Shown here: positions 1 to 32,000 of the stretch, piece by piece
How positions within the stretch are numbered: the first letter of the stretch is position 1
How the letters are laid out: the number at the start of each line of letters is the position of its first letter
Assembly: GCF_051307035.1 (NCBI RefSeq)
Contig: NZ_CP195537.1
Span: 11,126-43,125 of the forward strand
Direction of reading: 5' to 3'
From: Psychrobacter sp. DM4
GTDB lineage: Bacteria > Pseudomonadota > Gammaproteobacteria > Pseudomonadales > Moraxellaceae
Length of the DNA: 32,000 bases
Notes under the pieces: model-generated
The model's database searches: none
Told to the model about the DNA's origin: nothing
What the model saw: the letters and a program-made list of their open reading frames with translations, nothing else
Position numbers and translations under genes: made by a program

Positions 1-682
1 GCGCTTGCAGACGATCTCTCTTTACATATCTACCTGCTTGTTCTCTAAAGTTAGCAGATGAAGGTGACGTTAAATACTCAGTAATTAGCAAACCTTGGTT
101 TTCAACAATTTCACGAGCCAAATCTATGTTTTGAGCTGGTAAGATATTATTTAACGGGCTGGGTAAGATAGCAACAGTTCGAGCGTTTAATGCTAGTGCC
201 TTTCTATGCGAGATGCTATCACAGCCATCTGCTAAGCCACTGACAATTGTGGCATCTTGTTTTTTGATGAACTGTTCAACTACCAGGTTTTCATCAACCT
301 CGGTTTCTTTATCTGGATTGAGCACACCAATAACAGCAACATTATAATTATCAGGAGATAGTAAATCCAAATCTCCTTTGTAGAACAAGAAGCTTGGGAT
401 ATCACCTTTTTTCTTTAGTTCTCGACGAAGAGTTGGGTAGTTATCATCGCCTATTGCTACCACACCATCACAACTATCGCCTAAGTTTTCAATCAAACGT
501 TCAAGCCTAGCCTTCATTTCTAAAAAAGCTTGCTCTGTTACGCTGGCATCCTTTGCCGCAATGAGCTCTACAATAGCTTCATAAGGGATCTTAGTTGTTA
601 GATTATTATTTAACCATGCCTCCCCTATACCTTTGAAGGTGCGAGCTGTTAAAACATTTAAAGCATGATCTGTTATTTTCAT
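1..682 (-). CDS. DprA/Smf-like (SLOG/Rossmann) protein, C-terminus cut by the window edge
   Basis: My own minus-strand translation from the ATG at 682-680 gives MKITDHALNVLTARTFKGIGEAWL...NVAVIGVLNPDKE...TIVSGLADGCDSISHRKALALNARTVAILPSPLNNILPAQN...GLLITEY...FREQAGRYVKRDRLQA. This matches DprA hallmarks (SGlAxGxDxxxHrxAL, tvAvL..l..i.P, F..RNR-like tail). It is absent from the ORF track because the frame stays open to position 1. Confidence 0.6.
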   Translation of the reverse strand, partial: MKITDHALNVLTARTFKGIGEAWLNNNLTTKIPYEAIVELIAAKDASVTEQAFLEMKARLERLIENLGDSCDGVVAIGDDNYPTLRRELKKKGDIPSFLFYKGDLDLLSPDNYNVAVIGVLNPDKETEVDENLVVEQFIKKQDATIVSGLADGCDSISHRKALALNARTVAILPSPLNNILPAQNIDLAREIVENQGLLITEYLTSPSSANFREQAGRYVKRDRLQA

Positions 683-720
683 TGAAAGCCTACTTGTAAA
701 AATATATTTATTTCAATAAT

Positions 721-1398
721 TTAGTTACGATTTGCAGCAAAAACTATTTCGTCTGGGAGGTCATCTGGAAACGTATAGTGTGGTACACGAGCAATGCTAA
801 AAAAAGTAACGTCCTTCGCACCACAATCTAATAGACATTGAATAGCATCTTCGTCTATATTGACATTTTTTGTATAAATATCATCAATTAATAGTACGTG
901 TTTTCCTCTTACTTTTTCCGAAATATCACAAGTATCTCTAGTAATACCGATATAAGGCATACTGCCACCTCCACCACCTATTGAACTACGAGATAAGTGA
1001 GTGGTACAGGTATCAGTATGACGAACTATAAAGTCGCTACCATCCACTAATTTATTCTTCGAATGTATGACCAACGGAATTATTTCTCTAATAGCTTCAG
1101 CAAACTTTAACTGTGTGCCATTGTAGGTATTGAGGTTTTTTGACCTAGGTACGACACATATAGTGACTTCATCATCTTCTATATTAGATAGTATGCTTGA
1201 AAGTTCATTTGCAAGATTGAACTTAACTGAGTTTTTAGCAGCTAATAATTTAGATGGGTACTCATTACCAAACGTGTTTTTTAAAATATTAAGATAGTTA
1301 GGGTTACTAGGTTTATTAAGCCCATAATATGCACAGCGATAGAATGATTTTATATCTTTGTTCAAATACTCGTTTTTTACGATGGTGTATTGATTCAC
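721..1398 (-). CDS. ComF-like phosphoribosyltransferase-fold protein with a degenerate PRPP loop
   Basis: 225-aa ORF with a GTG start and GAGGA 7 nt upstream. It has the ComF-like strand VTICVVPRSK and the PRTase acidic strand HVLLIDDIYT. The usual TTGxT loop reads TKNVN. Ends with ..VTFFSIAR. Confidence 0.6.
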   Translation of the reverse strand: MNQYTIVKNEYLNKDIKSFYRCAYYGLNKPSNPNYLNILKNTFGNEYPSKLLAAKNSVKFNLANELSSILSNIEDDEVTICVVPRSKNLNTYNGTQLKFAEAIREIIPLVIHSKNKLVDGSDFIVRHTDTCTTHLSRSSIGGGGGSMPYIGITRDTCDISEKVRGKHVLLIDDIYTKNVNIDEDAIQCLLDCGAKDVTFFSIARVPHYTFPDDLPDEIVFAANRN

Positions 1399-1412
1399 GT
1401 CTTAATCCTCGC

Positions 1413-1961
1413 TTATAAGCTGATCTTGGTTATGTTTTTATTTGGTATTCCAGCTATATTGGCGTGGAGTACTTCATTCTCATCATCCTCAAAAACGAGA
1501 ACCTTTGTAGAGCAAATATTGATTTCATTAAGTGCATATTGATACTTATTGTGTATATCCTTGCAAAAAAAGATTTTATCGAACAATTTAGCGCAGTTGT
1601 GATGATCAAGAAGCTGAATAACCCTTTCAGGAGAAGCTTTAGTTACTAAACATACCTTAGTAGTGTTCTTATTACTAATTAAGAAATTAATTAGCTCTTT
1701 ATTAAGGTAGGTATGATCTAAAAACTGTGAGTTATACCCAATCTTTTCTTTTTGGATTTTTTCGGCTAATACCTCATCAGTGCAGTACTTATCAACCACT
1801 TCTTTAGTGATTCTTTTTACTACAGGAATTTTTATGTATGGCATGTAGGAATCAATTGCTTTTTTATAAGCTGAATTATTAGCTTGGTCAGTATGAATCA
1901 AGGTGCCATCCAAATCGGTTAATATTGCTTGAATATTGTTCAATATATCGTGCCTCATCAA
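1413..1961 (-). CDS. HAD-superfamily phosphatase-like hydrolase
   Basis: 182 aa. Motif I is AILTDLDGTL (DxDGT), motif II is VCLVTKAS, and the acidic motif IV is VFEDDENE. The start is probably the ATG at 1958, because the first codon is TTG. Confidence 0.7.
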   Translation of the reverse strand: MMRHDILNNIQAILTDLDGTLIHTDQANNSAYKKAIDSYMPYIKIPVVKRITKEVVDKYCTDEVLAEKIQKEKIGYNSQFLDHTYLNKELINFLISNKNTTKVCLVTKASPERVIQLLDHHNCAKLFDKIFFCKDIHNKYQYALNEINICSTKVLVFEDDENEVLHANIAGIPNKNITKISL

Positions 1962-2016
1962 TAAGTACAGGCTAGCTTAGTGTATGGTCTATATCTATTC
2001 TACGAACTGTACCTAC

Positions 2017-2394
2017 CTACTTTGGAATATCCTGTCTTTTAAGTAATATTGCATCAAAATCAATGTAATTACTAACCTTTAAAATATTTTCACTCTCTAG
2101 AACTTCAATACAACTACCTGAAACCATATTTTTTAGTTCGCTATCGTGCTTATCATACTGTTCATCCAATACATGCTTAATGAGGTCTATATTTCTGGAA
2201 TCTTCAAGCAGGTAGTTTGCTAAATACGAAGATAAGCTACTAGTGAACATATTTATGACTGACTCTTGAGTGACAGTGCTAACGGTTTCTACCATGGACG
2301 TTATTTCAGCCGGTGTTCTTACTGAGATAGTTGAGTAGTGCTCGTCGTTAGTGGCTTTTTGTGCCTCATGGAATTTTTCAAATAGTGAAGTCAT
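2017..2394 (-). CDS. hypothetical acidic protein (125 aa)
   Basis: Clean ORF with AGGAAA about 10 nt upstream, co-directional with its neighbours. I recognise no motif. Confidence 0.4.
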   Translation of the reverse strand: MTSLFEKFHEAQKATNDEHYSTISVRTPAEITSMVETVSTVTQESVINMFTSSLSSYLANYLLEDSRNIDLIKHVLDEQYDKHDSELKNMVSGSCIEVLESENILKVSNYIDFDAILLKRQDIPK

Positions 2395-2449
2395 TAGTGT
2401 TTCCTAGTTATTTATAAAATATTTACTTATTACCGACTTTAAAATTAGG

Positions 2450-2911
2450 TTATCCTTGTTGTATCTTCGCCTTACTTCTATCAAGTAATTCTTTCAGGTT
2501 CTTCAAAGACTGTTCTGCTTGGCCTGATTTTAACCCCTCATTCAAGACATGCATTTGGTTTTCCAACAAACTCTCTGGATGGACAATGCTACGACTGATA
2601 TTCCATAATTCCCACGAGAAATTTCTATTAGATTTAGTACTATTCTTACTTAGAAATTCAGCATATTCAGTTATGAGTAGTGCCTCCTCACTTGAGCACT
2701 GTCGCAAAAAATCTTTCAACGTTTCTTCAATAAAATCATTGATGATCTGTGAGCGAGACACGCCATTGCGTTTAGCAATCGCATCAATAATTAACAAATC
2801 AAGATTGTTAAACCTCATATTAAACTTTCTAAATTCCGGCTTATCAAAAGCTGTGGTTGACTCTTCCAACTTATCAAAAGCCTCTTCATGAAATTCGATT
2901 TTTAAACTCAT
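2450..2911 (-). CDS. ribbon-helix-helix (CopG/Arc-like) DNA-binding protein with a roughly 80-aa C-terminal extension
   Basis: FNMRFNNLDLLIIDAIAKRNGVSRSQIINDFIEETL fits the strand-helix-helix pattern of RHH proteins. Confidence 0.5.
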   Translation of the reverse strand: MSLKIEFHEEAFDKLEESTTAFDKPEFRKFNMRFNNLDLLIIDAIAKRNGVSRSQIINDFIEETLKDFLRQCSSEEALLITEYAEFLSKNSTKSNRNFSWELWNISRSIVHPESLLENQMHVLNEGLKSGQAEQSLKNLKELLDRSKAKIQQG

Positions 2912-2999
2912 AGATCTTGCCTTTATATTGATAACAAATAATTATGGGTATTTGAAACTACTACTGTTTTGTATATATTTTATACGGATACATTGGTTG

Positions 3000-3185
3000 C
3001 TAACCTTTTTCGAGTCGCTTCATAAGGTCGAGCAGACTGTTATATAAGCCTTCTACTTCAGCTTTCTTTAAAACGACCTTGTCTGAATTTTTTATATCCG
3101 TTCCACAGCTTAATGCTAGAGCAACCACTGGACTAGAAATATTGCGTTGTTTTTGTCGAACTTGGCAATGTTTAGTAGCTTTCAT
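3000..3185 (-). CDS. small hypothetical protein (61 aa), possibly DUF4258-like
   Basis: Strong AAGGAG about 8 nt upstream. The N-terminus TKHCQVRQKQRNIS resembles the H..R..qRgIs motif of DUF4258-type small toxins. This is a weak call from memory. Confidence 0.3.
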   Translation of the reverse strand: MKATKHCQVRQKQRNISSPVVALALSCGTDIKNSDKVVLKKAEVEGLYNSLLDLMKRLEKG

Positions 3186-3239
3186 AATAATACTCCTTGG
3201 TAGTTTTAATATTTATTCAAATTATTACTTTTATAATAG

Positions 3240-3515
3240 TTAATAACATACTTTTAACTTACTCATGCCAGGCTTTCTATTCATAGAGTTGTTATGATAG
3301 GTTGTGATAATATTATCTTCTGCAACTATCAAAGTAATTCCACCGGTTCTTCTTAAAAATTCAATATCTTTAAGAAGCTTTTTTAGCTTCTTTATTGCCG
3401 CCTTGCTTTCCTTTGGTGTCATTCCTTGTATATCCTGCCCTAAACCACTTGCCTTAAGGATTTTATCAGTATATTTCAACGTATTACTATTCATAATAGG
3501 ACCTATAAATTTCAA
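3240..3515 (-). CDS. small hypothetical protein (84-91 aa)
   Basis: The ORF begins with TTG at 3515, and there is an internal ATG at 3494. The C-terminal LKKLLKDIEFLRRTGGITLIVAEDNIITTYH resembles the tail expected for the family of the neighbouring 61-aa ORF. Confidence 0.3.
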   Translation of the reverse strand: MKFIGPIMNSNTLKYTDKILKASGLGQDIQGMTPKESKAAIKKLKKLLKDIEFLRRTGGITLIVAEDNIITTYHNNSMNRKPGMSKLKVCY

Positions 3516-3686
3516 GAAGATAGTTTCTATTGATTGAACAACCTATGGATTACAGTATGATACATACTAATATAATAGTCAATATATGAATAAATATAAA
3601 TTCAAATAATAAATAAATTTTTAAGAGAACTAGATATCCAACTCTCTGAACCTATCAATAGACTATACCCAAAACATAAAACCTTT

Positions 3687-3758
3687 AAATGATAATCTAT
3701 CTATCATTAGACTTTTTTATATTATTAAATGATAGTAATATCTTGTTATTATCAATGA
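3687..3758. promoter_or_regulatory. candidate res/operator dyads upstream of the serine recombinase
   Basis: AAATGATAatctatcTATCATT (3687-3708) and AAATGATAgtaatatcttgttatTATCAATGA (3727-3758) share TGATA/TATCA half sites. Confidence 0.3.
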
Positions 3759-3794
3759 GCACTAATTATTAAGTCTAAATAATAGAGGTGGGTT

Positions 3795-4388
3795 ATGACT
3801 GTTCGTATTTATGTGAGAGCCAGCACTAAGGATCAAGACGCTACCAGAGCATTGGCTGATTTGGTGGCTTTCAGTACAAGTTATGATGATAACCATGTTG
3901 AGTACGTCGAGCATTTCAGTGGTACAAAGCTCGATAGACCATTATTAGCCAAGCTGCTAAAGGACGCTGAGCAAGGCGATATTCTACTGGTTGAAAGCGT
4001 GGATAGATTAAGCCGATTATCTCAAGATGATTTTGCAATTCTAAAGCAGCGTATCAAAGACAAAGGCTTGCGATTGGTGGTGGCTGATCTACCAACGACG
4101 CATACAGTTAATAATGGCATGACAGGTGAGATCCTAACAGTGATTAACCATATGCTGATCGACTTATTAGCAACGATGGCAAAGCTTGATAACGACAAGC
4201 GTAGAGAGCGTATCAAGCAGGGATTGGCTAACAGTGGCTATAAGCCCTCCGGTAAGAAGCCTAATACAACGAAACACAATCGTATTAGAGAATTAGACAG
4301 TCAAGGCAATATGACAAAAGAGGAAATCGCTAAGGCAGTTGGTGTTGGCGTAGCTACTGTTTACCGGGTGTTAAAGCCAGGCTCATAG
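3795..4388 (+). CDS. serine recombinase (resolvase/invertase family)
   Basis: N-terminal RIYVRASTKDQ carries the catalytic Ser, followed by LLVESVDRLSR. The C-terminal HTH is MTKEEIAKAVGVGVATVYRVLK. Confidence 0.85.
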   Translation: MTVRIYVRASTKDQDATRALADLVAFSTSYDDNHVEYVEHFSGTKLDRPLLAKLLKDAEQGDILLVESVDRLSRLSQDDFAILKQRIKDKGLRLVVADLPTTHTVNNGMTGEILTVINHMLIDLLATMAKLDNDKRRERIKQGLANSGYKPSGKKPNTTKHNRIRELDSQGNMTKEEIAKAVGVGVATVYRVLKPGS

Positions 4389-4550
4389 CTGAGGTATTTT
4401 ATTTTATTTTTGTTCATAAACAGCTGATATATAAGGCTTTACACGCGAGGCAAGAAGGCTTTATTTGCAGAAATAGGTACTCTATTACTACGTAGCTGTG
4501 TTAAGAACGGTGTATTTTCATCATTCAATTTCGTTCAATTATGCCCACTT

Positions 4551-4668
4551 AAAACGCCCTTCGATCTTTATCTAAAGACATCACAGCGTCATATAAAAAT
4601 CGATTTAATGCAATGAGGCTTCATTATAATCATTATATTGCATTCATAATCGCTTTTCTGCAAAATGG
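4551..4668. repeat. copy A of a roughly 120-bp dispersed repeat (fic upstream region)
   Basis: By-eye alignment to 22964-23084 shows about 90% identity (..catataaaaatcgatttaatgca..attatattgcattcataat.gcttttctgcaaaatgg). Contains TATAAT at cat-TATAAT-cat. Confidence 0.85.
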
Positions 4669-4694
4669 CTTATCTATAATCGCTTGAGCCACTC

Positions 4695-6278
4695 ATGATG
4701 AACACCCCTACCTCAGACCCTATTGGCGCAGCATGGCTTATCCGTCATGCAAGCATCGAGCTGGTTTCGCCTTTATATGTCAGCAGTAGTATCGGTGGGC
4801 GCAGACAAACCTATAAAGACGGTGACGTCATTCATAACGCTTATCAGGAAACCGCGCGTCCACTGGACACAATCATTGCGCACTTACAATTTCACATGCG
4901 TCATGAAGTACTGAGTTTAGAGTTACTGACTCGTCTGTTTGAGCAGATAGGGGCTGATGATGTACAAGCATGGGTAAACGCTGAGCCCACAGGCAGCTAT
5001 GCCCGTAGAATGGCTTTCTTGTATGAATGGCTCATGGGTCAGCAGTTAGCAGTACCGAGTAATTTAGGCGGTAACTATGTGGACGCTTTAGATGCTAAGA
5101 AGCAGGTTACTTCAAGCCCTGCGCATGTCATCAAGAATGCTCGTTGGCGTATCAATGACAATCTAGCAGGAACCCGTCATTTCTGTCCGATACTGGTGAA
5201 AACAGAGGCCTTTACGCAAGCAGCTGCACTCGATATTGCCACAATGGTTGACAAACTTAACGATGAATTTGGGCAAGACTTACTGATGCGCGCCTCCGTA
5301 TGGATGACCCTACGGGAAAGCAAAGCGAGCTTTACTATAGAAGGTGAGGGAAAAGAGTTAAAACGTATTGAACGTTTTGCCGATGTAATGGCACGGCGTA
5401 CCGGCAAGGGCGATATTCCGCTTGATCCTGAGTCGCTAGCAGAGTTGCAACAAGAGATACTTGGTAGCAAAACGGTCATCCAGCAGTATGGCGTCCGTCA
5501 ATCTCCAGTTTTTGTGTCGCATACTCAGGTCAATGGCTTTAAAGAGATTGTGCACTATATTGCGCCACCTGCTGATGACATTGCTGAAAAGCTCAAAGGG
5601 TTACAGGCATTTATGGAAAAGACCGAGGGACAATCGGCACTGATACGTAGTGCGGTTGCTTCCTTTGCTTTTGTGTATATTCATCCGCTAGCGGATGGCA
5701 ATGGCCGAGTACATCGCTTCCTAATTAACGATGTACTCAGACGCGACCAGATCATTCATGAGCCGATTATCTTACCTATATCGCAAGCCATCGCTGAGCA
5801 TCCCTCAGACCGTCATGCCTATGATAAAATTTTAGACCGTGTATCCGTGCCACTTATGGAGCAAATCCGTGATCATTACAGCTTTGATAAACAAGCGATT
5901 ACTTACCCTGATGGTATTCGCTCAAACTTAAATTTTGGAAATACTCACCTAATTCAACCTGCATGGCGCTTTATGGATCTAACGCCTCACGTTCAGTACT
6001 TATCAGGACTCATTGCTCATGTTATTGAAAAAGAGATGCATAACGAGTCACAGTACCTAAGAAAGCATGACCATGCACGACTGGCGATAAAAGAGATTGT
6101 TGAGATGCCCAACAGCTATGCCGATAGAATCATTCGCAGTATGCTGCAAAATAAGGGTGCTAAAAGTAATAAGTTACTTAAGGATTATCCATTTTTAACA
6201 AATGATGAGGTTTGGGACGATATTTTCTCTGTCGTTGTAGAGACCTTTAAAGATGAGACAGATGAATTGAATAGGTAG
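4695..6278 (+). CDS. Fic-domain protein (class II architecture, putative AMPylase)
   Basis: The Fic motif HPLADGNGRVHR lies at nt 5682-5717. The inhibitory-helix motif SFTIEG ([S/T]xxxE[G/N]) lies at nt 5328-5345, N-terminal to the core. Confidence 0.85.
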   Translation: MMNTPTSDPIGAAWLIRHASIELVSPLYVSSSIGGRRQTYKDGDVIHNAYQETARPLDTIIAHLQFHMRHEVLSLELLTRLFEQIGADDVQAWVNAEPTGSYARRMAFLYEWLMGQQLAVPSNLGGNYVDALDAKKQVTSSPAHVIKNARWRINDNLAGTRHFCPILVKTEAFTQAAALDIATMVDKLNDEFGQDLLMRASVWMTLRESKASFTIEGEGKELKRIERFADVMARRTGKGDIPLDPESLAELQQEILGSKTVIQQYGVRQSPVFVSHTQVNGFKEIVHYIAPPADDIAEKLKGLQAFMEKTEGQSALIRSAVASFAFVYIHPLADGNGRVHRFLINDVLRRDQIIHEPIILPISQAIAEHPSDRHAYDKILDRVSVPLMEQIRDHYSFDKQAITYPDGIRSNLNFGNTHLIQPAWRFMDLTPHVQYLSGLIAHVIEKEMHNESQYLRKHDHARLAIKEIVEMPNSYADRIIRSMLQNKGAKSNKLLKDYPFLTNDEVWDDIFSVVVETFKDETDELNR

Positions 6279-6500
6279 AACAGACCCTGCTATATGCAAG
6301 AAAATCTGCCTTGATAATCAAGCTTAAGCTAGTATCAGTATCATCGTTGCGATAATGATTCGTTTATAAAAGATTCGGCTAAAATACTGTAACTTGAAAC
6401 GTAATCAATATTTTTCTTACTTAAACAGAATATATTAGAGGAACTTTGATAACAGACCATTTTTATTTGACAAGGTTATTACAGATCCTCAAAATAATTT

Positions 6501-6692
6501 TGAGTATTTGAGTATTTGAGTATTTGAGTATTTGAGTATTTGAGTATTTGAGTATTTGAGTATTTGAGTATTTGAGTATTTGAGTATTTGAGTATTTGAG
6601 TATTTGAGTATTTGAGTATTTGAGTATTTGAGTATTTGAGTATTTGAGTATTTGAGTATTTGAGTATTTGAGTATTTGAGTATTTGAGTATT
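6501..6692. repeat. perfect tandem array, 24 x 8 bp (TGAGTATT; ACTCAAAT on the other strand)
   Basis: Counted directly: 192 bp with no visible variant units. Confidence 0.95.
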
Positions 6693-6699
6693 TATTTAG

Positions 6700-7290
6700 C
6701 TATACAGCTATCAAATGACGCGAGCACTTAGCTGTAGCTTGTATTTCAGAATAACTACGCCCAGATTTCAGAAGGCTAGCGATAATCTTACGCTTCTCGG
6801 TATCTTTCCTACGTCCTGAATATTTACTTTCTACCTTAGTACGAGAAATACCTTACATCTGACGGTTACGTCGATCTTCATAGTCCTTTCTAGCAATAGC
6901 AGCGAGCATATCAAGCATCATCGAATTAATGGACTGTAATACGCTGCTCATAAATTCAGTGCTGCTCTCAGATTGAGGCGTCATATAAGAGGTCGGTAGC
7001 TCTTCTGATACTACCGCCAGCTTCTTTTCTAATAGCATTCTTTTGAGAGTATCCCAATCAGCTTGGTTTAAACGTGCTAAGCGGTCAATCTGCTCAACCA
7101 AATTATATCGCCTTCATGGGCATCATTTATCAGTTACATTAACTGTGGACGTATTAAAGTTGCGTCTGACTCGTTTTCAACATAGAAGGCGGCAATTTTG
7201 TGACCATGATCAGCAGCAAGCTATATGAGCTCACTTTTGGCACGCTTGGCATCTTGATCTTTGATTGGCGCTCTATGCTCTGATAAACAT
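6700..7290 (-). pseudogene. decayed serine recombinase (resolvase) gene
   Basis: The minus-strand pieces are MFIRA / RAPIKDQDAKRAKSELI* / LAADHGHKIAAFYVENESDATLIRPQLM* / ..EQIDRLARLNQADW..ARKDYEDRRNRQM* / GISRTKVESKYSGRRKDTEKRKIIASLLKSGRSYSEIQATAKCSRHLIAV*. They lie in different frames with internal stops. The catalytic position reads RAP instead of RAS. Confidence 0.8.
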
Positions 7291-7302
7291 AAACACCTAA
7301 AA

Positions 7303-7351
7303 TAGTCTGTTATAAGTAGTTCCATTATTGCAGTCTATTATAAGTAGACTG
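7303..7351. promoter_or_regulatory. res-like repeats upstream of the resolvase pseudogene
   Basis: TAGTCTGTTATAAGTAG (7303-7319) and the palindrome CAGTCTAttataagTAGACTG (7331-7351). Confidence 0.35.
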
Positions 7352-7665
7352 TTAATTGATTAAGAGACCTGTTTTGATAGTGCCCCTGGGGTATACCCTA
7401 CGATAACAGGAAAGCCATCGCGGATGACAAAACCTGTTTAGCTTTTAAACAAAACGGGTTTGTCGATAGTATGTAAGATAAGTTCGAAAAGTAACTGGAG
7501 TGTGAGACTATTCATACTGGGTCTGAATTAAAGTTTTATTGTGATTAATTTCTGCTCAATGTTATTCATTTGTCGCCACGATGAGTGATGGCGGCTTGTG
7601 ATTTAGTTAGGAAAAATAATCTTGAGTAATAAGATACGTTTGTGGCATTTATAGCAGAGCTTGTT

Positions 7666-8028
7666 CTAGGCTTCTTTACTTACATTTTCCTGCAAGTTCT
7701 TTTTTAGTAAATGATCGAATATAAATGGGCCAAAAGGTAAGAGTGAGCCGAGTACGCCCGCAGGTATTGCCCAAAGAGGCATTTTCATTTTGATAGCTGA
7801 GCCTATAAGTATTATGATATAGGTAATAAACAACATACCGTGTGCCATACCGATGTATTTCACACCTTCTGGAATGTCCATCATATATTTTAGTGGCATG
7901 GCGATGAAGAGCAATAATAAGAAAGAGGTGCCTTCTAGATAGCCTATAAGGGTAAGACTTTTTAACGCTGTCTCTTGTTTTTTTCTAAGGCTGTGAATTT
8001 TTTCAATAGTTGGCTGAGTCTGTGACAC
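7666..8028 (-). CDS. small integral membrane protein (DUF3817-like)
   Basis: 120 aa with three or four hydrophobic helices. The pattern LEGTSFLLLLFIAMPLKY...GMAHGMLFI matches my recollection of DUF3817. Confidence 0.55.
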   Translation of the reverse strand: MSQTQPTIEKIHSLRKKQETALKSLTLIGYLEGTSFLLLLFIAMPLKYMMDIPEGVKYIGMAHGMLFITYIIILIGSAIKMKMPLWAIPAGVLGSLLPFGPFIFDHLLKKNLQENVSKEA

Positions 8029-8273
8029 TGTATTTTCCTTTTGTTATTATCAATAAAGAATTTATGGATTATTCAATGTCTCTATAATAATGGCTCTACG
8101 CAGAGCTTTTAAGTATTGAGTTTTAAGACCTAAAATGAGTGAGTACCTATACCAGTCATACATTACCTTCCAGTTCACATTTTATAAACATACTCAAGTA
8201 TAAAAAGTATTTTTCCGTATAGAGTGAATACGACGCTAGTTCATTTTGTTTGTGATAATCGGTATCAATGTGC

Positions 8274-8981
8274 TTATTTATTACGCTTACTTTCTAAAAA
8301 TATCATGTCAATTATAATCAATGCGACACCGACACAGACACCTATATCTGCAACATTGAAAAGAGGATAATTCCAGACATCAGCATAATGCACATGGATA
8401 AAGTCAACCACTTTACCAATTCTTAAACGATCGATTAAGTTGCCAATCGCACCACCAAGCATTAAGGCCAACCCCATAGATAATAGCTTGGCTGCACGTG
8501 GCGCTTTGATTAAATAAACCGTTAAAAAGATAGCCATTACAAAAGCTAAGCCTGAGAAAAACCATTTCTGCCAACCGCCAGCATTGGCTAAAAAGCTAAA
8601 TGCTGCCCCATAGTTATAAGCGAGTGTCCAGTTGAGAAATGGTTCAATGACCGGTACGGGGTCATTGAACGCTAATGTGGTTTGGGCCAACCACTTAGTC
8701 CATTGATCAAGTATTAATACCATTATCGCCAACAAATACCAGATAAAAGCGCGACTGCCATTGGCAACCATTTTTGGCATTTTGTCCAACTTATCTTTAG
8801 GTGTTATTGAGTTGCCTGAAGTCACGTACATAGCTTTAGGCGTATGATTTATGGTTTTAGAGTCAATCGATTGATGAGTACTACTCACAGCTATAGGTAC
8901 CTTCTTGTCAGCAATATTAGTACTAGCCGATTCAACGCTATTCAATTTAGTACTATCTAATCTGTCGGTAGATTCAGTCAT
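8274..8981 (-). CDS. lspA: lipoprotein signal peptidase II with a roughly 70-aa N-terminal extension
   Basis: LDQWTKW...NYGAAFSFL...GGAIGNLIDR...VVDF...FNVADIGVCVG are LspA signatures. AAGGA lies 8 nt before the ATG at 8981, and the alternative start at 8771 has a poor RBS. Confidence 0.9.
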   Translation of the reverse strand: MTESTDRLDSTKLNSVESASTNIADKKVPIAVSSTHQSIDSKTINHTPKAMYVTSGNSITPKDKLDKMPKMVANGSRAFIWYLLAIMVLILDQWTKWLAQTTLAFNDPVPVIEPFLNWTLAYNYGAAFSFLANAGGWQKWFFSGLAFVMAIFLTVYLIKAPRAAKLLSMGLALMLGGAIGNLIDRLRIGKVVDFIHVHYADVWNYPLFNVADIGVCVGVALIIIDMIFLESKRNK

Positions 8982-9122
8982 AGTTGTTTCCTTTATCTAT
9001 GTTTATACAATGAACAATGTTAAACGTATATGTTTTTGGTATACGATTATTAATCGCGCCACTTTCATAAACGGCTCCACTTACCGCTCTGGTATTATGA
9101 AACTTACGGTAATAATTTTTTA

Positions 9123-10403
9123 TTAGGGAATCTGTTGATTGATTTCAACATTAACCTGAGTCTGTTCAACGCTAATCATTATAGGATTACCCGATAAGTC
9201 GCCTGATTCTGCTATGGCATTACCGCTATGACTAATACGAGCAACGACTGCTAACTGAGTTTTGTCACTACGAGCTGAATTTAACGTGCGATCTGGCATC
9301 ATCGCATCAAGATTGCTTAAGCGGATACTAGCCTCACCTTGCTTGATAATACTAATGGGTAAACGTTTGGCGGCAAACGGAGGGCCCCCTTTCACATCAC
9401 GTATCGCTACAAACAACACATCATCAGCTTTCACTAACGGTAATAAATTAGCGTTAATTTTCACTGTCACGTCAATACCTTCTAGCGCTTGCTTTTCTTG
9501 CGTGCTAACGTAGTTGCTTAACTCATCTAAGCTTGCTAAAGCTTTAGTATGATCACCTGGTTTGGCCACAATGCTGCCTTGTAAGCGTTTAATCCAACCT
9601 TGCGCTTGGGCAAAGTTACTACTACGAGTCTCACCCATTGCCATGAGCATTTGAGCCCGTTCATGCTGCGGATTCTTAGCTAATATAGCTTGTAATAGAC
9701 GGCGAATATTGGCGTCTAACTGACCTTCATTAACAAAAAAACTAGTCTGAGCATAAGTAGTAGCAATCTCCTCGTTATCAGGTGCTAAACGATAGGCACG
9801 CGATAAGGCTTCTAACGCAGAGTCAGTCGCCTCCATCGATAAGAAAAGTTCAGATAGGCGCATCCAGCGATTAGGATCATCAGCGTTACGATGGACGTTG
9901 GTCTGCATAGCGCTAATCAACTGACGACCGTTTTCAGTCGCCCACTTTGGTGGCTTATCAATCTTAGCCGTCAATAGGTCATCAGCCACTTGTCCTACTT
10001 TGTCCTCGCTTGTCCACAAATCAAACACGGGCGTACGATTGCCTATTAGTAAGTACGCCATTGCAGCCAATATTGGGATCCAAGCTGCGACAATTAAACG
10101 GCTTTTGACATCAGGGGTGACCATAGGTGTTATCTGACGCTGCGCATCTAATAGCTGACGCTCAAGCTCCAGCTTTTGATTTTGATAATGGCTATTATTA
10201 ATAGTACCGCTGTCTTTATCTGTTTGTAGCTCAGCTAAACGTTCGCGAAATACTGCAACATTAATATCTAGCAGTTGATTGTCTATTGGTTTGGACTGCA
10301 AACGCGGTGCTCGTAGCCATGGCATAATAGCAATTAGCGCAAATATAAGAGCAATCAGCAAGCTTAGAGCTACAAATAAGCCAAAAGTAGAAAATAGGGT
10401 CAT
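9123..10403 (-). CDS. ccmI: cytochrome c maturation protein CcmI/CycH (TM + TPR)
   Basis: N-terminal TM segments, then NVAVFRERLAELQTD..., a second TM and a TPR-like C-terminus. Overlaps ccmH by 4 bp. Confidence 0.75.
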   Translation of the reverse strand: MTLFSTFGLFVALSLLIALIFALIAIMPWLRAPRLQSKPIDNQLLDINVAVFRERLAELQTDKDSGTINNSHYQNQKLELERQLLDAQRQITPMVTPDVKSRLIVAAWIPILAAMAYLLIGNRTPVFDLWTSEDKVGQVADDLLTAKIDKPPKWATENGRQLISAMQTNVHRNADDPNRWMRLSELFLSMEATDSALEALSRAYRLAPDNEEIATTYAQTSFFVNEGQLDANIRRLLQAILAKNPQHERAQMLMAMGETRSSNFAQAQGWIKRLQGSIVAKPGDHTKALASLDELSNYVSTQEKQALEGIDVTVKINANLLPLVKADDVLFVAIRDVKGGPPFAAKRLPISIIKQGEASIRLSNLDAMMPDRTLNSARSDKTQLAVVARISHSGNAIAESGDLSGNPIMISVEQTQVNVEINQQIP

Positions 10404-10975
10404 TTTTTGTCCTCTATGCTAGTAATATCGTGGTCGACATTCTTAGCTTGCGATAATAGACGATCAAGCTCAGCCTTTTCCGCAGAGGTCAAGGCAGCAG
10501 TACTGTTCACTGTAACGCCGTTTTGGCCACGGGCGACAACTTGGCGGCGTTTACTTTGCCAAAACCAGCCGATGATTAAGACGAGCAATAATAGTGGTGG
10601 AAAAAACCATAGGATCCATGTCGATGGTCGCATAGGCGGCTTGTAGCTAATAAAGTCACCGTAGCGCTCTTGCATATAGGCGCGTATTTCAGCATCACTA
10701 CGTCTATCTTTAATTAAATCATAGACTTTTTGCTTTAGATCCTGTGCAATCGGTGCATCAGAGCCTGCAAGGTTTTGATTTTGGCATTTTGGGCAGCGAA
10801 ACTCTTCTATTAATCCACGATACTGAGCTTCTTGCTGTGGTGAGTCAAAATCGTATACGTCAATAGCTGCGTTTGCCGTCATGTTAAGCAGACACGCTAG
10901 TATTAAGCTTGCTAGTTTTAAAACTATATTGAGTTTTAGTTGAGGAGCTCTTATTCGAGTAACGTTCATTTGCAC
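10400..10975 (-). CDS. ccmH: cytochrome c maturation thiol-redox protein CcmH
   Basis: FRCPKCQNQNLAGSDAPIAQDLK...MQERYGDFISYKPP contains the CxxC signature. GTG start. Confidence 0.9.
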   Translation of the reverse strand: MQMNVTRIRAPQLKLNIVLKLASLILACLLNMTANAAIDVYDFDSPQQEAQYRGLIEEFRCPKCQNQNLAGSDAPIAQDLKQKVYDLIKDRRSDAEIRAYMQERYGDFISYKPPMRPSTWILWFFPPLLLLVLIIGWFWQSKRRQVVARGQNGVTVNSTAALTSAEKAELDRLLSQAKNVDHDITSIEDKK

Positions 10976-11026
10976 ATCTCCTCAACCTGAATGAGATCAG
11001 GACTATCGTTGTTCTTATTAGCCTCA

Positions 11027-11647
11027 TTAAGTACGGTCAGGCTCATTAAGTACGGTCAGGCACGGCTTAACACGCTGTTGCCAATTGGCTTCATTAATCT
11101 CACCAACAATATGCTGACGAATGATGCCATCTCCATCCACAACAAAGGTTTCGGGCGCACCAGTTATGCCTAAGTCTAGAGCAAACTGACCTAATGAATC
11201 CTGAATAGACATAGAAAATGGATCACCGCCTCGGTTTAAGTAACTGAGCGCATTACCAATCTCATCCTTATAATTCACACCAACGATATCAACGCCACGC
11301 TCTTCTAATTGCATTAAAAACGGGTGCTCAATAACGCAAGTTGGGCACCACGAGCCCCAAACATTAATTAAAAACGGCTTATCCGGCAAATTATCATTGG
11401 TGATAGTACGGGTAGTATCTGCTAATAAAGGCAGCTCAAAGGTAGGAACTGGGCGCTCAAGAGCGGTATTGGTCACAATATTTGTTGGTTTACCTAAGCG
11501 CATATACAATATCACTACTAATCCAAAAAAGAGGATAAGCGGAATTAAGAACCATAGCTTCGTCTGCTTTTTTTTCATTGTCTTTGGGTTACGCTGCTTA
11601 CTGTTTTGGCTATCTTTTTGCTCAGGAGTATTATTCGACATAGTCAT
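11027..11647 (-). CDS. ccmG: periplasmic thioredoxin-like CcmG/DsbE
   Basis: WGSWCPTC and GAPETFVVDGDGIIR signatures. The 3' end is rewritten by a 19-bp tandem duplication (see findings). Confidence 0.9.
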   Translation of the reverse strand: MTMSNNTPEQKDSQNSKQRNPKTMKKKQTKLWFLIPLILFFGLVVILYMRLGKPTNIVTNTALERPVPTFELPLLADTTRTITNDNLPDKPFLINVWGSWCPTCVIEHPFLMQLEERGVDIVGVNYKDEIGNALSYLNRGGDPFSMSIQDSLGQFALDLGITGAPETFVVDGDGIIRQHIVGEINEANWQQRVKPCLTVLNEPDRT

Positions 11648-13696
11648 TTATTTCTCCTTTAGTGTCGACATCGTCGATGCTGAGATTGCCTGCTCAATAG
11701 CTACCTCATTGACTCCATCAGTAGCCAGATCACCAGTAACTAGCAACGGAGCTTTAACTTTTTTGATGCGGTATCGTTTATCAAGCATGCTAATTAATCC
11801 ACCTAGAGCCATGATAATTGCCCCTAACCAAATCCAGCGAATTAATGGTTTTACATAAATCCTTAATGCCCATTGGTTACTACCATCGGCAATAGGTTCG
11901 CCCAGTGCGACATAAACATCGCGCATTAGGCTAGCATCAATGGCCGCCTCAGTGGTCGGCATAGTGCTAATGATATAAGTACGCTTTTCTGGATTCAGTT
12001 TCGCCGCTTCACGACCGTTTTTGGATACCACGACTTGCGCCTGCGTTGCATCAAAGTTACTCCCCTTTATTTCAAAAAATTCAGTTACTTCAAAATCGTA
12101 ACCTTGAACATTGACTGTATCGCCAATACCCATTGCTACGTCACGCTCAATGCTCAAACTACTAGTAAAGGCTATGCCAATGACAGCAACCAATACGCCA
12201 ATATGAGCAGTCTGTTGACCCCAATAGCTCAGACGCAACTGCCGCAAACCGTTAAAAAGATTAGGCGCATTCTTAGTTTTATCTTTAAAATCAACTGCCA
12301 TCCATAGCAGTACCCAAAAGCTAACGGCTAAAGTCACACCAATATTAAGCATAGACGATGGATTAACAAAGTAAGTAATAATGGCGGCTAATACTAAGCT
12401 ACTAACGGCGATGACCATGCCTATACCCAGTAGTGGACGGGTGTCTTTTTTCCAGCGAATATTTGAGCCCATACCCATAGCTATTAATAACAGCCACGTT
12501 AAAGGTACAAATAATGCATTAAAATAAGGAGGGCCAACGGACACTTGTCCTAAACCAAAGGCATCAGCGATAATAGGGTAAAGGGTGCCGAGCAGCACCA
12601 CTAAGGTTGCAATCAAAATGATGGCGTTGTTGATCACTAAAAAGGACTCACGTGAAATCAGCTGATATTGACTTTCAACGGTTAAACGCCAACCGCGAAC
12701 GGCAAACATCAATAGACCACTACCGATGATAATGCCAAGAATAGCTAAGATGACCAAACCACGCGTCGGATCAGCGGCAAACGAATGCACTGAGGTAAGG
12801 ACTCCAGAGCGTACCAGGAACGTGCCAAGCAAGCTTAAGGCAAAGGCGAAAATAGCCAGCATGATGGTCCATGCTTTAAACACCCCGCGCTTTTCAGTGA
12901 CTGCTAATGAATGCAGCAATGCTAAGCCGACAAGCCAAGGCATAAACGAGGCGTTCTCTACCGGATCCCAAAACCACCAACCGCCCCAGCCAAGCTCGTA
13001 GTAGGCCCACCACGAGCCCAGTGCAATACCAATGGTCAAAAATCCCCAAGCCGCGAGCGCCCATGGACGTGACCAGCGTGTCCAAGCAGCATCTAAACGC
13101 CCTTCCCACAATGCCGCCATACAAAATGCAAAAGGTACTACCATACCCACATAGCCCATATATAACATGGGCGGGTGAATAATCAGACCGAAATCTTGTA
13201 GGACAGGATTTAAATCAGCGCCATCGACCGCTAGATTGGGTAAGGTACGCTCAAACGGTGACGAGGTAAATATCAGCATTGTTAGCATCATTAACTGTAC
13301 ACCGGCCAAAATAACTAATACCCGCGCACGCATTGATAACGGCAAGCCGCGACTAAAGTATGATACCAGTGCACACCATGTGGCCATGATGGTCATCCAT
13401 AGCAGCAAAGAGCCCTCGTGTCCGCCCCATGTCGCCGATAACTTATAGTACCAAGGCAACAGCGTATTGGAATGCTGCGCGACGTAACTGAGGCTAAAAT
13501 CATTATAATAAAAACCTGCTATCAAAGCACCAAATGACGTTATCATGGCGGCAAACTGTGCCCAAGCTAAGCTAGGGGCTAGTCGTTGCCAAGCAACTTG
13601 GTTACGAATAACACCAATAGTTGGCAGAATTACCTGCAATAACGCCAATACAAAAGCGGTAAGCAAGGCAAAATAGCCCAATTCTGTAATCAACAT
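11648..13696 (-). CDS. ccmF: heme lyase subunit CcmF
   Basis: 682 aa and polytopic, with the WWD motif WGGWWFWDPVENASFMPWL. Abuts ccmG with no gap. Confidence 0.95.
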   Translation of the reverse strand: MLITELGYFALLTAFVLALLQVILPTIGVIRNQVAWQRLAPSLAWAQFAAMITSFGALIAGFYYNDFSLSYVAQHSNTLLPWYYKLSATWGGHEGSLLLWMTIMATWCALVSYFSRGLPLSMRARVLVILAGVQLMMLTMLIFTSSPFERTLPNLAVDGADLNPVLQDFGLIIHPPMLYMGYVGMVVPFAFCMAALWEGRLDAAWTRWSRPWALAAWGFLTIGIALGSWWAYYELGWGGWWFWDPVENASFMPWLVGLALLHSLAVTEKRGVFKAWTIMLAIFAFALSLLGTFLVRSGVLTSVHSFAADPTRGLVILAILGIIIGSGLLMFAVRGWRLTVESQYQLISRESFLVINNAIILIATLVVLLGTLYPIIADAFGLGQVSVGPPYFNALFVPLTWLLLIAMGMGSNIRWKKDTRPLLGIGMVIAVSSLVLAAIITYFVNPSSMLNIGVTLAVSFWVLLWMAVDFKDKTKNAPNLFNGLRQLRLSYWGQQTAHIGVLVAVIGIAFTSSLSIERDVAMGIGDTVNVQGYDFEVTEFFEIKGSNFDATQAQVVVSKNGREAAKLNPEKRTYIISTMPTTEAAIDASLMRDVYVALGEPIADGSNQWALRIYVKPLIRWIWLGAIIMALGGLISMLDKRYRIKKVKAPLLVTGDLATDGVNEVAIEQAISASTMSTLKEK

Positions 13697-13817
13697 ACGG
13701 TCTAACCTTATTTACTCTAATGCGGTTGCAGTTTACTGTAGCGGTGGAATTTTTATTATTAGAACCCACCCCCGAAATCTGCTGCTATCTCTAGTTTTTA
13801 ATTGATTTCGAAGGGTT

Positions 13818-16004
13818 TTATTTAACTACTTTAGGCGCAGTTACCATTGAAGGTGCGCCTTTAAAGCGCAGTAAACGTAACGCATTGAGAGTAACGAGCA
13901 CTGTTGCTCCAGCATCAGCTAGAACCGCAATCCATAGTCCAGTAATGCCGAATACGGTCGTGATCAGAAAGACGCCTTTGAGACCTAAAGCGAAAATGAC
14001 GTTCTGATGAATGTTGCGCATGGTGGCACGCGAAAGTGCAATCAGATGGGCCATGTCTGTAACACGACTTTTTAATAATGCGATATCGGCCGTCTCAATG
14101 GCCACATCGGTACCACCACCCATCGCGATGCCAACATCAGCGGTTGCTAGTGCTGGCGCATCGTTAATACCATCACCCACCATCGCTATTTTGCTGTTAT
14201 TCTTCATCTCGTTAAGCAAGCGCAGTTTGTCCTCAGGCAACAGCTCAGCTTCCCATTCCACGTCTAAATTACTGGCAAGTGCTTGAGCAGTTAAGCGGTT
14301 GTCGCCTGTGAGCATAACAGAGCGCACACCCATCGCTTTGAGCTGAGCCACACCTTCATGAGCGTCGTCTCGTAACTCGTCTCGTAGTGCAACCAATCCA
14401 AGCACCGCGCGACTTTGCTCATCGAACAGCACTGAAACGGTTTTGCCCTCATTTTGTAGCGCCTCGATTTGTGTCTGTTGCTCGGCTGAAATTGATGCTT
14501 CATCTTCGGCGTAAACAGGCGAACCAATAGCGAACGCACGCCCAGCGACAGTCGCATGCACCGCTTTACCCGCAGTTGCAGAAGCGTTGGAGGCCACAGG
14601 TATAACAACTTTAGCAGCTTCAGCATGACTGACAATGGCTTCAGCAAGCGGATGACTAGAACCTGTCTCTACACTGGCAAAGAGTGCCAATACCTTATCT
14701 TTACCTTGAGAACCCGCATACTGTTGAGTAAAGGCAACAATATTAGTAACGCGTGGCTTACCTTCAGTTAAAGTGCCGGTTTTATCAAAAGCAACTGTTT
14801 TCACTTGGCCGATGATTTCTAAAGCACTACCGCCCTTGATCAGCAAGCCGCGGCGCGCACCGACCGCTAGACCAGAGGCGATAGCAGCTGGTGTTGAGAG
14901 CACAAGAGCACAAGGACAAGCGATCAATAATAAGGCTAGACCTCGATATAACCAAGTTGACCAATCTCCGCCCATGGTTAACGGTGGGACGATGATAATT
15001 AGGGCGGCAATAGCCATCACAGCCGGTGTATAGTAACGACTGAATTTCTCAATAAAACGGGCAGTGGGTGCTTTGGAAGCTTGCGCTTGCTCTACCAAAT
15101 CAATAATGCGCGAAATGGTGTTATCGGCGGCTGTCTTTTCTACGCGCACTTGGAGCACACCATCGATGTTAATTGACCCTGCAAATACATTGTCACCCAT
15201 CGTCTTGGCAACAGGAACAGACTCTCCCGTCACGGGCGAATCATCAAGGCTGGACGCACCTTGAACAATGGAACCATCAGCAGATACCCTATCTCCAGGA
15301 CGCACCAGCACAAGGTCATTCACTTGTAATGAAGTCGCTGGAACGTTACGCTGCCCACCTTGAGCATCAAGTAAAATTGCACTTTTCGGAACCAGCGATG
15401 ATAAGGCTCTGATGCCAGCGCGAGCGCGATCAGCAGCGATACTCTCAAACAGTTCACCGATTGAGAACAAAAAGACAACTGCTGCGGCCTCTTCAGCTTC
15501 ACCAATGATAAGTGCGCCAAGCACGGCGACGGACATCAGCGTTTCAATTGAAAAGAATGAACCTGTTTTAGCCAGTGCTAAGGCTTTGCGTGCAAATGGA
15601 AAAACGCCTACAATCACAGCGATGGCAAACACCCATATCCCATAAGCGGGGAACAGTAGTGACAGTGCATAAGCGCTGCCCATCAAAATACCGAGACCAA
15701 CAACCTGTTTGCCTTTTTGAGTTTGCCACCACCGCTTATCCTGCGGAGCCATCTGATTGTCGCTGTCAATATCAATAGCCGATACAGTTTGTTGACCAGT
15801 ATTGGCAGATATACCGAACCCTAGGCTTTTGATGGTTTTTTCGATATCACTAGCCTGAGTCGGCGCATCAGGGGCTAAATTTAGCTCTAGCGTTTCTGTA
15901 GCGAAATTCAGCTGAACATCAGAAACCCCAGGCATACGTTTCAAAGCTGTTTCAATCTTGCCGATGCAACTGGCACAGTCCATACCTTCAATATGATATT
16001 TCAT
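13818..16004 (-). CDS. cadA: P1B-type heavy-metal (Cd/Zn/Pb-type) translocating ATPase
   Basis: N-terminal HMA domain GMDCASC, TM6 CPC (IACPCALVLSTP), DKTGTLT and GDGINDAP. Metal specificity is inferred only from the adjacent regulator and operator. Confidence 0.9.
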   Translation of the reverse strand: MKYHIEGMDCASCIGKIETALKRMPGVSDVQLNFATETLELNLAPDAPTQASDIEKTIKSLGFGISANTGQQTVSAIDIDSDNQMAPQDKRWWQTQKGKQVVGLGILMGSAYALSLLFPAYGIWVFAIAVIVGVFPFARKALALAKTGSFFSIETLMSVAVLGALIIGEAEEAAAVVFLFSIGELFESIAADRARAGIRALSSLVPKSAILLDAQGGQRNVPATSLQVNDLVLVRPGDRVSADGSIVQGASSLDDSPVTGESVPVAKTMGDNVFAGSINIDGVLQVRVEKTAADNTISRIIDLVEQAQASKAPTARFIEKFSRYYTPAVMAIAALIIIVPPLTMGGDWSTWLYRGLALLLIACPCALVLSTPAAIASGLAVGARRGLLIKGGSALEIIGQVKTVAFDKTGTLTEGKPRVTNIVAFTQQYAGSQGKDKVLALFASVETGSSHPLAEAIVSHAEAAKVVIPVASNASATAGKAVHATVAGRAFAIGSPVYAEDEASISAEQQTQIEALQNEGKTVSVLFDEQSRAVLGLVALRDELRDDAHEGVAQLKAMGVRSVMLTGDNRLTAQALASNLDVEWEAELLPEDKLRLLNEMKNNSKIAMVGDGINDAPALATADVGIAMGGGTDVAIETADIALLKSRVTDMAHLIALSRATMRNIHQNVIFALGLKGVFLITTVFGITGLWIAVLADAGATVLVTLNALRLLRFKGAPSMVTAPKVVK

Positions 16005-16029
16005 AATAATTTACCCTTTGAATAATGAT

Positions 16030-16060
16030 ATTATGAACCCTATAGTGGCTTTAGAGTCAA
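16030..16060 (-). promoter_or_regulatory. MerR-type promoter with a 19-bp spacer and operator dyad for cadA
   Basis: The minus strand reads TTGACT-ctaaagccactatagggtt-CATAAT. The -35 is the reverse complement of 16055-16060 and the -10 is the reverse complement of 16030-16035. The imperfect dyad ACCCTATAG-tgg-CTTTAGAGT spans 16037-16057. Confidence 0.7.
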
Positions 16061-16146
16061 GGTTATTTATCTACAGTTTCGTAATTTTAATTTCTCTAGC
16101 GCTAGTCTTTACAGCCACTTTAATTATTTAAATCATAGAGGTTGTT

Positions 16147-16557
16147 ATGACAATCAAAATTGGTGAGCTCGCTAAACGCACAGGTGCCACAGTAGAAACC
16201 ATTCGCTATTATGAAAAAGAGCGTTTATTACCCGAGCCTTTTCGTAGCGAAGGGAATTATCGTTTATATAATGAAGAGCACATTGAGCGTCTACAATTTA
16301 TCCTACATTGCCGTACGCTCGATATGGCTTTAGATGATGTGCGAATCTTACTTGAATACTGGGAGTCGCCTGACAAGGACTGCGGCGATGTGAATAACTT
16401 GCTAGATGAGCACATTCATGCTGTGGAAATACGAATGGAAGAACTGATGCACTTAAAGCATCACTTGACCGTTTTGCGCCAGAAATGTGCAAGTAGTGCA
16501 CCAGCGTCATCATGTGGCATTTTAAACGCGCTTGTCGATAACTCCTGTCATGAGTAA
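16147..16557 (+). CDS. cadR: MerR-family metal-responsive regulator (CadR/PbrR/ZntR-like)
   Basis: The HTH is IGELAKRTGATVETIRYYEKERLL. A dimerisation helix and Cys residues (C78, C113, C122, C133) follow. Divergent from cadA. Confidence 0.8.
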   Translation: MTIKIGELAKRTGATVETIRYYEKERLLPEPFRSEGNYRLYNEEHIERLQFILHCRTLDMALDDVRILLEYWESPDKDCGDVNNLLDEHIHAVEIRMEELMHLKHHLTVLRQKCASSAPASSCGILNALVDNSCHE

Positions 16558-16625
16558 TGATATCAGTAGTGTTCATTTCTGACGGATCAAATCATGAAAG
16601 GTTAAATACGCCCTGATGTTAAGCA

Positions 16626-16665
16626 CAAAAAAACCCAGCAATGATATTAAGATCACTACTGGGTT
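16626..16665 (-). terminator. rho-independent terminator downstream of the NlpC/P60-like gene
   Basis: The stem is acccagcaatgat/atcactactgggt. On the minus strand it is followed by T7. Confidence 0.6.
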
Positions 16666-16704
16666 GGAGGAAATAACAACTATGTTGTGCTGACTTATCA
16701 GGTC

Positions 16705-17427
16705 TTATTTATCATTCATAGCAAGGTGGATATTACGATCTGATGCGGATGCGTCATCCACGTATTTTGAATCGCGCCATGTCGTATAAGCATAGACACC
16801 ACTGTATGGGCTGATGCTGTTCTGACGGAAATCAGAAATCCAATTTTCGCCATCAAATATTTGGATATGGCCATGCGGGCGCTTTGATGAGCGATCATAG
16901 ACAATAACATCACCTACTTGGGTTGGCATATCATTACTGATTTTGCTAAAACCTGCTTTATCAAGCGTGCCACGAGTGGCGTACTGATAGGCTGAAGGAT
17001 TGGGTGTAAATTCATAACCAGCTGATTGTAGTGCTTTACGTACGTAACGGGCACAATATCCAGAGCTGCCAGATAAAGCCACTTTTGAGGCGCGAGCAGC
17101 AGCGATAGCGGGGGCTGAATTGCTGTCAGGAACCTTATTGACTTGCTGCTGTTGTTTTTCAGCGTATAAGCGGCTGTTTAATGATGAAAGCTGATTCTCT
17201 TTTTGCTTGGCCTGCGCACTTAGGTTGCTAATTGCTTGACTAATTTCATCATTATTAGAAACATAAGCACCACTTTTGGTGCTATAGATGTTTTTTGATG
17301 AACCGTAGTTTGATGCCACAGAAGTATTGGTGATGGTATTATTTGTTTGAGAGATTGTGATAGCAGCACCACTCGTTTGTGCTATGCCCATACCCAGTAC
17401 TGACAAAATCAATAAAGCCTGTTTCAT
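16705..17427 (-). CDS. secreted NlpC/P60-CHAP-like cysteine amidase/peptidase
   Basis: The likely start is the ATG at 17427 (MKQALLILSVLGMGIAQTSGAA signal peptide). An S/N/Q-rich linker follows, and the C-terminus has GYCARYVRKAL...GDVIVYD...PHGHIQIF (a Cys...His papain-like pattern). Confidence 0.55.
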   Translation of the reverse strand: MKQALLILSVLGMGIAQTSGAAITISQTNNTITNTSVASNYGSSKNIYSTKSGAYVSNNDEISQAISNLSAQAKQKENQLSSLNSRLYAEKQQQQVNKVPDSNSAPAIAAARASKVALSGSSGYCARYVRKALQSAGYEFTPNPSAYQYATRGTLDKAGFSKISNDMPTQVGDVIVYDRSSKRPHGHIQIFDGENWISDFRQNSISPYSGVYAYTTWRDSKYVDDASASDRNIHLAMNDK

Positions 17428-17800
17428 AAATCTAATACCTACGGTTAATTCAAAATCGTCTGTTATCAACAACAGCGCAGTCAATTAAATCTCAACAACA
17501 CAAGTATATATACGTCATAGTGACTGATACTTCTGCTGCATATTATTCATATAAAAAATAATTATTGGCGATCACAGCTCATTGAAGTCTTACGAAGCTG
17601 TTACAAATCAAGCTGCTGACCAAAACACAAAGCCGACTTTAGCATAGGCTGTTTAGCCTGTCATCACCCTTAAAAACCCCAAAAATACTTTTTTGATGTT
17701 GAAAAAATTGCTAATATCCCACATTTTACAATGTAAGTTTGTGTAACATGTACAGAATATAGCTGACTAGATTGACCACAATTTCTACTGTTTTATAAGC

Positions 17801-17857
17801 AAAAAAACGTCTGAGGGTTAAATCTATAATTTAGATTTAACCCTCAGACGTTTTTTT
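17801..17857. terminator. bidirectional terminator with a perfect 20-bp stem
   Basis: A7-acgtctgagggttaaatcta-taatt-tagatttaaccctcagacgt-T7. Confidence 0.8.
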
Positions 17858-18223
17858 ATTGGATGAAGTAATTACCCTATATAGGGTCTAACTAATTATT
17901 AAGATAATATAATAATTTATAATATTAATATAGATGCTAATTCCCTACTAGCTTATGTAATATTACGTAATTGTTTCGATACATCCTGTATATTCTTGTA
18001 TTAACCCTTAGTTATTTATCTATTTTAAGGGTTAATAACCGATAAATCCGCTTACATTGTCATCAAAAGTTACAAATTCAAAGTTATTTTTAATTTTAAA
18101 GTCGCAATAGCTAATGAATTTTTTGATGAAGAATCATTTTATAAGCAATAGAACAGTCTTATACTTGCTTCATTCGCTTTTAACGCTAACACTATAATCA
18201 AAGTATTCTTAACTGCTAACACA

Positions 18224-18868
18224 CTATAATTGCTGCTCTACCGATTCAATATCAGCATAAACTTGGGTCGTCCCGTCTTTATTGAGTTGCATAACCTGAT
18301 AGGGCATGAATTTATTTTGATACTCCATACCCGGGCTACCAACAGGCATGCCAGGTACGGCAAGACCCATAGCTTGTACTGGCGGATTTTCTAAAAACTG
18401 CGCCATATATTTAGCGGGTACATGACCTTCAAAGACGTAACCATCAGTAGTGACTACAGTATGGCAAGAACGCATTTCATTTGGAACGCTGTAGCGCTCT
18501 TTAAATACGGCTAAGTCCGCAACATCTTGCGCGGTTGCACTTAGACCATTATCTTCTGCATGACTTATCCATTCTTTACAGCAGCCGCAATTGGCATCTT
18601 TATAGACAGTGGCTGAGACGTTTTTTAGTAGGTCTGGTTTACTTACTGATGTCATCATAGGAGTATTTATAACGTTTGGTTCAGCTGTCTTCGGAACAGT
18701 CACTACATCTTCAGTTGATGCCGATGTTGTGCTTGCATCAGATACGCCACTACTCGGTTGGCTACAAGCAAATAGTGATGAGGCGGCAAGTAATACTAAC
18801 GTACTACGCAACCCCTTAGACAGATAACGATTGAATATAAGACTGGATTTTATTTTTAAGGGGGTCAT
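18224..18868 (-). CDS. DUF411 (CopG-like) metal-binding lipoprotein
   Basis: Lipobox LLAASSLFAC, the CGCC motif (KDANCGCCKEW), and CHTVV...GHVP...GMPVGSPGME. Confidence 0.75.
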   Translation of the reverse strand: MTPLKIKSSLIFNRYLSKGLRSTLVLLAASSLFACSQPSSGVSDASTTSASTEDVVTVPKTAEPNVINTPMMTSVSKPDLLKNVSATVYKDANCGCCKEWISHAEDNGLSATAQDVADLAVFKERYSVPNEMRSCHTVVTTDGYVFEGHVPAKYMAQFLENPPVQAMGLAVPGMPVGSPGMEYQNKFMPYQVMQLNKDGTTQVYADIESVEQQL

Positions 18869-19107
18869 AGTGCTCTCTCATGTACTGTAGATATTGTGAG
18901 CTATAGAAGGTCAAGTAACACTTCATATCGTTTGGTAATGTAGCATAATAACCCATCAAACGGAGTACGTAAATTTATCCATTGAGCAGTGCGGACTGGT
19001 ATCATAAGCAGCTTTCATTTTGAAATGCTGCCTGTAGTATTAACAGGTCTATCCGAGTTTTGGATTTTGACTAAAAATTCAAAACTCATAATTTTGGATA
19101 ATTTGCG

Positions 19108-20676
19108 ATGCGCCTGTCTACTATTAATCTACAAAAGCGTTTGAGTACTCACTCAAATCAATTACCGCTATGGTTTACGCTAGTAGCAGCATGGCTTGCA
19201 GGGGCTATTTTTTTATTTGCGCTAGCGCCTCATGGGTTCTGGCCGCTAGCAATAGTGTCACCAGCGATTTTATATGCGCTGTTGGTACCAAATATGAGTG
19301 GTCGTCGCGCTTTTATTATCGGTGAAGCTTACGGTATGGGGCTATGGTGCGTCGGCGGCTTTTGGCTCTATACTGCCATCCATGATTATAGCGATACTCC
19401 AACGTGGCTCGCATTGATTATGATTGGATTGATGGGTCTCGGTATGGGACTGTTTCATGGATTTTTAGCACTAGTCTTTAACCGTATGGTAGGCAAACAA
19501 CCCTTTTCATTTGCTGCTCTTTGGGTGCTACAAGAATGGTTAAAAACTTGGTTATTCACAGGCTTTCCGTGGCTGTTTGTTGGTTATGCATTTACTGAAG
19601 AGTATTGGTTATCGTCCTTAGCACCCGTTGCTGGTGTTTTTGCCGTCTCTTTTGTTGCCATACTATTGGCTGCAAGTTTAGTAGAGCTACTGCTTCGACG
19701 CAGTAGTTATGCCGTCGTTTCTGTACTGTTATTAGCCATTAGCACATCATTATGGCTGGTCAATCCGCAATGGACAAAACCTAAGGGCACACCTGATCTG
19801 TCAGTGTCATTGATTCAAGGTAATATTTCACAAGATATAAAGTGGCTGACGCAATATCAAGTAGAAACGCTAAAGATTTATGCGAAGTTAACGCGCACTG
19901 AGTGGGGACGTGATGTGGTGGTGTGGCCTGAATCATCTATTCCGATGTTTCAGGATGAGGCTGCGGGCTTTATTAGTGAAATGATAGAAATGGCCAATGC
20001 GACCAATACGACATGGATAACTGGTATCCCTTATAAGGATAAAGCGGCATTCAATGCCAGTACGGATAAGTATCCCCCATTTTACAATAGCGTGATTGCT
20101 CGAGGTGTAGAAGCGGAAGGCCTATACAAGAAGCAGCGTCTAGTGCCTTTTGGAGAGTATATTCCATTTGAAGGCGTGCTCGATATTTTCCCAAGTTTGG
20201 CCGGTAGTCAGGATATTAAGAGCTATAGTCGTGGTAGTGATCAGCAGTCACCGCTAAAGGTGCGTGAACACAATATAGGGACGGCTATCTGTTATGAGGT
20301 AGCTTATCCAGATACCACGCGTAAAAATGCCATCGATACTGACTTTTTGTTGACCGTCTCTAACGATGCCTGGTTTGGCACTTCAGCAGGACCATTGCAA
20401 CATTTGCAAATGGTACAAATGCGCGCGCTTGAGAACGGGCGCTGGTTTATTCGAGCGACCAATACTGGTGTTACCGCTATCATTAACCATAAAGGTCGTA
20501 TTGTAAAACGCGCACCGCAGTTTGAGCGTACTGTACTACGTGGTGAGATACAGGCACGGGTTGGTAACACGCCCTTTATGCTTATGGGAAATTATCCTAT
20601 CTTGATAATAATAACCCTGTTATTACTAATAAGCTATTTTGGCAAAGGTCTAACCACACTTAGAAGACGAGGGTAA
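19108..20676 (+). CDS. lnt: apolipoprotein N-acyltransferase
   Basis: Polytopic N-terminal half followed by a CN-hydrolase domain (VVWPESSIP, KQRLVPFGEYIP, ICYEVAYPD). Confidence 0.9.
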   Translation: MRLSTINLQKRLSTHSNQLPLWFTLVAAWLAGAIFLFALAPHGFWPLAIVSPAILYALLVPNMSGRRAFIIGEAYGMGLWCVGGFWLYTAIHDYSDTPTWLALIMIGLMGLGMGLFHGFLALVFNRMVGKQPFSFAALWVLQEWLKTWLFTGFPWLFVGYAFTEEYWLSSLAPVAGVFAVSFVAILLAASLVELLLRRSSYAVVSVLLLAISTSLWLVNPQWTKPKGTPDLSVSLIQGNISQDIKWLTQYQVETLKIYAKLTRTEWGRDVVVWPESSIPMFQDEAAGFISEMIEMANATNTTWITGIPYKDKAAFNASTDKYPPFYNSVIARGVEAEGLYKKQRLVPFGEYIPFEGVLDIFPSLAGSQDIKSYSRGSDQQSPLKVREHNIGTAICYEVAYPDTTRKNAIDTDFLLTVSNDAWFGTSAGPLQHLQMVQMRALENGRWFIRATNTGVTAIINHKGRIVKRAPQFERTVLRGEIQARVGNTPFMLMGNYPILIIITLLLLISYFGKGLTTLRRRG

Positions 20677-20862
20677 TAGTAAACTTAATCATAATAATTT
20701 AATCAGCGTAAGTTTTTTATTTTTTCTAGGTAACGTCCTAACGCACGTAAATATAAAAGTTTTAAACTATTGATCACATAAGAACTGATTGAAAAAATTA
20801 TGTTGACATAAGGCACGCGCCTCATACTTAAAAAGAGATAGCTATATACGGTCTATCATCTT

Positions 20863-21789
20863 TTAGTTGATACTTTCATTTAATGCACGCGATTTTTGAT
20901 TGTCATCTGCCTTAGTACCAAATTCAATAGTTGCATGTTGTATATTCTGATGCGCCAAATCTTCCTTGATGTTTTCTTTCATAGTAATAGTCTCTTCAAA
21001 CGTTATATTGGTCTTCGGTACAATATGAACTGTAAGAGCATTCTCAGTGGTACTCAAAGCCCAGATATGTAAATGATGAAAGTTTTGAATAAAATTATAG
21101 CTCTCTAAGATAGCAGTGATTTTACTGAGATCAACATTTTGAGGTACTCCGTCGATAGCAAGCTTGATACTCTCTTTTAGTAGACCCCAAGTCGATAACA
21201 GTATAACGACTGAAATAATCAAGCTAACTAGAGGATCAACGATATTCCAACTTGTATAGTAAATAATAATGCCCGAGATAACGACACCTACAGAGACCAA
21301 TGCATCTACCATTAGATGCAAGAAAGCACCTTTGACATTAATATCGTCTTTTTGACCTTTGTAGAATGCAAAAGCAGAAACAGTATTTATAAATACACCT
21401 ATTAGAGCTGTAATAATAATAACTTTTCCTGCAACTTCCGGTATCGTATCAAATCGACCCAAGGCCTCATACGCAATACCTATAACGATTGTAACTAACA
21501 ATATGGCGTTAATAAGAGACGCCATTATAGAAGCTTTTTTGTAGCCATAGGTATAAAGCGTAGTAGATGCTTTCTGTGCTAATTTCATTCCAATTAACGA
21601 GATTATTAAACTGGCAACATCACTTAAGTTGTGGCTAGCGTCTGCGATTAAAGCTAATGAATTAGTTGAGTAGCCCACTATAAACTCGATGAGCGTAAAT
21701 GCAGAATTTAGACCAATCCCAATATAAAAAGCTTTATTCATATTTTTAGGGTCTGGAGCTTGATGACTGTGGTTATCTGAATTACTCAT
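20863..21789 (-). CDS. czcD: cation diffusion facilitator (CzcD/ZitB-like) efflux protein
   Basis: LIADASHNLSDV and HLMVDALVSVGV motifs, six TM segments and a C-terminal cytoplasmic domain. Confidence 0.85.
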   Translation of the reverse strand: MSNSDNHSHQAPDPKNMNKAFYIGIGLNSAFTLIEFIVGYSTNSLALIADASHNLSDVASLIISLIGMKLAQKASTTLYTYGYKKASIMASLINAILLVTIVIGIAYEALGRFDTIPEVAGKVIIITALIGVFINTVSAFAFYKGQKDDINVKGAFLHLMVDALVSVGVVISGIIIYYTSWNIVDPLVSLIISVVILLSTWGLLKESIKLAIDGVPQNVDLSKITAILESYNFIQNFHHLHIWALSTTENALTVHIVPKTNITFEETITMKENIKEDLAHQNIQHATIEFGTKADDNQKSRALNESIN

Positions 21790-22087
21790 AATTTACCCTT
21801 GTTTAGGTTGCTGCATTTTATTAAAGGTAGAAAATAAGTTTATTGCATATTTTCTATATTGCACAGTCAATATTGCTCTAATACCGTAGACCCACTTATT
21901 TTTATCAATAAACTGAGCCACAACTTGATTGTGTGTCCTATCTCTCCTTGGGCGAAAAAAGCGGATTTTACTGTAATCTAACTGGCTTACGTAAGCTTCT
22001 TGTTCTCATGTTCAAGCTCTTTAGTATGTGTAGCTTAGTCTTGAATGTTGGTTAGTATAGTTTCATTAGTGTGCTTTTTATGACATG

Positions 22088-22957
22088 TGAACCGCCCCGA
22101 CTATATCGGAGGCTGATCTACTTGAGTCAGGCAGCGATGCCTGACAGGGTTAAATTATCATAATACCGCTTTTCAAACTCAAAGGGTGACACATATCCAA
22201 TCGTGCTATGTAGACGCTTCTTGTTGAACCAATCCACCCACTCAAGGGTTGCCAGTTCAACATCGTTCACACCAGTCCAGTTCTGCTTTAAATAATGAAT
22301 CACCTCAGACTTGTAAAGCCCATTGACCGTTTCAGCCAATGCATTGTCGTATGAATCGCCTGTTGTACCAACAGAAGCAATCACGCCAGAGTCCGTCATC
22401 TTATCGGTATAGCGAATAGATAAGTACTGAACCCCTCGATCACTGTGATGAATGACATCCTTAGGGTTGTTCCTGTCTGCTATCGCCTGATTTAGCGCAG
22501 CCATAACCATATCGGTATTCATGCGATTCGATACTTTCCAGCCCACAATAGCGCGAGCAAATACATCAATAATAAAAGCGGTATATACCCAGCCGCTAGT
22601 TGTTTTTATATAGGTGAAGTCAGCTACCCAAAGCTGATTGGGTTGACGTGCATTAAAGTTACGATTGACTAGGTCATCAGCGCGTTTTTGGTCGTCACGG
22701 CTGTTGGTGGTAATCTTACCCTTACCGCGCCAGACACCTTGCATACCATACTGCTTCATTAAACGCTCTACGGTGCAACGAGCAACCTTTACGCCATCAG
22801 CCTTCATCTGCTGCCAGACTTTACGAACACCGTAACGGCATTTACTGTCCTGCCAGATATGTTTGATTTCGCTGATGTAGAAGTCGTCATGCTGACTGCG
22901 TAATGAACCGCCCTGAGATTGTCGGAGACTCAACATCCTGAGAGAATACGACAATAA
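22088..22957 (-). mobile_element. truncated IS3-family insertion sequence (orfB end only)
   Basis: The terminus TGAACCGCCCCGAC.. starts at 22088 (an IS3-type TG end) with orfB inside. orfA and the other inverted repeat are missing. The sequence switches abruptly at about 22957-22963 to the fic-upstream repeat. Confidence 0.75.
22127..22954 (-). pseudogene. IS3-family DDE transposase OrfB, N-terminally truncated and lacking OrfA
   Basis: WVADFTYI (D), HHSDRGVQY (D) and DNALAETVNGLYKSE (E). The ORF begins with TTG at the truncation point. Confidence 0.8.
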
Positions 22958-22963
22958 AAAAAT

Positions 22964-23084
22964 AAAACTACGCCCTTTGATCTTTATTTAAAGGCATCAC
23001 AACGCCATATAAAAATCGATTTAATGCAGTAAGGCTTGATAATAACCATTATATTGCATTCATAATTGCTTTTCTGCAAAATGG
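22964..23084. repeat. copy B of the roughly 120-bp fic-upstream repeat
   Basis: See 4551-4668. Here it is followed directly by an octamer array rather than by fic. Confidence 0.85.
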
Positions 23085-23132
23085 TATGAGTATATGAGTA
23101 TATGAGTATATGAGTATATGAGTATATGAGTA
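23085..23132. repeat. tandem array, 6 x 8 bp (TATGAGTA; ACTCATAT on the other strand)
   Basis: Counted directly. Confidence 0.9.
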
Positions 23133-23267
23133 AAATTTGTTTCTTTCGACAATATAAGGCGGCAAACGTGCCAAGAAATTTAAACTAAGATCAATATGTC
23201 AGCTTTCATATGTACGTTTTAAAAAGATACATGAAGACATATCAAATTATCCCTTTGCTTCTTACTA

Positions 23268-23340
23268 ATATATGTACAGATATAAGTACAGATATAGTAT
23301 ATACTAGTATAACATTCAACCTATAATGATAGGTCATATA
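23268..23340 (+). promoter_or_regulatory. candidate yefM-yoeB promoter/operator
   Basis: TGTACA (23273-23278) and AGTACA (23285-23290) sit 12 bp apart inside the direct repeat GTACAGATATA x2. TATAAT lies at 23332-23337. TGTACA cores are known YefM-YoeB operator elements. Confidence 0.4.
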
Positions 23341-23370
23341 ACCAACATAATTAAACGTGGAGTAATTATT

Positions 23371-23661
23371 ATGGACGTTGTGAACTACACTGATTTTAGA
23401 AAGAGCTTAGCAAAGTATATCGATAAGGTAGACACTGATAAAGGCCCGATATTAATTACAAGACAAAATGCTAAACCGACGGTATTAATGAGTTTAGAAG
23501 AGTTTAACTCGTATGAGGAAACACTGCATCTTTTAAGCAGCCCTACCAATGCCAAGCGTCTCAGACGCTCTATTGCTGATGCTAAAGCTGGTCGCTTGAT
23601 TGAACGTGAGATTGATGCCAAAGATATGCCACTCACTTTTGATGATGAGGTAGACGCTTGA
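23371..23661 (+). CDS. yefM: Phd/YefM-family antitoxin
   Basis: MDVVNYTDFRKSLAKYIDKV...PILITRQNAKPTVLMSLEEFNSYEETLHLL. GTGGAG RBS before the ATG at 23371. The longer ORF-track start at 23326 is unlikely. Confidence 0.85.
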   Translation: MDVVNYTDFRKSLAKYIDKVDTDKGPILITRQNAKPTVLMSLEEFNSYEETLHLLSSPTNAKRLRRSIADAKAGRLIEREIDAKDMPLTFDDEVDA

Positions 23662-23912
23662 TACTATCTTGGACGGAAGACGCGTGGGAGGACTATGAGT
23701 ACTGGCAAAGAACCAGTAAAGAGAAAGTCAAACAGATCGGTAAGCTGATTAAAGCCATCAAACGTGACCCATTTAAGGGTATTGGCAAACCTGAACCACT
23801 CAAACATGACCTTGCAGGCTACTGGTCTCGTCGAATTGATCAAGAGCATCGGCTGGTTTATGAAATTCAAGATGATGCGATCATTATCGTCCAGTGCCGT
23901 TATCATTACTAA
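23658..23912 (+). CDS. yoeB: YoeB/Txe-family mRNA interferase toxin
   Basis: SWTEDAWEDYEYWQ...DPFKGIGKPEPLKHDLAGYWSRRIDQEHRLVY...CRYHY. The TTG start overlaps the yefM stop. Confidence 0.85.
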   Translation: MILSWTEDAWEDYEYWQRTSKEKVKQIGKLIKAIKRDPFKGIGKPEPLKHDLAGYWSRRIDQEHRLVYEIQDDAIIIVQCRYHY

Positions 23913-23931
23913 GCAAAGGTATAACAGCTCA

Positions 23932-23964
23932 AAAAGTGCCTGATTTATAATTAGGCACTTTTTC
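23932..23964. terminator. hairpin terminator after yoeB
   Basis: aaaagtgcct-gatttataatt-aggcactttt, flanked by A and T runs. Confidence 0.65.
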
Positions 23965-23982
23965 ATAGTGATAGGTAGTTAG

Positions 23983-24156
23983 TTAATGTCCAGAAACGTT
24001 CTTTAATTCTTGAGACATCTCAGCAATCAACTGACGCGAGTACTTAGCCACGATTTGTATTTCAGAATAGCTATGGTCAACCTTTAAGAGACTTGCGATG
24101 ATTTGACGCTTCTTAGTAACGGGTCTACGGCTTCTATGTTTATTTTCTGCTTTAGC
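23983..24156 (-). pseudogene. 3'-terminal remnant of a third serine recombinase gene
   Basis: The minus strand encodes AKAENKHRSRRPVTKKRQIIASLLKVDHSYSEIQIVAKYSRQLIAEMSQELKNVSGH*. It is collinear with the C-terminus of the 6700-7290 pseudogene (TKVESKYSGRRKDTEKRKIIASLLKSGRSYSEIQ..). There is no N-terminal part, and a stop lies directly upstream. Confidence 0.7.
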
Positions 24157-24209
24157 CTAAGTAATTTAAAAATGCCCTAGATATTAAAAACCTAATCTAT
24201 ATGACAAAC

Positions 24210-24254
24210 AAAAAAATGCCTCTGGGAGTTGACTCCTAGAGGCATTTAGTTTTT
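24210..24254. terminator. bidirectional hairpin terminator
   Basis: A7-tgcctctgggag-ttga-ctcctagaggca-tTTAGTTTTT with a 13-bp stem. The minus-strand reading ends in T7. Confidence 0.7.
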
Positions 24255-24255
24255 A

Positions 24256-24900
24256 ATGTAATTAACGGTTACAGTGTGCGTCAACACCCTGTAACGAACA
24301 AATAAGCATACGCAGTGCGTTATTTGAACAGCATTAAATGCCCGTGTAGGTGCATTTTATCCAAAATATGCTTTCATATCAACCTTATTCACTATACATT
24401 TTAAAAACTGCTTGTTCGCTCGTTACCTCCTTGTGCTGCTCTCTCTGTAATTGTTACCCGTCAAATGGGTGGCAGGCCTCGGCGACGACTGCGTTTGACA
24501 TAAGGGTGAGCTCCCTACAGGGGTGACTAGACAAAGGATCAGAGCAACGCAATGAGTGGTTACTCGTGCATATCGTAGCGGTATATTGGGTTTAGGCCCT
24601 TGCTAGCGTATGACAGCACAGTAGCGGTTAAGAGCGTGTCTAGGCGGTGCTATCAGCCGTAATCTTAACAACCGTAGCTTGATACAGTGATACGGTCTTG
24701 ATGACGCGATGGGCGATGAAGTCGGCATGACTAATCACATCAAATCCAAGGAATGCACTAAAGCGTTTGTGAGTATTTTTTTACTCATAAACGCTTTAGG
24801 GTGAGTGTTCCTTGAAATCTGCTCAAGGCTCCAAAATCAGCATAAATTCACTTAGGCTAACTTAAGTAGTATATAGCCCACTCGGCTATATACTATAAGA
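24256..24900. other. ORF-free, hairpin-rich segment (candidate structured RNA or non-autonomous element)
   Basis: No ORF of 60 aa or more on either strand across 23967-25088. Strong hairpins lie at 24259-24288, 24747-24814 (18-bp core plus 7-bp outer stem) and 24867-24895 (12-bp perfect stem). The hairpin at 24810-24828 competes with the outer stem of the 24747-24814 hairpin. Confidence 0.35.
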
Positions 24901-25088
24901 GTCCAGAGAAAAATTTAGAATAGTTAATATACAACAATCACTTATTCAGTGAGTCGATATTGTCATGGTTGATTCATAAGCTTAGTGTGAATAGAACGAG
25001 ATCTATGTCTTGGGCAAAGTATCTTTCACACTCATAACTGTTCTTTATCTTGAAATTCTAATTAAACTGAAACCTCGAATACTTTTAT

Positions 25089-26063
25089 TTAATCAGCATC
25101 CAAAGCATTATCTTTGTTTTGAATAAGTATCAGAGCATCTTGTGCTTTCTTAAGTTGATCTTGTAACAGAGTCACTTGTTCTTGCTCCGATAGGTGATGG
25201 CTTGATAGCTCGCTATACTGCTTATTCAGTACGCTATGCTCAGCTTCAAGCTTAGCCTGTGTTTGGGTCAGCTGATCGTTGAGTCCTGATAGCTTGTTAC
25301 GCTCAGCGACTATGGCCTTTAACTCCCCTTTGACTTCTGCTGTGTCAGTCGCTATCTCATTGCGTTCAGTGGTGACTGTCTTTAGCTCACCCTTAGTCAC
25401 TGTCAGTTCTGTTTGTAGACGTGCAATTTCTGCTTTATCGCTACTAGCAGTGGCTTCAAGCGTGGCCACTTTTGATAGGTTGGCATTTAACTCTTTTGAC
25501 TGCTGATCAAAGGTATGGCGCAGATCTGCAAGTTGAGCTTGGGCTGCATCTGTCTTAGCTCGTTCAAGCTCAAGCGCGTGCTGAGTATCACTGAGCGTCT
25601 GTAACAGCGTATCACGCTCAGCAGTCATTTGAGCTGTACTGATTGCTGCTGCCTCTGCCGTTGCTGTGACTTCATCGAGCTGTACCAACAAATCGGCTTG
25701 TTCACTCTCTAGCGTTTTAACCGCCTCTTGCGCCTCATCTGTTTCAGCTTGTGCCTTGGCCTTAATACTCTCTAGTGCCTCACGCTCTTTCACCAAGCGA
25801 TCATTGGCGATATCAATGGCCGTCTGCCACATATCCGCACCAAGCGCTTGTAAGCGCTCAGTGATGCCACTTGGCAGCTCAACCTGTCTGAGCTGCTCTT
25901 CTTCTTGGTTATCCTGACGCCAAGACTTCATCGCCTCACTGATGGTTGTGAATGAACCGCCACCCAAAGCCTTACGCACCTCAGCTAATGTTGGCTTAAT
26001 TCCTTGTTCTTGCAATTGGTCGGCAGTGGCATGAATCTGCTCTGTAGTAATGGCCATAATCAT
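25089..26063 (-). CDS. kfrA: KfrA-like plasmid DNA-binding coiled-coil protein
   Basis: The N-terminus ITTEQIHATADQLQEQGIKPTLAEVRKALGGGSFTTISEAMKSWR matches the KfrA_N pattern. The rest is an A/E/Q/L-rich coiled coil. Confidence 0.75.
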   Translation of the reverse strand: MIMAITTEQIHATADQLQEQGIKPTLAEVRKALGGGSFTTISEAMKSWRQDNQEEEQLRQVELPSGITERLQALGADMWQTAIDIANDRLVKEREALESIKAKAQAETDEAQEAVKTLESEQADLLVQLDEVTATAEAAAISTAQMTAERDTLLQTLSDTQHALELERAKTDAAQAQLADLRHTFDQQSKELNANLSKVATLEATASSDKAEIARLQTELTVTKGELKTVTTERNEIATDTAEVKGELKAIVAERNKLSGLNDQLTQTQAKLEAEHSVLNKQYSELSSHHLSEQEQVTLLQDQLKKAQDALILIQNKDNALDAD

Positions 26064-26100
26064 TGTCCTTAATAATGTTGTATGAGTAAATATGTAGTTT

Positions 26101-26147
26101 TTGTATTATATGTATATAGTATAATACATATTACAACATAATACAAT
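26101..26147. promoter_or_regulatory. candidate kfrA promoter/operator
   Basis: TGTATTAT...ATAATACA inverted repeat plus a second ATAATACA, immediately upstream of kfrA. Confidence 0.4.
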
Positions 26148-26155
26148 GCAAGATA

Positions 26156-26183
26156 TAAAAAAACCTCAAGTGATCTTGAGGTT
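26156..26183 (-). terminator. terminator downstream of the brnA remnant
   Basis: aacctcaag-tgat-cttgaggtt, followed by T7 on the minus strand. Confidence 0.65.
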
Positions 26184-26201
26184 ATGGTCGTTAAATTATG
26201 A

Positions 26202-26503
26202 CTAGTGATCCGCTAAGTACTTTTCTAGCGCATCATTGATCATTTCTTGATAATCACCACCTGTTTGCTTGGCTCTATCCTTAAACTTGGCCATTATACT
26301 TGGGTTGATGACGCTTGCCTTGGCAGAGAACGGAACGCTTGCGGCTTAATGCTGCCACGGATAGCGTTTGACCAATCCGTAACTTCTGGAATATCTGATA
26401 AATCAATATTGTCATCACTAAGCGTTGCTAAATATTCTAAGTCCGCTTGTTGCTTTGCCGTTAGTGGTGGTAAATCGTCTATTTGATAGCTAACCTTGTT
26501 CAT
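26202..26503 (-). pseudogene. brnA: BrnA-like (DUF4415-type) antitoxin gene with an apparent frameshift
   Basis: Frame 1 reads MNKVSYQIDDLPPLTAKQQADLEYLATLSDDNIDLSDIPEVTDWSNAIRGSIKPQ.. and stops at 26294. The expected C-terminus ..ASVINPSIMAKFKDRAKQTGGDYQEMINDALEKYLADH* continues in another frame to 26202. Confidence 0.6.
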
Positions 26504-26776
26504 ATTGCCTCCTCTCACTCTTTGTGGCACACCTAGCCGAGATAATGCGTATAACCTCGCCACCATCTATGTCTGTCTGCGTATGGGCTACTAATAAGAC
26601 TGCTGTGCCGTCTATTGTACCCAGCGCCTGCCACCGCTCCTCACCATTTTCATACCTGTCTTGCTGACGCAGGCATAAAGGATCTAAAAAACCCGGGTAG
26701 CTGCCTCAAATGATAAACGGTGTTTGCACTGATTGGTGATGTTTTTTTGTTCATCCCATTCAAATCTAATACTCAT
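26490..26776 (-). pseudogene. brnT: BrnT-like (DUF497) toxin gene with an apparent frameshift in a homopolymer
   Basis: MSIRFEWDEQKNITNQCKHRLSFEAATRVF* is followed, in the -1 frame, by LDPLCLRQQDRYENGEERWQALGTIDGTAVLLVAHTQTDIDGGEVIRIISARCATKSERRQYEQG*. The switch occurs at the T6 run (plus-strand A6, 26686-26691). Confidence 0.65.
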
Positions 26777-26784
26777 CTTTTCTC

Positions 26785-27000
26785 TCAATCAGTATGCTCT
26801 TTATAGATTGGCAATTCATCTTGACTGACAGCTGCTACTTTCTGATACTCAAAAGATAGTGGCACTTTATTGGTTTGCGCCACTTGAGTTAAGAACAATT
26901 TGATTGCTTGAGACGGCGTTAATCCATAGCTTTCAAACACGGCAAAGGCGCTATCCTTGAGCTCTTGATCGAGCCTGATATTATAATTGGTTGTCGTCAT
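26785..27000 (-). CDS. RelB/DinJ-family RHH antitoxin-like protein
   Basis: MTTTNYNIRLDQELKDSAFAVFESYGLTPSQAIKLFLTQVAQTNKVP matches the DinJ pattern. It ends 8 nt before the brnT start. Confidence 0.75.
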   Translation of the reverse strand: MTTTNYNIRLDQELKDSAFAVFESYGLTPSQAIKLFLTQVAQTNKVPLSFEYQKVAAVSQDELPIYKEHTD

Positions 27001-27080
27001 GGCATTACAAATGGCTTATATATGTACGTACAATATAAACCATTTGTAATGCCAAAACTACTAAGCATGCTTTTTTCATA

Positions 27081-28034
27081 TTATGATTTCTGCTTAGGGA
27101 ACGTATAGCCTATCGCCAGTAAGTGCTTTTTGTGGGTCTTTAAAAAAGCCTCATCTCTTAATTGAGTGTGTAACCAACTAATAACTTCTTGAGTGCTTTT
27201 ACCTGATGGTGCGTAACTACCAAACGGTGAGTAGTTAGCCAACAAAGGGGCAAAACGATCAATTTGCTTAACGGTTAGAGGTGGGATATCTCTATCCTCA
27301 TTATTCTGATTTAAGCCCTCCTGTCCTTTTTTCTTAGTTGGCTTGGCCTTGACGGTGAATGTCAAACCTGTAACTGTGCGTCCACGTTTGATGTTTTCAT
27401 AGGTGATTTTGATGTCGGTTTTCTGATTAATTTCTTTTATGGGCCCATCAACTGCATTCTCTTTCAAATTGTTGATGCGCTCATACGACTTAGGCGTGCC
27501 AAGTTCTTGCCTATATTGATCTAAAGTCATAGAAAAACCACCCTTCCCCTCAGACTTTTTTGCTAGATGGTAAAGGTCTAACGAGTAAGTCAATTTGAGG
27601 TTTAAGATATCTTCTTTTAAATATTTAGTGTAAGGGTTGAGCTTATCAAAAACCTGAAGTAAGTATATTACCTCATCTGTAAAATGCATCGATATATAGC
27701 CATCTGCATATTTCGACCTGATTAGCCATTGAACCTCTGTATCATCACCATCCTTATCCTCATAAATGAATGTACGCTTCATTAATTTTTTGCTAGCTGA
27801 TTTCATTTGCTTATAAGCCGAGTTTCTATCTATTCCGCTAAGCTTAGCAAATTCAGAAGACGCAACCTCTATCGGTGTTTTTTCAGTAGCATTATTAACC
27901 CTAACCAATGGGCTCGCTAGAATAATGATGCGCTTCTCATCAATAGACATCTCTCTAAAAGCTTGAGTAATTTTATTCTGCATAACAATCCATTTTTCAG
28001 GATATTTTTTTTCGTATAGCTCGACATCATTCAT
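27081..28034 (-). CDS. rep: Rep_3-family plasmid replication initiator
   Basis: VMQNKITQAFREMSIDEKRIIILA..., YTKYLKEDILNLKLTYSLDLYHLAKK, INQKTDIKITYENIKRGRTVTGLTFTV. Iterons lie directly upstream. Confidence 0.85.
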   Translation of the reverse strand: MNDVELYEKKYPEKWIVMQNKITQAFREMSIDEKRIIILASPLVRVNNATEKTPIEVASSEFAKLSGIDRNSAYKQMKSASKKLMKRTFIYEDKDGDDTEVQWLIRSKYADGYISMHFTDEVIYLLQVFDKLNPYTKYLKEDILNLKLTYSLDLYHLAKKSEGKGGFSMTLDQYRQELGTPKSYERINNLKENAVDGPIKEINQKTDIKITYENIKRGRTVTGLTFTVKAKPTKKKGQEGLNQNNEDRDIPPLTVKQIDRFAPLLANYSPFGSYAPSGKSTQEVISWLHTQLRDEAFLKTHKKHLLAIGYTFPKQKS

Positions 28035-28068
28035 TATGACAACCTCATTATGCTAGTTACTTTAAGAT

Positions 28069-28290
28069 ACTAGCATAATGCGGGATAAAAGTAGCATTTA
28101 AACGGGATAAAAGTAGCATAATGCGGGATAAAAGTAGCATAATGCGGGATAAAAGTAGCATAATAGAGTGCGTAACCCTTTAATAGCAAAGCTTACAGAC
28201 TGTCTAAAAGTCTTTAAAAGTTTTTAAAAGTAAAAAATATATTTTTATTTTAAATAATAAGGAAAAAACCAAAAAACCGACGGATTTAAA
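28069..28290. other. oriV: four 21-22-bp iterons plus an AT-rich region
   Basis: Iterons ATGCGGGATAAAAGTAGCAT(A/TT) lie at 28078-28099, 28100-28120 (AAACGGG variant), 28121-28141 and 28142-28162, with a partial copy at 28069-28077. They are followed by TAAAAGT x3 with 11-bp phasing (about 28204-28235) and A/T runs. Confidence 0.8.
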
Positions 28291-28363
28291 ATGATAATTT
28301 GATCGACCAATCACTTGTAAAACTGATCAGTAGCTCAGAATGCAATTGTCCATTTACTTAATG

Positions 28364-28555
28364 TTATTCCACGTTCGCATGGTTCGGATCAAGCTTAGAT
28401 CTTTGAAGATCTTCAAAAGCATGGTCAAAGATATTTTGAATATCTTCGTCTGTCATTCTGGACAACCCTGTTTCCACATTCTCAATATCAGTCTCATTTT
28501 TTGTAGATAGTTTGCCTTCATTTTCAGTAGCCATTGTTGATACCCCTGCAAACAT
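28364..28555 (-). CDS. small acidic hypothetical protein
   Basis: 63-aa ORF with no recognisable motif. Confidence 0.25.
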   Translation of the reverse strand: MFAGVSTMATENEGKLSTKNETDIENVETGLSRMTDEDIQNIFDHAFEDLQRSKLDPNHANVE

Positions 28556-28732
28556 CTCTCAAAGTACTGCTAAAACGCTCAAAAACCCCTCTTATATGCA
28601 TTTTAAGCTCTGTTCGATATGATGGTAGCTAAAACCATTTTAAAACGCTTAAAACAGCCGATAATCGCCTCCTGATCTTTCGCTAATTAGCAGATGATCA
28701 AGCTGTACCGTCAATTAGGTAATTTCTAGAAG

Positions 28733-29074
28733 CTACTGCGCTGATGAATCATCATCAAACAATGAACCGTGCTCATTGTCATGATTGTCCTTAGGGGGCG
28801 TAAAGCTGCTTGGTGCTACCTGAGCTTTACTTTGTATTTTATTGGCAATTGCTTTCAAAAACTCACGGTGTTTTTTTAAACGAACGTAACTTTCATTATC
28901 ATGTGCGTCTAAAAATATGGCTTGTAGCTCATGATTTTCATCATCGTCTAATGCGTTGGCCAACCATTCTCCCAACATCTGATATGCCTCAAGTCTGTCC
29001 TGATTGATTTCTTTTTTAATAGCCTGTAGCTGCTTTATCTTATCTGCGAATAGATCATCTGATATTACTGACAT
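28733..29074 (-). CDS. hypothetical protein divergent from mobA (possible relaxosome accessory protein by position only)
   Basis: 113 aa, transcribed divergently from the oriT/mobA region as RSF1010 mobC is. I did not see a MobC motif. Confidence 0.35.
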   Translation of the reverse strand: MSVISDDLFADKIKQLQAIKKEINQDRLEAYQMLGEWLANALDDDENHELQAIFLDAHDNESYVRLKKHREFLKAIANKIQSKAQVAPSSFTPPKDNHDNEHGSLFDDDSSAQ

Positions 29075-29099
29075 TATCTCATCCTTTTCTAGTCAACTA

Positions 29100-29338
29100 T
29101 GATAGAGTTGATCCTAGCAGTGTACACATAGGGATGCAAGGTAGTAAAATACACAAGGCCACATCGTTTCGTGGGCGCAGTAGTATTTTAACCCTCTGTT
29201 AAGAGCGAACTTAGGAGTTTGTGTAAAAAAGACCCACAAGGGGTACTATTTTTTTACATAAACTCCGTCGTTCGGCAGGGGGCGAACCCCCTACAACCCC
29301 CCCCCAAAAATCATCTCTCAATATTGGGTTTTTTTGCT
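29100..29338. other. candidate oriT / mobA control region
   Basis: Lies between the divergent genes. Contains the nested hairpin GTAAAAAAgACCCacaaGGGGTactaTTTTTTAC (29223-29257), the hairpin AGGGGGcgaaCCCCCT (29277-29292) and a C9A5 tract (29297-29310). The nic site was not identified. Confidence 0.4.
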
Positions 29339-31975
29339 ATGAATAATAAAGGGTTTCATCTGTCGGTTAGCGCCGTTAGTAAGGCGAAAAATCATAGTGT
29401 GGTGGCAAAGTCGGCTTATAATTCTGGCTCAAAACTGGTTGATGAGCAGTCAGGAGTCGTCCACGATTATACCAGTAAAGCTAAAGACAAAATCTTAAAC
29501 TTAGTGGACAGTGATGGCACTAAATACACGCAAGTTATTGAGAAAAATGTGATGCATACGGCGTTGATAACGCCAACTCTTGCTGGGGATCTAGCAGTGA
29601 CACGTGAGGGTTTTTGGAATGATATCGAACGCATTGAGACTCGTAAAAACGCGCAATTGGGTACTGAGATTGACGTGATGTTTCCTGATGGGATCACCGC
29701 GGATCAGCGTATAGTTCTGGCCGAGCGCTACGCTCAAACCTTATCTGATCGCTATAACGTGCTTGTCGATGTGGCCATTCATCGGCCCCACAGTCACGAG
29801 AAACATGTGGGGGAGGTTGAAGTGGTTGAGCTGACCAGTCGTAACTTTCATGCCCATATTTTACTCTCAAGCCGTGAGATAGTAGCGGATGTTGAGGGTT
29901 ATGCTTTATCAGCACGCAAGAATTGGTTGCAGTGGTCAACGGAGGAGCGTTTATCTAAGGGGTTAAACGGGCGCGGCGATGAGCTTAAATATCAACGCAC
30001 CCTTTGGGCGGATATGGCCAATGAGCTACTGCCTGAGAATAAAACCATTAGTGAGAAATCCTACCGTGAGCTGGGCATCAGTCGTTTACCAAAAATGAAA
30101 CTGGGTAAATCACTATATAAGGATATTCTCAAAGGCAATCGTTCAGTGATTCACGAGTACAACGAGACGATTGATGAGATCAATGCTTACATTGAAAAAA
30201 ATGGTTTAGTAATTGAGTACGACGACAAGGGACGTATTGACCTAGAAAGCAATGAACAAGAGGTTAACGGCGTCACAATACATTATAAAAAGCGTAAACC
30301 CTTTGCGCGAATTGAGCTCAGTAATATCCGATTTGTAGATCCTGCCGTTGAACTTGAACCCGCTATCCCTAAAAGTAACAGTCAGACGCATAGTGATGCG
30401 GCCAATGATCACGCACTTGATGAGCTTTTAGCAATCTCAGCCGACTTTGTGAGTCAAAAAAAGATGGTACGCAGCGCCTTATTTTCAACCATTGATGCGC
30501 TGCATGAAGAGTTAGCGCACCAGTCTAAACAGATTATTACTATTGATAAAAACATTAAGAGTACCCAGCGGTTCACCGAGGAGGTGGGACAGGATTTTAG
30601 TGACCCCCGCCAAAAAATGATTGAGCTTGCCAGGCAGATAAGCACAAAAGAGCAAAGTGAGGCACTAAAGGCGGCTTTAGCGTTGGTTGAGGAGTTTAGA
30701 CAAGATGATACCCTACAAACAGGCCGCGCTGTTAGCCGTCTTGAAGAGCAGCTGTCACAGATTGATAAAACGGTGCTGAACAATAAAACGGTTTTAAAAA
30801 AGCTGATCCCGCTTAATAATGAAGTCATTGCTGACTACAAAGGGTTGAAGGCCACGCTAAAACCCTTTGCCGCAAAGCTGAATAAACTGGCGACTGGCTT
30901 TAAAGCTCTTGATGAGATTGATGTTGAAAAAACTGAGCTGCAGCGACACTGGCGCGAAGCGTTTGAGGATTTGCAGGCGATCGAGGTAACGAGCAACCTT
31001 GATACCTATCATAAGTTCGCGGCACTGGCAGATCTTGATGTTGGGCGTTTTAAAGCGCTTGAGCAAGAGCATGAGGCGCTGCGTGCTCTTAAAGCGGTAG
31101 AGATAGATGATACCGCTGAGGCACGTTTGAAGATACTTGTATCTGATGTAAAGACATTTAAAACCGCCAATAATGAAGACATCAAAAAACTAAGGCAGCA
31201 AATCAATACCAGTGAAAAAACCTATCAACGCCTATCGCCATTTTATGAGCAGCGTATCGCCCTTCTTGATCAAAGTGAAGCGGTCATTGTGCAAGATGAC
31301 GACTTATACGATGAGATTACCCGTACCAAGACCACTCAATTGAACGCAGACCGGCTTGATGACTGGCGTAACCGTACGATGGCGCTCCAATACCAGCTCA
31401 ACAAAGCGCATGAGCAAGCAAAGCTTAAGGAAGAGGCTGAGCGCGCAAGAGAGGATGCTTTGACAAAACGGCGATTAACCTTACAAAAGAGGCGTGAGCA
31501 GGTAACCCTGAAGCGTCAACGAATCAATGAGACGAAAGCGTATCGAGATCGGTTTGATAATTTGGTGGTGCGAGTACGTGACCGTGTTGATGCCCTTGAT
31601 GTCAAGGCCATTGATGCACCGATTGAGGTAATTAAAGCGGCTGAAGCGGTTGCAGAGCACTCTCTTATATTGCACACCCTAAAACGTACTGACAGTTTTA
31701 CGGCGCTGCAGAAAAGCTTACGAAACACCGATGCCGAAAAAGCAACAGCGCATGTGCAGCAGGCAGCAACGTCGCTATGGCAGCAGCTTGAGCGCTTACC
31801 TGACAATCAAGAGAAGATCGAGGTGTTAACCCAAATCAATAAGCGCTTTGAGCACGTTCCTGCTATCACAATAGGTGCGGCAACGCTCACGCAAACCGTG
31901 ACAGAGCAACTGCAAAAAACAAAGAGTGCTATACAAACGCAAAATCGTAGCTACTCATCCCCAAGCCCGTTTTAA
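29339..31975 (+). CDS. mobA: MOBQ-type relaxase (MobA/MobL family) with a long coiled-coil C-terminal region
   Basis: FHLSVSAVSKAKNHSVVAKSAYNSGSKLVDEQSGVVHDYTSK (motif I region) and IHRPHSH...NFHAHILLSSR (His motif). The start is set at ATG 29339. The ORF-track N-terminal extension from TTG 29219 runs through the hairpins and the poly-C tract, so I consider it unlikely. Confidence 0.8.
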   Translation: MNNKGFHLSVSAVSKAKNHSVVAKSAYNSGSKLVDEQSGVVHDYTSKAKDKILNLVDSDGTKYTQVIEKNVMHTALITPTLAGDLAVTREGFWNDIERIETRKNAQLGTEIDVMFPDGITADQRIVLAERYAQTLSDRYNVLVDVAIHRPHSHEKHVGEVEVVELTSRNFHAHILLSSREIVADVEGYALSARKNWLQWSTEERLSKGLNGRGDELKYQRTLWADMANELLPENKTISEKSYRELGISRLPKMKLGKSLYKDILKGNRSVIHEYNETIDEINAYIEKNGLVIEYDDKGRIDLESNEQEVNGVTIHYKKRKPFARIELSNIRFVDPAVELEPAIPKSNSQTHSDAANDHALDELLAISADFVSQKKMVRSALFSTIDALHEELAHQSKQIITIDKNIKSTQRFTEEVGQDFSDPRQKMIELARQISTKEQSEALKAALALVEEFRQDDTLQTGRAVSRLEEQLSQIDKTVLNNKTVLKKLIPLNNEVIADYKGLKATLKPFAAKLNKLATGFKALDEIDVEKTELQRHWREAFEDLQAIEVTSNLDTYHKFAALADLDVGRFKALEQEHEALRALKAVEIDDTAEARLKILVSDVKTFKTANNEDIKKLRQQINTSEKTYQRLSPFYEQRIALLDQSEAVIVQDDDLYDEITRTKTTQLNADRLDDWRNRTMALQYQLNKAHEQAKLKEEAERAREDALTKRRLTLQKRREQVTLKRQRINETKAYRDRFDNLVVRVRDRVDALDVKAIDAPIEVIKAAEAVAEHSLILHTLKRTDSFTALQKSLRNTDAEKATAHVQQAATSLWQQLERLPDNQEKIEVLTQINKRFEHVPAITIGAATLTQTVTEQLQKTKSAIQTQNRSYSSPSPF

Positions 31976-32000
31976 CTCCTATTATTACACTGAGCACACC

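Follow-up and report, generated by a model that had tools for sequence, protein, structure and literature searches.

A probable member of the ShosTA family on a Psychrobacter-type plasmid, with its toxin split over a phosphoribosyltransferase gene and a separate HAD phosphatase gene

Results

Gene organization of the locus

The window analyzed here is a 32,000-nucleotide stretch of contig NZ_CP195537.1 from Psychrobacter sp. DM4. At its left end, five co-directional genes lie on the minus strand and, in the ORF listing of the window, are separated by gaps of 55, 55, 14, and 38 bp, with coordinates and spacing as described in the original prediction. They encode, in this order, a 153-aa protein, an acidic 125-aa protein, a HAD phosphatase, a phosphoribosyltransferase (PRTase), and a DprA-like protein. 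Related contigs keep all five as ORFs, which shows that they are real genes rather than products of chance.

The 153-aa protein (2450–2911, minus strand) has a probable N-terminal ribbon-helix-helix (RHH) domain of the CopG/BrnA-like type. This earlier call stays tentative, as the matches to Pfam RHH_1 (0.0089), NCBIfam BrnA (3.4e-4), and a PHROG CopG-like repressor (0.019) are mutually consistent but all under their cut-offs. The 125-aa protein (2017–2394, minus strand) is acidic, as had been claimed (pI 4.68, 21 D+E versus 11 K+R), and was without a match in Pfam, PADLOC, NCBIfam, PHROG, or the PDB. Two further minus-strand genes encode small basic proteins. The first, orf61 (3000–3185, 61 aa), is DUF4258-like, based on a 44% identical Moraxella osloensis homologue that scores 28.9 bits against Pfam DUF4258 (cut-off 25). 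The second, orf91 (3240–3515, 84–91 aa), had no family match in Pfam, NCBIfam, or PHROG. A resolvase gene (3795–4388) is divergent from orf91.

The proposed placement in a plasmid accessory region was borne out by the Rep3, KfrA, MobA/MobL, and IS3 transposase genes found within the window. The cassette has the resolvase and a Fic gene as neighbors, the Fic gene matching the PADLOC model PDC-S24 (3e-176), and in relatives a type III-like R-M set and a UvrD/PD-(D/E)XK protein adjoin the DprA-like gene, placing defense-type genes around it.

The DprA-like gene

The DprA-like frame (1–682, minus strand) begins with an ATG at 682, 38 nt past the end of the PRTase gene, and runs off position 1, leaving 227 N-terminal codons inside the window. 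The full gene encodes 330 aa in close relatives with 96.5% DNA identity, and 215 of the 227 residues match over the common part of the protein. The original prediction had proposed completing this gene from the adjoining sequence; the 330-aa version comes from these relatives only, and the copy on the window's own molecule was not recovered. Profile searches agreed with the predicted DprA identity, giving matches to Pfam DNA_processg_A (3.7e-30) and to PADLOC ShosA (PDLC03961, 3.5e-43; 2.3e-47 for the full-length relative), and the top PDB sequence matches were ShosA entries (9vzo and 8zva, ∼8e-15). As expected of ShosA, the gene next to the PRTase specifies a DprA-like protein with a length near 330 aa. 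At 78 of the 80 related loci surveyed below, a DprA-like gene likewise turned up together with the PRTase, fused to it in two cases.

In E. coli ShosA, R139 and R234 bind ssDNA, and both are essential for antitoxin activity. The window protein has only one of the two: the arginine position of the GSR motif, equivalent to R139, is Leu121, and it is a leucine in 69 of 78 clade DprA-like proteins, where the loop that follows is acidic. R222, the equivalent of R234, is kept in 76 of the 78, and the GLAxGxD...H core is invariant in the clade. No LOG-type catalytic signature was identified in the protein. By analogy with E. coli, we regard the DprA-like protein as a putative ShosA-type antitoxin, and the sequence comparison indicates that an antitoxin mechanism with ssDNA binding may not carry over to a clade without R139.

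The PRTase gene

The PRTase gene (721–1398, minus strand) starts with GTG, eight nt behind a GAGGA in the 14-nt HAD–PRTase spacer. As to its predicted fold, the match to Pfam Pribosyltran (0.0033) is under the cut-off, whereas the broad PADLOC ShosT model PDLC03962 gave 6.5e-12, and the best PDB fold matches of an AlphaFold model (pLDDT 84) were the ShosT structures 8zvd, 8zvb, and 8zvc, with ComF also among them. The fold match to ShosT is moderate (TM 0.48), the E. coli-specific PADLOC ShosT model PDLC03012 was unmatched, and phmmer and hmmsearch of the PRTase against PDB ShosT returned zero matches, sequence similarity to E. coli ShosT being remote.

Comparison of the two families by hhalign gave a probability of 93.9% (E 1.5e-7) over 132 columns, with RHT and GKxxLxIDD as common motifs. 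D172/D173 in LLIDDIYT align with IDDFCT of ShosT and match D331/D332, the acidic PRPP-loop pair that is required for toxicity (PMC11961720). The locus therefore encodes a protein with the PRTase fold and acidic pair of ShosT, and both PDLC03962 and hhalign provide a significant family-profile match. ShosT also contacts PRPP through K280 and R285, and an R285E substitution abolishes its toxicity; this segment falls in an 11-residue gap of the profile alignment and has no alignable counterpart in the PRTase. The family-invariant residues are D172/D173, R85, K87, and R126, the last three of which might stand in for K280/R285. At 225 aa, the PRTase is a putative ShosT-type catalytic module of the toxin and has no fused N-terminal hydrolase domain.

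The HAD gene and its association with the PRTase

The HAD gene (1413–1961, minus strand) encodes 182 aa from a TTG start or 181 aa from an ATG one codon further. That it specifies a HAD phosphatase with a DLDGT motif was confirmed by Pfam HAD_2 (5.2e-11, 43.4 bits versus a cut-off of 23.8), with DLDGT at residues 16–20; NCBIfam HAD-SF-IA-v3 (TIGR01509) scored 29.9 versus a cut-off of 29.4. The motif residues are D16, D18, and T20; T107; and E158 and D159. K139, within an NK consensus of the clade in the profile alignment, is the likely motif III lysine, its column being uncounted in the conservation tally. Of the 60 HADs compared in the clade, 58–59 keep DxDGT, 57 keep T107, and 58 keep E158. 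The AlphaFold model (pLDDT 91) has a helical cap and matched capped HAD phosphatases at a TM of about 0.7, and the protein is assigned to subfamily IA because it has motifs I–IV (DxDxT, S/T, K, ED/DD), with a C1 cap inserted after the first of them and ahead of the second. It is thus predicted to be a phosphatase with an intact catalytic motif set.

The original prediction treated the HAD gene as an addition to a two-gene system. This view does not hold, as E. coli ShosT already carries, in a single 424-aa chain, a HAD-like hydrolase (PPase) domain at the N-terminus followed by a PRTase (PMC11961720), its family matches both Pfam HAD_2/Hydrolase and Pribosyltran, and a separate HAD is the majority arrangement in the clade. 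From its domain content, the HAD protein appears to correspond, as a free-standing gene product, to the hydrolase domain at the N-terminus of ShosT. The hhalign match between the two is weak (21.6%, E 1e-3), and ShosT is absent from the top 50 fold matches of the HAD model. Since their homology beyond the HAD fold is weak, the two HAD modules could be separate recruitments.

A search of 185,579 species-representative genomes found 203 relatives, and the survey of related loci covered the best 80 of these, which span many phyla. The HAD gene co-occurs with the pair: a homologue accompanies the PRTase at 62 of the 80 loci (directly upstream at 51, fused at 3, 646–761 nt upstream at 2, and after the DprA-like gene at 6), and it is wholly absent at about a dozen informative loci. 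In pairwise comparison, HAD divergence tracks that of the PRTase (rho 0.64) and of the DprA-like protein (rho 0.82), to an extent comparable with the tracking between the PRTase and the DprA-like protein. Because the hydrolase is encoded in an adjacent gene, 14 nt away, and is fused at only 3 of 80 loci, it would function in trans.

Discussion

A split ShosTA-like system

Judged by the families to which the proteins were assigned, their domain layout, their conservation, and their catalytic motifs, positions 1–1961 of the window probably encode a three-gene member of the ShosTA toxin-antitoxin (TA)/abortive-infection family, carried as cargo of a Psychrobacter-type plasmid and with its toxin split over two genes. 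The DprA+PRTase system described in Rousset 2022 and Millman 2022 goes by the name ShosTA; it is a bona fide TA system with an unstable antitoxin, and its E. coli version defends against T7 and lambda. The earlier proposal that the PRTase and the DprA-like protein belong to the mobile-element DprA+PRTase defense/TA family, now named ShosTA, is in agreement with the PADLOC matches and with Rousset 2022.

The locus shares with ShosTA the same enzyme set (a HAD-fold hydrolase, a non-canonical PRTase with RHT and the acidic PRPP-loop pair, and a ∼330-aa DprA-like protein), tight gene linkage, a mobile-element location, and the same PADLOC models. It differs in that the hydrolase is its own gene and not an N-terminal domain, and in that the HAD has a C1 cap and a DxDGT nucleophile, both lost from the E. 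coli-type domain: that domain has no cap, and DxDx[TVS] occurs in only 1 of 102 E. coli-type ShosT family members. The gene order here is HAD–PRTase–DprA (toxin first), compared with shosA then shosT in E. coli; the PRTase similarity is remote, with K280 and R285 not alignable; the antitoxin has a leucine where E. coli ShosA has R139; and the system lies on a plasmid and not in a P2-prophage hotspot.

In the PsyrTA (RqlHI) system, too, the toxin has a PRTase domain and the antitoxin resembles DprA, and the DprA-like protein here gives a weak match to PADLOC PsyrA (1.6e-16). The PRTase, however, matches weakly and only at the C-terminal positions 638–683 of the 689-position PsyrT model (E 0.048). 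The N-terminal part of PsyrT is a RecQ-like helicase region; Pfam found no helicase domain among the five proteins of the cassette, none of which corresponds to full-length PsyrT. In addition, a HAD is not described for PsyrTA.

The original prediction considered the mechanism unknown, a statement overtaken by two mechanistic ShosTA papers (PMC11961720 and PMC12961424) and the structures 8ZVA–8ZVD and 9VZO. For toxicity, the antitoxin role, the trigger, and the chemistry, we reason by analogy with E. coli ShosTA. The PRTase would bind PRPP and pass phosphoribose from it to some acceptor, and the HAD would make this step irreversible, either via PPi hydrolysis or by removing the 5'-phosphate from the product, which is the likelier of the two for a capped Asp-nucleophile HAD. 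The previously suggested nucleotide pathway from PRTase to HAD is still plausible. The disturbed PRPP and nucleotide pools would lead to replication damage, which the DprA-like protein would counter by an indirect route (type IV TA) for as long as no infecting phage has removed or titrated it.

Alternative interpretations

An unlikely alternative, which still deserves some weight, is that these genes form a nucleoside-type metabolite or signal pathway and not a ShosTA-like TA system, in which the PRTase and an active HAD would make a modified nucleoside and the DprA-like SLOG-fold protein would handle that nucleotide and not ssDNA. In contrast to the ShosT N-terminal domain, the HAD retains every catalytic motif together with a substrate cap, and PRTase+HAD pairs of Ter systems are predicted nucleoside- or nucleotide-derivative synthases (PMC7824862). 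The leucine at the GSR arginine for ssDNA binding and the acidic loop next to it also fit such a pathway, and even for the E. coli toxin ShosT no acceptor base has come to light. The DprA-like protein, however, scores strongly as DprA/ShosA, retains the second essential arginine (R222) and the invariant core, and shows none of the LOG-type signature. As a difference from Ter clusters, the partner here is a DprA-like protein; neither the window nor the sequence flanking the locus in relatives contains TerB, TerC, TerD, or TelA genes, and the PRTase did not match the Ter-system families PRTase_1/2/3 of Pfam. The nucleotide handling originally suggested for the SLOG-fold protein goes against the published E. 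coli ShosA data, which report ssDNA and RecA binding, but is conceivable for this clade because the GSR arginine has been lost.

We give a similarly small probability to the whole alternative that the clade is unlike the E. coli model and combines a two-step PRTase+HAD pathway with a nucleotide-binding or -processing DprA-like protein and a portable leader. Such a pathway in this phylum-spanning sister clade may convert PRPP and a base to a nucleotide and then to a nucleoside, and its outcome may be a toxic nucleoside or an irreversible PRPP drain. Lacking the GSR arginine, the DprA-like protein might therefore neutralize via the nucleotide product instead of via ssDNA/RecA-mediated repair.

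That the RHH-like, acidic, and HAD genes are all integral new parts of an enlarged, five-gene DprA-PRTase system is quite improbable. In its favor, the genes all point the same way with little space between them, and relatives whose PRTase is as little as 62% identical still have the seven-gene string orf91–orf61–RHH–acidic–HAD–PRTase–DprA-like, even where the sequence further downstream differs. Against this, the small genes and the core separate in both directions. Locus L091 carries a close core (DprA-like 92%, HAD 77%, and PRTase 66% identical) without any of the four small genes, and at least nine metagenomic loci and a M. osloensis plasmid carry the small genes without HAD–PRTase–DprA and ahead of unrelated conflict-type cargo (L092, L093, L098–L104, and L105). 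Among the 80 related genomic loci, the small genes occur only at the Psychrobacter locus L004 (0 of 79 others), and similarity between loci with different cargo stops about 3–30 nt from the stop codon of the acidic gene. An obligatory five-gene partnership is largely refuted by this separation, and the two small upstream proteins, predicted to be parts of the system, drop out of it. In the favored reading, orf91, orf61, the RHH-like gene, and the acidic gene, in this order, are a separate leader ahead of interchangeable cargo and lie outside the ShosTA-like core. Within the leader, the RHH-like gene is linked to the acidic gene in every case found, orf61 is kept in all leader copies whose contig is long enough, and orf91 is conserved alongside them. 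The leader genes may regulate whatever follows. In the less likely reading outlined above, they might make up a portable platform, for regulation or for insertion, that receives interchangeable conflict systems on plasmids of Moraxellaceae.

There is very little to recommend a module that serves mainly plasmid addiction (post-segregational killing) without a role in phage defense. Its Rep3/MobA plasmid location next to a resolvase and the unstable antitoxin of ShosTA would suit addiction, but addiction is compatible with defense of the kind that ShosTA provides in E. coli, defense genes are neighbors, and most of the clade members examined come from contigs in which no plasmid genes are obvious, among them the chromosomes NZ_LR735258, NZ_CP159478, and NZ_CP019721.

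Natural competence is common in Moraxellaceae, DprA and ComF-type PRTases are both competence proteins, and the cassette resembles DprA/Smf and ComFC in having the Rossmann/SLOG fold of DprA and a type I PRTase fold of the ComF kind, with weak comF/GntX matches on the PRPP loop and ComF among the fold matches. Yet a housekeeping pair that is plasmid-borne by chance is scarcely credible, in line with the original prediction, as scores fall well below equivalog level (96.5 versus 191.15 bits for NCBIfam dprA, TIGR00732; 79.6 versus 495 for PRK10736; and 21.2 versus 233.55 bits for comF, TIGR00201, over PRTase residues 161–204 only), the PRTase lacks the zinc-finger region found at the N-terminus of ComF, a leucine replaces the GSR arginine, and the best matches are defense models for a HAD-linked cassette in a defense context, carried by plasmids and close to integrases or transposases.

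Implications for the ShosTA family

The DprA+PRTase pair was already known as ShosTA; what is new is the three-gene version with a separate HAD gene. ShosTA is a validated anti-phage system, and its only studied version has a degenerate, capless HAD-like domain that is minor for toxicity. In the widespread sister clade, by comparison of sequences, the hydrolase is a separate, co-evolving gene with intact catalytic motifs, which suggests a genuine phosphatase step in the original toxin chemistry. Because both enzymes can be tested separately, the split system is cleaner for finding the acceptor of the PRTase. Because an arginine on which E. coli ShosA depends has been lost here, the ssDNA/RecA neutralization model may not extend to every member of the family. 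For annotation, the small upstream genes should not be counted in the system because they mark a variable cargo slot of Moraxellaceae plasmids, and the HAD gene should count as part of ShosTA-like systems.

A minus-strand gene cluster in a plasmid accessory region

The five co-directional minus-strand open reading frames that had been predicted at the start of the window, four of them complete and one cut by its edge, were borne out at their coordinates and with their gaps of 55, 55, 14, and 38 bp. They encode an RHH-like protein of 153 aa (2450-2911), an acidic protein of 125 aa and pI 4.68 (2017-2394), a HAD of 182 aa with DLDGT at residues 16-20 (1413-1961), a PRTase of 225 aa with a GTG start (721-1398), and a DprA-like protein whose gene begins with an ATG at 682 and runs off position 1. 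Pfam searches supported the DprA-like (DNA_processg_A, 3.7e-30) and HAD (HAD_2, 5.2e-11) assignments, but matches for the PRTase (Pribosyltran, 0.0033) and the RHH-like protein (RHH_1, 0.0089) were sub-threshold. Two further small genes, orf61 (3000-3185) and orf91 (3240-3515), lie upstream on the same strand and, with the RHH-like and acidic genes, form what we call the leader. A GAGGA is present in the 14-nt spacer ahead of the PRTase GTG. A promoter and terminator scan of positions 1-3800 was uninformative (16 promoter-like sites versus 17.5 expected and 1 terminator-like site versus 1.7), so the operon structure is based on gene spacing and conservation only.

The window is plasmid DNA, with genes for a Rep3 initiator, KfrA, a MobA/MobL relaxase, an IS3 transposase, and metal resistance, and genes for a resolvase and a Fic protein adjoin the cluster, as the original prediction had placed them. 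DNA matches in PLSDB covered the resolvase region only and came from Psychrobacter plasmids. The Fic-domain protein (527 aa, 4695-6278, plus strand) matches the PADLOC candidate PDC-S24 along its entire length (3.1e-176) and also SoFic (2.8e-21), and its gene is probably a second defence gene beside the cassette. Positions 8274-16004 and 18224-21789 contain genes for cytochrome c maturation (CcmF, CcmH, and a TPR CcmH/CycH protein), signal peptidase II, apolipoprotein N-acyltransferase, a heavy-metal P-type ATPase, a DUF411 (CopG-like) protein, and a CDF efflux protein; on one plasmid, such a combination of envelope-biogenesis and metal-resistance genes is unusual.

The PRTase and DprA-like proteins are related to ShosTA

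ShosTA is a toxin-antitoxin phage-defence system of the DprA+PRTase type that was found in P2 hotspots by Rousset et al. and likewise by Millman et al. The proposal that the DprA-like and PRTase genes are such a pair was supported by PADLOC, in which the DprA-like protein matched the antitoxin ShosA at 3.5e-43 (2.3e-47 for a full-length relative) and the PRTase matched the toxin ShosT at 6.5e-12. ShosA entries 8zva and 9vzo were the top PDB sequence matches of the DprA-like protein. In a Foldseek search with the AlphaFold-modelled PRTase (pLDDT 84), the top PDB match was ShosT 8zvd; further ShosT entries, ComF, and purine PRTases ranked next. PDB sequence searches with the PRTase, the HAD, a fused clade member, or the PRTase profile gave no ShosT match, so the link to ShosT is drawn from PADLOC, profile-profile comparison, and the fold search.

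Alignment of 102 E. coli-type ShosT proteins with the window PRTase family (hhalign) gave 93.9% probability and an E of 1.5e-7 over 132 columns, and both families have an RHT motif and a GKxxLxIDD PRPP loop. The invariant D172 and D173 of the window family are the counterparts of ShosT D331/D332, mutation of which abolishes toxicity (PMC11961720); the positions of ShosT K280 and R285 fall in a gap of this alignment. In E. coli, where the system lies in a P2-like prophage region, shosA (327 aa) is ahead of shosT (424 aa), whereas in the window the putative toxin genes come first and the antitoxin gene after. Together with the HAD, the PRTase and DprA-like proteins make up the enzyme set found in ShosTA, the putative toxin being divided between two genes.

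A HAD gene is part of the conserved core

Crystal structures of E. coli ShosT contain two domains, an N-terminal hydrolase and a C-terminal PRTase, and the hydrolase domain was likened by the authors to the HAD-superfamily pyrophosphatase BT2127 (PMC11961720). Pfam HAD matches on E. coli ShosT are weak; many members of the E. coli-type ShosT family have precomputed HAD_2/Hydrolase and Pribosyltran domains, with annotations that in some cases read "HAD hydrolase-like protein." The view that the HAD is an addition to a two-gene system therefore did not hold, since E. coli ShosT already has both hydrolase and PRTase domains.

To survey linkage, the PRTase alignment was scanned against one genome per GTDB species, and the best 80 loci of 203 relatives (L004-L083, here called the clade) were retained, spanning Pseudomonadota, Bacteroidota, Firmicutes, Chloroflexota, Patescibacteria, Spirochaetota, and an archaeal MAG. 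The gene content of these loci was determined by phmmer of the window proteins against mechanically called 6-frame ORFs. A DprA-like gene was present at 78 of the 80 PRTase loci, fused to the PRTase in 2. The HAD was encoded by a separate gene immediately upstream of the PRTase in 51 loci, by a gene 646-761 nt upstream in 2, by a gene downstream of the DprA-like gene in 6 (Veillonella, Clostridia), and as a HAD-PRTase fusion of 401-423 aa in 3. No HAD was detected in the remaining 18, of which five have <500 nt upstream and cannot be judged and one has a truncated HAD-like ORF. A HAD thus occurs in ∼83% of informative loci among the best 80 of 203 relatives. In pairwise divergence, the HAD tracks both partners as strongly as the partners track each other (Spearman 0.64 for HAD versus PRTase, 0.82 for HAD versus DprA-like, and 0.66 for PRTase versus DprA-like). 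From this prevalence and co-divergence, we conclude that the core is HAD-PRTase-DprA. A protein-level homologue search with the HAD recovered at least 20 relatives, mostly close.

The six Firmicutes loci (L060, L063, L076, L077, L080, and L081; Veillonella and Clostridia) have the gene order PRTase-DprA-HAD, and motif I of their HAD is DxDNT, not DxDGT.

The window HAD has an intact catalytic motif set

Of 60 clade HADs, 58-59 keep DxDGT, 57 have the Thr of motif II, and 58 have the Glu of motif IV. The window HAD has the full set and is predicted to be an ordinary C1-capped HAD-IA phosphatase (model pLDDT 91). In contrast to this separate, capped protein, the E. coli-type domain is fused and its motif is degenerate, with DxDx[TVS] in 1 of 102 family members (typical sequences are VIFSIxDV and VIFGDRDV) and with ∼40 residues between motifs I and II, a spacing that leaves no cap. 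The PPase activity of ShosT is weak and Mg-independent, and the effect of its R56A mutant is marginal (PMC11961720); the degenerate, capless motif set fits both observations.

Profile alignment of the HAD family with the ShosT N-terminal domain was weak (hhalign, 21.6%, E 1e-3), and ShosT was absent from the top 50 fold matches of the HAD model. Homology of the window HAD and the ShosT hydrolase module beyond their shared fold is thus weakly supported by these comparisons, and the two may instead be independent recruitments.

The DprA-like protein lacks the GSR arginine

Exact-protein look-ups found contigs with an identical gene string that are relatives, distinct from the window's own molecule: their DNA is 96.5% identical across the cluster, and 215 of 227 DprA-like residues are common (∼95%). 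They supplied the complete length of the DprA-like protein, 330 aa in every relative recovered, and its downstream genes; the window itself holds the N-terminal 227 codons, and its own 3′ part was not among the contigs found.

In E. coli ShosA, both ssDNA binding and antitoxin activity depend on each of two arginines, R139 (in the GSR motif of DprA) and R234. The R234 equivalent is kept in 76 of 78 clade DprA-like sequences. At the position of R139, the window protein has Leu121 (codon ∼320-322, minus strand), 69 of 78 clade members have Leu, and the loop that follows is acidic. E131, C154, and R218 are additional invariant residues of the clade proteins.

In a Leptospira MAG (L005, 2484-4115) and a WOR-3 MAG (L015, 5995-7635), the PRTase and DprA-like protein are fused (∼545 aa), and the HAD is still a separate upstream gene. 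An unstable-antitoxin model in its simple form does not easily accommodate a toxin covalently joined to its antitoxin in this way.

The core lies in a defence island

In relatives with long enough contigs, three genes are convergent with the DprA-like gene (11872-19304 in the related locus L001, and the same in L085 and L107). They encode a ResIII helicase with a C-terminal TnsA-like endonuclease (894 aa), an N6/N4 DNA methyltransferase with type II/III MTase matches (592-618 aa), and a UvrD helicase with a PD-(D/E)XK nuclease and GajB-like helicase matches (956 aa). These genes resemble a type III-like R-M system, or a related defence system of three genes, with an unusual make-up, and their presence beside the DprA-like gene makes the setting a defence island.

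The leader is separable from the core

The RHH-like and acidic genes are always accompanied by orf61 and orf91, and relatives with PRTase identities as low as 62% retain the seven-gene string of leader and core. A related locus, L091, has a close core (DprA-like 92%, HAD 77%, and PRTase 66% identical) and none of the four leader genes. Conversely, when metagenomes were scanned with the acidic protein, 13 loci were recovered. In nine of these (L092, L093, and L098-L104), the leader is complete or as complete as the contig end allows, and no homologue of HAD-PRTase-DprA was detected; beyond the acidic gene, five of these nine contigs continue for several kb. Moraxella osloensis plasmid pSKB0120-4 (L105, AP031476.1) likewise has the leader without the core. 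Because leader and core separate in both directions, the original prediction that the two small upstream proteins belong to the system was not upheld; the four small genes instead form a separable leader ahead of a cargo slot whose conflict-type content varies.

In core-less loci, the cargo after the leader varies, being unknown proteins of 529-555 aa, a methyltransferase-like protein with a 2OG-Fe(II) oxygenase, or an SSB with DUF488, DuOB, and an mSLOG-DUF4326 fusion (PADLOC candidate PDC-M45). Between loci with differing cargo, similarity stops within ∼3-30 nt of the stop codon of the acidic gene, and no conserved or recognisable recombination site was found at this junction in the compared loci. 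The acidic protein had no relatives among viral contigs, and neither it nor the RHH protein had a match in PDB or profile searches; a Moraxella orf61 homologue is above the Pfam DUF4258 cut-off. A regulatory role of the RHH protein is possible. On Moraxellaceae plasmids, the leader may serve conflict systems as a platform for regulation or insertion, or it may belong to a plasmid establishment region.

On pSKB0120-4, a viperin-family radical-SAM gene (L105, 2395-3321) lies ∼2 kb upstream of the leader, which is further evidence for the leader in defence-rich plasmid regions.

Discussion

With the family, architecture, conservation, and catalytic motifs of the cassette established, a mechanism can be proposed by analogy with E. 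coli ShosTA. The PRTase would consume PRPP on some acceptor, and the HAD would drive this reaction by PPi hydrolysis or by dephosphorylation of the nucleotide product, the latter being more likely for a capped HAD with an Asp nucleophile. The ensuing disturbance of the nucleotide pool would lead to replication damage. The DprA-like protein would offset this damage, though not by binding the toxin, for as long as it is neither removed nor titrated by infection.

Loss of the GSR arginine makes the antitoxin step the weakest link in this proposal: relative to E. coli ShosA, the window's antitoxin candidate has Leu at that position but retains the R234 equivalent. The main rival for this step, a nucleotide-directed role of the SLOG-fold DprA-like protein, appears to us unlikely. 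A housekeeping competence pair, already doubted in the original prediction, was rejected on NCBIfam competence cut-offs that were missed by a wide margin, and readings as PsyrTA or a Ter cluster were rejected on membership tests.

In the searchable literature, ShosTA is described only as a two-gene system, and no description of a split active-HAD form, its prevalence, or the arginine loss was found there, absences that are not in themselves proof. Since both proteins are already detected by existing PADLOC models, the ShosTA-like cassette is a variant of ShosTA and not a new system, and what was taken for an extension is mostly accounted for by the domains that ShosT is known to have. The split-HAD variant is directly relevant to ShosT chemistry and to how widely the ShosA mechanism applies.

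Follow-up and report, generated by a model that had tools for sequence, protein, structure and literature searches.

A perfect 24-copy array of ACTC boxes on a Psychrobacter plasmid is a candidate ParG-binding partition site detached from its par genes

In the partition system of TP228, both the parH centromere and the OF operator consist of 5'-ACTC-3' boxes that are separated by 4-bp AT-rich spacers and coated by ParG dimers, one per box (PMC3130281). Among Psychrobacter plasmids, pP62BP1 has a type Ib system, with a ParB that contains a ParG domain, in which the stretch from the -10 box to the RBS of parA contains 17 AATACTCA repeats, described as a putative parS; the same study reported an additional distal array on pP62BP1 and found, "to our surprise," that a res pseudogene on plasmid 1 of Psychrobacter cryohalolentis K5 has 12 identical repeats at its 3' end (Lasek et al. 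2012, PMC3346939). The putative parS of pP32BP2 has been described in similar terms (PMC6579772). On pSM19035, 7 to 10 repeats of 7 bp occur at several places and are served by one RHH protein, omega, that is both centromere binder and repressor; for RHH ParB proteins, at least four contiguous repeats are needed for ParA activation (PMC9499535). The interpretation of AATACTCA repeats as a putative parS, and the orphan array locus itself in K5, were thus already known (Lasek et al. 2012), and our own literature search with the bare 8-mers returned only unrelated primer matches. Here, we report that the unit of such an orphan array obeys the ACTC-box rule of TP228, that several unit subtypes share one ParG beta strand, that orphan arrays are common and hypervariable, and that the array under study appears to derive from a par unit with two arrays.

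The DNA analyzed, a stretch of 32,000 nucleotides referred to below as the window, is part of a Psychrobacter plasmid whose best match is pPspP11G5a; of the 24.6 kb queried, 69% aligned at approximately 95% identity. The cargo consists of genes for resistance to metals and for maturation of cytochrome c. The backbone includes a Rep_3 gene (27081 to 28034, assigned by Pfam) with adjoining iteron-like repeats (28071 to 28164; 4.4 copies of 21 to 22 bp, found by Tandem Repeats Finder, TRF) and a mobA relaxase gene of the MobA/MobL type (29219 to 31975, plus strand), which alignment with the related contigs L132 to L139 made our synteny anchor. Further genes are a KfrA-like gene, a phd/yoeB toxin-antitoxin pair, and two genes for proteins with RHH-type matches: an orphan RelB/DinJ-like protein with no adjacent toxin gene (26785 to 27000) and a 153-aa protein (2450 to 2911). 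Neither Pfam scans nor tblastn with Psychrobacter ParA and ParG (nothing at an E value of ≤10) detected ParA or ParG within the 32-kb window, in agreement with an earlier, sequence-only reading of this DNA that had seen no ParA/ParF gene.

Array A occupies positions 6499 to 6693, where TRF reports 24.4 perfect copies of TTTGAGTA (period 8, 100% matches, 0 indels, score 390). Read directly, positions 6501 to 6692 are an unbroken run of TGAGTATT units, which on the minus strand become 24 consecutive ACTC boxes, each followed by a 4-bp AAAT spacer (unit ACTCAAAT). A two-unit pattern with up to two mismatches matched 29 times in the window, compared to 0.46 matches expected from dinucleotide shuffles, and 0 of 100 shuffles reached 29. 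The sequence-only reading had described a perfect array of 24 8-bp units, reading ACTC-AAAT on the other strand, between the fic 3' region and a resolvase pseudogene, and had compared it with the ParG-bound ACTC boxes and 4-bp AT-rich spacers of TP228. TRF and direct reading bear out the array, Pfam Fic and tblastn with pP62BP1 ORF19 bear out its flanks, and the description of TP228 agrees with PMC3130281. On the basis of TRF, the sequence itself, the shuffle control, and unit identity, we annotate array A as a predicted ParG-binding (parS/parH-type) array on the minus strand, in an orphan position. Replication iterons are repeats of 17 to 22 bp that adjoin rep and are bound by Rep, whereas array A is built from 8-bp units at a distance of 20 kb.

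The array is placed between two convergent gene ends. On the left, the stop codon of a Fic-family gene (4695 to 6278, plus strand; Pfam Fic) lies 220 bp from the array. This gene, a PADLOC candidate for PDC-S24 (E = 3e-176), is an optional insert between the array and its constant left-hand partner, an intact gene for a 197-aa serine resolvase (3795 to 4388, plus strand; Pfam Resolvase and HTH_7). On the right is a resolvase pseudogene of the pP62BP1 ORF19 type (6706 to 7290, minus strand), for which tblastn shows 86% amino acid identity to ORF19 over 6706 to 7101 and 70% over 7086 to 7274, with in-frame stops and a change of frame. Its last codons were lost at the array junction: homology stops at ...KCSRHLIA, and the intact protein runs 13 residues further. 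The right flank of array A is a recombination joint within another resolvase gene. On pPspP2G3a, which has the same metal/ccm module, the resolvase is intact and both the array and par genes are absent.

A second array of the ParG-box type, array B (23085 to 23134, minus strand; TRF and sequence), was absent from the list of features in the sequence-only reading. It consists of six perfect ACTCATAT units, which read as six TATGAGTA units on the plus strand, approximately 190 bp upstream of the phd/yoeB ORF. Its copy number also varies, from 6 units here to 7 on pSIT2, 19 on pVan23-1, and 34 on pWB2, with flanks that are 99% identical. TRF additionally found GTAC-core 12-bp repeats at 23268 to 23296 that resemble a toxin-antitoxin operator and that we take to be of the type typical of YefM/Axe operators. 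Phd/YefM was considered as the binder of array B and rejected in view of this separate repeat.

Species-representative genomes were scanned for five phased ACTC-W4 units. In the Psychrobacter contigs retrieved, (ACTCAAAT)n ends 17 to 20 bp before an ATG opening MKVIAVLNQKGGSGKTT, and the gene with this opening encodes a 212-aa ParA (NCBIfam ParA_partition equivalog, E = 7.5e-81) with the Walker A motif KGGSGKT, directly upstream of parG. The ACTCAAAT array lies 17 to 24 bp upstream of parA-parG on contigs L121 (10 copies) and L024 (13 copies), on pP32BP2 (8 copies) and pP62BP1 (17 copies), and on 13 metagenome contigs; the array A unit is identical to that of the parA-proximal arrays of L121, L024, L131, and pP62BP1 (8 to 17 copies). 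Among 89 metagenome loci with at least five ACTCAAAT units, this parA is found 17 to 24 bp downstream on the same strand in 13, a ParA of 37 to 44% identity is found 16 to 17 bp from the array in 8 more, and in a few the array directly follows parG. The genome scan for ACTC-W4 units also matched many Bacteroidota and other loci in which no ParA of this type was detectable, so the motif alone is not diagnostic outside this lineage.

Phased ACTC or ACTT boxes precede every Psychrobacter parA-parG operon examined. A second unit, ACTTATAT, makes up parA-proximal arrays of 7 to 23 copies on L128, L130, L132 to L139 (7 to 15 copies), pPspP11G5a (23 copies), and pWB2 (approximately 18 copies), and ACTCATAT units are scattered within those of L134, L137, and L138. 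A single array may contain both ACTT and ACTC units. Beyond the genus, ACTCAATT arrays adjoin related parA genes in Acinetobacter sp. MB5 and on an Enterovibrio plasmid. The parA-proximal boxes form a perfect 8-bp array in all operons examined except that of the K5 plasmid, where degenerate ACTC boxes occur in direct and inverted orientation, like those of TP228 OF. Both the K5 plasmid and Acinetobacter sp. MB5 combine a degenerate, operator-like site next to parA with perfect arrays elsewhere, which suggests a split into operator and centromere, as in TP228.

Downstream of parA, these operons encode ParG homologues of 67 to 70 aa, in which an RHH core follows a disordered N-terminal tail. A tblastn search with this small protein found 20 Psychrobacter plasmids, including most array bearers, on which RefSeq names it "plasmid partition protein ParG." Pfam ParG matched 6 of 6 homologues tested (best E = 2.4e-5), and a profile of the homologues had TP228 ParG (1P94) as its sole PDB match below an E value of 0.2, at E = 1.7e-4. 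NCBIfam gave nothing at an E value of ≤0.01, so membership in the ParG family rests on Pfam, the PDB profile match, and RefSeq naming. The beta-strand motif K-x-x-RVN is invariant in all of the homologues and in TP228 ParG, and the strand RVNFN[I/L]D is common to operons preceded by ACTCAAAT, ACTTATAT, or degenerate boxes. The parH-like identity proposed in the sequence-only reading thereby gains support, in that relatives place the ACTCAAAT unit upstream of parA-parG and the downstream proteins are ParG homologues.

All eight contigs that encode a Rep identical to that of the window carry an array-parA-parG unit approximately 2.2 kb past mobA. The shared gene order is rep, mobA, a 318-aa gene, a 91-aa ORF, HTH_26, an 8-bp array, parA (212 aa), and parG (69 aa). 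Window positions 27001 to 31941 align with L132 to L139 at 92 to 95%, up to 59 bp from the window end, and pPspP11G5a has the same order after mobA. Given this synteny, parA-parG should start approximately 2.2 kb beyond the right edge of the window, and we predict that a ACTTATAT array precedes it; the nearest predicted parA would be >27 kb from array A along the window. One base of the box and two of the spacer distinguish the predicted proximal unit from that of array A, which makes cross-binding an assumption. As candidate binders, the sequence-only reading had named both RHH proteins of the window and, alternatively, a ParG-like protein encoded outside it; the latter is supported by 8 of 8 identical-Rep contigs, whereas the former two fall away for reasons given below.

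Array A is found at the homologous place in related plasmids, always as perfect units, and the number of units varies: 24 in the window, 22 in both pPspP11G5a and the Acinetobacter plasmid p10FS3-1-2, 12 in both the P. cryohalolentis K5 plasmid and the WY6 plasmid, 6 in pP32BP2, and 6 to 20 in window-like metagenome contigs. The copy-number variation that had been predicted for the array spans 5 to 24 units among more than 25 related loci, the flanks of which have diverged by 5 to 20%. Window-like loci contain fic; loci of the L079/L164 type, at the same place next to DUF3817-lspA, have res followed by TTGACAA and the array and lack fic. In nine metagenome loci that lack fic, relatives of res (83 to 92%) lie 121 to 208 bp from the array. 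On L215, a 96% identical res is directly downstream of (ACTCAAAT)23-parA-parG, and the 8-kb contig L024 has the order array-parA-parG-two genes-res-fic-TTGACAAG-array, with the two arrays mutually inverted. Because of the arrangements in L079/L164, L215, and L024, array A is, judging by these comparisons, the far, inverted array of a ACTCAAAT-type par unit of which the parAG part is missing here.

We conclude, with a probability of approximately 0.6, that array A is a detached ParG-box cis site (parS/parH type) of the Psychrobacter type Ib ParA-ParG systems. We have considerable confidence that descent and design make it a ParG-box array; a weaker claim, to which we would give perhaps slightly better than even odds, is that ParG binds it and that it is of consequence in this plasmid. 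We infer ParG binding, cross-recognition, and any present function of array A from sequence. By homology with TP228, one RHH ParG dimer would read each ACTC box via its beta sheet, the 8-bp phasing would let neighboring dimers interact, and the 192 bp would have room for a coat of up to 24 dimers; the ParG-coated array would then recruit and stimulate the ParA (ParF-like) ATPase. Array A would have arrived with the res-(fic) accessory module. Since the same ParG beta strand occurs across ACTCAAAT, ACTTATAT, and degenerate-box operons, the plasmid's own ParG probably also binds arrays A and B, which might act as secondary centromeres or as ParG-titrating sites. The copy number of the array would drift through replication slippage.

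The most serious alternative is that array A is a non-functional relic, i.e., the remnant of a par unit that lost parA-parG through IS insertion or recombination, that now travels passively with res-fic, and that slippage, which alone can keep repeats perfect, has homogenized. Its match to the inverted far end of the par unit in L024, with parAG absent here, would be expected of such a remnant, as would the recombination joint that truncates the resolvase gene in one flank and, on the K5 plasmid, a further deletion that starts in the array and reaches into the pseudogene. The WY6 plasmid, which lacks ParA and ParG, carries the array, as does a fragment bracketed by IS elements in an Acinetobacter plasmid, so it can persist without a cis partner. 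Moreover, L079 and L164 have 9-bp units, which break the 8-bp phasing, and pPspP2G3a does without the array altogether. However, 5 to 24 perfect units have been retained in the >25 loci despite the divergence of their flanks, most carriers of array A have a ParG gene too, with the beta strand unchanged, and distal perfect arrays recur in the independent systems of K5, pP62BP1, and Acinetobacter MB5. We consider the loss of all function possible but doubtful.

The position of the array next to a promoter-like element raises another possibility. A consensus scan placed a TTGACA-17-CAAAAT element on the plus strand at 6467 to 6495, with 10 of 12 consensus matches; it ends 3 bp before array A and is directed into it. 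Comparison of the homologous flank in eight loci shows TTTGACAAG as the longest block without variation in its array-proximal part, and YAAAAT is kept 17 to 18 bp downstream of this block even though these flanks have diverged. The number of promoter-like hits around the arrays in consensus scans was not above chance, so the case for a promoter is the conservation of this flank; the element may be a ParG-controlled promoter, over which array A could also be an operator. Extended to the whole plasmid, this would make ParG an omega-like global repressor of the 6467 to 6495 promoter and of the phd/yoeB region that links partition with other maintenance modules, a reading that overlaps the explanation we prefer. 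The conserved TTGACA-17/18-YAAAAT upstream of array A would suit it, as would a layout like that at parA, where the -10 box and the RBS enclose the repeats. An array of its own accompanies each of the three maintenance modules parAG, res, and phd/yoeB (a toxin-antitoxin pair), the parS arrays of pSM19035 overlap the copS, delta, and omega promoters, and one ParG homologue also matches Pfam Omega_Repress. Yet the element beside array A has no gene downstream and would drive transcription antisense to the pseudogene, the scan hits are at chance level, and array B ends approximately 135 bp upstream of the operator-like GTAC repeats of its toxin-antitoxin genes. We regard a ParG regulon as improbable.

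Somewhat less probable still is a site that works in trans, in which the carrier would use the ParA-ParG of a co-resident plasmid of the ACTCAAAT type or titrate its ParG, giving centromere-based incompatibility. The array A unit does match the proximal parS of another par subtype and not the one predicted for this backbone, and array A is carried by the par-less WY6 plasmid. Likewise, pSIT2 has array B, and its host strain has a ParG gene that was located on the strain's other plasmid; according to the literature, a cloned REP+PAR fragment of pP32BP2 cured pP32BP2 by incompatibility. In strain P11G5, by contrast, the only ParG found among the plasmids is of the ACTTATAT type and is encoded on the same plasmid as the array.

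Binding of the array by one of the RHH proteins of the window, the RelB/DinJ-like protein or the 153-aa protein, is very unlikely. Their RHH-type matches made both proteins plausible, and the RelB-like gene, which has no toxin partner beside it, follows rep in every related backbone. But the beta strands of both differ from that of ParG, arrays co-vary across loci with parA-parG and not with these genes, and array A also occurs in plasmids with other backbones. Both were rejected as binders: one belongs to the RelB/DinJ family, and hhalign of this RelB-like protein against the ParG profile gave a probability of 0.2%.

Finally, we give hardly any credence to the idea of a simple microsatellite or contingency locus that no protein binds (such as a coding repeat or the spacer of a phase-variable promoter), which would suit the perfect repeats, their highly variable number, and an annotation of K5 that once put the repeats inside a CDS, because array A lies in no ORF (ORF check) and begins 3 bp after the -10-like hexamer, hence neither within a CDS nor between -35 and -10, because many plasmids have the ACTCAAAT unit at a constant position before parA, and because the design of box and spacer fits an experimentally defined protein-binding site. 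A coding repeat on the minus strand, which is open through the array, was rejected separately: the res frame stops before the array, and there is no preceding start codon.

If ParG binds as we propose for array A as a detached cis site, the number of separate ParG-box arrays on the plasmid would be three or more, each free to vary in copy number, and one would have been taken over from another par subtype. It would then offer a natural system for the discrimination of near-identical sites by RHH proteins (ACTC versus ACTT boxes, and different spacers), for the tuning of partition-complex strength and incompatibility by repeat number, and for accessory modules that carry their own centromere-like site. 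More tentatively, and in our view unlikely, ParG may be more than a centromere-binding protein and serve as a hub that connects hypervariable box arrays across the whole plasmid, at parAG, res-fic (array A), and phd/yoeB (array B). Were this true, orphan arrays would behave as centromeres that can be carried from place to place or as sinks for ParG; through them, accessory modules and plasmids without par could exploit the partition machinery of other replicons or sabotage it, and perfect homology in inverted orientation would drive module exchange and inversion between plasmids. Recognition of the arrays also improves the annotation of Moraxellaceae plasmids, in which they were once annotated as CDS and break short-read assemblies; several of the contigs analyzed end inside arrays.

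Compared to the described systems, array A shares with TP228 the ACTC boxes and regular 4-bp AT-rich spacers, mostly in direct orientation, and the Psychrobacter ParG homologues share with TP228 ParG the K-x-x-RVN strand and the layout of a flexible tail plus RHH core; in both, the partner ParA is a small Walker ATPase. In contrast, TP228 has 12 + 8 degenerate boxes directly upstream of parFG, at a site that overlaps promoter and operator, whereas array A has 24 identical units, is kilobases from any par gene, and has fic on one side and a resolvase pseudogene on the other; its copy number ranges from 5 to 24, and ParG binding here is a prediction from sequence. With pP62BP1, pP32BP2, and K5, array A shares an identical tandem unit, 5'-AATACTCA-3' (24 copies versus 17 in pP62BP1), and the K5 repeats, at the res pseudogene Pcryo_2479, represent the same locus. 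The difference is one of placement: on pP62BP1 and pP32BP2, the repeats are between the -10 box and the RBS of parA, whereas array A and the K5 repeats are detached from parA, and array A follows its TTGACA-17-CAAAAT element with the unit in the orientation opposite to the pP62BP1-type layout and no gene behind. The papers on these three plasmids did not link the unit to the ACTC-box rule of TP228.

Short contiguous repeats at several sites of one plasmid are also a feature of pSM19035, although its unit is WATCACW with a 7-bp period, its binding protein is of another family, and all of its arrays overlap known promoters, whereas no gene lies downstream of array A. The par2 locus of pB171, which is of type Ib and has an RHH ParB, contains two repeat arrays, the centromere sites parC1 and parC2, one on either side of parAB. 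Its repeat sequence is a different one, and both of its sites adjoin the par genes. The pB171 par2 locus resembles the arrangement in L024, where two inverted ACTCAAAT arrays bracket a par-res-fic unit.

The array directly upstream of parA and the array distal to it were inverted relative to each other in every plasmid in which both could be oriented, namely the window (for which the orientation of the proximal array is predicted by synteny), pPspP11G5a, the K5 plasmid, pP32BP2, pWB2, and Psychrobacter sp. T6-5 (L024). The last of these is an 8,024-bp contig, both ends of which are ACTCAAAT arrays that are mutually inverted. Given 70 to 190 bp of perfect inverted homology, the segment between the arrays could be invertible; inverted array homology of this length evidently breaks short-read assemblies.

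The second 8-bp array, array B, comprises six perfect TATGAGTA units at window positions 23085-23134 (reading ACTCATAT on the minus strand) and lies approximately 190 bp upstream of the phd/yoeB open reading frame. Near-identical plasmids carry 7 (pSIT2), 19 (pVan23-1), and 34 (pWB2) units, and part of the units in the pWB2 version are CACTCATA, in which the ACTC box is retained. Just upstream of phd/yoeB are 2.4 copies of a 12-bp repeat with GTAC cores, ATATAAGTACAG (23268-23296), which is distinct from array B and which we take to resemble an operator of the YefM/Axe antitoxin type.

An IS3-family element, truncated at its 5′ side and retaining only orfB, lies in the region 22088-22954 and ends at about 22906. 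Its truncation end recurs 0 to 60 bp from ACTCAAAT arrays in locus L092 and in pP32BP2 (L007), and a homology boundary at 22904-22905 is common to three plasmids with different left contexts. The recurrence of both suggests a recombination hot spot close to the arrays. Between yoeB and the kfrA-like gene, on the minus strand, we detected the C-terminal part of a third resolvase with an internal stop (24007-24165), which brings the resolvases of the window to one intact gene and two decayed copies.

Directly downstream of rep is an orphan ribbon-helix-helix (RHH) gene of the RelB/DinJ family (26785-27000) that has no adjacent toxin gene. Because this gene is kept at the same place in all eight of the eight Rep-identical contigs, its position suggests a role in replication control or regulation, rather than as an antitoxin.

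At the left end of the window, on the minus strand (2-1398), is a Shosta-like anti-phage pair. One member is a DprA-like ShosA, present in part (PADLOC E = 3.5e-43; Pfam DNA_processg_A), and the other is a phosphoribosyltransferase that resembles ShosT (E = 6.5e-12). The pair is adjoined at 1413-2911 by genes for a HAD hydrolase, an unknown 125-aa protein, and a 153-aa RHH-like protein. The 527-aa Fic protein (4695-6278) encoded beside array A, the longer of the window's two 8-bp arrays, has a full-length match to the PADLOC candidate defense family PDC-S24 (E = 3e-176) and a weaker one to SoFic. The fic gene is always accompanied by the 197-aa resolvase gene and array A.

In the version of the locus that lacks fic, represented by L079 (2110-2140) and L164 (2870-2920), the 8-bp array is followed by four to six units of 9 bp, ACTCAAAAT, a phase change for a protein that reads boxes in 8-bp phase. 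Outside Psychrobacter, ACTC-N4 arrays likewise adjoin ParA genes. Acinetobacter sp. MB5 (L101 and L095) has degenerate boxes upstream of parA, 10 copies of ACTCAATT downstream of parG, and six more approximately 13 kb away; Enterovibrio plasmid pCC2 (L068) has nine copies of GAGTAATT immediately before parA; and the chromosome of Bacteroidetes UKL13-3 (L058) has 48 phased boxes, with units ACTCATTT and ACTCATTC, approximately 400 bp from a ParA-like match that is 25% identical.
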